The notes under the pieces: generated by a model | What the model was told of the DNA's origin: nothing | What the model saw: only the letters and a program-made list of their open reading frames with translations | Database searches by the model: none | Translations under genes and position numbers: made by a program | Shown: one piece after another, positions 1 through 64,000 of the stretch | Numbering within the stretch: position 1 is the first letter of the stretch | Layout of the letters: every line of letters starts with the position of its first letter | Assembly: GCF_964204645.1 (NCBI RefSeq) | Contig: NC_134031.1 | Span: 13,937,807 to 14,001,806, forward strand | Reading direction: 5' to 3' | From: Tubulanus polymorphus | Lineage: Eukaryota > Animalia > Nemertea | DNA length: 64,000 nt

Positions 1-1653
1 TTGCCAAAAATGCCCCGAACCCGATCGGCTACTTCTTGGTGGAGAACCCATTCTGTCGCAATAGCCTGACCTCGACGAGACAGAGCATCGGCCATCACGT
101 TCCTTTTCCCTGCTAAATGTGCCACAGTCAGGGACACGCCCTTTGTCTGGCACCAAAGAAGAATTTTGGCCGACAGACCTGTGAGGGTTTCTGAGTGAGT
201 GCCCCCTTGGTTCTGAAGGTAAGCCCTCACTGTTGAATTGTCTGTGGCTAACCAAACGTGGTGGCCCTCCACTCTCCTGTGAAAGAACTTCAGGGCCTTC
301 CACACGGCCAGCATTTCTAGGAAATTTATGTGGTTGGTGGCCTCGTAGCGAGACCATTTCCCGGCTTTGACTCGGTTCTCCAGATGTGCCCCCCAACCTT
401 GGTGACTGGCATCCGTGAATACACGAACTGGAGCCTCTAACGGGGCTAGTGACACCCCGAGCCGAAGATTCGTAGTGGCCGCCCACCACTGAAGATCCGG
501 ACTTAGATCGGTTGGAGGTACGGGAATCAAGGCCTCCCAGTTGCCCTTCGACTGAGACCAGAAGACCTTCCAATATTGTTGCAAGCGCCTGCTTCTGAGG
601 CGGCCTAAGGGCACCACCAGACCCATGGAGCTGATGGAGCCTAGAAGCCGTGACCAGTAACGAGCTGTTCTCGGGGTTGTGGACACTCCCGCTACAGCTT
701 CTTGAAGTTTGGCCACTCGAAACCATAGACGGAAAGACTTTGGCGATTCGGAGATCGAAGTCCATGCCGAGATAAGTGAACTGTTGGGCCGGCGTCAACT
801 GAGATTTTTCCCTGTTTACGCGGAACCCTAGCTGATGGACTAAGTCCAAGACTGAGGTCATTACCTCCCGACATTCCTGAGCCGAATTCGCGACTATTAA
901 CCAGTCGTCGAGGTAAACGAACAGTCGAACACCCCTTGACTGAAGTACCTTCTGAACTGACTTGACCAACTTGGTGAAAACCCACGGGGCCGTACTGAGG
1001 CCAAATGGAAGAGACCTGAATTGGAACGGGCGGCCTTTCCACTTTATCCTGTGAAATCGCCGAGATTTTGGGTGAATTGGAACCTGAAAGTAAGCATCTT
1101 TCAGGTCCAATGAAGCCGCCCATTGACCCGGACGGAGCCCTTGAATCACGTCCTTGGGCTTGGTCATCCTGAACCTTGGAATGTCTAGGTGCCGATTGAG
1201 GGATGACAGATCTATCACTGTCCGTTGACCCCCTGTGGCCTTTGGTACCATGAATATTCGAGAAAACCAGCCGGGAGAAGTTTCGTTGCAAACTGGTTCT
1301 ATCGCTCCCTTCTCTGCCAGTTCCTTGAGAGCCGGAGAGATTAAGGCCTCCTGACCTGGTTTTGGCCGCATGTCGGGAGGTGACCTCATCAGGCGCGGTC
1401 GCCTTAGGAAACGGAGACGGTAGCCCCGAGAGACGACCCGGGAGGGCCAACCGTCTCCAAAGAGGTCGGACCAGTGGGTTGCTGCCTGCTGCAGACAACC
1501 TCCCACTGGTCCCAAGAATTCATTTCGAGTTTTTCCGAAAGGAAGAGCCCCTTTTTGGAGCCTTCCCCTTGCCTCGATACGAACCGGAACTGTTACGACC
1601 GGACGAGGCTTGACACGATTGTTGAAGTTGCGCGCTAGTTCTCCAACCGGCAT
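1..1653 (-). pseudogene. DIRS ORF2 reverse transcriptase/RNase H, partial, with a 1-nt frameshift near 720
   Basis: Manual translation: ATG at 1653, then VGGCLQ..., FQFRSLPFGLSTAPWVFTK, VYLDDWL (918-898), FTYLGM. The frame shifts near 720-724 into RVAKLQ...LQWW...FTDASHQGWGAHL...HLAGKRNVMADALSR...ATEWVL and runs off the window. Confidence 0.88.
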
Positions 1654-3775
1654 CCGAAGCCGCCTGAGAAAGCGCTGAAGTTTGAGATGGTCCTGTTTGC
1701 GTCCGTGCCGAACCTTGCGCCGCCGGCGTCGGACCAGAACGCTTTTTCCACGGAGTTCGGGGGTTGGACTTGGCCTGAACCTCCCGAATCTTCCTCAGCT
1801 CTGCGGAAACCGGAGCGCACCAACCGGAGAAGAGACGTGAAGACGTCCCCAATGGGGCTCTCAGCAAAGCATTGGACACCATATCCGGTAGACGAGTTTT
1901 GGCACTGGAGTCCATCACTGACTGACGGGAGGCTAACACCAGATTAGCCTGACCCCGAACCGACAACGGAATTACATGCGAAACAGACCGAGCCAAAGAT
2001 TGGATAATCCGGTCCATTCCCTCCAGTTTTAGGGCAACTGACTCTGGGTCGGAGCCCGCATGAACGGCGGCGTGAGTCTCGCGAAGCTCACCCGTCAACA
2101 CCTTAAGTGCCATATCTTGAAACGAACCAACCCTGGTAAGATTGTCCAGGATTGACGTCATGGCCACCAAACCGGACTTAGGCAAACGAATACCCGACTG
2201 TGCTGTAACGGTATCCGGGCTGATCAAAGTATAATCAGCATCCAGGCAGTTATGACTGTGATCCACAGCACCTGGAGTTGCGTAATACGCCGAGCGAAAT
2301 GCGCCTATAGGTGGATCGGTTGAACTAAAATATTTCCCAGATTTCATACCCCGTTCTGGAGGGGGAAATGAAAAAGTTCCAGGCCGACATTCACCCCATA
2401 ATTGCGTATCCAATCGAGCCCATTCTCTCGAAACCGCTGACGATTCCCGTAAAACGTTAAGATCGGAGTCCGGAGGGCGATAAGCTTCCATTGACTCACC
2501 GACCAGAGGAGCTGCTGTGGGCTTAGCGCGAGTTGCCCCGTGCTTGACAAAGAACTCACTTATCATCGCTCTAAATGGCATGTCCCCCGCTGGTTCGGAT
2601 AAAACTGAACGGGACGGAGATACATTGCGAGCCAGGGAAGCCCCCATCGTCTGGGGCAACCCACAATTGCTTGCGACAGGAACGACCCCAGAAGGAATTG
2701 CCGCCTCTGGGACCGGATCCTCATTGAAATCAGACCCTACCGCAGCATCCAGGAATTCAGAGTCAGAATTCCGAAAAACTGAGTGGGCTGGCGAACTTCT
2801 AACCGGACAATCAGGAATAGGCTTACCTGTTGTAGAAGTTGCAGCGACTTGTTGCGACGAAGATAACAAGTTTAAAATTTTCTCCTCAAATACATGGAAA
2901 TCCTTCATACATGGAGTCAGGTATTTTCCAGTATCCCGACGATCATGCCGACTTCGGTGACGGTCCCTCGAACGGGATCGCGACCTACTAGAAGAATCGC
3001 TTTCATCGCTAACCGACGTCGACGAACGATGAGAAGACCGACGGCGAAACTTCCGACAATAACGATCGTAGTCCCTCTCGCGATCAAACCTTGATCTGCG
3101 AGAAGGAGATCTTGCTCGTTTATTACGCTCACGGCGTCTAAATCTAGTGGGAGAGCGAGCTCTATCCCCGGAGCGACGATCAGAATCAGACGATGAACGT
3201 ACCGGATGTTTTGAACCGGACGACGTCTGGACCGGACCGGTGGCCGAACCGGACCGAACCGGACCGATGCCCGACCCGGACCGGACCGGTACCGACCGAA
3301 CCGGTGCGGGCCGTTCGCGACTACCGCGGCGCGTGCTCGGTTCCGAACATGTAGTCTGAACCGGCCGAACCGGCCGAACCGGTGAACGACCAGAGACCGG
3401 TGAATGACCGGAGACCGGTGCCGGTGAACCAGCGTTCCTCCCCGGTGAACGGAGTTGGGAAGCCGATCGTACCTGAACGACCGGCGACCGCTCCGCTTTA
3501 CGATAAGAAACAGGATTAGAAACGTCGGTTGGCACATCGGCCGAAACCGACGAATCCCTGCTAACTCGACGACGATCTCTTAGTTAAAGAGCCTTATCGG
3601 CCCGAAGCCAAAGGTCCTCGGACCACACGACGCAAATATTGCAAGGATTGCTCCTTGCACATATTTGACCGGATTTGCGCCTGCACGACGCACATGAATC
3701 GTGGTTGTCCCAGGCGCCAAACAAATGCCCGCATCCCTCCCCGCCACGATGCTGACCCTTAGGAGGGGGTGGCAT
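1520..3775 (-). pseudogene. DIRS ORF1 gag-like protein (Cys/His-rich N-terminus, RS-rich middle) with an in-frame TAA at 3584-3586
   Basis: Track ORFs 3584..3796 and 1520..3535 are in the same frame, separated by one stop (ADKAL*LRDRRR). The N-terminus reads CGH...DNHDSCASC...C...C..C. Confidence 0.8.
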
Positions 3776-4295
3776 AATTATCCTGTTACAAATCAAAACA
3801 ATTCAATTCAATTCAATCAAATTATATTTGTAAATAAAATTCTTACGGAAAAAAAGAAATCAGGGATAACCCCCAAACCGAACGGACTCACCGTTACGAG
3901 AGTGAAAACTCCCTAATATCCTAATTCCCAGATTTTTACGGCGAAAAAATCCAACGCGTTCTACTGCGAGAACGCCAAGAAAAAAGATGGCGGATTTCGC
4001 CGGTGGCTAAATGCAATACCGCAGGGCCGGGTCGTATAGAAAAACCATTGGCGATAAATCCAAATTTAGAAAATATTGGCAAAAACCATAGGAAAGGGTA
4101 CAGTACTCGACGGAAATATGAAGAAATTAAGAATTCTTTTCAGGAACACTGGATTCAAAACCATAAAACATAGCTAGACAACGGACCATTATCAGGGTAT
4201 TCTCCATAAGTTAGGTGGGTTGTGGTCCCAGGCTACATATTGGTATCAAATATATCAAACAGATTCACATTTATCTTGATTATTTTGTCACTTAC

Positions 4296-4492
4296 TGTTG
4301 AACTTGATGGCTGCAGTTCGCACTGGTTAAATCGACGATAAGTTTCAGTTTACTCGACGCATGTTCCACATATTGCCGTTTGAATTGACGTTCTTTCGCC
4401 TTTTTTGTCCACGTCAGACGTTCATAAACATATAATAATCCGTATATCGTTCCACAGACAGCTATCACTCGCCACCCAGCTGCCTTCGCCAC
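4296..4492 (-). CDS. Mfn: Mitofusin exon (TM region, [23 protein letters not shown])
   Basis: Conserved mitofusin motifs; ttttag acceptor and CA|gtaag donor. Downstream HR2 exons are outside the window. Confidence 0.95.
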
Positions 4493-5355
4493 CTAAAACC
4501 AGCATTTAACAGTTAACAACTGACTTAGATGTACTTCAATATATTATCTTATAACTAAGATAAGTATGTTGAATTTCGTTGCCTTGTTCATTCAAATTAC
4601 CTTCTTTCACAATCAGTAACTGTCTTAATACATGTACTTCTGTTTGAAGTGATGAGTCTATGTCCATCTAACTTACAAATATTAACTATATTTTTCTAAT
4701 TGTCTTCGAGGTACTTTGTACCTTAGCATGTATTTTCTGTTTATATAATTATCTATAAACACTACATCACTTTTTCAATGATCCATCTTGAGTAGACCGA
4801 ACTTATTTTGGATTCTGTCTACCTATACATGAATACATGCAACGTATGATGCTAAATCCAGATTGATCTCTTTGATCCTAGATTATTGTAAATTACATTG
4901 TATACTTTGTACCGCATGTATTTACGCTTATAAAAAGCAATGAAGATGATTACCAGTATAGTGAACACTCCTTCAAGAATAACTCACTGAAGCCAATACT
5001 GCACCATTAAGGTAAGCCTGATACTGCTTGCCTCAGATGTAATTAATTGTTCCTATTAATTATGGACCAACTAATATTGGTGACTTGTCATAATGTTATT
5101 GTCCAGGGAGCAATTGTCCTGATAGGATGATGATAATGGTGTAGAGTGAGCAACTGGTCAGAGCAATAACACTGGGTTGCTTGATTTTAGGTTTGAACCC
5201 TACAAGGTAAGTATTGTTTTTATGTCCGAGCAAGATATTTCTTTCCCCTACCTTAATGACTCCAAGGAATCATGTACTATAACCCTGATATTAGTAGTTC
5301 ATTTCAGTTGGAGGCCTGGGGCAGGTGACAATACCAATATGTGAGTGCCATTGAT

Positions 5356-5482
5356 CAGGGGCCAGTAGCTCAAAAGTTGGTAAGAGTTGTGGGTAGTTGA
5401 AATAGTGACAATTGAAATTTCATCGTCACTATGGTATTTATCTGTCAGTTATCTACAACCAACTTCTGGGCAACTGGCCCAG
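5356..5482. mobile_element. Small MITE
   Basis: Imperfect TIRs ggggccagtagctcaaaagttgg / ccaacttctgggcaactggccc. Confidence 0.5.
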
Positions 5483-5579
5483 ATATCTACACTATTCAAG
5501 ATATTGGACCCTACTGAAAAATCAACATAATCATTTGTTTTAACGATCAGTTTACATGGTTTTATTTTTCTATATTTAC

Positions 5580-5732
5580 CAGACCAGACACAACCACCGC
5601 ACCAACTGTACTACGGGATGTTAATGAGGCGAATGTTGTCAGCAATGCCATCATTATTTCATTGTCTTGGTTGTCGATCGTTCGTGTTTCGTTGCTTGGC
5701 GTCTGAGGGGTCATTGGTACCGGACGAGGTAT
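5580..5732 (-). CDS. Mfn: Mitofusin exon (IPRPVPMTPQTP...SLTSRSTVGAVVVSGL)
   Basis: AG/GT boundaries, phase 0-0, SLTSR motif preceding the TM segment. Confidence 0.93.
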
Positions 5733-6117
5733 CTTAAAAAAAAAAAGAAACAAAATTCTTAATATGGACTTCCCTAAATTTACATCGTGGTGCACGTTTT
5801 ATACATCAAAATTAAATGGGTGAGTAACTGTTCGAGTCTAAAGCATTTAGAAGTTATCAAGATTTCAAGGCCTATTCGTTTAAGATTCGTTTCAAAACTT
5901 AGAATATGCGCATTTGCTGTGTTAACCACGGTGGCGCAAAGTTGCTAGAATCATTTGCAGCTTGTCATATACAAGTGTACGTAGCTAGCAGTAGTGGATA
6001 GATCAATACACTATACATGTGTAGCAACAAGTTAGTGTGAAGAATGCATGTGTGAAGCAAGAACATATGCCCTATTTAACAACTGCGTGTTCTTCTGAAT
6101 AGAAATGTAGATCCAAC

Positions 6118-6660
6118 AACAAAATAAAGGACCATGGGTCCAGTAGGATCAACTGAGTACATTTTAGTTTTGAGCAAAAAAATCGATTTGTTCTTGGATT
6201 TGCAATGACGTATAAACAGCTGATTAAGATGAAATAATCGTAGACTGTGTAGAGATCATGTTCAACTTAGATGATATACATGGTAATGGGTTTTCCCTAT
6301 GAGGCACAAGTACATAGTAGAACAGGTCTTGATAATGATGTCACTGGGAAAGCCCTTCTAGAGGGATTTCCAAGTGATTCCGTTCTGAAGGGCTTTCCCT
6401 GTGATGTCCGGAAACAAGGTCAAGGATTGATTCATAGAATGGGAAAAATTCAGTGAAGTTTTGCAAATTTTCTCCCAGCACTTCCAAATGGCTTAGAGCT
6501 GATGGACGAACCTTGCCATATCAATGCCAACACCTATGTCCTTCCTAATGACAAAATATCAGTTGTGCATATCCATTGGTTACAATTTGTGCCACCAAGA
6601 GCTAACAGAAAGTTACTCTCAGAACTATTCTATAAGGATCAACACAGTTGATCCTAACAA
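6118..6660 (+). mobile_element. Helentron/HINE-like non-autonomous element, family A copy 1
   Basis: Clear similarity to 11131-11671; subterminal inverted repeat taggatcaactg/cagttgatccta; 3' hairpin ggatcaac..gttgatcc. Confidence 0.65.
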
Positions 6661-7725
6661 GAGCCCCAAGGGGCACTATGGCCAGCCTGTCAGCTTTTCA
6701 TAAAAAGGCAAATGATGATGCATTCTGTGGGTTAAATTTGTCAAAATACACTCCCAGCTCAGAGTCAATACCTAATAATTTACACAATACAATCGTAGAA
6801 TACAAAAGTAGCACAGACAACAACTGGATCTGGTAGGAACAAATACCTCAGATAAATCTTTTCCATTGGTCTTGTTGATTTTAATGCGGAATAGAATTAA
6901 TTTTTTTGAAATTTCCTCAATAAAACAAAATTTAATTGGATTTGATGTTTAACCTTGTTCAATAAAGTAAAGTAGTTTGAGCACATGGCTAATTAGCATA
7001 TCAAGGTGATCTATCCGATTTAAGAAAAAGCTATTTTCCCCGGACTTTGCACAATGGTCAATGATATTTTCTGCAGTGCTAATAAAAGTATTCCTCCCAA
7101 AAACCAAATCAACTAAAGCTTTCACAGAAATCGATCTTGAAATACAATTTTAGATCTTAAATTAAACCCGGAAGTGAAACGGTAGACGATACCGCGGGTT
7201 CACGTGAACACCTGCTGATTTCAGCGGCTAAGCCAATCATAGAGGAGTCTTTGCTTTCTGATTGGCTTCGAGAATGGATAATGCTTTAATAAAGGATTTG
7301 TATGAATATATGCTCAGTTGCACAGTCGAAGAGCCTTTGCTCTGGAAATCATGTCATTTAAATTTGCTCCATTTGTATAGTTATAGGCTCAGCCTACGGC
7401 TGGCCTAAAAAATTGATCAACAGTTGAAGCCTCTAGGCTGCTAACGTTGTTTTTCAGGTCAGCACCCTGGTAGCCATATTTGAATTGAATCGACCCCATT
7501 TCAAATAGGGGTTTGGCCAAACTGATACCCTACTTGTGTTCCAAGTTTGGAATAAATCGCTCAACAATTGCAGCCCCTAGGCTGTTAACGTCGTTTTTCA
7601 TGTCGGCCTCCTGGTGGCCATAATTTGAATCGAACCGACCCAATGTTTAATACTTGCGGCGGCAGCAGACAGGGGTAAATCTATATGCCCCCTCTCAACT
7701 TAAGTTGAGCCGGGGGCATAAAAAT
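6656..7725 (+). mobile_element. Adjacent Helentron/HINE-like elements
   Basis: Starts aacaagagccccaagggg; subterminal ggccagcc/ggctggcc with a 3' hairpin ending ~7412; a second terminal hairpin tgccccc..gggggca followed by an A-run at ~7686-7725. Confidence 0.5.
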
Positions 7726-9072
7726 CTATGATAAAGTTTATTTCGTTCAAAATAAAAAGTGCCCAAGGGTCCCGAGGCCACAGCCTTATGAAATGCAGAG
7801 ATGAGATGATTTGACGAAGTTCAAAATATGTCAGTAAACGATATAGGGATGCGACTTGAAATGTACAAGTAGATTCGACCCGGTTAGAGGAATGATTCGT
7901 AGCAACTATATTGGCGAATCACGGAACCAATGAGAGCTGTGATACCGTACCAACCTATTAAGCGACAAATTCACAATAATCTAACACCACTTCCATTTAA
8001 AAACAACCGCAGCCGAGGGAAATCAGAGCTTCATGACGAAATGCAAGCAAAATGCTCATTCTAACCTAGCGCACAAGCCATTTCCAACAACAACGATACT
8101 TATATCTATATCTTAAACAATACTAGTTCAACTGTTTGGTGCTTTCTATATGCAAATAACTATTTCGATCTAACTGTAAAAATTAAAGGCTTTCAATGAC
8201 ATTATCTGCCAACCTCTCAAATTTAAAGGCTCCCACTGACTTTACCAGCACAAAACAAGAAATTAAGACCCCTATGGTGCCAACCCTTGGTGCGTGGTGC
8301 AAGGTGCCCGTTTACACCAAGTGATGTAGTCATCCGCATATTAATTCACCATTTAAATTAAATTTATCTGAACGAATTATCGATAAAATATTTAAAAATC
8401 TTTTTAATATTATTGTGATCAACTTCTATCACCATTCAACCCAATATAATGTGAAGTAATCTTGAATACAAAATTGCTGGATCTATTTTTGCAGCGTATT
8501 TAAGCCCATTAATCGGATCTTTCGTTAATTCAATGACTGTAAAAATGGTGTGCTTTGGTTCGCACTGAAAATACACGACACGATGCTGACATGCTCGTAA
8601 TAGCTCTCTCGTTCCTTGAGAGCTAATCAATTGATGTCGATTCTGGATTTGGTAAAGAGTCATTCATGTCTTGTTTATTATGTCAAATCTCATGATTGCC
8701 ATTTCGTAATACTGCCACATTCGTTATACCGCCAAAATTTTGACAGTCTTGGGGCAGGCGTTATAACAAGCTTTGACTGTAGTTTCATTTTCAATTACTT
8801 TTGAAATGAATTTTCAGGCTCCCTTTATCTAAAAACTACGACATGATCCACCATCGTCGTAGAAAAATGAGATTTAGCAGTCAATAGCGGCATACTCTAA
8901 ATCAATTACCTGAAACATATTTGATGCAATTATCACTAGGTGTAATCTAAGTCGAATACCTCAAGAACGGGATATACCGGCCTGGGTACCTTTTAGTTTT
9001 CACCAAAATGGGGATAAATGCTCATGATATCGGGCAAAACATTGACCTGGATAAATGAATGGGTCATCTTAC

Positions 9073-9293
9073 CACATCGCTATAACCCATCAGCACGGTG
9101 CGAGCTCCTTTTGGGCCAAGAAAACGATTGATCATCGACGTCACTCCGAGCGAGAATCGGAACTCAATATCCTCGCGAAAATCACCGCATAAATTGCGAC
9201 AATCGAGACGGTATGAAACTTCGAAATCACCCGCCGGCATCAGACCGGTGATCTGTTGCTTTTGTTCCTCAGGCAGCAGCGCGAGCAGACGTT
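9073..9293 (-). CDS. Mfn: Mitofusin exon (RLLALLP...YRLDCRNLCGDFREDIEFRFSLG)
   Basis: Conserved LC.DF.EDI.F.FSLG motif; phase 1-0; AG/GT boundaries. Confidence 0.95.
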
Positions 9294-9601
9294 CTGTCGG
9301 AAATGAAGAGAGAAAATAATAATCATTAGGCCTAAGCCATTCTTACTAGTCAATTACAAGAAGATACAGTCTAAAAACCCAATGAGCACATCAGCGCCTA
9401 AAAACCATCAACCGCAAAACAACAAATGAACTTTAGCAAAACTTTGTTCAGGCAACCACAGTTTTCATGAATTGTTTGTTATTTACAAGCGTTACCTCTA
9501 CTGTAAGGAAAAGCTCCAGTGGTTTCAATGTTTTTCAATGCTGTGCCTGCATTGGGCTGAAAGACTAGCATGTGGTTTTAGAGATCCACGAGTTGAATTA
9601 A

Positions 9602-10072
9602 CCCATTAGCACTCAGAAATTTCACTATTTAGTGTCAATTACTCCACTGAAAATTCAAGGGAACATCTAAATTTATCACGATACTGAATAGCTCATTTGC
9701 TATTTATTGTCATGCATTACAAGTTTGTGTTATTGTGTAGTAGATAGTGGAGGCTTTCATATGATATAATAAGATTTGATGAGGTGGGCTACCAGAAGCG
9801 TGTCCTTTTGGCCCCCGAAATTCATCCAAACTTACTTTAATTTAAAGTGAGCGCTCAGATCTTTCGTGTTCATACTCCTTATACTCGGGAATTTGAAATA
9901 GGAAGATGTCGATTTCTGTACAGTATTTTGAGGACTTGGGCGTCTAGATTATCATAAGCTATTGGGTTTGAATCCCACTATAACCGTTATTGTGCAGCAT
10001 ACGAAAAAAGTGTCAGGGCTGATTTAGGCAGCTTGAGGAGTAATAGGCAGTGCAAATACGGGTGCTAATGGT
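9602..10072. mobile_element. piggyBac-type MITE
   Basis: TTAA on both sides; TIR cccattagcac / gtgctaatgg. Confidence 0.6.
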
Positions 10073-10983
10073 TTAATCAGTATTCTTGCTCAAGAGTAAT
10101 AATGCTCTAGTAATAGATTTTACCAGAACTCGCACTAATAATTGAACTTATTGATTGCATCTTAGATATCAAATAATTTATCATGAGGGTTGATCATTGC
10201 ACAAAAAAACATTTAGAATCATTTCATAGATAAAGATTTCCATATTCTATAACTTAAGAAATACATGCAACACATAGCGCACCAGCAGTCCATGCAGATT
10301 GCAAGTCATTTTGATATATAAAACTAAACCACAGTCAATCAAAAAACTCAAAATAACCATTCATTAATTTAATCATTTTTAAATCAATTAAATGTTTTCT
10401 ACTAATTTTTTTATAGCCCACCGTGCTAAAAGACCACCACATTATTTCATATAACCTCAACAAGAAACCAAGTTCAGGGAATGAACAGCATGTCAGAAAG
10501 AGACATTTGAGTAAAAGCAATATATTTAGGACCCTCTTTTTGACATGCTTTATCAAATTAGTGGTGATGGTGGCTGATGCTTCATTTCAGCACTAACAAA
10601 TACACTCATCTAAGTCTATTATTTGGATGGTTATGAAATTTATTCATGTCATTTGGCACAATATAAATTAGCCTTCATCACTGGATTCTGAATTGTAAAA
10701 ACAAGTGTGCAGTAGACTATGCTGATTGCCTCCATTTTTCCATGTGCCTCGGAAAACAATGTTAAGAATTTTGTTGTTCCACTTTCATTGTTGATCATCT
10801 ATCCCTGCTCAGAGAATTTATTAGTCCCATGAGATCTAAGGCATGTAGAGTCTACAGGACATGCAACATATATGTAGTTTACTGTTATGGTGTCTAGAAA
10901 TGTGTTGTAACGACCGTCACACAGACACGCATGATGAATTCCCGAGACATTTTCAAATAATGAATTTTAACTTTCAATCTGAC

Positions 10984-11086
10984 CTGTCATATCTTGTTTG
11001 GTGTTTTGAATTGCTTGGATCAAAGCGGCTGAACATCGATGCTGTAAATTGCGGCCTAAACCCTGCTCTACATGAGCATGCAGTTC
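10984..11086 (-). CDS. Mfn: Mitofusin alternative exon B, 103 nt (ELHAHVEQGLGRNLQHRCSAALIQAIQNTKQDMT)
   Basis: ctatag acceptor and G|gtcag donor; phase 0-1; resembles the vertebrate MFN2 segment ELHRHIEEGLGRN..RCS (recalled, not searched). Confidence 0.93.
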
Positions 11087-11130
11087 CTATAGAAGTGTGT
11101 CGAAAAACAGAAATGAAAACAAAGAGCAAA

Positions 11131-11671
11131 AACAATAAAGGACCATGGGTCCAGTAGGATCAACTGAGCACATTTTAGTTTTGAGCACAACAATCGATTT
11201 GTTCTTGGATTTGCAATGATGTATAAACAGCTGATAAAGATGAAATCATGGTGCACTATGTAGCAAGCATGTTCAACTATGTTGATATACATGGTAATGG
11301 GTTTTCCCTATGAGTCACAAGTACATGGTAGAGTAAGTTCTTAATAATGTCACTGGGAAAGCCCTTCTAGAGGGATTTCCAAGTGATGCCCTATGTGAAG
11401 GGCTTTCCCTGCGTTGTCATGAAACTAGGTCAAGCATCCATTAGTAGAATGGGGGAAAATTCATTGAAATTATGCAAATTTTCTCTCAGCACCTCCAAAT
11501 GGCTTAGAGCTGATGGACAAAACTTGCCATATCAATTCCACCACCTATTTCCCTCCTAATGACAAAATATCAGCTGTTTATATTCAGTGGTTACAATTTG
11601 TGCCACCAAGAGCTAACAGAAAGTTACTCTCAGAACCATTCTATTAGGATCAACACAGTTGATCCTAACAA
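11131..11671 (+). mobile_element. Helentron/HINE-like element, family A copy 2
   Basis: Direct-orientation copy of 6118-6660 with the same termini. Confidence 0.65.
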
Positions 11672-11831
11672 CATTCACTCACAGTGGATGGCAAGAAAGA
11701 AAGCTGGCTTTGGGAGTCATTTTCAGAACAGTGTTCATCAATTTGAACGACATACTATTGTAGACTCATCTTATGCAGGTATCAATCTAAATGCCTGGCC
11801 ATATGCTTAACATTGCTCATCAATGCCGTAC

Positions 11832-12673
11832 CAGGGGCAGATTTATGGGTGGTTTAAGGGGTCCAGAACCCTGCCTTCTCATAGAGGTTACCCTATCTGC
11901 TATGTCTCCGTAAATTTGACATTAATCCTCTTGGAAATTGCATATTTTGAGAGTGGAACCTCGCTCATGGTTTCAACATGGCTGATTTAGGCCTACCATA
12001 TTTTCCGGCCAATAAGCCGATTTTCTAGCCTCAGATTTTTACCCAAAATATCGTGATCGGCTTATTGGGCGATACGATCTGACATAAAAAATCACTTCCC
12101 GATCTATGCCACTCTAATGCTCTCAATGATCGTCAAAATCAAGAAAAGTGGTCGATATTTATTTGAGGTCATTATTTACTACTAATTATAATCTATTTTG
12201 AACTATTTTATTTTTACTTTGATTGTTCCATCACCGCACAGCGGCAATGGTATACATTTATATAACGCGCGAGTTCATCATACTACCACGTGTCAGTTCA
12301 TACATTAGTATATATGCAAATCAGCAGTGAGCCGCGTACTGCATGTATGGCTGTGTGTATAGTAATCAGCTGAGTGAGTCTATATATAGCACAGTCACTC
12401 GGCGATGATAGTATACACAGCACTCTCACACATCGGCGGGCGCTACTGTCAGCCTCTTAAATCGTCAATTAAGACGAAATAATTGACAAATCAGTGAATT
12501 AAAATCTCTGATGAAGGGCCTCGGCTTATTGGGCGAAGCTTTATGAAATCCATGTATTTTAGGCTAAAAAACTGCCCTCGGCTTATTGGCCGGAAAATAC
12601 GGTATTTGCAAAATGCCCTTCCATTTATTCAAGACCCCCCCCCCCCCATCAATTTTTCCTAGATCCATCCCTG
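11832..12673. mobile_element. MITE (caggggcagatttatgg...cctagatccatccctg) hosting a nested MITE
   Basis: Imperfect terminal inverted repeats; no clear TSD. Confidence 0.5.
11996..12602. mobile_element. Tc1/mariner (pogo/Tigger-like) MITE
   Basis: TA flanks; TIR ccatattttccggccaataagccga / tcggcttattggccggaaaatacgg. Confidence 0.75.
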
Positions 12674-14389
12674 CACACTGACAGTGAACATCAAGACTTC
12701 ATCAAAAAGACAAGATGCGGTGTTCTCCATATGTTGGGTTTTAGAGGGCTACATTCATTCATTATCGGTGACATTGCGGCTGCTGAAGTAGTAAAGCTTT
12801 TGGTCACTCCAAAAATATTGGAAAATCAGCTGAAAATTACTAATTTTGCTGCAATCTGCTATCTTCTCACATTAACCCGCAAATTTACGAAGCAATAATC
12901 ACTGTAAGCATTGATAGAACATGGAGAGGGGAAGCAGATATTTGAACAGGGGTGGCTGATTTTCAGAGATGGATGTAAAAACGGCATTGAAGATTGAAGC
13001 CTGCATTTACTCGACCAGTGAACTTCTTTCAAATTACATGATAATTCAAGTTAGACGTTGAAAAGTTAAGTTGATATTTTATTGCAATGATTCTCAGTTT
13101 TGAGTTCAGAACCGATTCAAATTTTAAAGAGGAGTCTACTGGAAAAATAATATTTGTCAACAATTTTTCTCCTAGTTATATTACAAAAACTAGAGTTTTC
13201 TCTGAGATGACACTACCTGATGTCACACACTGAAGGTTACTGCATACAATAACCATCCACCTTAACAGCTCATCTGAATCTGCATTTATTACAGTTAACG
13301 CATGCGTTGTTTGCCTAGTGATAATTGTATGTAGATTCCAGATTATGACTCCAATTGTAGGAATGCAGCACCAGCAAAATTTTCACATAAATTCCTCCCA
13401 ATTCATTTAAAACTATTACATATTCATACATATTTATACAATACATGTACTACATTGTTTTCATACTAAACTCATGAAAAAATTTGTTTTCATATGTCAG
13501 ATGAATCTTTTTTCCTTCTCTTATGGACGGAGTTAACATGAAAAGCTTCCTTTCTCATTTGGTAAATCGATGTAGAGCCTAATAAAAAGTTGGGAGTGTT
13601 TACTGGAATTTTTAACTGCAATTATATGTCATGTTGTACCACATGCAATCACTGTACGCGGTTACTGTCTGTTTGCGATATCAGCTTAATACCACTTGAA
13701 AATTTCCAACCAAAACTCAGTACCAGAGTCAATAAACAACCCAACTGTAATATTTCAGTTACTTGATATGAAACTAGAAGTGAATCCAAGGGAAAATACC
13801 TAATAAGGGAGTGGAGCAATATTCTAGACTTCTCTACTAGCAAGTAAAAAAAGTAACTGGTCAGTGAAAAATATAGCTGAACAGAAGCGCGATACACAAA
13901 ACAATATATTTTCAAGAAACTGAGCTGGGAAACTATTTCTTCGTTGTACAATGAATGTCAAGAAGTAAACAATAACTTCGGTATCAAGTTTTTCATGCTC
14001 TTACCAGGGATTCAAACCTGATGTCATTTAGAGATATAATTATTGTATGGTAAAGCTTAGAATAAACTTAATATCGGAAATGAAGATAGTAAACGCGATT
14101 TATACGTGAACCTTACATCAGTAAGATGGTTTTCAAATGCATTCCAATCGTGTATACGATACGTTTCAATGGGTATGATAAACGTGAACGTAACATGTTC
14201 AACACGCAAATGATTCGCAATGTATGTTCATTCTAAGCTGCACCATGTGAAACAACCTAACCAAAGTGGACCCTGTATTGAAACCTATGTCTTAATTCAT
14301 TGTAGCTCATGCAGAAACCCAGCTCAGTAACGGAAAACGCAAGACAACACACGATCACAATCTGTTATATATTTGTCAGTAGTGTATAC

Positions 14390-14492
14390 CTTTAATGGCT
14401 GCCTCAGCTGATGACACCATTACCCGGACATGAGGAGAAACACGCGTTTGTAAGTTTTTACTCAACTCTTGTTCCAAGTAAACGTGTAACTC
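14390..14492 (-). CDS. Mfn: Mitofusin alternative exon A, 103 nt (ELHVYLEQELSKNLQTRVSPHVRVMVSSAEAAIK)
   Basis: tttgtcag acceptor and G|gtatac donor; same length and phase as exon B; shared ELH...EQ.L..NLQ.R.S pattern; no stop codon. Confidence 0.8.
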
Positions 14493-15267
14493 CTGACAAA
14501 TAATCACATATATTTAATTCGTTTGATACATAGCCTTTCAGCCACAGATTGCTGCTCTGCTGTATTCGGTACCAGCCAATTCAGCCAAATTTATCAGTTA
14601 AAATGTTTTAATTCCCTGATCCTCAGGTATCTGGTCAACTCGGGGACAAATTTAAGTCCCAATCCTACCGAATAAGGCAGAGTATTTATTACAATGCAAT
14701 AAGCCTTTGAATCCAAGCCTAATTGATTTCAAACAATGAGGAGCTGCGACACCAGCTATCCCACCAGATGGTGTGACGAGCACTCTTTTATGTTGTCAAA
14801 ATTATTTGAACTGAGCTATTATCGACTGCCAATAAATTATCGATTGCCACAGTTGCATTGGAGGTTCTCCACTCATGAAGCTATTTGCAACTCGTTAATT
14901 TAGATAGTGACATATTATATCACTGTTCTGTCATAAGACATGAGTTAACGCTATTTCCAACTCATTTGATAATGGATGCATAAACAAGAGTTAGTTTATC
15001 TTTTTATAAACTGTATGCCTTTGATTCAACATACACAGCCTGGCTAACCCACAGATCCTTTGTAGACACTTTCCCTGAAGTTCGGCGGACAGCTACACCT
15101 ACGGTTATGGATAAGATAATACGCCTAACCCTAAACCCAAGGGACGAAGCTCTGTTATTCTTCATTATTGGTAGACATCGTTTGTATTTGTATTCATTCA
15201 GTATCACTATTAGTGTTAAGCTTAAAATCAAACCTCATTTCATCATCAACATCATCTGTTAAACTAC

Positions 15268-15499
15268 CTTTTTGTATACATTAAGCATCATCTGGTCAGG
15301 ATGGAAGGGTCGATCAAATTCATCTACGAGGCCGGATAATCGACGTATCTCTTCGTTCAACGCGTTCGATACTTTCCTCTCGACATTCTCCACCATCGAT
15401 TTGATTTTGTCTTTGATTTCTTTCGTTAAAAGGCTCAGTTGTTGTTCCGTGTAGTCGAATTTGTCGGCTTTCTCTTGCCGTTGCTGGAGGTAATTTTTT
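15268..15499 (-). CDS. Mfn: Mitofusin exon, HR1 (VERKVSNALNEEIRRLS.LVDEF...FHP...L.VYK)
   Basis: Conserved motifs; AG/GT boundaries; phase 2-0. Confidence 0.95.
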
Positions 15500-15568
15500 C
15501 TACGAAAAAGCAAAATTTTAGTAATGACTTGCATGCATATGTTTTACATGCTTGCAGCAATTATCATT

Positions 15569-16120
15569 CAACGCCCCTAGGTGATTGTGTACAGTGACCT
15601 ATGACCTTGAAACTCAATATTGTAGAACATTTCATGGGCTACAACTTGCCAATTTGATTTAGTGGTTACAAAATATCCATAGGTGACAAAACCAATGGGA
15701 ACCCTGTTATTCTACTATTCAACACCCCTGGTGAACATATGCAGAAAACTAATAATGTTGAAATTAACCATATGTCATGAGCTAGAAAAGTTTAATGTCG
15801 AAATTCACCATATGTCATGAGCTAGAAAAGTTGCAATTTCATTGAGATGTAACAAAATTCATCTAAAAACCCACCACAATCATAGAACATATTAATTAAC
15901 AGGCCACAACTTGATCTGAGTGTGGTAACAAAATGTGAATAAGCACTAACATAAATTGCTACCATTTTCATTCACTTTTATATGCCCCCTGGTGACCAAT
16001 GATGTTCAAAATCAGCACAATCGTATGACGAACACACAGCGGGCTATATTTTTGCAATTCATTGTGGTGAAAAAATTATGCATAGGTACCGAAATAAACG
16101 GAAACACAATGTAATCGCTA
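15569..16120 (+). repeat. Degenerate ~155-bp tandem repeats, family B
   Basis: Recurrent cgccccctggtgacc...gaccttgaaactcacc...catgtcatgagctac units. Confidence 0.65.
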
Positions 16121-16147
16121 ATAACCAAGGTCAGGCCCTTTACTTAC

Positions 16148-16337
16148 CTAAGTTTTAAAGCCTTTTCATAGGTTTCTTCCATTACTGAGCGAAGATCTGA
16201 ACTGATCAACTTGCCACGATCGCTGTGTTTTTCAAACTTCGTTTTCACGGCAGTGTGCGAGATACATTCTTCGAATTGTCTCTCGAAATTAGCAAATTCG
16301 AATAAACGTATTTGGAAACCTTCGGCTAAGGCTCCCA
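16148..16337 (-). CDS. Mfn: Mitofusin exon ([30 protein letters not shown])
   Basis: Highly conserved motif; AG/GT boundaries; phase 1-2. Confidence 0.97.
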
Positions 16338-17047
16338 CTGAAAAAGAATGTGACAATCTTATCATCCCCAAAATGACCAAAATTATTTGGAATGCCCAAA
16401 TGGCCCAAATCAAGAATGAGATTTCTTATAAAAAATTGGCCCTCTATAAGTATAAATTTGCCATTGAAGTTAAAATTACGTGATGTTCATGTTTTTGACT
16501 ATTAACCCTGATGATATTATGTTTGACTATTAAATCCACAAGCGTTTTGTTTGGCAATAATTGATTATTGAACACCGGCACCTCCAACCTAACAAGTCTG
16601 GTGCCCAAGTTCAGATCTAAATTTCCCAATTTCAGACATTTCCATCGCCAGGTGATTATAGACATACAATAGTTCCCTGCTGTGGGCATAAAAAAAGACT
16701 AGTGATCCTTTGAATCACACATTACCCTTTGAATGTGAAGACTTGGACAATTTTCAAACAGAGAATAAATTCAATCTTGAAATGATGCAGACTGAACCTT
16801 ATCCTTAATTCTGCTAATTGTTACTACTCGTTTCCTTATAAATATCATCATAAGAGTTGCTATCCCCTATTAAATATGGGATTTCAAAGATTTCCATTTT
16901 CAATTATTTGACCCCATTTAGTTTCAAAAGATCCAAAATGTTGATATTTACCGGTAATTTGAACTACATTGCAATTTGTAATTAATGAAATTGTCGATTG
17001 GTTAGTAGACATACAGAAAATAATGGAAACATATGCTTCTCACTTAC

Positions 17048-17201
17048 AGGGCGTTGGCGTTCCTTGATCTTGATGTAATCTGGATATTAAAGTTTCTCTC
17101 GCCGAAACGAAGAAAACCCGATCAGCCGCATTCTTCCTGTCAATCACACCCAGTTCATCTGCTAAAAATGCCAAGTTACGTTCCTCATGTTGGGATTTCA
17201 C
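17048..17201 (-). CDS. Mfn: Mitofusin exon (VKSQHEERNLAFLADELG...DRVFFVSARE)
   Basis: Conserved FL..EL and R.FFVSA.E motifs; AG/GT boundaries. Confidence 0.95.
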
Positions 17202-18425
17202 CTATCAACAAATAAAGTTTAACTGTTTAAAACACTTTATTATCACAAATCCACCACAGATGATTCAAATTAATGGAAATTCCAATCATACAACAACCAC
17301 ATTTTATTTGGTCACATAAGTGGCGTTAAATTTTGACTGTGCACCGATTAGCCTAATATTTATAATATTCTCAGTCGTGAAAAAGAACCATATGGCACTG
17401 TGAGACTGCTCGCCATCAAATAATTCTGCCCCCTCATTCCATGTATTATTACATCTTAATCATCCAGACTTCACGGGGTGTTCAAAACCTGACTACAGAT
17501 AATTTGAATCGATGTTCTAACAAATGGACTTCAAACACTGGACATTACCAAAATCTTTGAACTTAGAAGCGCTTTCTGAGCAGTTAGAGCGATCTTGACC
17601 CATGAACCACTAACAATCATCACACTGTATATCTAATTCACCCATCAATAGATTGGAAGAACCCCCCAGCTCATCCACTCGACTAAACTTAAAATAGTAG
17701 GGCAGTTGAAAAATGATCACAAATCTATTTCACAGTTATTAACATCAACTCAGTTACTTAGCTACTGCTGGCTACATTCCAACAAACTACCAAGCATCTG
17801 ATTTATCAACTTACTACATGTATACACTGTTTAGAATTAAGTATCAACCTTTAATGATTCTGATAGATTAAGCATATACCAAAGGACAAAAATTGTTTGC
17901 AGGGTGATAAAGTTTAGCAGTGAAGCCTAAGACGGCAGGGAGATCAGCAAATACAGCCCGTTGAGAACCATGCATGTGGAATGAAAATTTCCGTTCAATG
18001 GGGACTCTATCATATGTACTTTTTGTGGTTCTGTCCATTCAATATAGAAACGATTTTATGAATTTTTTTATCATCAGCACTTCGATGTCAAGTGCATGTC
18101 GAGCTCATCGAAAAGCAAGACACAATGATGAGTTATGAGTATAACAGACACAGAACGCTTTTATGGTTTGCCCAGTTACCAAAATTGCACCAGACCAGGT
18201 CAGTGACACAATCAACCCCTACCCCCACGCTATAGTTAAACATCATTTTTGGACTAAATGTATTTGGAAAAGTGGTACTGAAATCCGTGGATCCGCTGAG
18301 AATTCTCATCCCTCCCATGAAAATCAAAAAACTAATCTGAGTAAGTGCAATACCATTGATATCTTCATAAATGTTGCCATAGCAGTAATGTAGATCACTC
18401 AAGTAGAATACGTAGCACCAGATTA

Positions 18426-18731
<306 letters not shown>

Positions 18732-19262
18732 TTATCTCCATTCATATAAGATGTGAATAAATGAAATTTGAACAATGTGATCAATATTTGAACCAGTATG
18801 ACAAAACATGTCGGGAACTACAACTTTGCAATCGATCATACATCATAAAAACCTGGTGATATTCCTCTGAAAAACCTTATTCCATCAATCAATGAAGACT
18901 GATGACACTAAGATGGTCACTGTGTGAAAATTGACTGATCGGAAAATCAGTCTGATATGTTTAAGATCCCTTCCCAAAGTATACCAATCACAAATCTAAA
19001 TGAAATATGGCACACCACTAAAGAGGTTTGTAGGGTGTGGTATTCTTCTTTCCACCCTCATCTCTCAAACTTTTAGGAGAGTTATAAAATTTTGGGTTCA
19101 TTTCAAAAGGTATTGTAACAACATATTGGACCATAAGGTCCATATAGTCAAGTTCAAACTTGACTAGTAGTGAGAAGAGGATGCATGTGACGAGATTTCA
19201 GTGTCAGTGAAAAGAAATTCAATTTTCTGATTATATCTTTTTTTTTCTACTACGCAGATCCA

Positions 19263-19376
19263 CAGGGGCCTGACACAGAAGGTTTTTGACCCCAGTTTCC
19301 TAGGTTAAGGTACTATATTTTTCATATAAGTATCTAGGATACTGGGGTCAAAAACTATTTTGTGTCAGGCCCCCTT
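19263..19376. mobile_element. Short fold-back MITE
   Basis: aggggcctgacaca..tttttgaccccagt / actggggtcaaaaa..tgtgtcaggcccct. Confidence 0.6.
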
Positions 19377-20068
19377 GACGCAGACCAGGTTATTTTTCGT
19401 CCGTCAAACCTCTGAGTCAGTCTGTTTTTACACAAGTTGGGACATTACTTATGTTGCATGCGTACACAGCACTATCATCTCTAGCCTACTACATGTACTA
19501 ACTAACTCAGGGATTCCCAAAGAGTAACACTTTTAACGGTGCAGTTTGCATGTGATGTAGGCACATCTGGTTACTTTCGTGAAGAAAATCCCTAATTCCC
19601 ACTCTCAAAAAATAAAATCTGGGCTATTGAGGAACCCAGCAGAGACAAATTTACCGGTCCGCTCCCAGTCAGTCTAATCCACTAACTGCGCAATTCTTTA
19701 TCGACAACTTTTGTATGTAACATTGCTGAAACAATTCGCTGAAAGGCAAGCCCTTCATGCACCGCAAAACTTCCCATAAATCATCAGGTTTTTGGAACAT
19801 AAATACAATGGGCTATGATAGTCATAACCAGGATCATGGATACAGGTAAATGACATGTTACAGGTATTTTTCTATCAGATTATCAGCTCCATATGATACT
19901 GTGTTTATGGGACTATATCCATGGCAGTAAATAGACTACGGCGGTTGTTCCGTGAACGGCAGGATTTTTACTAGCTATGATGCCTATATGGTCTTTGACC
20001 ATAATAAACATAACCCACAGCAGTCAAATTATTCATCACATAGATATATCGGGTTTCAAAGCGCTTAC

Positions 20069-20177
20069 CGTTTGCATCAGAGTTGATTCAGCATTAGCAA
20101 CCAAAACAAACACATCAGCATCGAGACAATGCTTATCAATCCAACTATCCAAATCCGGAGTAACGTCTATTCCTGGA
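20069..20177 (-). CDS. Mfn: Mitofusin exon ([37 protein letters not shown])
   Basis: G3 motif DSPG spans the splice junction; AG/GT boundaries. Confidence 0.97.
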
Positions 20178-20249
20178 CTGTAATGAAAGTTCAAGAGCCT
20201 CATTTATTGATGTTAATTATTGTTCGTTTTATTGTTTTCTTTAATTGAA

Positions 20250-21296
20250 GTAGGGGAGTGGTTTCAGATGCTAAACAATCTAATAATTTCAATATTCAAC
20301 GCCCCATCCAATGACTTGAAAAATTCCAATGACCTTGAAACTCACCAATCATAGAATATGTCAACAGCTACATTTTTGTAATTGATTGTGGTAACAAAAT
20401 ATGCCTAGTTACCAATATGACATGGAAATACTAAGTTATTCTACTATTCAATGCCCCCTGGTGACCATATGCGAAGCCCAATGACCTTGAAACTCACCAT
20501 AACCATAAAACATGTCATGAGCTACCGTTTTTTGCAATTGATCATGGCAACAAAATATGCCTAACTACCAATACTAGGGGTCCAGGGACACCATGCCCAC
20601 TTGGGAATTGGTTTCAAATGCTCAACAATCTAACAATTTCAATATTCAACGCCGTTCACAGTCATAGAATATGTCAGACGCTACGAATTTGTAATTGATT
20701 GTAATAACAAAATATGCCTCGTTATCAATTTGATATGGAAATACTAAATTATTCGACTACTCAACGCCCCGGGTGACCATATGCAAAACCCATTGACCTT
20801 GAAACTCACCACAATCATAGAACATGTCATGAACTACAACTTTTCAATTGATAATGGTAACAAAATATGCCTAGGAGCCAATTATTAAAATCTGATCGCA
20901 AAAATATCCGTTTCAAAAAGCCAATCAGAAAGCAAAAGGGAAAACTTGTGTTATTGTATTTATTGTTCCCCTGGTGGCCATATTCAAAAACCAAAGACCC
21001 TGAATCTCACCACAATTATAGACCATGTCATGAGCTAGAACTTTCCAATTCCAATTGATTGTGGTAACAAAATAAGCATAGGTACGAATATAATATGGAA
21101 ATACTAAGTTATTGAATTGTTCAACGCCCCAAGGTGGCCATTAACCAAACCAATGACCTTGAAACTCATCACAATCATTAAACATGTCCGCAGCTACAAT
21201 TTTTTAATTGATTGCGGTAACAAACTATGCCTAGTCTACCAATATAATATGGAAATACTAAGTTATTCTAGTTAGTCAACGCCCCCTGGTGACCAT
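20250..21296 (+). repeat. Family B ~155-bp tandem array with an element 5' end at ~20572
   Basis: About 6 diverged units; 5' motif actaggggtccagggacaccatgcccacttggga. Confidence 0.75.
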
Positions 21297-21373
21297 ACAG
21301 ATTTATCATAAACCACTGACCAGATTAATTTCATCAGAACCAAATGATTCGAATTAAGCGGGTTTAAACTTAC

Positions 21374-21495
21374 CTGTCAACTAATACAACATCGTCTTTC
21401 AATAAACTACATTTGTCTTTAGGCCAGATGATCCTTATCAAAGCACTGTTGTCTAATTTTACTGAACTCAGCGCGTGGGCTAGGTGTTTCACTGA
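21374..21495 (-). CDS. Mfn: Mitofusin exon (SVKHLAHAL...WPKDKCSLLKDDVVLVD)
   Basis: Conserved motifs; AG/GT boundaries; phase 0-2. Confidence 0.96.
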
Positions 21496-22014
21496 CTGAA
21501 ATAGACAAACAGAAGCAAGTCCAGTTTACGTAAATAACAAAATATCTGAAAACCAACTCTGAAAACCAAACTGTATGAAAGAGGTGCAGATTGATACCTG
21601 CATTATTTAATTATTCACTCACATCATGATGTCGTCAAGGACACAATGACTGTAGCAACAGTATAATATTCTCACTCCCAGTTGTGGGGACATACTGCAG
21701 AGATATATAGATATGGGAAAAACCGGGACGGCAGCATGCTCGCACAAAGGAGCGAGAACCTACCATGACTTCCCTGTTTTTTGTTTTTCAACTGATTCCC
21801 CTGGACCAAGAAACTCCACCCAACAGCACAGCTGGCCTAACCAACTCAACCAAAGCCAAACTGACTTCTTCCGTCCATCCGCAGCGCCACGTAGTGAGAA
21901 TAGTATAATATTTACAAACCCTGTTGGCCGACATACCGCAGAGATAAATAGATATGGGAAAAACCGGGGCCACCCAACCGACAGCCCAAAACACTCGGAA
22001 AAGGCATTGCAAAG

Positions 22015-22910
22015 AAAAATATAGCTGCAAAGCAGCGATAACGGGTTTTCTGCACAGTCTTAGAATCCTGTTCAACGGTGGATTTCGACAAAGCACAACG
22101 ATAAGGCACAACATCAGCCATTACTAACCAGGCTATTAGGAAACATCATTAATGATAGGTCACTCAAATTGCTCAGCAGTTATCTCTGAACGAAAACTTG
22201 AAGCCGAAATCAACGGAACGCCTCATCTTGGAATAAGTCAGTCTAACTAGTGGAGTCACGCAAGGTAGTATCCTAAGTCGTCTTCTGTTTAATGTCCTGA
22301 CAAATGACATACACAGTAATCTAAAATATACCAGACCGAGTAAATTTCGAAAACGACCTTAACACGCCGTTCGACCAAAAAACTTAATGTTCCGACAAGA
22401 AAAATCCTGTTCGAATGAAAACAATTCAGTTTGATCGAACAGTACACTTTTGTTTGAACCAAAACTTTTCTTCATTCTGACAAAAAAATGTGTTCCAATT
22501 AAAAGTTATGTTATTTTTGAAATGAAAAACTTTTTGTCCCGGCAAAAAATTTATTGAGCGAAAACAATTTTTTTCGAACGAATGTTTGAATGAAAACAAT
22601 TCTGTTCGATTGAACGAAATACTTAATACTTTTGGTTCGGAGAAAAAACTTTTTACAATATACTTGTTCGAACGAAAAAATTAATAATCTGACAAGAAAA
22701 TTCTGTGCAAATTAAAACGATTCTGTTTGATCGAACGATTGTTCGAACGAAAAAACCTTTCGTTTGGACAAAAAAAGTTTGTTCAACTTTGTTCTAACGA
22801 TTGTTTCAAACTGAACAATCGAACAGAATATTATTGGTTCGAACGAAATCAAATTTGTTCCGACGAAAGAATTTTCAAGCGAAAGGTCTTTTGAACGAAA
22901 GAAAAGATAT
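22015..22910 (+). repeat. Left arm of a long inverted repeat: decayed CR1/L2-like RT fragment plus ttcgaacgaaa-type repeats
   Basis: Decayed VDFDKA and SGVTQGSIL motifs; reverse complement is similar to 27215-28566. Confidence 0.6.
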
Positions 22911-22934
22911 TTCTGGGGCTCCGCAGTAACTTAA

Positions 22935-23210
22935 AGCCGGACGTAGGTCGGCCTTGCGACGCGATCATTGCATTGCATCGCAAGTTTCGGTGCAAGTCGG
23001 TTGCGATACGATTGTCACCATCTGTTCGCGACGTATCTGCCAGTCGCAAGAGCGCGTAGGTCGGTTGTGACAGTCGTGTCACGTCGCAGAAAGTAGAACA
23101 CGTGCGACTCCTTGTGACTGGCGTTGCTGAAAGTCGCAACCCATCGCAAGGGAGCGTAGGTCGATGAGTCGTTGCGACACAATCGTCGCAAAGCCGACCT
23201 ACGTCCGGCT
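22935..23210. mobile_element. PIF/Harbinger-type MITE
   Basis: TAA TSD; TIR agccggacgtaggtcggc / gccgacctacgtccggct. Confidence 0.8.
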
Positions 23211-26200
23211 TAAGTCATTAGCAATTAATGAAATACCAGCTTCATTTATGATGAAAAACTCAAATGAAAAGTCTGGCTTATAAAGCTGTCTGCTCAGACG
23301 AAATTTTCCAAAAAAAATCTTCATTTTTGTCGATAAAATTGATAATTGTGATTGATCGTTGCAAGTCAGAACCAGTTAATCACTAATTAACATGCATTTT
23401 AATAAATCTGATTCCTCCTTTACAGTGAACTTAGCTTTAACCTAGTAGTGGTTACTAGTAGGCCTATGTATATGCGTAGGCCTAACATCCGGGCAGATTG
23501 GTCGTAGGCCCATTGAATAACAACCCTCCTAAATATCGTAAATTTTGTTTTGAAGTTCAATCCAATGAGTCCGTTAATAAAAGCAACAATTATATTCTGT
23601 TTGTTTGAGTCAGTGAAGGTCATAGCGGTAGGCCTAAAGCCTTAAGGTTGCGTAAAACTCGATAAAATCTTCAAGCGACACAGCGAACCATCTCCTTTCC
23701 CCCACAGCGAACGCTTACTCCAAATGTCAAGTGTGAGTCCAGCATACGGATAGGCATGTGTTATACACTTGTATCTAGTAAATACCTTGTGCATTTGACA
23801 ATGATCGGTATGTACTGTAGGAAATATAGAGTATTGATGGTATTGATATAGAGGTTGAAGCCCGCGGCCGAATAAAGCAATATATTCTTTTATTTTGATA
23901 CCTCGTCGACATAACAGCTTTTCTCCGCTATATCTCTTCGGCGTGTTTAGTTTAGGCCTACGACTCCCCGGTACACTAAAGATTCATCTTAGTAAATACA
24001 CGGTTAATTTGGTAAAGAAAAATAGGTATTGTTAAACTAACTCCTTGAAACCCGCAGCCAAATCACTGGTAGTAATAAATTAATTTGTACTCGATTTGAT
24101 TCTCATGATGAGGAGAAACTCGCAGCTGATCCCCGGAATGACGATGTAGCGACACACGTCGATTCATCGATGTTTACAGCTCGACAGTGCTTTGAAAATC
24201 TAAAGTAGTAAATTTCCAGTGTATCGGTAATATGATTTAATGAGGAAAATGGGCTATTGTTGAAATTACTGTTTGAAGACCGCGGCTGAATGTGAAGTTT
24301 GCGGCAATAAATTAGTTCATTTATACTTGAATTGATAATCGAAGTGACAATCGGCCTGCGGGTTGATTTCGGGATGACGACTCGAAAAACATGTCGCCCC
24401 ATTGAATGGGGCTAAATTTTCGATGTTTACAGCCCGACAGTGCTTTTGTAACGATGATTCGTGAAAAAACACGCGGAGTATTTGTAGATCTCAGTGAGCT
24501 GAACGATATCATACGGATTGTATCGACAACAGCGGCAAGGTAACAAAGCCTTAGTTCTTTTAGTGAAAATAGTGTGACATAAAATAATAATAATAAGAAA
24601 CACGCGAATCTCAATAGGGTTTTCTGTGATGTAACAGAAAACCCTAATAAAAAACCCAAAACTCAAACCCAAACCCAAACCATAAAGGGGAGTAAAACAA
24701 AAGATCTACACAGCAAGTGAAGTAATAGTGAGAACATATGTAAAAGACCTATGGGACAGAGCTTCCCTAATCGCTCAAAGATAAGATACAACGTACAATG
24801 GTTTATAAGCTTCATCGGCCGCAGCAACATGACCAGAAGGAAAAGCAACCCATCAAAAGTTACCCAACGGTAATCACAATCGTCGCCGAGAAAATAGAAT
24901 CCACACCCTCAAAACAGATCGTACCGAACTCTCTGACCGATAAATCTCACAATAGTAGGCCGAAGTATACCGAAATACACTTATAGTAAGGAGAACCAAC
25001 TACCCTGACCTTTTCTCTGCCCTAAAAATTCATAATTCATTATTACTCGTCGTTTATATGTTTATTTATTTTTTTTATAAACGAGTTTCCATTCTTTTCT
25101 CACACACAGGACACACAGTTCTGCACACAGCCACAGTGTAGTCCACGCACAGTAGACTCCGGGGCACACAGCCCTCCAGCCCGCACACAGCAGGCAAACA
25201 GGACATATAGTCCTGCGAGGCACACAGCCTCTAAACCACACGCAGTAGACTCCACGCGCAGTACACGCGCACAGTAGGGAACAAATACATAAGACTCCCA
25301 CACACAGTGGAATAACCCGGACGACAGACTCCAAACAGCACAAAGGAAGGCACACAGTTCACGTACGTAAGTACACGCTCACAGAACAAAGCCAAACTGT
25401 GAACCACCACAACCGTATAAGCACGTCCGGCAGTGAGGAAAACCAAAGCCAAACTGACTTCTTCCGTCTGTCCGCAGCGCCAAGCAGTGAGAAGAGTATC
25501 CTTATTTTTAACAGGAAGAGAAAGCAGTTGATCAAATGAATTGCCCATGGGCAAAGTGGTTTACCTTGAAAACTGTAGTTTGTTCGCTTATATTATCGGT
25601 CGGCAACCGTAACAAATGTACATTTCTTCGGGCTAAGACATTGACAAGACAAATCCAAGCCAGGACACTAATGACATTGCTTAAGGTACTAGTTCGGGTA
25701 CTTGATTAGATAGCCTACTTCGTAACCATCCGAATTACAAGCGAACCATGTTCGATAAGTCAAATGAAATGATTGTCATTTTGTTTTTTCAATTGAGGCT
25801 TTCCCATAATTTTGATATTTGTTTTCCCATTACATCATATGGCCCCGAAATTCCCTGTATATCCCAAGAAAAAAATTTCTTAAAATGAACTCGATGTTGG
25901 TCAATGTGAACTTCTTTTGCAACTGCTTGAATAACATCTTGGAAAGATTGATGATGAGAATTTTAAGACACAACAAAAGTTTATAATTTATATATCCTGA
26001 GAAAGGATGACATAACACAACCTAAGAGAAAAAGCTTACGATTCGTCACCAAATCATACATCGTTTAGGCCGAGAACTAATGAAACAAATAATCACATAT
26101 AAAACGTACTTTGATTTTACATAATCGGCTCAATGCCAACACCATTATAGCTAACAAAGGTAAACCAAAAAGACCGTAATCACATACATAATGGGCCCTG

Positions 26201-26401
26201 CTTATCAATATTCTATATCTGCATATCATTTACAAGAGAGGTTTGGAAAATCCAGGAAAACTGAAGAAATCGATGTCGAAATTTCGCAATTTTCATCCAG
26301 ATTCCATTGGTTGGAACAAAACAAAATCTAGGGGCCCAGGGAGACCATGCCAACTTGGGAAGTAGTTTCAAATGTTTCAATGCCCCCTGATGACCTTATT
26401 A

Positions 26402-27213
26402 AACTAGGGGTCCAGGGACACCACGCCTTCTTGGGAAGTGGTTTCAAATGCTCAACAATCTAACAAAATATGCCTAGGTACCAATCTAATAAGGAAATAC
26501 TAAGTTATTCTTCTATTCAACGCCCCCTGGTGACCATATAGAATAACTAATGTCCTCAAAACTCACCACAATCATAGACAATATCATGAGCTACAACTTT
26601 GCAATTGATTGTGGTAACAAAATATGCTTAGGTATCAATACAATGTGGAAAAACTTTTTCCCACCTACGAATGAGTACTGATGATACCAAGATGGCTGCC
26701 AATTGCATCATAATTGGCCGATCAAAAATACCTGGCTCAGGTATAAAACAGCCCTTTCCAAAAAATACCTTTCACAAATTGCAATGAGAAATGGCGAACC
26801 AGTAGGAAGCTACGGGACTCAGAATTTGGGCCAAAATTGACATTTTTGGGCACTAAAAAGGTCATAGGATGACCATCTTGAGTCCGATCGACCCAATTTT
26901 TCTTAAGGTGATGAACCCTTGGGGGATTCAAATATATACGAAAGATCAAGGTAATTGATTTGAGCGTCTTCAAAATTTCCCTCAAAAAGTTCAAAAATGT
27001 GTAAAAAGTGCTGATTTTGGCGAACAACAATGGCTGCCAGTCGGCCATCTTGATTCTGACAGGGCCAGTAGATACATGTGTAACCCAAATATCAAGACAT
27101 TACATTGAAGCATCTTCAAAACTTCCCAAAATAACTGTATTCCGTCTACGGCGGACGGACGGACGAAAAGTGAACGCAATAGCCCGCTGGGACTAGTCCC
27201 AAGTGGGCTAAAA
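26402..27213 (+). mobile_element. Complete family B Helentron/HINE-like element
   Basis: 5' motif, central ~155-bp repeat, (GGAC)n microsatellite, and 3' hairpin agcccgctgggactagtcccaagtgggct followed by an A-run. Confidence 0.7.
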
Positions 27214-27214
27214 G

Positions 27215-28566
27215 TTCATTGGAAGAAAATTGTTTTCGCTCACAGTATATTGTTCGATTGAACAGAATCGTTTTCATTCGAACATTAGTTCGGACAAAAT
27301 TGTTTCCCTCAACAAATTTTTTTTGGAGGGGACAAAATGTATTTCATTCAAACAATAACATAGCGCTTTATTCAATCAAATATTTATTTCAAAACGAAAA
27401 TCGGACGTTCGAACAAACAGTATATTGTTCGATCGAACAGAATTGTTTTCATTTGAACAAATTGTTTTTGCTCAACAGATTTTTTTTTTTGTCGGGACAA
27501 AAAGTTTTTCTTTTGGACAATAACAAAGCGTTTTATTATAACAAATTTTTTTGCAAAGCGAACAGTTTTTCGCCTGGAACAAAAATTCATATCGTCTGAT
27601 CGAACAGAATTGTTTTCCTTCGAACAAAATTTTCTCGCGGTACAAGTAGATGGGATCGTTTTTCATCCCAAAGAAAACAATTTTTGTGGAACTAAAAAGT
27701 CTTTTCGCTATAATGAGTAATCGTCATTTGAAAAACATAATCTTCTCACTCGAACACAAATGTATAATATGAACCTGGGTTTTCTTCGTATCCAATATCC
27801 CTATCATATATAAACCCACATTAGTTCTGTAGAAACAGTTCATTTCGAAACAGTTTCGCGGTTAAAACTAAACCTCAGTATTCGTTAACTCTACACTGTC
27901 AGTTATATCAGTTCACTACAGTCATCCATATCATGTCTTTGCAGGTTAAATTTTCCAGCCTTTTCATCTTCCATGTTTCTGACCATGTACGGAACAGAGC
28001 TTGTGTAGGTCGTTTTGAAATCTAACCATTCCTGTACATTCTGGATTATTCTGTTCATCATTTGTCAGGACAGTGAAGTGAAGACGACTTTGGATACTAC
28101 CTTGTGTGACTCCACTAGTTAGACCTACTTATACATGTACCAAGATGAGGACAGTTCCGTTGATTTTTGCCACCTGTTTCATTCCGAGAAAACTAATGAG
28201 CCATTTAAGCAACCCATCATTGATACTGTTTCCTAATTGCTTGTTTAGAAATCGCTGATGAACCTTATCAAATGCTTTTTCGAAATCCATAAAGACTAGT
28301 TAAGGCCTAACAGTCGATTCTCCATAGTCAAATAACCATTTGGTCCAGTCATCCATGGTTTTAAGTAGGCATAACTAACTGTTTGTAGACCTTCCTTTCA
28401 TAAAACCGTGTTTACCGTTGAAAAAGATTATAAATTCCCTTCATTTTCAATAGCATGGTGTGGCTGTGTACACGCAATCGTGATCGACAGTGTCCTGACA
28501 CAAACAAGAATCCGAACAAAGGTTGTGCAGAAAACCCTTTATCGCTGCTTTGCAGCTATATTTTCC
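27215..28566 (-). repeat. Right arm of the long inverted repeat (decayed CR1/L2-like RT)
   Basis: Minus-strand VFMDFEKAFDKV...LLKWL.SFL...NG...SGVTQGSI with stops; 28520-28566 is the inverse of 22015-22056. Confidence 0.65.
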
Positions 28567-28811
28567 TTTAAGTTTGCTCTGTACAACTGTACTTCTCTGC
28601 ATAATTCCACAGTATTCTGATAGAGGAGAGACCTAGGCTCTCTTCAACTAAAAAGAATTGTAAGTTAAAATTTTACGTTTCTAAGCTGTCAAATGTCCCT
28701 GAAAACTTAAGTTGGTGTTACAGCAAACAGACAATTAATTTGGGATGGCCCCATGGGAAATGATCACATGTGACATGGATGGTATGTAATTACCAGTCAA
28801 AATCTACTAAC

Positions 28812-28974
28812 CTGTAAACTTTGATGTTCAGAGGAATCTTCGGTAAGAAGGTATGCCTCCGTACAGTTCCCTCCCTCGACTTGCAGAAAACAATTTGTCG
28901 TATGTCCAATACCGGTTGGTAATATCTTATTCTTCAACATAGCGTTTATCACAGTACTTTTACCATTTGAAGTT
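28812..28974 (-). CDS. Mfn: Mitofusin exon, G1/G2 ([14 protein letters not shown]...[11 protein letters not shown])
   Basis: P-loop GRTSNGKS and GHTT motif; AG/GT boundaries. Confidence 0.98.
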
Positions 28975-29321
28975 CTGTAAATACACAGAAATTGGTCAAC
29001 AAATGATGAATTCCACAGAGCTGCCAACCAAGATTACATGTTTAGCTGAACACATGTCCAAGTTTCAAAAGTCTTCCAGTAGTCTAACATCACCTTATTT
29101 CAAGAATATTGAATTACCATTGGATTTATCACCTACAAAAGGTGGCCGATCTATGCTTTAAATCTTTTTACCCATAATTTCTCAATGCTTTAACATGAAT
29201 ATTTCAACAATAGTCTTTCTGATCGCCAAAAAAGGTATTTTAATCAGAAACATAACAATTGTAAGACATATTGCTAACAAAACTCTATAAATAATGAAGT
29301 TTTTCATGCAATTTATCATAC

Positions 29322-29451
29322 CTTCCAAAGAACACAACTTTCATGTGATCTCTAGCTAAAACTTCCCAAATACCGGAGACTTTATCCTGGTGTTTCTGCA
29401 CTAATTCTACATGTTCTTTAACTGCAAGATTTTCTTCTTCACTTTCAACAT
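29322..29451 (-). CDS. Mfn: Mitofusin exon (...KVSGIWEVLARDHMKVVFFG)
   Basis: Conserved RDHMKV.FFGR motif; phase 1-2. Confidence 0.96.
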
Positions 29452-29710
29452 CTTAAAAGTAATAGGAAATTCGATCTAAAATAGTCTTAAATATCTCTTG
29501 ACAAATAGTTAAGTATCTTCAGAAATTCAGTGGCGGATCCAGCCTAAAGACAGAACTGCTGACGCAGCATCGTGGATAAATAAAGCATAAAAATCATAAG
29601 ATACTCTTATTTTGAATCTGTGGAAAATAAAAAAACGTTCTAATTGCACCTGGAGGTGGTAAAATTTCAAAATGACACTGAACAGTGTAGTACAGTGAAA
29701 ATTCACATAC

Positions 29711-29930
29711 CTTTCAGAAAATTGTAACTCTCGTCGATATAACCACGGATGTCTTTGAAGATTTCGTTGATTTTTTTTTTCGCTTGACCAAATATTTTCA
29801 AGGGGGAAGGTGCCTGGTGTCCATTTCCAAGATTTCTAGTATCAACTGGCAATGACTGTGGCCCGTCATCTTTCACACTTCTATCTGCTAATTCAGCCAT
29901 TGAAGAATGTTCGTAAACCACGCCGGACAT
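29711..29930 (-). CDS. Mfn: Mitofusin first coding exon (SPLKIFGQAKKKINEIF)
   Basis: Conserved SPL..F..AKKKIN.IF motif; ATG at 29930; an upstream acceptor (tttctag) at ~29955 implies a 5' UTR exon. Confidence 0.92.
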
Positions 29931-30139
29931 GTCGGAACAAATCTCAGAAAAATTCTAGAAATAAAAGAAGAATTTATGTTTTATCAGAGTATGTCCAACT
30001 ATTATCGTCAATAACCAAGTTAGAACATCTATGGGTAGCAACAAAGGTATGAGATTCCAAAGTCCTAGAACTTGAAGATGACACAATAAGTCTTTAAGTG
30101 CAGGTGAAGGTACACCTGGTAGTGACAATAATGAAATCA

Positions 30140-30900
30140 ATCATAGAACATGTCGCTACAACTTTGCAACTGATTGTGGCAATATCCATAGGTGCCCAAT
30201 ATGAATAGACAAATTGTATATCATTCAATATTTAACTCCCCCTGGTGGCAAGAACAAAGAATTGGGCGATTCCAAAATTCCATGTGAGCTGTATCTTATG
30301 CAGTGCTAACAACCATCAAGACTATAAGTTAAAACCTGTTGATATTTTCCTCAAAAAACAAAGATCCCTTTCCATACAATACTTCATCACAAATTTCAAT
30401 GAAAAATGGCGAACTAGTCAAAATTGACATCAATGGGCACAAAAAATCACAGGATAGCCATCTTGAGCCCGATTGACCCAATTTTTTTTTAAGGTGATGG
30501 GTCCTTGGGAGATACAATATATATACGGCAGATCGAGGTAATATGGCATGGAAATACTGTCAAAATTAAAATAGCATTTTTGACGCAACAACTGATGCGT
30601 CAAATTCACTTTATTCAAAATTTATCTAATTTCATAATGCATTTAATAAATATCAATATGGTCCAGAAGGTTTGGGTTAAGGTTAGGTTGAGGGCTCTGT
30701 GTAGGTAAAACAATTCAACTATATTAGGCTGCCTCGGTGGTATAGCAGTGTCACTCAGCTGTGAGTATATAACAGGAATAATGCCCCGTCGGTGATCCTG
30801 TGCCGAAAAACTGACCTGATCAGAATCAAGATGGCCGACTGCCAAAATCAGAACTTTTGACACATTTTTCAAGGGAAATTTTGAAGATGCTTTGATCAAT
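30140..30900 (+). repeat. Decayed family B fragments
   Basis: Similar to 26570-27000 (tcatagaacatgtc; catcttgag.ccga..gacccaattt). Confidence 0.45.
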
Positions 30901-31319
30901 CAATCATTCTTATATTTGTATCTACCAAGTGCCCAGCAGCATACGAAATGGGTTGGTCGGACACAAGTCGGCTATGTGTTACCTTTTTATGTTCCCCAAG
31001 CTCAGTAACTCGAAATGAAGAGCTTTCGAAGCAGCGGCAGATCCAGGGACGTTGAGACCCGAGAGACCAGGGCCCCTTCCCCTCGAAGTTCCGAGCGTTT
31101 ATTTCTTATTTTCCCGAATACTGTCGAGCACCGGCTTGAGAGTTGTGTTGCAATAATCTACCCACCTCCTCTTGAATTAGTTCTAAAATGCAGGAAATTG
31201 CACAATTGCGCACATGGAATTTGAAATATTCCGGCGGATGACCCCCCAGATCCCCCACCCGGTGTTTCATGCCTAATACAAGACAGCCCTAAATCCGCCG
31301 ATGCGCAGAACAGGGAGAG

Positions 31320-32006
31320 CAACGCCCCCTGGTGACCATATACAAAAACCAATTACCTTAAAACTAACCACAATCATAGAACATGTCAGCAGCTACGATT
31401 TTATAATTGATTGTGATGACGAAATATGCCTTGTTACCAATTTAATATGGAAATACTTAGTTTTTCTACTATTCAACGCCCCCTGGTGACCATATTCAAA
31501 ACCCAATGTCCTTGAAACTCACCACATCCATTGAACATGTCATGAGCTACAACTTTGCAATTGGTCATGGTAGCAAAATATGCCTAGGTACCAATATAAT
31601 AGGCCCTTAGGAAATACTAAGTTCTTCTACTAACCCAAATATCAAGACATTACATTGAGGCGTCTTCAGAACTTCCCAAATTAACTGGATTCCGTCTTCG
31701 GACGGATGAACGGAGGAAAAGTGAATGTAATAGCCCGCTGGGACTAAAGTCCCAAGTGGGCTCAAAAGTGCTGAATTTGGTGAACAACAATGGCTGCCAG
31801 TCGGCCATTTTGAATCTGAGAGGGCCAGTTTTTGGGCTGAAGATGTGTCTAGGGTAGATACATGTATAAAGCAAATATCAAGACATTACCTTAAGTGTCT
31901 TCAAAACTTCCCAAAATAACTGGATTCTATCTACGGACGGACGAACGGATGGACGAAAAGTGAACGCAATAGCCTGCAGGGACTTAAGTCCCAAGTGGGC
32001 TAAAAA
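31320..32006 (+). mobile_element. Family B element with a duplicated 3' end
   Basis: 155-bp units followed by two copies of the terminal hairpin gtcccaagtgggct (~31750 and ~31990). Confidence 0.7.
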
Positions 32007-32189
32007 TTCAAAAAATTAATGACAGGTGCCTGTAAATTATGTGGAACTATACCGCGGAGCATTATCTTAGGGGTTTCTTGGTTGAATAAAATCACTTAAA
32101 AACAGACTGTTGTCTTGGCGAATCGGGCTAAGAGTGGTCACCTGGAGATAAATCTTACTTATGAGAAATCAATTATCTTGATTTGCTAA

Positions 32190-32354
32190 TAGGATCATTT
32201 ATTTATTACGTACGCATAAAATTTGAAATTTTCAACCCCCCCTCCCCCATGTACGCAGAATCAGCCAATTTTTCATATACATTAAGCGTTACAGTACGCA
32301 ATTGCACTAACCCCTCCCCCTCGCCTAATGTGGACGTAATAATGAATGATCCCA
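32190..32354. mobile_element. Small Harbinger-like MITE
   Basis: ggatcatttatttattacgt / acgtaataatgaatgatcc. Confidence 0.5.
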
Positions 32355-32496
32355 ATTTGTAAACTATGAAACATTCCATAGAAAAGCGTCGCGACCTTCT
32401 GATAATGATCCTTAACGACCAATTGCTTATTGGAACTTAATAGCCGATAAATAAACAATATAAAATCAAGTTATTTCCATGATATTTTGAATTTAC

Positions 32497-33680
32497 CCTG
32501 TGGCTCCAGTTACAGAGTCCATAAATGGAGTGCGACAGCTACGGTTACGGAGGACAGTTAGCGCATGCGCAATAGAGTAAAATTCTGACTTGTAATATTG
32601 GGATTCGAAACCAAACCAAAAAGTAGTAGAGCACCCAATGCGCCACAGCACATGACTGGAGGTTTGGTGAGTTGAATTATATATAGCCTCGTCTTACCCT
32701 TACCCTATCAGGGTTTCCAGTGGTTAGGCCAGGACAAAAAGAAGTACTTTTCTGCAAAATTAGGACCCAAGCTAGGCGATTTTTAGTCGACAGTAGAAAG
32801 ATCTTAAATCGTCGGCAATTATTATGAAATCGCCGTCCAACGTCAGTGACCGCACATTAGACGATTGTTATCACTGAATCGCAGGCGTCCTTGCTTGCCA
32901 GGACTTGATTTCCTGGTTCCTACAGAACCATCGATATGAACCATCATTTGTAAAAATCAGTTCAGATTTACTGGTCGAAAGCAGTTTGTTTTAAAAAATC
33001 ATGGTCATATTTACTTCCAGGCGGGTGCGGTACCAACGGATTTTTTAAAGCTAATTTCATGTGAATTGGTTGAGGATTTTTGGAATTACAGTCAATTGAA
33101 GTGGAGAGGTCATTTTCAGATTGATGATTAGTTGCCACCCTTGTTTTTTTATTATACAAGGATACTGGGGTTGGTCATTGATACTGGTTATATTCATTCA
33201 CTGCCAATTGTGACAAGTCCATGTGATTTTAATCACAGGGGTTTGGCGATGTGCTTGGATTTTATTTCCGGGTTGTTGATAATCTCGCGAGAATGGCGCT
33301 AAACATGAACTGCGAATAAATTCAAAATATCACGTTAATACCTTGTGTTAGGGCCTACCGTAGTCTAGTAGCTAGCCGTTGTTCCTGAAACAACGTCTAG
33401 GGTGACAGTGCTCATATAAGGTTAATTTGCGTCCCTCATTTTAAGGGACGAGGCTTTGAGCATCTATTTCATCCCTTAAAACACCATCAACTTACCTCAA
33501 ATTGACTGTCCTGTAATCAGATGGAAGTTAACTATTGTTTGTGCATAAATTTGTAATCCTAAGTAGCTTTTGACGATCGTAGTAGCTCAAAACTTTTGAC
33601 TAGTCGCCTCAAAAAACAGTTGAAGTGAAGCAACATAACAAATATGGCGGCTTTTCGTGGTGCATGATGGGAGTGTAAAT
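32497..33680 (-). promoter_or_regulatory. Candidate mitofusin promoter and 5' UTR exon(s)
   Basis: NRF1/Ewg-type GCGCATGCGC at 32561-32570 with a donor gg|gtaaat at 32497; a strong donor AG|gtaagt at 33496; YY1-like ATGGCGG at 33644; Staf/ZNF143-like tgcatgatggga at 33661. No transcript evidence. Confidence 0.35.
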
Positions 33681-34352
33681 TACGGATTCGAACTTTAACT
33701 TGGTGCCAATGCAGATATTATTCTTGTTTCAAATTATTAAGGTTAAAATTGACCAAAATTTATGCGTTTTATCAACAAAAAATAATATTTAGAGTAATTT
33801 GAGAGAGACATATTGAATTTTCACATTTTATTAATTTAGTCCGTATTGGAAATCCCGATAGTGGCAATCAATTCAATTCAATAAATTCTCCGGTTCGCGA
33901 TTTAAATCATCAAAAATTTTATCATAAAACACGTTTTCAAAGTCAACAAGGTAACTAATTTATTTATTTTAGTACAAAGGTTTGATTTGACACCAAAATC
34001 AGTTGTTGCATTGCAATTATCAGTTGTTGCATTGCAATTAACAGGAGTTAACCTCTTAGCATCAGACGTTGTAGGGTACCGTAACAATGACTGGTATTCA
34101 GACTAGGGCCTACCGGTAATAGTTGACTTATCCGCTATAAAGTTTCGATAAACAATTGGTCGTTAAGAATCATTATCAGACGGTCGTCACGCTCTATATA
34201 AAATCACAAGGGATGAAACGCTGTTCGAAGATTGCATAAAAAAATTACCTTCCCATTCCTGACTGTGGTTTGTGAAAATATGCGATCGTGAAACTAAACT
34301 ACAGACAGGTTACTGACTATGAATTATTATTCATTGTTGTAGCGGAATTAAG

Positions 34353-35126
34353 CACAGGGGTTTGGCGATGGGCTTGGATTTTATTTCCGGGTTGTTGATA
34401 ATCTCGCGAGAATGGCGCTAAATATGAACTGCGAATAAATTCAAAATATCACGGAAATACCTTGTGTTTATATTGTTTATTTATCCGCTATAAAGTTTCG
34501 ATAAACAATTGGTCAAGAATCATTATCAGACGGTCGTCACGCTACTATATGAAATAACAAGGGATGAAACGCCTTGAGAGTTGTGCCAGCCAGAAAGTTG
34601 GGACAGTCACGTGACATTCTGATGATGTCATCACATTTAAAACTTTAACATGAAAAGTTAACATATTTACAGACCGATATCAATTGTCAGATTACTATTC
34701 ATATGAAATCAATAACTTATAAAGAATAAATTATGATCAAATATATAATTCATAGAAAAAAATGCATTTGAATGTAATTTATTCTCAAATATTCTTCGTA
34801 TCATAGTTTCCATCTTAGATGCTTCGGGTTTGCATTCAGTCAAATAAGAAGTGCAACTGTCACGTGACTGTCCCAACTTTCTGGCTGGCACGAATTGAAC
34901 TGTTTCATCCCTTGTTATTTAATGTAGTAAAGCGTGACGACTGTCTGATGATGATCCTTAACAACCAATTGTTTATCGGAACTTTATAGCGGATAAATAA
35001 ACAATATAAACACAAGGTATTTCCGTGATATTTTGAATTTATTCGCAGTTCATATTTAGCGCCATTCTCGCGAGATTATCAACAACCCGGAAATAAAAAA
35101 TCCAAGCCCATCGCCAAACCCCTGTG
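34353..35126. mobile_element. Fold-back MITE with an 8-bp TSD (P-element-like termini)
   Basis: CACAGGGG...CCCCTGTG termini, ~220-bp inverted arms, GAATTAAG on both sides; relatives at 33234, 35140-35296 and 32380-32495. Confidence 0.75.
34583..34891. mobile_element. Nested MITE
   Basis: Perfect ~34-bp TIR gtgccagccagaaagttgggacagtcacgtgaca. Confidence 0.7.
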
Positions 35127-37216
35127 GAATTAAGGTAATCACAGGGGTTTGGCGATGGACTTGGATTTTATTACCGCGTTGTTGATAATCTCATGAGAAT
35201 GGCGCTAAATATGAACTGCAAATAATTTTAGTGCCATTCTCGCGAGATTATCAACAACCCGGAAATAAAATCTAAGCCCATTGCCAAACCCCTGTGTCTA
35301 CTGTGATTTTAATTAAAAGTTAAGAAGTCAGCAGTCAGTCAGAGTCAGACATAGTCAGTAACCTGTCGGTGGTTTAGTTTCACGATCGGATATTTTCACA
35401 AACCACAGTCAGGAATGGGAAGGTCATTTTTGTATGAAATCTTCGTCAGCCAATTTGACTGACGAGTAATTTGCCTGGCATTTCATTGTCTCTTAAGATA
35501 TCCGTCAAATTTTTGTTGTAATCGACACACAACAGATTCGTAGTTTGTCTGATACCTATAACACCTCACCTGACGATCTTAATCCATGTGCAAATCGGCC
35601 GTAAAGTGAGAGTAAATTTCCGTAGAGTCAACAGCTGCCATTTTGAAAATTACTGGAGGTGCTGGCACCTGTGGACTGAGGCCAGGACTACAGCACAAAC
35701 TAACGAAGCGAAACGACGAAATTGAAAAATATTAAGAAATCAACACTTATTCACATTTTTCTTTTACCAGAATTTATTATTTCATTATTTATAATGGAAA
35801 ACACGAAGATTTGAAATATAGGTTGGAAAACCATCAAAAATAAAAATTGTCGTTTCGTCTTGAAAGTTTTATCTAAATCCTTGTAGGTCCCCTTGTCTTA
35901 TCATGCCACATGTGCAATACAGAGAAATGGCGGCCAATGGTGAAATTTGTAAGGAAATTAATTAATTTCTCAAAATTATGTTGATTAATCACTCGAAACA
36001 TACATAGAATTGGATTATTTCGAAAGGTACCTGTGTTAGTTTGTGAATTAAGCCATTAATTGTGGACTGAAGTGGATAGAAAGTATATTTTTGAAGTGTT
36101 ACTTTTTTCAACCGTGTTTTGGTCCTTGTCATCCCTAACGTTGGTATAAGCCCATCCGATTATAAAAAGCTTACCACCAACGATTAGGTAACTAACTAAG
36201 TCAGATAGAACGAGAAGGGAGAAACAACGCACGCACACAAACTTTAAAGGTAAAAGACGGATGTGCGGTCGAAAAATAAAAAGGTTAGGAATCAAACCTA
36301 GAACTCAAACCTTGTTATCCTCTTATCGCTGGTGATAACAGAGCTAATCAATTAATAACGACCAGAATGGAATTGTGCACATGTAACCTCTCTTCGGCAT
36401 GACGTCGGACATTTCTATTCGAACAGGAGGTGCTGCCACCATATAAACCAAGTCAAATGATAAGGGTTCGAGTCCCGATTTATTGCGCTGTCATATCGGG
36501 CCACAGCGTATTCAAACCGTGTGCCTAATAAATATCGAGTATCGACCTACGTTTATCCATATACGCGAGAAAGATTCACCCTGACTGCAAACTAGTAAAG
36601 GGCCTAGAGTTGAGTAGGCTTCGCCGAGACCGGGAAGCGCGTAGCGCAGGACCCCAAAATAGTACCTAGATCAATGGAACCAGCCACAGGTAGGGCAGTG
36701 AAAAGGTAGGCTAATTCAACAAATAGGAGAGTCGACGGAAAACTGATGTATGTGCGAAATCCGTGGATCCTGAGAGGCAAATCGATGAAAAAATAGAGGA
36801 TTCCTTGGAACTATTTTGCTTGAAGTTAGAATACGGCGCCATACCAAACGTGGCAGTTCGGGGATTCCCTGCAATATCCGTACGACACCGGGGCGGTACC
36901 AATTCAAATTCAAATCATCCCGTTCCGCCTTTTTCCTTTCTAGACGACTATCATTTCAAAAGTTTGGATGGGCATGTGGAGAACGAAACTCACTTCTACG
37001 TAAAGTGAAGATGTTGGCGGCGGACAGCGAACGCATCCCGCAAATTGTGCGAACCACGTGTCGTAGCCTACCGACATCGTAGCGGTTACGCTTTTGGGTT
37101 GGTTCACTGAGCGTTTCACAAGTGTTTTTATCGCGACTAAAGTGTAGGATATTATCGATATTATGAATATTCGTAGGTAGTAGCAAATTTTCCGGGCATA
37201 ATGAAGTTCACAATTT

Positions 37217-37224
37217 ATTTGCAT
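37217..37224 (+). promoter_or_regulatory. Octamer (distal sequence element) of the U2 promoter; present in every intact unit
   Basis: ATTTGCAT at -200 from the U2 start, the typical snRNA DSE position. Confidence 0.6.
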
Positions 37225-37351
37225 AATTTTAGATCCATCGTAGTGGCTCGAAATTAATACCGGAATATATGAAATCAATTCAATTTTCATTTGAATGCCC
37301 TATCGAAAATTAAAATCATTCAAAAAGGTATAGCGCGTACATTTTTATATG

Positions 37352-37372
37352 TCTCACACAGTTGATGTAAAT
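37352..37372 (+). promoter_or_regulatory. Proximal sequence element (PSE) candidate; present in every intact unit
   Basis: tctcacacagttgatgtaaat at about -65 to -45; position and TCAC start fit a PSE. Confidence 0.5.
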
Positions 37373-37416
37373 AACGGTTGTTCGACATATATATTGAATT
37401 GCGTTCATTCAACGGT

Positions 37417-37607
37417 ATCGCTTCTCGGCCTATTGGCTAAGATCAAAGTGTAGTATCTGTTCTTATCAGCTTAATATCTGATACGCTCCCCATAGGGGAG
37501 CTTCGATATTAAACTGATTTTTGGCACTAGGTGAAGAGTCAGGGGCTTGCTCCGCCTTCGCCACGAGTTGGCCTGGTATTGCAGTACCTCCAGGATCGGC
37601 TCACTCC
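37417..37607 (+). ncRNA. RNU2: U2 snRNA copy 1
   Basis: ATCGCTTCTCGGCC..GGCTAAGATCAAAGTGTAGTATCTGTTCTT; Sm site ATTTTTG; loop IV ATTGCAGTAC. 3' end +/-2 nt. Confidence 0.98.
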
Positions 37608-37615
37608 CTCTGGGA

Positions 37616-37638
37616 GTTCAATATCAAATAAAGATAGT
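37616..37638 (+). terminator. snRNA 3' box candidate; repeated in each unit
   Basis: GTTCAATATCAAATAAAGA about 9 nt after the U2 end. Confidence 0.45.
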
Positions 37639-39219
37639 TGAGCCTAGGTCTATCCTCGCTTACCAGGTTCTGTTTGGCTCACGCCAACACGAGCTCTGTC
37701 TGTAGGCCTAAGATTTTTTTGGGTGCACGGGTGGCCGCTTAGCGGCCACCAGCGATTAGCCAATCGCACGCGTGAAAAACAACGTATCTGATTGGCTTAA
37801 ATACTTATAAATCTCTGGCGATGTAATAGGCCGATGAATGGTTTGCGGCCAGGGTTTGTGTGGGCGTGAGCTTCGGCTTCAGTTCCAGAGAAGATCTAGA
37901 CCATTAACAAACTGACCTTGACCTGGGCTCCGGCGTAATGTCGAAGTACATAATACGTAGAATATGCGTTGCGTAATTACGAATCAATGACGGAAGTTGA
38001 ATTCCGTCGTCTGTCGTCGATTTATTCGCTTCATTGGACTGTGAGTATATATTTACCATCCATGAATACTTTCGATCCATCAATCATCGCCCAATCGGGA
38101 TCTCCGAATCAGTTGAAATACTTTCCGTCTTAAGTTTTAGCAACCAACGCTGAATTTCACGGCAAGTCATCTTATCCGGAGGCAAAGAAATCGAAGCTAG
38201 CAACCGCATTACTGAGTAACATAGCAACTTTTTTCGGTGATATCATAGCAACCGGTGGCATGATAAGGGTTCGAGTCCCGATTTATTGCGCTGTCATATC
38301 GGGCCACAGCGTATTCAAACCGTGTGCCTAATAAATATCGAGTATCGACCTACGTTTATCCATATACGCGAGAAAGATTCACCCTGACTGCAAACTAGTA
38401 AAGGGCCTAGAGTTGAGTAGGCTTCGCCGAGACCGGGAAGCGCGTAGCGCAGGACCCCAAAATAGTACCTAGATCAATGGAACCAGCCACAGGTAGGGCA
38501 GTGAAAAGGTAGGCTAATTCAACAAATAGGAGAGTCGACGGAAAACTGATGTATGTGCGAAATCCGTGGATCCTGAGAGGCAAATCGATGAAAAAATAGA
38601 GGATTCCTTGGAACTATTTTGCTTGAAGTTAGAATACGGCGCCATACCAAACGTGGCAGTTCGGGGATTCCCTGCAATATCCGTACGACACCGGGGCGGT
38701 ACCAATTCAAATTCAAATCATCCCGTTCCGCCTTTTTCCTTTCTAGACGACTATCATTTCAAAAGTTTGGATGGGCATGTGGAGAACGAAACTCACTTCT
38801 ACGTAAAGTGAAGATGTTGGCGGCGGACAGCGAACGCATCCCGCAAATTGTGCGAACCACGTGTCGTAGCCTACCGACATCGTAGCGGTTACGCTTTTGG
38901 GTTGGTTCACTGAGCGTTTCACAAGTGTTTTTATCGCGACTAAAGTGTAGGATATTATCGATATTATGAATATTCGTAGGTAGTAGCAAATTTTCCGGGC
39001 ATAATGAAGTTCACAATTTATTTGCATAATTTTAGATCCATCGTAGTGGCTCGAAATTAATACCGGAATATATGAAATCAATTCAATTTTCATTTGAATG
39101 CCCTATCGAAAATTAAAATCATTCAAAAAGGTATAGCGCGTACATTTTTATATGTCTCACACAGTTGATGTAAATAACGGTTGTTCGACATATATATTGA
39201 ATTGCGTTCATTCAACGGT

Positions 39220-39410
39220 ATCGCTTCTCGGCCTATTGGCTAAGATCAAAGTGTAGTATCTGTTCTTATCAGCTTAATATCTGATACGCTCCCCATAGGG
39301 GAGCTTCGATATTAAACTGATTTTTGGCACTAGGTGAAGAGTCAGGGGCTTGCTCCGCCTTCGCCACGAGTTGGCCTGGTATTGCAGTACCTCCAGGATC
39401 GGCTCACTCC
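39220..39410 (+). ncRNA. RNU2: U2 snRNA copy 2
   Basis: Same sequence as copy 1. Confidence 0.98.
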
Positions 39411-41022
39411 CTCTGGGAGTTCAATATCAAATAAAGATAGTTGAGCCTAGGTCTATCCTCGCTTACCAGGTTCTGTTTGGCTCACGCCAACACGAGCTCT
39501 GTCTGTAGGCCTAAGATTTTTTTGGGTGCACGGGTGGCCGCTTAGCGGCCACCAGCGATTAGCCAATCGCACGCGTGAAAAACAACGTATCTGATTGGCT
39601 TAAATACTTATAAATCTCTGGCGATGTAATAGGCCGATGAATGGTTTGCGGCCAGGGTTTGTGTGGGCGTGAGCTTCGGCTTCAGTTCCAGAGAAGATCT
39701 AGACCATTAACAAACTGACCTTGACCTGGGCTCCGGCGTAATGTCGAAGTACATAATACGTAGAATATGCGTTGCGTAATTACGAATCAATGACGGAAGT
39801 TGAATTCCGTCGTCTGTCGTCGATTTATTCGCTTCATTGGACTGTGAGTATATATTTACCATCCATGAATACTTTCGATCCATCAATCATCGCCCAATCG
39901 GGATCTCCGAATCAGTTGAAATACTTTCCGTCTTAAGTTTTAGCAACCAACGCTGAATTTCACGGCAAGTCATCTTATCCGGAGGCAAAGAAATCGAAGC
40001 TAGCAACCGCATTACTGAGTAACATAGCAACTTTTTTCGGTGATATCATAGCAACCGGTGGCATGATAAGGGTTCGAGTCCCGATTTATTGCGCTGTCAT
40101 ATCGGGCCACAGCGTATTCAAACCGTGTGCCTAATAAATATCGAGTATCGACCTACGTTTATCCATATACGCGAGAAAGATTCACCCTGACTGCAAACTA
40201 GTAAAGGGCCTAGAGTTGAGTAGGCTTCGCCGAGACCGGGAAGCGCGTAGCGCAGGACCCCAAAATAGTACCTAGATCAATGGAACCAGCCACAGGTAGG
40301 GCAGTGAAAAGGTAGGCTAATTCAACAAATAGGAGAGTCGACGGAAAACTGATGTATGTGCGAAATCCGTGGATCCTGAGAGGCAAATCGATGAAAAAAT
40401 AGAGGATTCCTTGGAACTATTTTGCTTGAAGTTAGAATACGGCGCCATACCAAACGTGGCAGTTCGGGGATTCCCTGCAATATCCGTACGACACCGGGGC
40501 GGTACCAATTCAAATTCAAATCATCCCGTTCCGCCTTTTTCCTTTCTAGACGACTATCATTTCAAAAGTTTGGATGGGCATGTGGAGAACGAAACTCACT
40601 TCTACGTAAAGTGAAGATGTTGGCGGCGGACAGCGAACGCATCCCGCAAATTGTGCGAACCACGTGTCGTAGCCTACCGACATCGTAGCGGTTACGCTTT
40701 TGGGTTGGTTCACTGAGCGTTTCACAAGTGTTTTTATCGCGACTAAAGTGTAGGATATTATCGATATTATGAATATTCGTAGGTAGTAGCAAATTTTCCG
40801 GGCATAATGAAGTTCACAATTTATTTGCATAATTTTAGATCCATCGTAGTGGCTCGAAATTAATACCGGAATATATGAAATCAATTCAATTTTCATTTGA
40901 ATGCCCTATCGAAAATTAAAATCATTCAAAAAGGTATAGCGCGTACATTTTTATATGTCTCACACAGTTGATGTAAATAACGGTTGTTCGACATATATAT
41001 TGAATTGCGTTCATTCAACGGT

Positions 41023-41213
41023 ATCGCTTCTCGGCCTATTGGCTAAGATCAAAGTGTAGTATCTGTTCTTATCAGCTTAATATCTGATACGCTCCCCATA
41101 GGGGAGCTTCGATATTAAACTGATTTTTGGCACTAGGTGAAGAGTCAGGGGCTTGCTCCGCCTTCGCCACGAGTTGGCCTGGTATTGCAGTACCTCCAGG
41201 ATCGGCTCACTCC
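41023..41213 (+). ncRNA. RNU2: U2 snRNA copy 3
   Basis: Same sequence as copy 1. Confidence 0.98.
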
Positions 41214-42826
41214 CTCTGGGAGTTCAATATCAAATAAAGATAGTTGAGCCTAGGTCTATCCTCGCTTACCAGGTTCTGTTTGGCTCACGCCAACACGAGC
41301 TCTGTCTGTAGGCCTAAGATTTTTTTGGGTGCACGGGTGGCCGCTTAGCGGCCACCAGCGATTAGCCAATCGCACGCGTGAAAAACAACGTATCTGATTG
41401 GCTTAAATACTTATAAATCTCTGGCGATGTAATAGGCCGATGAATGGTTTGCGGCCAGGGTTTGTGTGGGCGTGAGCTTCGGCTTCAGTTCCAGAGAAGA
41501 TCTAGACCATTAACAAACTGACCTTGACCTGGGCTCCGGCGTAATGTCGAAGTACATAATACGTAGAATATGCGTTGCGTAATTACGAATCAATGACGGA
41601 AGTTGAATTCCGTCGTCTGTCGTCGATTTATTCGCTTCATTGGACTGTGAGTATATATTTACCATCCATGAATACTTTCGATCCATCAATCATCGCCCAA
41701 TCGGGATCTCCGAATCAGTTGAAATACTTTCCGTCTTAAGTTTTAGCAACCAACGCTGAATTTCACGGCAAGTCATCTTATCCGGAGGCAAAGAAATCGA
41801 AGCTAGCAACCGCATTACTGAGTAACATAGCAACTTTTTTCGGTGATATCATAGCAACCGGTGGCATGATAAGGGTTCGAGTCCCGATTTATTGCGCTGT
41901 CATATCGGGCCACAGCGTATTCAAACCGTGTGCCTAATAAATATCGAGTATCGACCTACGTTTATCCATATACGCGAGAAAGATTCACCCTGACTGCAAA
42001 CTAGTAAAGGGCCTAGAGTTGAGTAGGCTTCGCCGAGACCGGGAAGCGCGTAGCGCAGGACCCCAAAAATAGTACCTAGATCAATGGAACCAGCCACAGG
42101 TAGGGCAGTGAAACGGTAGGCTAATTCAACAAATAGGAGAGTCGACGGAAAACTGATGTATGTGCGAAATCCGTGGATCCTGAGAGGCAAATCGATGAAA
42201 AAATAGAGGATTCCTTGGAACTATTTTGCTTGAAGTTAGAATACGGCGCCATACCAAACGTGGCAGTTCGGGGATTCCCTGCAATATCCGTACGACACCG
42301 GGGCGGTACCAATTCAAATTCAAATCATCCCGTTCCGCCTTTTTCCTTTCTAGACGACTATCATTTCAAAAGTTTGGATGGGCATGTGGAGAACGAAACT
42401 CACTTCTACGTAAAGTGAAGATGTTGGCGGCGGACAGCGAACGCATCCCGCAAATTGTGCGAACCACGTGTCGTAGCCTACCGACATCGTAGCGGTTACG
42501 CTTTTGGGTTGGTTCACTGAGCGTTTCACAAGTGTTTTTATCGCGACTAAAGTGTAGGATATTATCGATATTATGAATATTCGTAGGTAGTAGCAAATTT
42601 TCCGGGCATAATGAAGTTCACAATTTATTTGCATAATTTTAGATCCATCGTAGTGGCTCGAAATTAATACCGGAATATATGAAATCAATTCAATTTTCAT
42701 TTGAATGCCCTATCGAAAATTAAAATCATTCAAAAAGGTATAGCGCGTACATTTTTATATGTCTCACACAGTTGATGTAAATAACGGTTGTTCGACATAT
42801 ATATTGAATTGCGTTCATTCAACGGT

Positions 42827-43017
42827 ATCGCTTCTCGGCCTATTGGCTAAGATCAAAGTGTAGTATCTGTTCTTATCAGCTTAATATCTGATACGCTCCC
42901 CATAGGGGAGCTTCGATATTAAACTGATTTTTGGCACTAGGTGAAGAGTCAGGGGCTTGCTCCGCCTTCGCCACGAGTTGGCCTGGTATTGCAGTACCTC
43001 CAGGATCGGCTCACTCC
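42827..43017 (+). ncRNA. RNU2: U2 snRNA copy 4
   Basis: Same sequence as copy 1. Confidence 0.98.
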
Positions 43018-44629
43018 CTCTGGGAGTTCAATATCAAATAAAGATAGTTGAGCCTAGGTCTATCCTCGCTTACCAGGTTCTGTTTGGCTCACGCCAACAC
43101 GAGCTCTGTCTGTAGGCCTAAGATTTTTTTGGGTGCACGGGTGGCCGCTTAGCGGCCACCAGCGATTAGCCAATCGCACGCGTGAAAAACAACGTATCTG
43201 ATTGGCTTAAATACTTATAAATCTCTGGCGATGTAATAGGCCGATGAATGGTTTGCGGCCAGGGTTTGTGTGGGCGTGAGCTTCGGCTTCAGTTCCAGAG
43301 AAGATCTAGACCATTAACAAACTGACCTTGACCTGGGCTCCGGCGTAATGTCGAAGTACATAATACGTAGAATATGCGTTGCGTAATTACGAATCAATGA
43401 CGGAAGTTGAATTCCGTCGTCTGTCGTCGATTTATTCGCTTCATTGGACTGTGAGTATATATTTACCATCCATGAATACTTTCGATCCATCAATCATCGC
43501 CCAATCGGGATCTCCGAATCAGTTGAAATACTTTCCGTCTTAAGTTTTAGCAACCAACGCTGAATTTCACGGCAAGTCATCTTATCCGGAGGCAAAGAAA
43601 TCGAAGCTAGCAACCGCATTACTGAGTAACATAGCAACTTTTTTCGGTGATATCATAGCAACCGGTGGCATGATAAGGGTTCGAGTCCCGATTTATTGCG
43701 CTGTCATATCGGGCCACAGCGTATTCAAACCGTGTGCCTAATAAATATCGAGTATCGACCTACGTTTATCCATATACGCGAGAAAGATTCACCCTGACTG
43801 CAAACTAGTAAAGGGCCTAGAGTTGAGTAGGCTTCGCCGAGACCGGGAAGCGCGTAGCGCAGGACCCCAAAATAGTACCTAGATCAATGGAACCAGCCAC
43901 AGGTAGGGCAGTGAAAAGGTAGGCTAATTCAACAAATAGGAGAGTCGACGGAAAACTGATGTATGTGCGAAATCCGTGGATCCTGAGAGGCAAATCGATG
44001 AAAAAATAGAGGATTCCTTGGAACTATTTTGCTTGAAGTTAGAATACGGCGCCATACCAAACGTGGCAGTTCGGGGATTCCCTGCAATATCCGTACGACA
44101 CCGGGGCGGTACCAATTCAAATTCAAATCATCCCGTTCCGCCTTTTTCCTTTCTAGACGACTATCATTTCAAAAGTTTGGATGGGCATGTGGAGAACGAA
44201 ACTCACTTCTACGTAAAGTGAAGATGTTGGCGGCGGACAGCGAACGCATCCCGCAAATTGTGCGAACCACGTGTCGTAGCCTACCGACATCGTAGCGGTT
44301 ACGCTTTTGGGTTGGTTCACTGAGCGTTTCACAAGTGTTTTTATCGCGACTAAAGTGTAGGATATTATCGATATTATGAATATTCGTAGGTAGTAGCAAA
44401 TTTTCCGGGCATAATGAAGTTCACAATTTATTTGCATAATTTTAGATCCATCGTAGTGGCTCGAAATTAATACCGGAATATATGAAATCAATTCAATTTT
44501 CATTTGAATGCCCTATCGAAAATTAAAATCATTCAAAAAGGTATAGCGCGTACATTTTTATATGTCTCACACAGTTGATGTAAATAACGGTTGTTCGACA
44601 TATATATTGAATTGCGTTCATTCAACGGT

Positions 44630-44820
44630 ATCGCTTCTCGGCCTATTGGCTAAGATCAAAGTGTAGTATCTGTTCTTATCAGCTTAATATCTGATACGCT
44701 CCCCATAGGGGAGCTTCGATATTAAACTGATTTTTGGCACTAGGTGAAGAGTCAGGGGCTTGCTCCGCCTTCGCCACGAGTTGGCCTGGTATTGCAGTAC
44801 CTCCAGGATCGGCTCACTCC
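44630..44820 (+). ncRNA. RNU2: U2 snRNA copy 5
   Basis: Same sequence as copy 1. Confidence 0.98.
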
Positions 44821-46433
44821 CTCTGGGAGTTCAATATCAAATAAAGATAGTTGAGCCTAGGTCTATCCTCGCTTACCAGGTTCTGTTTGGCTCACGCCAA
44901 CACGAGCTCTGTCTGTAGGCCTAAGATTTTTTTGGGTGCACGGGTGGCCGCTTAGCGGCCACCAGCGATTAGCCAATCGCACGCGTGAAAAACAACGTAT
45001 CTGATTGGCTTAAATACTTATAAATCTCTGGCGATGTAATAGGCCGATGAATGGTTTGCGGCCAGGGTTTGTGTGGGCGTGAGCTTCGGCTTCAGTTCCA
45101 GAGAAGATCTAGACCATTAACAAACTGACCTTGACCTGGGCTCCGGCGTAATGTCGAAGTACATAATACGTAGAATATGCGTTGCGTAATTACGAATCAA
45201 TGACGGAAGTTGAATTCCGTCGTCTGTCGTCGATTTATTCGCTTCATTGGACTGTGAGTATATATTTACCATCCATGAATACTTTCGATCCATCAATCAT
45301 CGCCCAATCGGGATCTCCGAATCAGTTGAAATACTTTCCGTCTTAAGTTTTAGCAACCAACGCTGAATTTCACGGCAAGTCATCTTATCCGGAGGCAAAG
45401 AAATCGAAGCTAGCAACCGCATTACTGAGTAACATAGCAACTTTTTTCGGTGATATCATAGCAACCGGTGGCATGATAAGGGTTCGAGTCCCGATTTATT
45501 GCGCTGTCATATCGGGCCACAGCGTATTCAAACCGTGTGCCTAATAAATATCGAGTATCGACCTACGTTTATCCATATACGCGAGAAAGATTCACCCTGA
45601 CTGCAAACTAGTAAAGGGCCTAGAGTTGAGTAGGCTTCGCCGAGACCGGGAAGCGCGTAGCGCAGGACCCCAAAAATAGTACCTAGATCAATGGAACCAG
45701 CCACAGGTAGGGCAGTGAAACGGTAGGCTAATTCAACAAATAGGAGAGTCGACGGAAAACTGATGTATGTGCGAAATCCGTGGATCCTGAGAGGCAAATC
45801 GATGAAAAAATAGAGGATTCCTTGGAACTATTTTGCTTGAAGTTAGAATACGGCGCCATACCAAACGTGGCAGTTCGGGGATTCCCTGCAATATCCGTAC
45901 GACACCGGGGCGGTACCAATTCAAATTCAAATCATCCCGTTCCGCCTTTTTCCTTTCTAGACGACTATCATTTCAAAAGTTTGGATGGGCATGTGGAGAA
46001 CGAAACTCACTTCTACGTAAAGTGAAGATGTTGGCGGCGGACAGCGAACGCATCCCGCAAATTGTGCGAACCACGTGTCGTAGCCTACCGACATCGTAGC
46101 GGTTACGCTTTTGGGTTGGTTCACTGAGCGTTTCACAAGTGTTTTTATCGCGACTAAAGTGTAGGATATTATCGATATTATGAATATTCGTAGGTAGTAG
46201 CAAATTTTCCGGGCATAATGAAGTTCACAATTTATTTGCATAATTTTAGATCCATCGTAGTGGCTCGAAATTAATACCGGAATATATGAAATCAATTCAA
46301 TTTTCATTTGAATGCCCTATCGAAAATTAAAATCATTCAAAAAGGTATAGCGCGTACATTTTTATATGTCTCACACAGTTGATGTAAATAACGGTTGTTC
46401 GACATATATATTGAATTGCGTTCATTCAACGGT

Positions 46434-46624
46434 ATCGCTTCTCGGCCTATTGGCTAAGATCAAAGTGTAGTATCTGTTCTTATCAGCTTAATATCTGATA
46501 CGCTCCCCATAGGGGAGCTTCGATATTAAACTGATTTTTGGCACTAGGTGAAGAGTCAGGGGCTTGCTCCGCCTTCGCCACGAGTTGGCCTGGTATTGCA
46601 GTACCTCCAGGATCGGCTCACTCC
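46434..46624 (+). ncRNA. RNU2: U2 snRNA copy 6
   Basis: Same sequence as copy 1. Confidence 0.98.
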
Positions 46625-48237
46625 CTCTGGGAGTTCAATATCAAATAAAGATAGTTGAGCCTAGGTCTATCCTCGCTTACCAGGTTCTGTTTGGCTCACG
46701 CCAACACGAGCTCTGTCTGTAGGCCTAAGATTTTTTTGGGTGCACGGGTGGCCGCTTAGCGGCCACCAGCGATTAGCCAATCGCACGCGTGAAAAACAAC
46801 GTATCTGATTGGCTTAAATACTTATAAATCTCTGGCGATGTAATAGGCCGATGAATGGTTTGCGGCCAGGGTTTGTGTGGGCGTGAGCTTCGGCTTCAGT
46901 TCCAGAGAAGATCTAGACCATTAACAAACTGACCTTGACCTGGGCTCCGGCGTAATGTCGAAGTACATAATACGTAGAATATGCGTTGCGTAATTACGAA
47001 TCAATGACGGAAGTTGAATTCCGTCGTCTGTCGTCGATTTATTCGCTTCATTGGACTGTGAGTATATATTTACCATCCATGAATACTTTCGATCCATCAA
47101 TCATCGCCCAATCGGGATCTCCGAATCAGTTGAAATACTTTCCGTCTTAAGTTTTAGCAACCAACGCTGAATTTCACGGCAAGTCATCTTATCCGGAGGC
47201 AAAGAAATCGAAGCTAGCAACCGCATTACTGAGTAACATAGCAACTTTTTTCGGTGATATCATAGCAACCGGTGGCATGATAAGGGTTCGAGTCCCGATT
47301 TATTGCGCTGTCATATCGGGCCACAGCGTATTCAAACCGTGTGCCTAATAAATATCGAGTATCGACCTACGTTTATCCATATACGCGAGAAAGATTCACC
47401 CTGACTGCAAACTAGTAAAGGGCCTAGAGTTGAGTAGGCTTCGCCGAGACCGGGAAGCGCGTAGCGCAGGACCCCAAAAATAGTACCTAGATCAATGGAA
47501 CCAGCCACAGGTAGGGCAGTGAAACGGTAGGCTAATTCAACAAATAGGAGAGTCGACGGAAAACTGATGTATGTGCGAAATCCGTGGATCCTGAGAGGCA
47601 AATCGATGAAAAAATAGAGGATTCCTTGGAACTATTTTGCTTGAAGTTAGAATACGGCGCCATACCAAACGTGGCAGTTCGGGGATTCCCTGCAATATCC
47701 GTACGACACCGGGGCGGTACCAATTCAAATTCAAATCATCCCGTTCCGCCTTTTTCCTTTCTAGACGACTATCATTTCAAAAGTTTGGATGGGCATGTGG
47801 AGAACGAAACTCACTTCTACGTAAAGTGAAGATGTTGGCGGCGGACAGCGAACGCATCCCGCAAATTGTGCGAACCACGTGTCGTAGCCTACCGACATCG
47901 TAGCGGTTACGCTTTTGGGTTGGTTCACTGAGCGTTCCACAAGTGTTTTTATCGCGACTAAAGTGTAGGATATTATCGATATTATGAATATTCGTAGGTA
48001 GTAGCAAATTTTCCGGGCATAATGAAGTTCACAATTTATTTGCATAATTTTAGATCCATCGTAGTGGCTCGAAATTAATACCGGAATATATGAAATCAAT
48101 TCAATTTTCATTTGAATGCCCTATCGAAAATTAAAATCATTCAAAAAGGTATAGCGCGTACATTTTTATATGTCTCACACAGTTGATGTAAATAACGGTT
48201 GTTCGACATATATATTGAATTGCGTTCATTCAACGGT

Positions 48238-48428
48238 ATCGCTTCTCGGCCTATTGGCTAAGATCAAAGTGTAGTATCTGTTCTTATCAGCTTAATATCT
48301 GATACGCTCCCCATAGGGGAGCTTCGATATTAAACTGATTTTTGGCACTAGGTGAAGAGTCAGGGGCTTGCTCCGCCTTCGCCACGAGTTGGCCTGGTAT
48401 TGCAGTACCTCCAGGATCGGCTCACTCC
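48238..48428 (+). ncRNA. RNU2: U2 snRNA copy 7
   Basis: Same sequence as copy 1. Confidence 0.98.
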
Positions 48429-50041
48429 CTCTGGGAGTTCAATATCAAATAAAGATAGTTGAGCCTAGGTCTATCCTCGCTTACCAGGTTCTGTTTGGCT
48501 CACGCCAACACGAGCTCTGTCTGTAGGCCTAAGATTTTTTTGGGTGCACGGGTGGCCGCTTAGCGGCCACCAGCGATTAGCCAATCGCACGCGTGAAAAA
48601 CAACGTATCTGATTGGCTTAAATACTTATAAATCTCTGGCGATGTAATAGGCCGATGAATGGTTTGCGGCCAGGGTTTGTGTGGGCGTGAGCTTCGGCTT
48701 CAGTTCCAGAGAAGATCTAGACCATTAACAAACTGACCTTGACCTGGGCTCCGGCGTAATGTCGAAGTACATAATACGTAGAATATGCGTTGCGTAATTA
48801 CGAATCAATGACGGAAGTTGAATTCCGTCGTCTGTCGTCGATTTATTCGCTTCATTGGACTGTGAGTATATATTTACCATCCATGAATACTTTCGATCCA
48901 TCAATCATCGCCCAATCGGGATCTCCGAATCAGTTGAAATACTTTCCGTCTTAAGTTTTAGCAACCAACGCTGAATTTCACGGCAAGTCATCTTATCCGG
49001 AGGCAAAGAAATCGAAGCTAGCAACCGCATTACTGAGTAACATAGCAACTTTTTTCGGTGATATCATAGCAACCGGTGGCATGATAAGGGTTCGAGTCCC
49101 GATTTATTGCGCTGTCATATCGGGCCACAGCGTATTCAAACCGTGTGCCTAATAAATATCGAGTATCGACCTACGTTTATCCATATACGCGAGAAAGATT
49201 CACCCTGACTGCAAACTAGTAAAGGGCCTAGAGTTGAGTAGGCTTCGCCGAGACCGGGAAGCGCGTAGCGCAGGACCCCAAAAATAGTACCTAGATCAAT
49301 GGAACCAGCCACAGGTAGGGCAGTGAAACGGTAGGCTAATTCAACAAATAGGAGAGTCGACGGAAAACTGATGTATGTGCGAAATCCGTGGATCCTGAGA
49401 GGCAAATCGATGAAAAAATAGAGGATTCCTTGGAACTATTTTGCTTGAAGTTAGAATACGGCGCCATACCAAACGTGGCAGTTCGGGGATTCCCTGCAAT
49501 ATCCGTACGACACCGGGGCGGTACCAATTCAAATTCAAATCATCCCGTTCCGCCTTTTTCCTTTCTAGACGACTATCATTTCAAAAGTTTGGATGGGCAT
49601 GTGGAGAACGAAACTCACTTCTACGTAAAGTGAAGATGTTGGCGGCGGACAGCGAACGCATCCCGCAAATTGTGCGAACCACGTGTCGTAGCCTACCGAC
49701 ATCGTAGCGGTTACGCTTTTGGGTTGGTTCACTGAGCGTTTCACAAGTGTTTTTATCGCGACTAAAGTGTAGGATATTATCGATATTATGAATATTCGTA
49801 GGTAGTAGCAAATTTTCCGGGCATAATGAAGTTCACAATTTATTTGCATAATTTTAGATCCATCGTAGTGGCTCGAAATTAATACCGGAATATATGAAAT
49901 CAATTCAATTTTCATTTGAATGCCCTATCGAAAATTAAAATCATTCAAAAAGGTATAGCGCGTACATTTTTATATGTCTCACACAGTTGATGTAAATAAC
50001 GGTTGTTCGACATATATATTGAATTGCGTTCATTCAACGGT

Positions 50042-50232
50042 ATCGCTTCTCGGCCTATTGGCTAAGATCAAAGTGTAGTATCTGTTCTTATCAGCTTAAT
50101 ATCTGATACGCTCCCCATAGGGGAGCTTCGATATTAAACTGATTTTTGGCACTAGGTGAAGAGTCAGGGGCTTGCTCCGCCTTCGCCACGAGTTGGCCTG
50201 GTATTGCAGTACCTCCAGGATCGGCTCACTCC
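50042..50232 (+). ncRNA. RNU2: U2 snRNA copy 8
   Basis: Same sequence as copy 1. Confidence 0.98.
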
Positions 50233-51845
50233 CTCTGGGAGTTCAATATCAAATAAAGATAGTTGAGCCTAGGTCTATCCTCGCTTACCAGGTTCTGTTT
50301 GGCTCACGCCAACACGAGCTCTGTCTGTAGGCCTAAGATTTTTTTGGGTGCACGGGTGGCCGCTTAGCGGCCACCAGCGATTAGCCAATCGCACGCGTGA
50401 AAAACAACGTATCTGATTGGCTTAAATACTTATAAATCTCTGGCGATGTAATAGGCCGATGAATGGTTTGCGGCCAGGGTTTGTGTGGGCGTGAGCTTCG
50501 GCTTCAGTTCCAGAGAAGATCTAGACCATTAACAAACTGACCTTGACCTGGGCTCCGGCGTAATGTCGAAGTACATAATACGTAGAATATGCGTTGCGTA
50601 ATTACGAATCAATGACGGAAGTTGAATTCCGTCGTCTGTCGTCGATTTATTCGCTTCATTGGACTGTGAGTATATATTTACCATCCATGAATACTTTCGA
50701 TCCATCAATCATCGCCCAATCGGGATCTCCGAATCAGTTGAAATACTTTCCGTCTTAAGTTTTAGCAACCAACGCTGAATTTCACGGCAAGTCATCTTAT
50801 CCGGAGGCAAAGAAATCGAAGCTAGCAACCGCATTACTGAGTAACATAGCAACTTTTTTCGGTGATATCATAGCAACCGGTGGCATGATAAGGGTTCGAG
50901 TCCCGATTTATTGCGCTGTCATATCGGGCCACAGCGTATTCAAACCGTGTGCCTAATAAATATCGAGTATCGACCTACGTTTATCCATATACGCGAGAAA
51001 GATTCACCCTGACTGCAAACTAGTAAAGGGCCTAGAGTTGAGTAGGCTTCGCCGAGACCGGGAAGCGCGTAGCGCAGGACCCCAAAAATAGTACCTAGAT
51101 CAATGGAACCAGCCACAGGTAGGGCAGTGAAACGGTAGGCTAATTCAACAAATAGGAGAGTCGACGGAAAACTGATGTATGTGCGAAATCCGTGGATCCT
51201 GAGAGGCAAATCGATGAAAAAATAGAGGATTCCTTGGAACTATTTTGCTTGAAGTTAGAATACGGCGCCATACCAAACGTGGCAGTTCGGGGATTCCCTG
51301 CAATATCCGTACGACACCGGGGCGGTACCAATTCAAATTCAAATCATCCCGTTCCGCCTTTTTCCTTTCTAGACGACTATCATTTCAAAAGTTTGGATGG
51401 GCATGTGGAGAACGAAACTCACTTCTACGTAAAGTGAAGATGTTGGCGGCGGACAGCGAACGCATCCCGCAAATTGTGCGAACCACGTGTCGTAGCCTAC
51501 CGACATCGTAGCGGTTACGCTTTTGGGTTGGTTCACTGAGCGTTTCACAAGTGTTTTTATCGCGACTAAAGTGTAGGATATTATCGATATTATGAATATT
51601 CGTAGGTAGTAGCAAATTTTCCGGGCATAATGAAGTTCACAATTTATTTGCATAATTTTAGATCCATCGTAGTGGCTCGAAATTAATACCGGAATATATG
51701 AAATCAATTCAATTTTCATTTGAATGCCCTATCGAAAATTAAAATCATTCAAAAAGGTATAGCGCGTACATTTTTATATGTCTCACACAGTTGATGTAAA
51801 TAACGGTTGTTCGACATATATATTGAATTGCGTTCATTCAACGGT

Positions 51846-52036
51846 ATCGCTTCTCGGCCTATTGGCTAAGATCAAAGTGTAGTATCTGTTCTTATCAGCT
51901 TAATATCTGATACGCTCCCCATAGGGGAGCTTCGATATTAAACTGATTTTTGGCACTAGGTGAAGAGTCAGGGGCTTGCTCCGCCTTCGCCACGAGTTGG
52001 CCTGGTATTGCAGTACCTCCAGGATCGGCTCACTCC
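51846..52036 (+). ncRNA. RNU2: U2 snRNA copy 9
   Basis: Same sequence as copy 1. Confidence 0.98.
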
Positions 52037-53649
52037 CTCTGGGAGTTCAATATCAAATAAAGATAGTTGAGCCTAGGTCTATCCTCGCTTACCAGGTTCT
52101 GTTTGGCTCACGCCAACACGAGCTCTGTCTGTAGGCCTAAGATTTTTTTGGGTGCACGGGTGGCCGCTTAGCGGCCACCAGCGATTAGCCAATCGCACGC
52201 GTGAAAAACAACGTATCTGATTGGCTTAAATACTTATAAATCTCTGGCGATGTAATAGGCCGATGAATGGTTTGCGGCCAGGGTTTGTGTGGGCGTGAGC
52301 TTCGGCTTCAGTTCCAGAGAAGATCTAGACCATTAACAAACTGACCTTGACCTGGGCTCCGGCGTAATGTCGAAGTACATAATACGTAGAATATGCGTTG
52401 CGTAATTACGAATCAATGACGGAAGTTGAATTCCGTCGTCTGTCGTCGATTTATTCGCTTCATTGGACTGTGAGTATATATTTACCATCCATGAATACTT
52501 TCGATCCATCAATCATCGCCCAATCGGGATCTCCGAATCAGTTGAAATACTTTCCGTCTTAAGTTTTAGCAACCAACGCTGAATTTCACGGCAAGTCATC
52601 TTATCCGGAGGCAAAGAAATCGAAGCTAGCAACCGCATTACTGAGTAACATAGCAACTTTTTTCGGTGATATCATAGCAACCGGTGGCATGATAAGGGTT
52701 CGAGTCCCGATTTATTGCGCTGTCATATCGGGCCACAGCGTATTCAAACCGTGTGCCTAATAAATATCGAGTATCGACCTACGTTTATCCATATACGCGA
52801 GAAAGATTCACCCTGACTGCAAACTAGTAAAGGGCCTAGAGTTGAGTAGGCTTCGCCGAGACCGGGAAGCGCGTAGCGCAGGACCCCAAAAATAGTACCT
52901 AGATCAATGGAACCAGCCACAGGTAGGGCAGTGAAACGGTAGGCTAATTCAACAAATAGGAGAGTCGACGGAAAACTGATGTATGTGCGAAATCCGTGGA
53001 TCCTGAGAGGCAAATCGATGAAAAAATAGAGGATTCCTTGGAACTATTTTGCTTGAAGTTAGAATACGGCGCCATACCAAACGTGGCAGTTCGGGGATTC
53101 CCTGCAATATCCGTACGACACCGGGGCGGTACCAATTCAAATTCAAATCATCCCGTTCCGCCTTTTTCCTTTCTAGACGACTATCATTTCAAAAGTTTGG
53201 ATGGGCATGTGGAGAACGAAACTCACTTCTACGTAAAGTGAAGATGTTGGCGGCGGACAGCGAACGCATCCCGCAAATTGTGCGAACCACGTGTCGTAGC
53301 CTACCGACATCGTAGCGGTTACGCTTTTGGGTTGGTTCACTGAGCGTTTCACAAGTGTTTTTATCGCGACTAAAGTGTAGGATATTATCGATATTATGAA
53401 TATTCGTAGGTAGTAGCAAATTTTCCGGGCATAATGAAGTTCACAATTTATTTGCATAATTTTAGATCCATCGTAGTGGCTCGAAATTAATACCGGAATA
53501 TATGAAATCAATTCAATTTTCATTTGAATGCCCTATCGAAAATTAAAATCATTCAAAAAGGTATAGCGCGTACATTTTTATATGTCTCACACAGTTGATG
53601 TAAATAACGGTTGTTCGACATATATATTGAATTGCGTTCATTCAACGGT

Positions 53650-53840
53650 ATCGCTTCTCGGCCTATTGGCTAAGATCAAAGTGTAGTATCTGTTCTTATC
53701 AGCTTAATATCTGATACGCTCCCCATAGGGGAGCTTCGATATTAAACTGATTTTTGGCACTAGGTGAAGAGTCAGGGGCTTGCTCCGCCTTCGCCACGAG
53801 TTGGCCTGGTATTGCAGTACCTCCAGGATCGGCTCACTCC
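53650..53840 (+). ncRNA. RNU2: U2 snRNA copy 10
   Basis: Same sequence as copy 1. Confidence 0.98.
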
Positions 53841-55453
53841 CTCTGGGAGTTCAATATCAAATAAAGATAGTTGAGCCTAGGTCTATCCTCGCTTACCAGG
53901 TTCTGTTTGGCTCACGCCAACACGAGCTCTGTCTGTAGGCCTAAGATTTTTTTGGGTGCACGGGTGGCCGCTTAGCGGCCACCAGCGATTAGCCAATCGC
54001 ACGCGTGAAAAACAACGTATCTGATTGGCTTAAATACTTATAAATCTCTGGCGATGTAATAGGCCGATGAATGGTTTGCGGCCAGGGTTTGTGTGGGCGT
54101 GAGCTTCGGCTTCAGTTCCAGAGAAGATCTAGACCATTAACAAACTGACCTTGACCTGGGCTCCGGCGTAATGTCGAAGTACATAATACGTAGAATATGC
54201 GTTGCGTAATTACGAATCAATGACGGAAGTTGAATTCCGTCGTCTGTCGTCGATTTATTCGCTTCATTGGACTGTGAGTATATATTTACCATCCATGAAT
54301 ACTTTCGATCCATCAATCATCGCCCAATCGGGATCTCCGAATCAGTTGAAATACTTTCCGTCTTAAGTTTTAGCAACCAACGCTGAATTTCACGGCAAGT
54401 CATCTTATCCGGAGGCAAAGAAATCGAAGCTAGCAACCGCATTACTGAGTAACATAGCAACTTTTTTCGGTGATATCATAGCAACCGGTGGCATGATAAG
54501 GGTTCGAGTCCCGATTTATTGCGCTGTCATATCGGGCCACAGCGTATTCAAACCGTGTGCCTAATAAATATCGAGTATCGACCTACGTTTATCCATATAC
54601 GCGAGAAAGATTCACCCTGACTGCAAACTAGTAAAGGGCCTAGAGTTGAGTAGGCTTCGCCGAGACCGGGAAGCGCGTAGCGCAGGACCCCAAAAATAGT
54701 ACCTAGATCAATGGAACCAGCCACAGGTAGGGCAGTGAAACGGTAGGCTAATTCAACAAATAGGAGAGTCGACGGAAAACTGATGTATGTGCGAAATCCG
54801 TGGATCCTGAGAGGCAAATCGATGAAAAAATAGAGGATTCCTTGGAACTATTTTGCTTGAAGTTAGAATACGGCGCCATACCAAACGTGGCAGTTCGGGG
54901 ATTCCCTGCAATATCCGTACGACACCGGGGCGGTACCAATTCAAATTCAAATCATCCCGTTCCGCCTTTTTCCTTTCTAGACGACTATCATTTCAAAAGT
55001 TTGGATGGGCATGTGGAGAACGAAACTCACTTCTACGTAAAGTGAAGATGTTGGCGGCGGACAGCGAACGCATCCCGCAAATTGTGCGAACCACGTGTCG
55101 TAGCCTACCGACATCGTAGCGGTTACGCTTTTGGGTTGGTTCACTGAGCGTTTCACAAGTGTTTTTATCGCGACTAAAGTGTAGGATATTATCGATATTA
55201 TGAATATTCGTAGGTAGTAGCAAATTTTCCGGGCATAATGAAGTTCACAATTTATTTGCATAATTTTAGATCCATCGTAGTGGCTCGAAATTAATACCGG
55301 AATATATGAAATCAATTCAATTTTCATTTGAATGCCCTATCGAAAATTAAAATCATTCAAAAAGGTATAGCGCGTACATTTTTATATGTCTCACACAGTT
55401 GATGTAAATAACGGTTGTTCGACATATATATTGAATTGCGTTCATTCAACGGT

Positions 55454-55644
55454 ATCGCTTCTCGGCCTATTGGCTAAGATCAAAGTGTAGTATCTGTTCT
55501 TATCAGCTTAATATCTGATACGCTCCCCATAGGGGAGCTTCGATATTAAACTGATTTTTGGCACTAGGTGAAGAGTCAGGGGCTTGCTCCGCCTTCGCCA
55601 CGAGTTGGCCTGGTATTGCAGTACCTCCAGGATCGGCTCACTCC
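55454..55644 (+). ncRNA. RNU2: U2 snRNA copy 11
   Basis: Same sequence as copy 1. Confidence 0.98.
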
Positions 55645-57257
55645 CTCTGGGAGTTCAATATCAAATAAAGATAGTTGAGCCTAGGTCTATCCTCGCTTAC
55701 CAGGTTCTGTTTGGCTCACGCCAACACGAGCTCTGTCTGTAGGCCTAAGATTTTTTTGGGTGCACGGGTGGCCGCTTAGCGGCCACCAGCGATTAGCCAA
55801 TCGCACGCGTGAAAAACAACGTATCTGATTGGCTTAAATACTTATAAATCTCTGGCGATGTAATAGGCCGATGAATGGTTTGCGGCCAGGGTTTGTGTGG
55901 GCGTGAGCTTCGGCTTCAGTTCCAGAGAAGATCTAGACCATTAACAAACTGACCTTGACCTGGGCTCCGGCGTAATGTCGAAGTACATAATACGTAGAAT
56001 ATGCGTTGCGTAATTACGAATCAATGACGGAAGTTGAATTCCGTCGTCTGTCGTCGATTTATTCGCTTCATTGGACTGTGAGTATATATTTACCATCCAT
56101 GAATACTTTCGATCCATCAATCATCGCCCAATCGGGATCTCCGAATCAGTTGAAATACTTTCCGTCTTAAGTTTTAGCAACCAACGCTGAATTTCACGGC
56201 AAGTCATCTTATCCGGAGGCAAAGAAATCGAAGCTAGCAACCGCATTACTGAGTAACATAGCAACTTTTTTCGGTGATATCATAGCAACCGGTGGCATGA
56301 TAAGGGTTCGAGTCCCGATTTATTGCGCTGTCATATCGGGCCACAGCGTATTCAAACCGTGTGCCTAATAAATATCGAGTATCGACCTACGTTTATCCAT
56401 ATACGCGAGAAAGATTCACCCTGACTGCAAACTAGTAAAGGGCCTAGAGTTGAGTAGGCTTCGCCGAGACCGGGAAGCGCGTAGCGCAGGACCCCAAAAA
56501 TAGTACCTAGATCAATGGAACCAGCCACAGGTAGGGCAGTGAAACGGTAGGCTAATTCAACAAATAGGAGAGTCGACGGAAAACTGATGTATGTGCGAAA
56601 TCCGTGGATCCTGAGAGGCAAATCGATGAAAAAATAGAGGATTCCTTGGAACTATTTTGCTTGAAGTTAGAATACGGCGCCATACCAAACGTGGCAGTTC
56701 GGGGATTCCCTGCAATATCCGTACGACACCGGGGCGGTACCAATTCAAATTCAAATCATCCCGTTCCGCCTTTTTCCTTTCTAGACGACTATCATTTCAA
56801 AAGTTTGGATGGGCATGTGGAGAACGAAACTCACTTCTACGTAAAGTGAAGATGTTGGCGGCGGACAGCGAACGCATCCCGCAAATTGTGCGAACCACGT
56901 GTCGTAGCCTACCGACATCGTAGCGGTTACGCTTTTGGGTTGGTTCACTGAGCGTTTCACAAGTGTTTTTATCGCGACTAAAGTGTAGGATATTATCGAT
57001 ATTATGAATATTCGTAGGTAGTAGCAAATTTTCCGGGCATAATGAAGTTCACAATTTATTTGCATAATTTTAGATCCATCGTAGTGGCTCGAAATTAATA
57101 CCGGAATATATGAAATCAATTCAATTTTCATTTGAATGCCCTATCGAAAATTAAAATCATTCAAAAAGGTATAGCGCGTACATTTTTATATGTCTCACAC
57201 AGTTGATGTAAATAACGGTTGTTCGACATATATATTGAATTGCGTTCATTCAACGGT

Positions 57258-57448
57258 ATCGCTTCTCGGCCTATTGGCTAAGATCAAAGTGTAGTATCTG
57301 TTCTTATCAGCTTAATATCTGATACGCTCCCCATAGGGAAGCTTCGATATTAAACTGATTTTTGGCACTAGGTGAAGAGTCAGGGGCTTGCTCCGCCTTC
57401 GCCACGAGTTGGCCTGGTATTGCAGTACCTCCAGGATCGGCTCACTCC
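57258..57448 (+). ncRNA. RNU2: U2 snRNA copy 12 (G>A variant at 57339)
   Basis: As copy 1 except ccatagggAagc in place of ccataggggagc. Confidence 0.97.
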
Positions 57449-58576
57449 CTCTGGGAGTTCAATATCAAATAAAGATAGTTGAGCCTAGGTCTATCCTCGC
57501 TTACCAGGTTCTGTTTGGCTCACGCCAACACGAGCTCTGTCTGTAGGCCTAAGATTTTTTTGGGTGCACGGGTGGCCGCTTAGCGGCCACCAGCGATTAG
57601 CCAATCGCACGCGTGAAAAACAACGTATCTGATTGGCTTAAATACTTATAAATCTCTGGCGATGTAATAGGCCGATGAATGGTTTGCGGCCAGGGTTTGT
57701 GTGGGCGTGAGCTTCGGCTTCAGTTCCAGAGAAGATCTAGACCATTAACAAACTGACCTTGACCTGGGCTCCGGCGTAATGTCGAAGTACATAATACGTA
57801 GAATATGCGTTGCGTAATTACGAATCAATGACGGAAGTTGAATTCCGTCGTCTGTCGTCGATTTATTCGCTTCATTGGACTGTGAGTATATATTTACCAT
57901 CCATGAATACTTTCGATCCATCAATCATCGCCCAATCGGGATCTCCGAATCAGTTGAAATACTTTCCGTCTTAAGTTTTAGCAACCAACGCTGAATTTCA
58001 CGGCAAGTCATCTTATCCGGAGGCAAAGAAATCGAAGCTAGCAACCGCATTACTGAGTAACATAGCAACTTTTTTCGGTGATATCATAGCAACCGGTGGC
58101 ATGATAAGGGTTCGAGTCCCGATTTATTGCGCTGTCATATCGGGCCACAGCGTATTCAAACCGTGTGCCTAATAAATATCGAGTATCGACCTACGTTTAT
58201 CCATATACGCGAGAAAGATTCACCCTGACTGCAAACTAGTAAAGGGCCTAGAGTTGAGTAGGCTTCGCCGAGACCGGGAAGCGCGTAGCGCAGGACCCCA
58301 AAAATAGTACCTAGATCAATGGAACCAGCCACAGGTAGGGCAGTGAAACGGTAGGCTAATTCAACAAATAGGAGAGTCGACGGAAAACTGATGTATGTGC
58401 GAAATCCGTGGATCCTGAGAGGCAAATCGATGAAAAAAATAGAGGATTCCTTGGAACTATTTTGCTTGAAGTTAGAATACGGCGCCATACCAAACGTGGC
58501 AGTTCGGGGATTCCCTGCAATATCCGTACGACACCGGGGCGGTACCAATTCAAATTCAAATCATCCCGTTCCGCCT

Positions 58577-61347
58577 GAAATACGATTTCCACGAAGTCGT
58601 GTGTGAATGTATTCGTTTAAATACAATTACAGAATCTATGAAAATTGGCGTAATCACTCTCATACACAAAAGGGGGGAAAGAACACGCTTAGGAAATTGG
58701 AGACCGATTACTTTACTTTGTACAGACTATAAGATTATAACTAAAACTATTTCAAATAGGTTAATTACTGTTTTGACAGATATTATTGATCCTGATCAAA
58801 CATGTAATGTTAAAGGTAGACGGATCCATGACAATTGTCACATAATCCGTGACCTAATCCAGTATACCAACGATGAAAATATTGAGGCCTTTCTATTAGC
58901 GATCGATCAGATGAAGGCATTTGATCGAGTAGATTGGTCATATATGTTCAAATCCCTGAAATCGTTTGGCTTCGGCGAAAATATAATCAAATACATCGAA
59001 ATGTGTTATTCTGATCCCAAGTCCTTGATTAAAAGTAATGGTTTCCTTACAAATCCATTCTCTCTTGAACGAGGAGTAAGACAAGGATGCCCAATGAGTG
59101 CGCTTCTCTATATTATTGTAGCTGAAACCTTAGCAATTAGAATAAGGCGCGATCCAGAAATTGAGGGTATCACCTTGCCAAACGGGGAAGTGTGTAAAAT
59201 GAAACAATATGCTGACGATACAACCCTAACCTTAACAAGTATTGAATCAATCAAGAAACTTTTCCATGTTTTAACGGAATTTGAGCAATCTTCTGGAGCC
59301 AAAATAAATAAAGAAAAGACGGAAGGTTTATGGATTGGTGCCTCCAAGAATAGAACGGATAAACCCCTAAACCTAAATTGGTCAAACAGACACATAAAAA
59401 TATATGGCATGTATTTTGGTCTTGGTGACATCGATAAACTTAATTGGGAACGAAAGATTAACACAATTACAAACATAATAAATCAATGGCGACAGACTAA
59501 ACTGTCGTACAAAGGCAAACGGGTAGTTATTAATTCGTTCATTTTACCTGTCTTATGGTATGTCTCAGAAATTTATCCTATACCCAATATTTACGTCGAA
59601 CGTATTCAGAAAAAAATTAACGATTTTCTTTGGTCTTATGGTAAACATTATGTAAGAGCGGAGATAATCTATCAACCCTTAAGCAGTGGTGGATTAGCAA
59701 TTAATAACATTAGTTGTAGAGTAATGGCCCAAAGGGCACGAACTATCCTAGTAGAAATGAATCGAGGATCTAAATGGAGAACATTACTGAATTATTATCT
59801 TAATCAAGTGCTAGGACAGGGCTGGTCGATAGATTCCCTTATAAATGAAAATTTCATAAATAGAGAAACTCGGAATTCATACTACAAAAGCCTTTTAACC
59901 GCGTGGAAGTATGTGATGGCTCTCGTTGAACCGAAATGGTCGAAGCACGATATTAAGAATAACTTAGTGTTTAATAACCCCTCAATAACTGTCAATGGTA
60001 GGACCTTGAATTATCCAGAATATACTGACATAGGTTTAACAAATATCAAGCATTTCTTCGATGAATATGGTAATTTCAAAGATATTGATAATTTTACGCC
60101 GATATTAGTAGACGAAGGAAAACACAGCCGAATTTACGCTGCTATACCTCGCGAATGGCGGGTCACCCTGGGTGACGAAACCATTGATGATAATAAAAAA
60201 TCAGCTTACACAATTAAAATACAGAACTATAGAAAACCATTAGCTGATACTTCGATGCGCGAAATATATAATGCCATAGTCCATGCAAAATTCGGCCACA
60301 TAAAACCAATTAGTCAAAATAAAATCCAAACAATTCTAAACGAACATAACATAAATTGGGCTCAAATATGGGGAGACATTTATCATCCAATAACTGAGAA
60401 TAAATTAGGGGATATGCAATGGAGGTTTCTACACGATACCCTAGCTACAGCAACTAAACTCGTGACATGGCAAGTTTCTAACGACCCTACCTGTAAAATA
60501 TGCGGCCGTGCAGCCACTAATACGCATGTCATAATTGAATGTCCGGCAGCTGTAAGACTTTTTACTAGATTTCAAACGATAATAGCTCAGGTAGCAGAAC
60601 AACCAGCCCTCTTAACTAAACGTACAATTTGTTTTGGTTTTTCTAAACAAGCGATCATAAATCCACACAGTAGGCGTATATGTAACTATTTGATAACGGT
60701 CTTGAAATGGACACTGTATAAGAATCATCGCAAGGCATGCGCAGGAGAAACTGAACTAGATATGAAAAATTATGCTCGTAATTTTATAGCCAAACGATTG
60801 AAACAGGAGATTACGGCCAGGAAAAATATTAATGTTTGGACTCAAAATGAAACACTGATCAGATGCAACGGAAATAATTACTTTATAAATGAAATAGCAC
60901 TCAGTACGATTAATGATATTTTGTAAGGCCAGAAAAGAGCGTTTAGGTTTCTGTAAATAGCAATTAAATCGTTTCATACATACTATACATGTGACTGTGA
61001 ATGATGACTTGATATTTCTATACTAGACAAAAGTATTCCTATTTTGTAAATATAAAGAATAATTTGTGTCATTACGGATAATGTGTAAATATTGGAAAGA
61101 ATTAAACGATGTATGTATGATGTGTAGTGAAATGTTCCAGTTAATGCAGTTTGAATTGTCTTCTTAATATACATATACGACTGTTACTAACCAGTGTTAT
61201 GAATAACGTTTAAATCGAATTGAAAAGAATTAAATATACATTTATGATTGCTTGGAATATGATGTAAATACCTCCAGTCCCCCACCTGACTCCAGTTGGT
61301 GTGATGTAGTTGTTATGGAGCCTTCCTTTTGTAAAATAAAGTTTATA

Positions 61348-61392
<45 letters not shown>
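58577..61392 (+). mobile_element. 5'-truncated L1/Tx1-clade non-LTR retrotransposon inserted in U2
   Basis: Array identity stops at 58576; RT ORF; ~425-nt 3' UTR; AATAAA at 61335-61340; poly(A)42 at 61351-61392 followed by U2-derived GATCAAAG. Confidence 0.95.
58578..60926 (+). CDS. ORF2 fragment: RT plus C-terminal CCHC zinc knuckle; APE endonuclease missing
   Basis: NWRPITLLCTDYKI, DQMKAFDRV, RGVRQGCPMS, QYADD, SGAKIN..KT and CKIC.....TH...EC motifs; uninterrupted frame from the junction. Confidence 0.93.
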   Translation, partial: KYDFHEVVCECIRLNTITESMKIGVITLIHKRGERTRLGNWRPITLLCTDYKIITKTISNRLITVLTDIIDPDQTCNVKGRRIHDNCHIIRDLIQYTNDENIEAFLLAIDQMKAFDRVDWSYMFKSLKSFGFGENIIKYIEMCYSDPKSLIKSNGFLTNPFSLERGVRQGCPMSALLYIIVAETLAIRIRRDPEIEGITLPNGEVCKMKQYADDTTLTLTSIESIKKLFHVLTEFEQSSGAKINKEKTEGLWIGASKNRTDKPLNLNWSNRHIKIYGMYFGLGDIDKLNWERKINTITNIINQWRQTKLSYKGKRVVINSFILPVLWYVSEIYPIPNIYVERIQKKINDFLWSYGKHYVRAEIIYQPLSSGGLAINNISCRVMAQRARTILVEMNRGSKWRTLLNYYLNQVLGQGWSIDSLINENFINRETRNSYYKSLLTAWKYVMALVEPKWSKHDIKNNLVFNNPSITVNGRTLNYPEYTDIGLTNIKHFFDEYGNFKDIDNFTPILVDEGKHSRIYAAIPREWRVTLGDETIDDNKKSAYTIKIQNYRKPLADTSMREIYNAIVHAKFGHIKPISQNKIQTILNEHNINWAQIWGDIYHPITENKLGDMQWRFLHDTLATATKLVTWQVSNDPTCKICGRAATNTHVIIECPAAVRLFTRFQTIIAQVAEQPALLTKRTICFGFSKQAIINPHSRRICNYLITVLKWTLYKNHRKACAGETELDMKNYARNFIAKRLKQEITARKNINVWTQNETLIRCNGNNYFINEIALSTINDIL

Positions 61393-61394
<2 letters not shown>

Positions 61395-61400
61395 TCAAAG

Positions 61401-62405
61401 CTGCCTCCTTTTTGGCTTCAGGATAGCAAGCTCAGTCTATTTGCGCGCGGTGGCGGCTGGAAAGTTGCCTCTGGACATCGGTCTCACCAAAAACTAAAAA
61501 ACCTGACTGTGACATTTGATTCAGCGCACTTGCCGCCTCGGTGACTCATCGACGGTCTTTCATTACGCATAGAACTGTCGGCCAGCTATTGAAGCGGCGC
61601 GTGTCTAAGATCAAAACTGTAAATAAAACCCAAAATAGACTGTATCAAATAATTGTATGTACAAATACTCGCGTGCCTGTGTCGCTTTCCTGTTGACGGT
61701 CTATCAATGCGCATAGCACTGTCCGTTGGGCCGCGACGCATCCACGCACCTGTCTATGCACTGTAAATAGAAACACAAAACTGCTCCCGTATGAAACTTA
61801 TACTTTCAGGCAAATTCAGCACCAGACGTGAAGTACCAACTGCGCACCCCTTGACGGAGAAACCCATCCTCATTGGAGCTGCATCTTCGGATACCAGGAC
61901 CGTACTCTCATCTGGATAATTTGCGTTCAAAATGTGCTACTTTAAACTAATCAACATGCAGGGCGGACAACATAGAGGAATTTACACCAATATTTACTCG
62001 GAAAATGCAAAAACTCTCGGATTATTTACACGCGGAAAACGACCAAAAAAATTAAAAAAAACGAACATTACCGATCTTAGCCCCTTATAGTTATTTTCAA
62101 AGTTAGATGTATTAATTAGGCTTTAAACAACATAAACTCCCATCAGTCGCTTGCCGGTTCAGGCTGGATGGATGATTGTTCCGACGAACCGGAACCGACA
62201 TTTTCAATTATGTACTTCGATTTAAAAAAAATGATGTAACCTCGACCGACGACAACTCAACTACATTTTGTACTTCGATTTCCGATTTCAAAAACAAACC
62301 CCCTGTTTCGCTCCCGGCAGGTGTGGTGGGTATGTAAGGGACGCCAAATCAAACGAAATTTAATCGCAAAAGTTTTTACAATTACCAGTCAAATAAATAA
62401 GAGAT
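61401..62405. mobile_element. Unidentified ~1-kb non-coding insertion in U2 with a 10-bp flanking duplication
   Basis: AAGATCAAAG at 61391-61400 and 62407-62416; not array sequence; no long ORF and no TIR; AATAAA just before the right junction. Confidence 0.65.
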
Positions 62406-62575
62406 TAAGATCAAAGTGTAGTATCTGTTCTTATCAGCTTAATATCTGATACGCTCCCCATAGGGGAGCTTCGATATTAAACTGATTTTTGGCACTAGGT
62501 GAAGAGTCAGGGGCTTGCTCCGCCTTCGCCACGAGTTGGCCTGGTATTGCAGTACCTCCAGGATCGGCTCACTCC
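62406..62575 (+). pseudogene. RNU2: 5'-truncated U2 (nt 22 to end), promoterless
   Basis: U2 resumes at TAAGATCAAAGTGTAG; nt 1-21 and the upstream promoter are absent. Confidence 0.95.
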
Positions 62576-64000
62576 CTCTGGGAGTTCAATATCAAATAAA
62601 GATAGTTGAGCCTAGGTCTATCCTCGCTTACCAGGTTCTGTTTGGCTCACGCCAACACGAGCTCTGTCTGTAGGCCTAAGATTTTTTTGGGTGCACGGGT
62701 GGCCGCTTAGCGGCCACCAGCGATTAGCCAATCGCACGCGTGAAAAACAACGTATCTGATTGGCTTAAATACTTATAAATCTCTGGCGATGTAATAGGCC
62801 GATGAATGGTTTGCGGCCAGGGTTTGTGTGGGCGTGAGCTTCGGCTTCAGTTCCAGAGAAGATCTAGACCATTAACAAACTGACCTTGACCTGGGCTCCG
62901 GCGTAATGTCGAAGTACATAATACGTAGAATATGCGTTGCGTAATTACGAATCAATGACGGAAGTTGAATTCCGTCGTCTGTCGTCGATTTATTCGCTTC
63001 ATTGGACTGTGAGTATATATTTACCATCCATGAATACTTTCGATCCATCAATCATCGCCCAATCGGGATCTCCGAATCAGTTGAAATACTTTCCGTCTTA
63101 AGTTTTAGCAACCAACGCTGAATTTCACGGCAAGTCATCTTATCCGGAGGCAAAGAAATCGAAGCTAGCAACCGCATTACTGAGTAACATAGCAACTTTT
63201 TTCGGTGATATCATAGCAACCGGTGGCATGATAAGGGTTCGAGTCCCGATTTATTGCGCTGTCATATCGGGCCACAGCGTATTCAAACCGTGTGCCTAAT
63301 AAATATCGAGTATCGACCTACGTTTATCCATATACGCGAGAAAGATTCACCCTGACTGCAAACTAGTAAAGGGCCTAGAGTTGAGTAGGCTTCGCCGAGA
63401 CCGGGAAGCGCGTAGCGCAGGACCCCAAAAATAGTACCTAGATCAATGGAACCAGCCACAGGTAGGGCAGTGAAACGGTAGGCTAATTCAACAAATAGGA
63501 GAGTCGACGGAAAACTGATGTATGTGCGAAATCCGTGGATCCTGAGAGGCAAATCGATGAAAAAATAGAGGATTCCTTGGAACTATTTTGCTTGAAGTTA
63601 GAATACGGCGCCATACCAAACGTGGCAGTTCGGGGATTCCCTGCAATATCCGTACGACACCGGGGCGGTACCAATTCAAATTCAAATCATCCCGTTCCGC
63701 CTTTTTCCTTTCTAGACGACTATCATTTCAAAAGTTTGGATGGGCATGTGGAGAACGAAACTCACTTCTACGTAAAGTGAAGATGTTGGCGGCGGACAGC
63801 GAACGCATCCCGCAAATTGTGCGAACCACGTGTCGTAGCCTACCGACATCGTAGCGGTTACGCTTTTGGGTTGGTTCACTGAGCGTTTCACAAGTGTTTT
63901 TATCGCGACTAAAGTGTAGGATATTATCGATATTATGAATATTCGTAGGTAGTAGCAAATTTTCCGGGCATAATGAAGTTCACAATTTATTTGCATAATT

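Follow-up and report, generated by a model that had tools for sequence, protein, structure and literature searches.

Two homologous exons of identical length in the mitofusin gene of the nemertean Tubulanus polymorphus raise the question of whether this gene encodes two alternative proteins, one per exon, and how old the choice between them may be. The locus lies in a 64,000-nt stretch of contig NC_134031.1 (positions 13,937,807 to 14,001,806), hereafter the window, in which all positions are counted from the first base unless another locus is named. A first-pass annotation, made from the letters alone, had read the two exons, here called A and B, as mutually exclusive alternatives that alter the helix following HR1, and had suggested that they form an old, selected switch. 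The features concerned are the following:

4295..29930, minus strand: the part of the mitofusin gene that lies in the window (tblastn of P0001/P0151; Pfam Fzo_mitofusin and Dynamin_N)
15268..15499, minus strand: constitutive upstream exon, encoding the end of the HR1 helix; donor at 15268, phase 0
14390..14492, minus strand: exon A, the divergent alternative, 103 nt; residues 477-510 of RefSeq isoform X2 (P0001)
10984..11086, minus strand: exon B, the canonical form, 103 nt; residues 477-510 of RefSeq isoform X1 (P0151)
9073..9293, minus strand: constitutive downstream exon; acceptor at 9293, takes the G carried over from A or B

The start codon is at 29930. Comparison of P0001 and P0151 with the window (tblastn) placed 13 coding exons, which account for residues 1-701; the remaining 67 residues (702-768) are encoded by one or more exons past the first base of the window. 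The full-length proteins used here are all database entries, and a search with the downstream exon led to a 768-residue protein identical to the window. Pfam detected the Dynamin_N (1.5e-28) and Fzo_mitofusin (8.5e-66) domains, both above the curated cut-offs. MFN2 (6jfk) was matched by phmmer with an E value of 1.6e-155 and was, together with MFN1 (5gom), the top Foldseek match (E 3e-36 for 6jfk), while the BDLP structures 2j69 and 2j68 matched over the full length in Foldseek. Domain, sequence and fold matches thus confirm that the gene belongs to the mitofusin/Fzo family of dynamin-like GTPases. When the 268-Mb genome was searched, the downstream exon matched one locus and exon A matched nothing beyond itself. 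Since each of these exons matches a single locus, mitofusin is encoded by only one gene in T. polymorphus, at the sensitivity of the exon searches used.

Two other features of the window may be recorded here. Beyond mitofusin exon 4492-4295 there is a GC-rich block (1-3583, minus strand; 52-55% GC, against about 37% around it) with two long ORFs. One, of 598 residues (1794-1, minus strand), contains a reverse transcriptase domain (RVT_1, 6.9e-24); the other, of 687 residues (3583-1523, minus strand), gave no Pfam match. The block looks like a retroelement, presumably located in the next intron. Between about 36300 and 58000, units of 1803 bases are repeated in tandem at an even GC content of about 44%, and identical open frames recur there (for example, 39886/38083 and 39102/37299).

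Exons A and B are separated by 3303 nt. Each begins after an AG and ends before a GT, has an open frame and runs from phase 0 to phase 1, and the positions and peptides originally given for them match the sequence. The last G of either exon begins a codon that is completed by the first two bases of the 9293-9073 exon. The two peptides are identical at 11 of 34 residues. Exon B carries a GLGRNLQ motif; exon A is without GLG and has LS at that position. Across the mitofusins of many animals, both peptides nevertheless align to a single common segment of 34 residues, and because of this common match we regard their homology, as judged by alignment, as not being due to chance. We then used a local script, which carried one or two bases over the junction, to follow the reading frame. 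When A and B were both read, a stop codon appeared 9 codons into the next exon, and when neither was read, a stop appeared after 18 codons, in keeping with the earlier statement that inclusion of both exons, or of neither, shifts the frame. After either stop come two or more exon junctions within the mapped part of the gene, and more would be expected from the exon or exons that encode residues 702-768 outside the window. An early stop located ahead of later exon junctions is the condition for nonsense-mediated decay. The length of 103 nt therefore dictates that exactly one of the two exons is present in a productive mRNA.

To what part of the protein does the choice apply? Solved mitofusin structures span residues 38-412 and 690-764 only, so that the A/B exon falls within the structurally unsolved helical region. 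In AlphaFold2 models of the two isoforms, each computed on a 74-sequence alignment, a single long helix runs from residue 468 to residue 514, with residues 477-510 at its core and block-mean pLDDT values of about 82-91 in both cases. This helix comes after a gap that follows a very long helix (residues 343-458) containing HR1, and its earlier description as the helix after HR1 thus fits the models of both isoforms. By analogy with BDLP, the region may belong to a second helix bundle near the membrane. The first third of the exon is common to A and B and includes an ELH..E motif, a Leu and an invariant Asn, and the rest differs. On these models, the swap is likely to alter the packing or a partner surface of the predicted helix, leaving the fold unchanged.

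Both products are on record. The protein cluster has two members, both from T. polymorphus, named "mitofusin-2-like isoform X2" (XP_074655522.1; P0001), which contains exon A, and "isoform X1" (XP_074655517.1 and three more accessions; P0151), which contains exon B; they differ at residues 480-510 only. Whether the pair had already been annotated, a point on which the first-pass annotation had offered no view, is thus answered: both forms are present in the automatic RefSeq annotation, with four transcripts for X1 and one for X2. Mutually exclusive use of A and B is supported by these records and by the frame arithmetic, as well as by a B-spliced contig and by A-only transcripts of relatives, both described below.

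We compared the contigs of four sequencing runs with positions 9551-15550 of the window (6,000 letters). Run X3 behaves as RNA. In this run, a 972-nt contig with a depth of 130 contains the upstream exon and continues at 11086 directly after 15268, the 4181 bases left out being bounded by GT..AG; the upstream exon is therefore spliced straight to B, bypassing A. Intron contigs of X3 have depths of about 8-25, and exon A is found within an unspliced 670-nt contig (14046-14715) with a depth of 12.8, that is, at intron level. Exon B is the major form in the X3 sample. Of the junctions expected from the original reading, 15268|11086 was thus recovered, but none that involves exon A was found in this species among the contigs of the four runs over 9551-15550. 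Contigs drop rare variants, and one whole-sample run cannot show that A is not used. Run X5, the only one guessed to be RNA from its record, had no match on the stretch. Short database proteins spanning the A junctions (query P0001:455-535) were likewise not found, in a search whose length limits make a blank weakly informative.

A 206-nt contig present in X2 and X4 was considered as a possible A junction. It fits 14312-14494 and continues with 23 unlike letters; once the AG that also closes the upstream exon is allowed for, the fit breaks off at the exon A acceptor. It was not counted because X2 and X4 look like DNA and because this stretch, rich in repeats, has very many loose ends. As a separate observation, repeats in the introns around B (9551-10150 and 11134-12750) reach contig depths of hundreds to thousands in X2-X4, unique sequence having a depth of about 10-30; they are abundant dispersed repeats of the genome.

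The splice signals differ between the two exons. The pyrimidine tract at the B acceptor is richer than that at the A acceptor in five of six species; in Tubulanus, the pyrimidine fractions are 0.70 for B and 0.50 for A, and the longest runs are 6 and 3, respectively. The pyrimidine tracts, the X3 contig and the RefSeq transcripts, four against one, together point to B as the default and to A as a regulated choice. We also noted a predicted stem of 14 nt around exon A:

14489..14502, minus strand: upstream arm of the stem, spanning the exon A acceptor AG and the end of the pyrimidine tract
14370..14383, minus strand: downstream arm of the stem, in the intron just past the exon A donor

Of the 14 positions, 13 are paired, and the stem is present in both the minimum-energy and the centroid folds (fold z -2.1, duplex z -2.8). 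Such a stem could hide the acceptor of exon A and loop the exon out. Among the six species compared, however, Lineus, Owenia and Patella gave nothing comparable, and the signal was weak in Lingula (z -0.9) and marginal in Capitella; as the stem is not conserved, we place little weight on it.

We then asked how far the pair extends beyond Tubulanus. Genomic loci of relatives were examined, and in five species exon A is present with an intact frame and AG/GT ends. In the nemertean Lineus (L003), the brachiopod Lingula (L004), the annelids Capitella (L005) and Owenia (L006) and the limpet Patella (L009; the locus was obtained via the isoform X1 record), an A-type exon lies 5' of its B-type partner. 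At all five loci both exons are 103 nt long, are flanked by AG and GT and run from phase 0 to phase 1, with 204-2341 nt between them. The complete pair is thus found in five further species and, in all, in four phyla (nemerteans, annelids, a brachiopod and molluscs). An echinoderm (L007) and a spider (L008) have a single 103-nt exon each, and at a beetle locus (L012) the segment is present once. No second copy was detected at these three loci at E < 0.05, a level at which A and B cross-match easily. The suggestion of an old, selected switch accordingly gains from the finding of the same A-then-B pair, 103 nt each, in four phyla, and from its absence from three outgroup loci.

Protein records point in the same direction. 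Among 120 homologues, a second isoform that differs at exactly the A/B segment occurs in many lophotrochozoans, and isoforms of the A type are found in many molluscs. The X2 isoforms of Lineus, Pecten, Mizuhopecten, Littorina, Crassostrea, Saccostrea and Ostrea are distinct at this exon, further second isoforms are found in Biomphalaria, Pomacea, Physella, Lymnaea and Ruditapes, and the X1/X2 pairs of Patella, Aplysia and Saccostrea differ at the A/B exon. Moreover, L010 and L011 are transcript contigs of 3.4 kb, of which one comes from a Logan run and the other from a JGI sample; each has an uninterrupted full-length ORF with the A type only, from which it follows that A-only mRNAs are made in relatives. 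The models of Lamellibrachia (P0155), Plakobranchus (P0220) and Elysia crispata (P0236) hold both segments, A first, with intron-derived filler in two of the three, and are probably mis-joined versions of the same exon pair. Conversely, intact A exons at L004:5983-6085 (Lingula), L005:2272-2374 (Capitella) and L006:5726-5828 (Owenia) lie outside the protein records used and seem to be unannotated alternative exons. In practical terms, several public gene models either run the two exons together (Lamellibrachia, Plakobranchus, Elysia) or lack A (the records used for Lingula, Capitella and Owenia).

Between phyla, A-type exons are on average identical at 10.9 of 34 residues and B-type exons at 19.7 of 34, and by this measure A has changed at about double the rate of B. 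Between close genera, A is almost constant: 32 of 34 residues are identical between Pecten and Mizuhopecten, and 33 of 34 between two Patella species. Fast change between phyla with near-constancy over short distances is the pattern of a constrained exon with a lineage-dependent optimum. The second Gly of GLG is always Gly in B, and its place is taken by Ser or Cys in A (Lys in oysters).

Is exon A still functional in Tubulanus itself? It could be a silent or near-silent relic, with RefSeq isoform X2 a product of homology-driven annotation and B alone making protein. The only RNA-like run, with B spliced at a depth of 130 and A at intron background, agrees with this idea, as do the weak pyrimidine tract of A and the character of the exon, which is the most divergent of the A-types: it has a long branch (0.73) in a tree built on the 34-residue segments, has lost a Cys that is nearly universal elsewhere and has acquired a Pro within the helix. 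Yet Tubulanus and Lineus split very long ago by established nemertean phylogeny, and over that time the exon has kept its open frame, its exact length of 103 nt and its AG/GT ends. It still groups with Lineus A (support 96/85) and is still predicted to form a confident helix; the transcript evidence, for its part, comes from contigs of a single run, subject to the limit given above. We consider it unlikely that A is a relic.

A second alternative would make A mainly a poison exon, with the frameshifted A-plus-B mRNA being degraded so as to tune mitofusin dosage. The early stop that follows inclusion of both exons, and an A acceptor weaker than that of B in five of the six species, would suit such a role. 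A poison exon, however, needs no kept frame, whereas A retains an open frame, the invariant Asn and ELH..E across four phyla, varies little between close genera and occurs alone in full-length coding transcripts of relatives; this alternative is very improbable.

The A exons themselves fall into two groups. Although the alignment offers few columns (34), Tubulanus A, Lineus A and the annelid A exons form a clade with support 100/97, apart from Tubulanus B, and the A exons of molluscs and Lingula form a second cluster; a single A clade was not rejected (AU p 0.215). Every A-type exon lies 5' of B, has the same length and phase and lacks the second Gly of GLG. On account of these common features, one duplication, before the split of nemerteans, annelids, brachiopods and molluscs, is the most likely origin. 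By established dating, this split took place more than half a billion years ago. That the exon was instead duplicated independently in each phylum, the Tubulanus pair being lineage-specific, is the least probable of the alternatives. The two A clusters, unjoined in the free tree, speak for it; against it stand the A-first order, length, phase and Gly loss common to all A-types, and the grouping of Tubulanus A with its annelid and Lineus counterparts and not with its own B.

We conclude that A and B are very probably an ancient tandem-duplicated, mutually exclusive pair in the sole mitofusin gene of Tubulanus. Each mitofusin mRNA would take A or B and never both, and an mRNA with both exons or with neither would meet an early stop and presumably be removed by nonsense-mediated decay. 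Exon B, which evolves slowly and whose pyrimidine tract is the stronger, would be the default and the ancestral form; A would be the faster-evolving, regulated alternative, which probably needs activation or release from a block. The swap would replace the core of helix 468-514 in the membrane-proximal helical region after HR1, such that the same fold with a changed surface may give two mitofusins, possibly with different functions, from one gene. The duplication itself would predate the divergence of the four phyla.

Tandem-duplicated mutually exclusive exons have been surveyed before (PMC5740500, PMC9741552, PMC9013439), examples being exons 5a/5b of human SCN alpha genes and exons 7a/7b of ATE1. 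As in these cases, the Tubulanus exons are adjacent, homologous and equal in length and phase, and one of them would be used per mRNA; the event is likewise old and conserved, and a single structural element distinguishes the isoforms. The difference is that the gene is a mitofusin and that the event is limited, as sampled, to lophotrochozoan phyla. Nor was a conserved competing RNA structure of the docking/selector type found for the mitofusin pair in the six species. The anatomy is that of a textbook tandem-duplicated pair, and the novelty lies in the gene and in how widely the event occurs. Full-text literature searches returned no paper describing the exon pair in a mitofusin; the pair, although already in the automatic annotation, is apparently undescribed in the literature.

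MFN1 and MFN2 in vertebrates, and Marf and Fzo in Drosophila, are duplicates of the mitofusin gene, and the comparison of the A/B choice with MFN1/MFN2 made in the first-pass annotation is an analogy. As with those duplicates, Tubulanus has two mitofusin variants per organism, but they are two isoforms of one gene, and only 34 residues are exchanged, the GTPase, HR1, the membrane anchor and HR2 being common to both. Alternative splicing of a mitofusin gene also gives rise to the human MFN2 variants ERMIN2 and ERMIT2, to which the summary of Naon et al. in PMC10757993 ascribes distinct roles. The two cases are alike in that splicing of a mitofusin gene yields variant products. ERMIN2 and ERMIT2 are reportedly truncating, exon-skipping variants, whereas the Tubulanus swap is a like-for-like replacement by a duplicated exon.

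Tentatively, and with well under the confidence that we attach to the exon pair itself, the A/B swap might be a lophotrochozoan-wide route to two functionally distinct mitofusins, with B serving housekeeping fusion and A being tissue- or stage-specific. If this were the case, the A form could serve in tissues such as muscle or the germ line; its helix-bundle contacts would be altered, and in molluscs it would carry extra cysteines. The swap would then be a splicing counterpart of the MFN1/MFN2 and Marf/Fzo duplications, kept since before the phyla diverged.

Mitofusins are central to mitochondrial fusion, and no experimental structure covers the helices that lie between HR1 and the membrane anchor. 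A natural, conserved swap of one helix marks the residues that selection lets differ between two working forms, and production of isoform A or B in cells that lack mitofusin offers a simple experimental handle on them. A large group of animals with a single mitofusin gene would still make two variants, which bears on how often splicing and gene duplication stand in for each other.

Follow-up and report, generated by a model that had tools for sequence, protein, structure and literature searches.

Recurrent insertion near nucleotide 22 of U1, U2, U4 and U5 genes suggests that LINEs of Tubulanus polymorphus find snRNA genes through promoter position, not sequence

We report that a LINE family of the L1/Tx1 group (family A) in the nemertean Tubulanus polymorphus probably inserts about 22 nt into Pol II snRNA-type genes, the site being set by position and not by the target sequence. 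The junctions, the target-site duplications (TSDs), the recurrence in U1, U2, U4 and U5 genes, the sense orientation and, at five targets, the nearly constant distance to a short promoter-like motif were observed directly. This suggests that the elements find snRNA genes through the position of the promoter. In the window (the whole analysed stretch of 64,000 nucleotides, positions 13,937,807 to 14,001,806 of contig NC_134031.1), it is represented by element A, a very recent copy that is truncated at its 5' end and dead, although the family itself is probably still active. It lies in a tandem U2 array beside element B, a fragment of a sister lineage whose apparently intact full-length copy (B', 6.2 kb) is found 13 kb downstream of element B. 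The features, in window positions, are:

37417..57450, + strand: U2 snRNA genes in tandem, repeating every ~1804 bp; the window holds 12 intact ones
57451..58576, + strand: array spacer, unit positions 194-1318, ending at the 5' junction of element A
58577..61392, + strand: element A, 5'-truncated LINE copy (ORF2 remnant, 3' UTR, AATAAA, A42)
58578-60926, + strand: ORF2 remnant of element A, with RT and zf-RVT
60927-61350, + strand: 3' UTR of element A
61335-61340, + strand: AATAAA of element A
61351-61392, + strand: pure A42 tail of element A
61393..61400, + strand: U2 nt 25-32 (direct reading), the target remnant joined to the A tail; it doubles as the upstream TSD copy of element B, and its letters recur at 62409-62416
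61401..62405, + strand: element B, 5'-truncated 3' UTR of the sister LINE lineage, 99.2% identical to B'
62406..62415, + strand: U2 nt 22-31, which serve at the same time as the last ten bases of the B RNA; no poly(A) at element B
62406..62577, + strand: downstream part of the interrupted U2 gene, from nt 22 on (Rfam U2, 147.5 bits); the array continues after it

Each of the 12 intact U2 genes upstream of element A scored 182-187 bits against Rfam, and unit BLAST gave 99.8-100% identity among the array units, which run on for eight more units past the window (loci L051/L054). A tRNA scan of the U2 spacer found no tRNA. The unit alignment breaks off at 58576 and restarts at unit position 22 at 62406, from where unit positions 22-1804 align at 100%. 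Since the 5' end of element A adjoins the spacer at unit position 1318, about 510 bp of the target are missing (486 bp of spacer and promoter plus U2 nt 1-24).

The earlier note, made from the sequence alone, had described a young L1/Tx1-group element with an open RT and zinc-binding frame, AATAAA and a pure A42 tail, and sequence and domain analysis bear this out. The frame at 58578-60926 runs for 782 codons without a stop; it contains the domains RVT_1 (E 3.6e-33) and zf-RVT (E 4.7e-08) as well as a YADD motif. It aligns to residues 495-1270 of the B' ORF2 with 48% amino acid identity over 781 aa. The 5' truncation has removed the APE part, which is seen in B', and RT and zf-RVT are kept. 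Element A is ~100% identical to a copy on contig C3 and 99% identical to one on contig C7; candidate full-length copies of the family lie at C3:13565497 and C7:12876660.

Directly 3' of the A42 tail, positions 61393-61400 read GATCAAAG. The local U2 genes read GGCTAAGATCAAAG at nt 19-32, which places the junction at U2 nt 23/25-32. The tail is thus joined to U2 as the note had proposed, but the match ends after eight nucleotides, and what follows is not U2 but a second retrotransposon, element B, of which 5' truncation has left the 3' end (61397/61401-62405; its homology may begin at 61397 via an AAAG microhomology); U2 picks up again, at nt 22, only at 62406. The short U2 match is not due to chance, since the same junction is repeated at four other insertions in or beside the array. 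The U2 3' flank of Utopia starts at nt 39 and that of Keno is identical (PMC4640811), whereas the flank here begins at nt 23-25; the claim that the site differs from that of Keno/Utopia, lying about 15 nt upstream of it, therefore holds.

Lineage B is resident in the U2 array, at this new U2 site. B' is flanked by U2 nt 37 on its 5' side and by nt 25 on its 3' side, with a 5' junction between nt 37 and 38 and a TSD consisting of U2 nt 25-37, and it ends in the same ten letters as element B, followed by poly(A). It encodes an ORF1 of 346 aa and an ORF2 of 1270 aa with APE, RT and zf-RVT (PF03372 at the N-terminus, PF00078 and PF13966). By eye, ORF1 contains an RRM-like stretch and a CCHC-like motif; Pfam gave no match to ORF1 even at E <= 10. 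The spacer between a pair of lineage B relics is exactly U2 nt 25-37, and two further truncated B copies terminate in U2 relics. In total, five copies or relics lie in or beside the U2 array and three truncated copies lie elsewhere; those outside U2 are found at TTAAGA microhomologies and not in other snRNA genes. Dispersed relatives of B end in TTTTAAGATCA(A)n. An Rfam search around 17 of them (78% identity) placed 0/17 inside an snRNA gene, so this large B-related family is not snRNA-targeted; one of the 17 lies in a 5S array spacer and another 1.1 kb from a U5 gene. A genome-wide exact search for U2 nt 25-37 gave nine non-U2 matches, which is about chance level, and none adjoins A or B.

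For family A itself, the sample comprises nine independent copies in the 268-Mb genome, the duplicate pair L008/L009 being counted once. Three of the nine, a small sample, are in snRNA genes (one U2, one U1 and one U5), a target space of <1e-4 of the genome. In the U1 case (L002; Rfam U1, 91 bits), U1 nt 1-36 is followed by the element, an A41 tail and U1 from nt 22 onward, with a 15-bp TSD. In the U5 case (L006), the poly(A) is joined to U5 model position 23 with an Rfam score of 41.1 bits (gathering score 40). The L006 match spans model positions 17-60 only, and the target may be a U5 fragment. Related families use the same positions: a second junction of poly(A) to U1 nt 22 (C10:1833418) adjoins a 70%-related ORF, a second U5 junction (C12:2336471) adjoins a 73%-related ORF, and at L012 a poly(A) is joined to U4 at ~nt 22 (Rfam U4, 79 bits, model 17-138). 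The family found in U4 and U5 is 73% related to A, the one found in U1 70%. The snRNA-gene junctions all fall at nt 21-25, and these insertions are all in sense orientation. By Rfam analysis, five A-family flanks (L008/L009 again counted once) are not snRNA genes, and six of the nine A copies lie outside annotated RNA genes. Among the copies outside snRNA genes, the L005 target is single-copy and gave no Rfam match even at E <= 5, L010 shows no TSD, and the L008/L009 pair shows neither TSD nor the promoter-like motif; L003, L004 and L007 were read on the downstream side only.

We counted the distance from a PSE-like motif, [AG]CAC[ACT] (ACAC(C)-type), to the bottom-strand nick at five targets (U1, U5, U2, L005 and L010). 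It is 81 bp for U1, 82 bp for U5 (taken from the native gene in L037) and 83-85 bp for U2, and the motif also stands at 81 bp in L005 and L010, whose targets are not known RNAs. The overall range is 81-85 bp, or 81-83 bp if the U2 nick is placed leftmost. The PSE-like motif is short, with 4-5 fixed bases, and is promoter-like by sequence. It was absent from L016 and L027, which represent more distantly related families sharing the 3' tail. When the five nick sites were compared, no common sequence motif was found.

Several other explanations were weighed against insertion by position. The earlier note had taken element A to be a member of a U2-specific lineage with a new U2 site ~15 nt upstream of the Keno/Utopia site. 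The junction at U2 nt 23-25, the Keno/Utopia flank beginning at nt 39 and the repeated use of exactly this site by lineage B all agree with it. Such a lineage is very unlikely for A: there is a single U2 copy of A in the assembly, and the eight other independent copies, some with clean TSDs, are outside U2, including in U1 and U5. The note had named random flanks at other copies as counting against it; those copies do lie outside U2, but their flanks are not random, as they include the equivalent position in U1 and U5. A U2-resident lineage with a new site does exist; it is the sister lineage B, not element A. One could also suppose that B acted in trans on the A RNA, with the B protein nicking U2 at nt 24, in which case the insertion would say nothing about the specificity of A. 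A and B' have the same junction, the poly(A) running into nt 25 in both, both RNAs are polyadenylated, and an apparently intact B' is only 13 kb away. We regard this as very unlikely in view of the A copies at the +22 sites of U1 and U5, where no B copy was seen, and of the non-U2 B copies, which lie at TTAAGA microhomologies and not in other snRNA genes.

A stronger objection to insertion by position is that the APE endonuclease may favour DNA with a degenerate motif, or of a certain shape, that several snRNA genes happen to contain around nt 22, the promoter being irrelevant. Target specificity in the Tx1 and R1 clades is generally attributed to the endonuclease (PMC4640811, PMC4494074), and the B' endonuclease has the longer hairpin loop of the Tx1L-loop chimera (LTx) 2v0r, scoring 71.9 bits against it versus 61.6 bits against native L1-EN. 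We nevertheless consider a purely sequence-driven endonuclease unlikely: the five nick sites have no common sequence, and the position relative to gene start and motif is constant within 1-4 bp in four unrelated RNAs (motif distance: U1, U2 and U5). That a non-specific LINE landed by chance in a safe-haven array, its junction explained by an A-rich L1-like nick, is extremely improbable. The bottom-strand nick does follow TT (5'-GATCTT/AG) and is loosely L1-site-like, and six of the nine A copies lie outside annotated RNA genes; yet the other three interrupt snRNA genes at equivalent nucleotides, other families reuse the same nucleotides, and a rough estimate puts the probability of this by chance at <1e-10. 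Template-switch chimeras of the U6-L1 type were also considered for the snRNA-LINE junctions and were ruled out, as snRNA sequence with TSDs is present on both sides.

Under insertion by position, the family would insert by target-primed reverse transcription, in sense orientation, ~22 nt past the start of Pol II snRNA-type genes. The bottom-strand nick 81-85 bp past the PSE-like ACAC(C) motif would correspond to about +22 from the transcription start, with the endonuclease positioned by the snRNA promoter or by a complex bound there. In the window, truncated B probably inserted first, and the promoter and U2 nt 1-32 upstream of it stayed intact. Element A would have followed, its poly(A) primed at U2 nt 22-24 and its 5' end joined with the loss of ~510 bp of upstream target. 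As the window copy has lost the upstream promoter, its own case rests on this deduced order of events. Lineage B uses the same U2 position as A, and the ten bases at the 3' end of its RNA (U2 nt 22-31) probably allow pairing between this RNA end and the nicked target; we propose this target-mimicking tail as the reason for B residence in the U2 array. Inserted copies may borrow the host promoter.

We put forward, tentatively, a more specific version: an APE-type LINE clade may read the snRNA-type promoter, that is, the PSE-bound complex or the initiating polymerase, and nick the template strand at ~+22 whatever the sequence, so that sense copies are transcribed from the host promoter, B having then become a U2 specialist through its U2 +22 to +31 tail. 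Target-specific LINEs are natural models for programmable RNA-templated gene insertion, and the well-studied ones (R1, R2, Keno, Utopia and TRAS/SART) are all explained by recognition of one DNA sequence. If true, the same start distance in four unrelated snRNA genes would point to recognition of the Pol II promoter complex. These would then be the first LINEs known to respond to a class of Pol II promoters, with insertion directly tied to promoter borrowing. We found no paper describing a LINE that homes to ~+22 of snRNA-type genes. In T. polymorphus this can be tested on a system that is very young and probably still active, and the genome shows a possible route from a generalist snRNA-start element to a U2-resident specialist via a target-mimicking RNA 3' end.

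Position-specific integration beside Pol III genes via transcription factors (TFIIIB/TFIIIC) is known from Dictyostelium TRE5-A/TRE3 and yeast Ty3. These serve as a working analogy, since they keep a set distance to one class of promoter whatever the surrounding sequence; they target Pol III genes and integrate outside the gene, whereas here the genes are of the Pol II snRNA type and the elements lie in sense within the transcribed part. Transposons listed in the literature as targeting snRNA genes are Keno and Utopia (U2), Dada-U1 and Dada-U6, with none for U4, U5 or several snRNAs (PMC4640811). Dada elements (U1-, U6- and tRNA-targeting) resemble the present families in using small RNA genes that occur in many copies, snRNA genes among them (PMC3706591, PMC8869645), but they are DNA transposons, each family with sequence-specific sites. 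Utopia also inserts into U2, sometimes in tandem within arrays and at low copy number; it has a restriction-like endonuclease and a site between nt 38 and 39, in contrast to the N-terminal APE (PF03372, B') and nt 22-25 here, and no C-terminal PD-(D/E)xK domain of that kind was found in the B' ORF2.

There is a close likeness to Keno (Tx1 clade; vertebrates, lancelet and hydra), also a polyadenylated APE-type LINE whose RT is accompanied by a zinc-binding domain at the C-terminus, inserted in sense in the 5' part of U2; lineage B shares its residence in the U2 array. The Keno junction, however, lies between U2 nt 38 and 39 with the flank TCTGTTCTT, whereas the flank of A and B' begins at nt 23-25, and the U2-only specificity of Keno does not extend to family A (1/9 in U2). 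With A also in U1 and U5, and a related family in U4, U2 sequence is not what defines the target. A homologous-protein search with the B' ORF2 returned a best match of 37% identity and no named Tx1/Keno reference. The B' ORF2 is collinear with human ORF2p (PDB 8uw3, 8sxt; residues 3-880, E 6e-80), and human L1 is likewise bicistronic, has a poly(A) tail and shows TSDs, 5' truncation and loss of target DNA; it differs in its loose TTTT/AA preference and lack of gene-class targeting, whereas here one snRNA-gene position recurs. With APE, RT and a Cys-rich domain in B', an ORF1 and poly(A), these elements are APE-type LINEs of the L1/Tx1 group. A hint of Tx1 is the length of the B' endonuclease hairpin loop, which equals that of the Tx1L loop in 2v0r.

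The U2 snRNA genes in the window lie head-to-tail on the plus strand with a period of ~1804 bp, and unit BLAST gives 99.8-100% identity among the array units. Between the 12th and 13th genes an array unit ends at 58576 (unit position 1318), where element A, a 5'-truncated L1/Tx1-type LINE copy, begins.

Features of the U2 array, element A and lineage B (window positions unless a locus or contig is named)
37417-57450, plus strand: 12 intact U2 genes (Rfam)
58578-60926, plus strand: element A ORF, 782 codons, zero stops (RVT_1 E 3.6e-33, YADD motif, zf-RVT E 4.7e-08)
424 bp directly after the ORF, plus strand: element A 3' UTR
61335-61340, plus strand: AATAAA of element A
61351-61392, plus strand: pure A42 tail of element A
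61393-61400, plus strand: GATCAAAG, the 8 bases after A42
62382-62577, plus strand: 5'-disrupted U2 gene, the 13th (Rfam)
L054:2854 to L052:1079 (C7:14014660-14020885): B', the full-length copy of sister lineage B, 6226 bp, inside the final unit of this U2 array, 13 kb past the window end
L052:3172-7500 (C7:14022978-14027306): pair of B copies past the array edge, the first an older relic, ~84% amino acid identity, internally deleted, with a degenerate A-rich tail

The local U2 gene reads ..GGCTAAGATCAAAG.. at nt 19-32 (it carries one A more than the vertebrate gene, so numbering past nt 30 is one higher), and the GATCAAAG after A42 matches it; the junction with U2 described in the earlier note is therefore real. 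That note had also suggested that the site is not the one used by Keno and Utopia, and this holds: the junction is at nt 22-25 here vs. nt 39, where downstream U2 begins in Utopia and also in the Keno 3' flank (PMC4640811).

Beyond these eight bases the sequence is not U2. The segment from 61397/61401 to 62405 is a repeat, and U2 picks up again at nt 22 at window position 62406. The closest copies of the repeat (98-99% identity) run upstream into coding sequence, which identifies it as the 5'-truncated 3' UTR of a second LINE, B. The full-length copy B' appears from its sequence to be an intact LINE, with an ORF1 of 346 aa (zero Pfam matches), an ORF2 of 1270 aa containing APE, RT, and zf-RVT domains, and a 3' UTR of ~1.2 kb. 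Its 5' flank is U2 nt 1-37, so that the U2 start lies 37 nt upstream with the promoter intact; the 3' UTR is followed by ~24 A and then U2 from nt 25, and the target duplication is U2 nt 25-37 (23-37 with two A included). The B 5' region is otherwise unique genome-wide. Since the element A ORF is 48% identical to residues 495-1270 of B' ORF2, A and B are sister families and A is cut at ~codon 493 of ORF2. The older relic past the array edge is one of a pair with exactly U2 nt 25-37 between the two copies; the downstream member is the 5' end of a B copy, whose 5' UTR carries an (ACAG)n microsatellite of ~1.5 kb. A further internally deleted B copy runs into a degenerate U2 unit at its end. We conclude that B is a sister lineage resident in U2, with a site that differs from the one used by Keno and Utopia. 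Dispersed B relatives (~2000 first-look candidates, ~78% identity in the 3' UTR) terminate in ..TTTTAAGATCA(A)n and have unrelated flanks. One such copy (78% identity; L035, C3:19019641-19023641) is located in a 5S rRNA array spacer ~90 bp 5' of a 5S gene in the same orientation, and another (L037) lies 1.1 kb 5' of an intact U5 gene.

The way A and B are stacked suggests an order of events. B would have inserted first, with U2 nt 1-32 and the promoter kept whole on its upstream side; its target-site duplication (TSD) would be nt 25-32, and its truncated 5' end has an AAAG microhomology. A would have come second, into +22 to +24 of the U2 stump still bearing the promoter, its 5' end being joined with loss of ~510 bp as a target deletion, of a kind known for L1. 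A is the younger of the two given its pure A42 tail and its ~100% identity to a copy on contig C3, as compared with 99.2% identity between B and B'.

The earlier note proposed that element A belongs to a U2-specific lineage. A search with its 3' UTR found nine more places at 91-99% identity, which amount to eight further independent copies (two are a duplicate pair), and in none of the eight does U2 follow the 3' end; this is the check that the earlier note itself had set for its proposal. Family A is thus not U2-specific, yet its 3' flanks are non-random, with U1 and U5 among them. The copy at L002 (99.7% identical to A) runs from U1 nt 1-36 through the A element and A41 back into U1 at nt 22, and its 15-bp TSD is perfect (Rfam U1, 91 bits). 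In the copy at L006 (96%) the poly(A) is joined to U5 model position 23 (Rfam U5, 41.1 bits), and in a related family sharing the 3' tail motif (L012) it is joined to U4 at ~nt 22 (Rfam, 79 bits, model 17-138). Pattern searches for poly(A) joined to snRNA sequence gave the following junctions.

Junctions of LINE 3' ends with snRNA genes
U1, 2 junctions: family A; another family, whose ORF immediately upstream is 70% identical
U5, 2 junctions: family A; a 73% family
U4, 1 junction: the related family at L012
U2 with intact downstream gene, 1 junction: B'

All insertions are in sense orientation to the snRNA gene. Poly(A) tails, 5' truncations, and TSDs of 8-15 bp mark insertion of the target-primed reverse transcription type. 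Three of nine family A copies lie in snRNA genes, whose combined share of the 268-Mb genome is far below 1e-4; the chance probability is roughly estimated at < 1e-10. At least four related families have used one and the same position across four types of snRNA gene. The U2-specific reading of element A is replaced by that of a young LINE clade homing to ~+22 of Pol II snRNA-type genes.

When the nick surroundings were compared we observed no obvious common sequence. The common feature is position: the nicks fall at nt 21|22 in U1, 22-24|25 in U2, ~21|22 in U4, and 22|23 in U5. An [AG]CAC[ACT] motif begins 59-61 bp 5' of the snRNA start, and the distance from motif to nick is 81 bp in U1 (L002), 82 bp in U5 (the native gene in L037), and 83-85 bp in the U2 array. 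It is also 81 bp at L005 and L010, two family A targets that correspond to no known RNA; the L005 target (TSD 6-9 bp) is single-copy with zero Rfam family matches. The chance of this short motif occurring within that 7-bp range is ~0.04 per site, and it is a candidate proximal sequence element. The endonuclease may be placed by the snRNA promoter or promoter complex and not by the target sequence, and sense insertion just past the start would allow full-length copies to be transcribed from the host promoter. A solitary, uninterrupted divergent U2 variant (L057:3983-4191; C7:3853011-3853190, minus strand; Rfam 118.7 bits, 77% identical to the gene of the array) has an ACAC motif and a TATA-like box of its own, spaced as in the array genes.

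The elements themselves carry target-like sequence. The last ten bases of the B 3' UTR, which form its RNA end, are the same as U2 nt 22-31. In two B copies, the one in the window and L056, poly(A) is missing at the joint with U2, which looks as though the B tail and the nicked target had paired; B copies outside U2 are located at TTAAGA microhomologies. B' contains internal 12-base (nt 28-39) and 11-base (nt 21-31) copies of the U2 target, and 12 bases of the U5 junction sequence recur in the element A 3' UTR, the chance expectation being ~0.06 or less per element. These copies are at 4934 and 5395 inside B' and at window positions 61205-61216 and 61604-61618. In related families (L012-L030) the RNA 3' end retains a TAAGAT(A/C) motif directly before the poly(A), for example ..AATAAAGTAAGATAT(A)n and ..TTAAGATCA(A)n; the motif is similar to U2 nt 22-27 and is missing from family A. 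One family with the 3' tail motif of A has three copies (L022, L028, and L029, on C11, C3, and C2) with an identical hairpin-forming flank, GAGTAATCAGAC..GTCTGATTACTC, which points either to segmental duplicates or to a further target that is repeated and specific. Two copies of one repeat (L004:1943-2260 and L053:4986-5290) host one insertion each, from family A at C7:12.88 Mb and from lineage B on contig C53, ~20 bp apart. At its start this repeat is similar to U2 nt 6-14 together with nt 22-25, and it could be either a SINE-like element with a U2 head or one more preferred target.

B' ORF2 aligns collinearly with its human L1 counterpart, ORF2p (E 6e-80). Its endonuclease hairpin loop scores 71.9 bits against 2v0r, the "LTX" L1-EN chimera, which reportedly carries the Tx1L loop, and 61.6 bits against native L1-EN; the better LTX fit is a weak hint of Tx1 affinity. 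Keno belongs to the Tx1 clade (PMC4494074). According to PMC4640811, the only transposons then known to target snRNA genes were Keno and Utopia (U2), Dada-U1, and Dada-U6, and our literature search found no LINE targeting U1, U4 or U5, or several snRNA genes. The elements here fall into a known class, the target-specific APE LINEs, and there is a considerable likelihood that their targeting works on a new principle.

Two further U2 fragments were observed. At L071 (C6:951182-951594, minus strand) U2 is present as a 5' fragment of nt 4-39 that gives way to unrelated sequence at the exact position where Keno/Utopia-type elements would begin. The fragment may have been left by another kind of U2-targeting element, or this may be a retrocopy headed by U2. 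At L075 (C10:13801391-13801803) a tailless U2 fragment of ~nt 8-55 lies between 18-bp direct repeats, a 5' piece of U2 inserted in the manner of a retropseudogene.

Follow-up and report, generated by a model that had tools for sequence, protein, structure and literature searches.

Identification of the insert

The 1-kb insert that interrupts a U2 snRNA gene near the end of the 64,000-nt stretch of DNA analysed here (the window) is the truncated tail of a protein-coding LINE, an ordinary element in itself, and not a new non-coding element. Our interpretation, to which we assign a probability of about 80%, is that it arose by retrotransposition of an autonomous Tx1/L1-type element, LINE B (subfamily B1), as a copy truncated at its 5' end, and that B1 prefers the site between nt 22 and 23 of U2 but is not confined to it. 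Four things that bear on this are seen directly: the two-ORF identity of the element, the geometry of the junctions, the 15-bp target-site duplication (TSD) of a full-length copy, and dispersed sister copies with TSDs of ~15 bp.

The insert lies at 61397-62412 (+ strand) and is 99.2% identical, with 8 differences in 1016 nt, to the full-length B1 copy at G000:C7:14014660-14020860. It begins 203 nt past the ORF2 stop codon and comprises the final ~1.0 kb of a 3' UTR of 1.2 kb. A genome search with the insert gave 57 matches out of ~2000 candidates, two of them near-identical (99% and 98%) and dozens at 75-79% identity, and the longer genomic copies extend upstream into coding sequence. The earlier sequence-only reading had described the 1005 bp between the flanking repeats correctly: BLAST matches them neither to the array unit nor to the adjacent LINE (LINE A), there is no ORF of 60 aa or more (the longest is 58 aa), no terminal inverted repeats, and no poly(A) at the 3' end. 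The AATAAA that it placed ~10 nt before the right junction is at 62392-62397 (+), 8 nt from that junction, and this polyadenylation-like signal is kept across subfamilies. What does not survive is the description as an unknown non-coding element, since the insert is a LINE 3' UTR; the longer, 5'-extended coding versions whose existence that reading had raised are present, in the form of a full-length copy with both ORF1 and ORF2. A special fold at the 3' end of the insert was considered and rejected, the last 162 nt folding no better than shuffles (z +1.3).

The same reading had offered a non-coding, non-autonomous passenger moved by LINE A, an idea to which the missing ORF in the 1005 bp and the nick shared with LINE A would both lend themselves. 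It is refuted by the coding parent: over its length the insert follows the 3' UTR of the two-ORF LINE to which it belongs, it has no fixed 5' end (breaks occur at many positions), its tail is not common with that of LINE A, and LINE A is itself dispersed. We give the passenger practically no credence.

The full-length copy and family B

The contig, read beyond the window, carries a complete LINE B1 at C7:14014660-14020860, 15-21 kb downstream of the insert and in the same U2 array. Its order is U2 nt 1-37, a short leader, ORF1 (346 aa), ORF2 (1270 aa), the 1.2-kb 3' UTR ending in TAAGATC, 25 A residues, and U2 from nt 23; it is flanked by a 15-bp TSD corresponding to U2 nt 23-37. A Pfam search of ORF1 gave no hit, and ORF2 contains an APE endonuclease (Exo_endo_phos, 5.7e-13), a reverse transcriptase (RVT_1, 2.9e-36) and a zf-RVT motif (5.2e-9). 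This architecture, ORF1 followed by an ORF2 with N-terminal APE, RT and a C-terminal zinc motif, is that of the APE-type non-LTR retrotransposons of the L1/Tx1 group.

The wider family B is large and dispersed, at ~78% identity, with ~15-bp TSDs at YT/AA targets and no copies found in U2. Its members have a fixed 3' end with an A-tail, variable 5' truncation and TSDs; four dispersed copies show TSDs of 13-16 bp, and 15 bp can therefore be taken as the family norm. The endonucleases of the dispersed subfamilies are ~70% identical to that of B1, and the tail is the same. No U2 15-mer was found at the ORF1 starts of dispersed full-length copies, which are without U2-derived heads in this respect. 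LINE A, whose ORF is 48% identical to the ORF2 of LINE B, is the sister of B in the RT tree. The best database hits to B are only 32-37% identical. In this tree, built without named Tx1 references, the nearest relatives of B include elements from 5S sites and from the Keno site, on deep branches that are unsupported.

In a DNA run from an independent study under the same species label, the B1-specific parts are covered ~75-fold, against ~7-fold expected per single copy. Provided that host DNA makes up most of the run, this suggests ~10 B1 copies per genome, compared with three in the assembly over the stretch measured. The private allele of the insert at 61487 appears in 5 of 120 reads, and no RNA run was listed as containing the insert sequence. 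A 74-nt core of the UTR, at 62269-62342 (+), is 93-100% conserved in all subfamilies, and its read depth is ~50 times the B1-specific baseline (~3600-fold), equivalent to hundreds of genomic copies. This core may also occur in further LINE families or in a SINE.

The U2 array, LINE A and the junctions

The window ends in a tandem U2 snRNA array with a unit of 1804 bp, of which twelve genes, from 37417, are intact and a thirteenth is broken. The last intact gene, with 1318 nt of the 1804-bp unit, occupies 57258-58576 (+). There follows LINE A, a 5'-truncated Tx1/L1-type element at 58577-61392 (+) with RT and zf-RVT motifs, an ORF at 58599-60926 and a 3' UTR. At its 5' junction (58576/58577) 508 nt are lost, made up of the remainder of the unit, with the promoter region upstream of the gene, and U2 nt 1-22, and at its 3' end a 42-nt poly(A) (61351-61392) is joined to U2 nt 23. 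By their coordinates, none of the six closest other copies of LINE A (92-99%) is near a U2 gene or fragment. A join of poly(A) to GATCAAAG is present just twice in the genome, both times within this array. Because near-identical copies are dispersed and this join is so rare, LINE A is not U2-specific and is a visitor here rather than the driver. Near the start of the window, a GC-rich region at 692-3537 (- strand) has overlapping ORFs of 671, 268 and 206 aa without a Pfam hit; we presume a resemblance to DIRS-type retrotransposons.

The sequence AAGATCAAAG stands on both sides of the insert as had been reported, at 61391-61400 and 62407-62416. It had been interpreted as a 10-bp TSD, and the repeat is indeed present, but it is not a clean duplication, being partly the element's own sequence on either side. 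On the left, 61391-61400 (+) is the target remnant, U2 nt 23-32, whose first AA belongs equally to the LINE A poly(A). The last four letters of the remnant, AAAG (61397-61400), are found also in longer B copies and constitute a 4-nt microhomology at the 5' truncation; only GATC is uniquely U2-derived. Since the element has AAAG of its own at this point too, the repeat goes no further than nt 32. On the right, the element's 3' end, TAAGATC plus As, overlaps U2 nt 22-31 at 62406-62415 (+), and the junction has no single position within this overlap. Of 27 oriented copies with an end found, 26 terminate in TAAGATC (sometimes TAAGATA) followed by As, and this holds for all subfamilies. The insert probably lacks poly(A) because this normal family end, TAAGATC(A)n, matches U2 nt 22-31. 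The remnant of the broken U2 gene, nt 22-193, runs from 62406 to 62577 (+) and is followed by normal array units. The geometry supports a TPRT nick at nt 22/23, with U2 resuming at nt 22, at the position used by the adjacent LINE.

These junctions can be accommodated in a scheme of retrotransposition. The APE endonuclease would nick the bottom strand at U2 GGCT/AAGATC, and the RNA 3' end (UAAGAUC plus As) would pair over ~9 nt with the freed primer; reverse transcription would then begin inside the terminus, leaving no poly(A). The cDNA would halt after ~1 kb, and its joining at the 4-nt AAAG would make the duplication 10 bp long instead of 15. Probably LINE A entered later, at the regenerated upstream nick, deleting 508 nt. 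Alternatively, B may have inserted here at full length and only later have lost its 5' 5.2 kb, through a deletion between two AAAG motifs that left the insert behind. The 4-nt microhomology fits both routes, and a duplication 5 nt below the family norm is in keeping with deletion; 5' truncation with short microhomology is, however, the usual state of family B copies, and it is standard for APE-type LINEs. Later deletion is accordingly improbable, and we prefer truncation during retrotransposition.

Preference of B1 for the U2 site

How far does B1 favour the U2 site? B1-type 3' ends number 10 by pattern, or 12 when two BLAST hits are included. Four of these 10-12 ends are at U2 nt 22/23, all four in one locus, and the other 6-8 are outside U2, where for most copies the flanks were judged from coordinates only. 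The suggestion of a second family using the U2 site, with the insert as its 3' end, is supported as to the family and the nick at nt 22/23, but "U2-specific" was too strong: strict specificity fails, with the family mostly dispersed and even in its closest subfamily 6-8 of 10-12 ends outside U2. We conclude that B1 has a preference for U2 nt 22/23 and no strict specificity. The four copies at U2 differ in their 5' or internal breaks, in their tails (present at C7:14020860 and 14025574, absent from the window insert and at C7:14055575) and in age (99% to 84%), and for this reason they look like separate events. A second stack like that in the window, at G000:C7:14025574-14027300 (L033/L034), consists of an old B1 end, U2 nt 23-37 and the 5' end of another subfamily, whose leader is split by (ACAG)n/(AC)n repeats ~1.5 kb long.

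The dispersed subfamilies behave differently. None of 27 copies read directly, and none of 13 ends preceding AAAG, is in U2, and no U2 15-mer was found at dispersed-type 3' or 5' ends, although all share the TAAGATC end. Their targets are of the form YT/AA, reading GCT/AA, ATT/AA and GTT/AA, with GCT/AA, as at U2, at 3 of 6 readable sites. This bears on the idea that the array is a hotspot without any dedicated specificity, in which U2 GGCT/AAGATCAAA is the best generic YT/AA site, combined with tail pairing, and several unrelated LINEs accumulate in an open, multicopy array. The sequences of the dispersed targets speak for it, as do LINE A, elsewhere dispersed, at the same nick, and an unrelated LINE, that of contig WLWI01021116.1, also at this nick. 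Yet the far commoner dispersed subfamilies share both the tail and the YT/AA target and none was found in U2, against 4 of 10-12 B1 ends, and we consider a mere hotspot rather unlikely, if not greatly so.

What, then, might distinguish B1, as an element with a preference of its own? One copy is informative here. It is a mosaic (G000:C53:1-4985, L037) that lies outside U2, with RT and UTR 95-100% identical to B1 and an endonuclease of the dispersed type (68% aa identity to B1) in its N-terminal half, the identity climbing gradually from 70% to 100%. Both array copies that retain an endonuclease carry the B1 type (100% and 82%). These three copies, compared at the level of sequence, point to endonuclease type as a possible determinant of U2 choice; most likely, the U2 preference of B1 needs the B1-type endonuclease besides the shared tail match. 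A special target common to the non-U2 B1 copies was considered and rejected, since the 3' flank of the C53 copy is unique over 300 nt and then passes into an unrelated repeat. Beyond this copy, C53 7917-13022 contains a 1702-codon frame with DUF1759/DUF1758, which we take to be BEL/Pao-like.

The B1 UTR contains two further resemblances to the target, each spanning the nick. An 11-nt match to U2 nt 21-31 at 61605-61615 (+) is present in B1 and not in the dispersed subfamilies. At 62073-62082 (- strand), 10 nt match U2 nt 19-28 in antisense and are complementary to the 3' end of the element as well; this second match has its full length only in B1. Outside the terminus, two or more UTR matches to U2 nt 13-45 occurred in 0 of 3000 shuffles and in 0.7% of control windows. 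These internal matches may be due to chance, may be relics of old ends, or may pair intramolecularly with the terminus; that they act in target recognition, one for each target strand, is speculation.

Comparison with other U2-associated elements

The Keno elements of the Tx1 clade (KenoDr1, Tx1-5_BF, Tx1-1_HM) are non-LTR retrotransposons with APE and RT that reside in U2 snRNA genes (PMC4640811, PMC4494074), and Keno and Utopia have a common 3' flank from U2 nt 39, TCTGTTCTT (PMC4640811, PMC6136364). LINE B resembles Keno in being an element with APE-type endonuclease and RT in U2 genes. In contrast to Keno, with its flank at nt 39, the four B copies are at nt 22/23, 17 nt upstream, with a 15-bp duplication, and B1 is U2-bound only in part. 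Utopia, for its part, has one ORF and an RLE-type endonuclease, targets U2, stacks in tandem and includes families of relaxed specificity (PMC4640811). LINE B is similar in U2 target and tandem stacking, but its two ORFs and APE endonuclease set it apart from Utopia, with one ORF, a restriction-like endonuclease and a different site. SINEU and SINEs resemble the insert in that U2 sequence adjoins the element; they differ in that the insert has a coding parent and no RNA-derived head, an Rfam search having given no match.

An element from the Keno site is available for comparison in an ENA contig (ERZ25073780; L078), a reference defined by its junction and not a named Keno, with a full ORF2 32% identical to B and a tail whose junction with U2 lies no more than 3 nt from the Keno site. 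A clade of B with this element is rejected by the AU test (p-AU 3e-112; 22 rows, twelve long or distant rows excluded, unrooted tree). L078 itself is a 5S/U1/U2 cluster of another organism, in which three elements, each preceded by U2 nt 1-25/27, meet U2 at the Keno site or close to it, and one element lies in 5S rRNA with a ~15-17-bp duplication. Mutsu is the name given to a 5S rRNA-targeting Tx1 element (PMC3706591). Two of the best database hits to B, P0002 and P0005 (32-33% identity), are Mutsu-like in that they lie within 5S rRNA, have a poly(A) and are flanked by a ~15-17-bp duplication; their target is unlike that of B, with which they form no supported sister grouping in the RT tree.

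A metagenome scan returned one contig, WLWI01021116.1 (L072:81-3789), in which the poly(A) of an APE-RT LINE is joined to U2 nt 23. This LINE is from another organism and is 27% identical to B, and a single clade of the two is rejected by the same AU analysis (p-AU 7e-51). As a single copy found by a junction search, it shows reuse of U2 nt 22/23 and not specificity. Its relatives P0122, P0124 and P0125 have no U2 flank, two of these contigs stopping before the tail. A second, unrelated lineage may have converged on U2 nt 22/23.

Short pieces of U2 are also found elsewhere in the genome. At L068:1480-1562 (G000:C10:13801574) a fragment of ~nt 8-50 is flanked by a direct repeat of ~17-19 bp and looks like a tail-less retroposed U2 piece. 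Further short 5' fragments (nt 2-33) are present three times on C9 and also on C6.

Origin and significance of the U2 preference

Has the preference been gained by B1 or retained by it? In the papers found, no U2-targeting retrotransposons other than Keno and Utopia are named, and a retrotransposon site at U2 nt 22/23 was not found described in the literature, in which subscription journals and Repbase Reports were thinly covered. B1 could tentatively be viewed as a third, independently arisen U2-targeting lineage, at a new site (nt 22/23), that has diverged through the N-terminal half of its endonuclease, possibly aided by pairing between RNA and target. It is equally conceivable, and we hold it no more firmly, that U2 specificity is ancestral and has been relaxed in most lineages, TAAGATC being a captured piece of U2 and B1 the last lineage to target it. 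All subfamilies have this 7-mer with its As at their ends, a sequence identical to U2 nt 22-31; older copies, 84% identical and diverged, and the 5' end of a second subfamily are also at the U2 site; and relaxed U2 specificity is documented for some Utopia families (PMC4640811). Against this, the sister family A is dispersed and lacks the TAAGATC end, and where the 3' end can be read in the nearest outside relatives, it is plain poly(A) with no U2. The ancestral history is compatible with the mechanism proposed above for B1.

The part of these findings that may be new is a Tx1-like subfamily that partly prefers a U2 site, inside an otherwise dispersed family. Close relatives that favour U2 and others that do not are present in the same genome, together with a natural mosaic, and this provides a ready comparison. 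Such a comparison could show what makes a dispersed APE-type LINE site-preferring: the endonuclease, the pairing of tail and target, or transcription from the U2 promoter.
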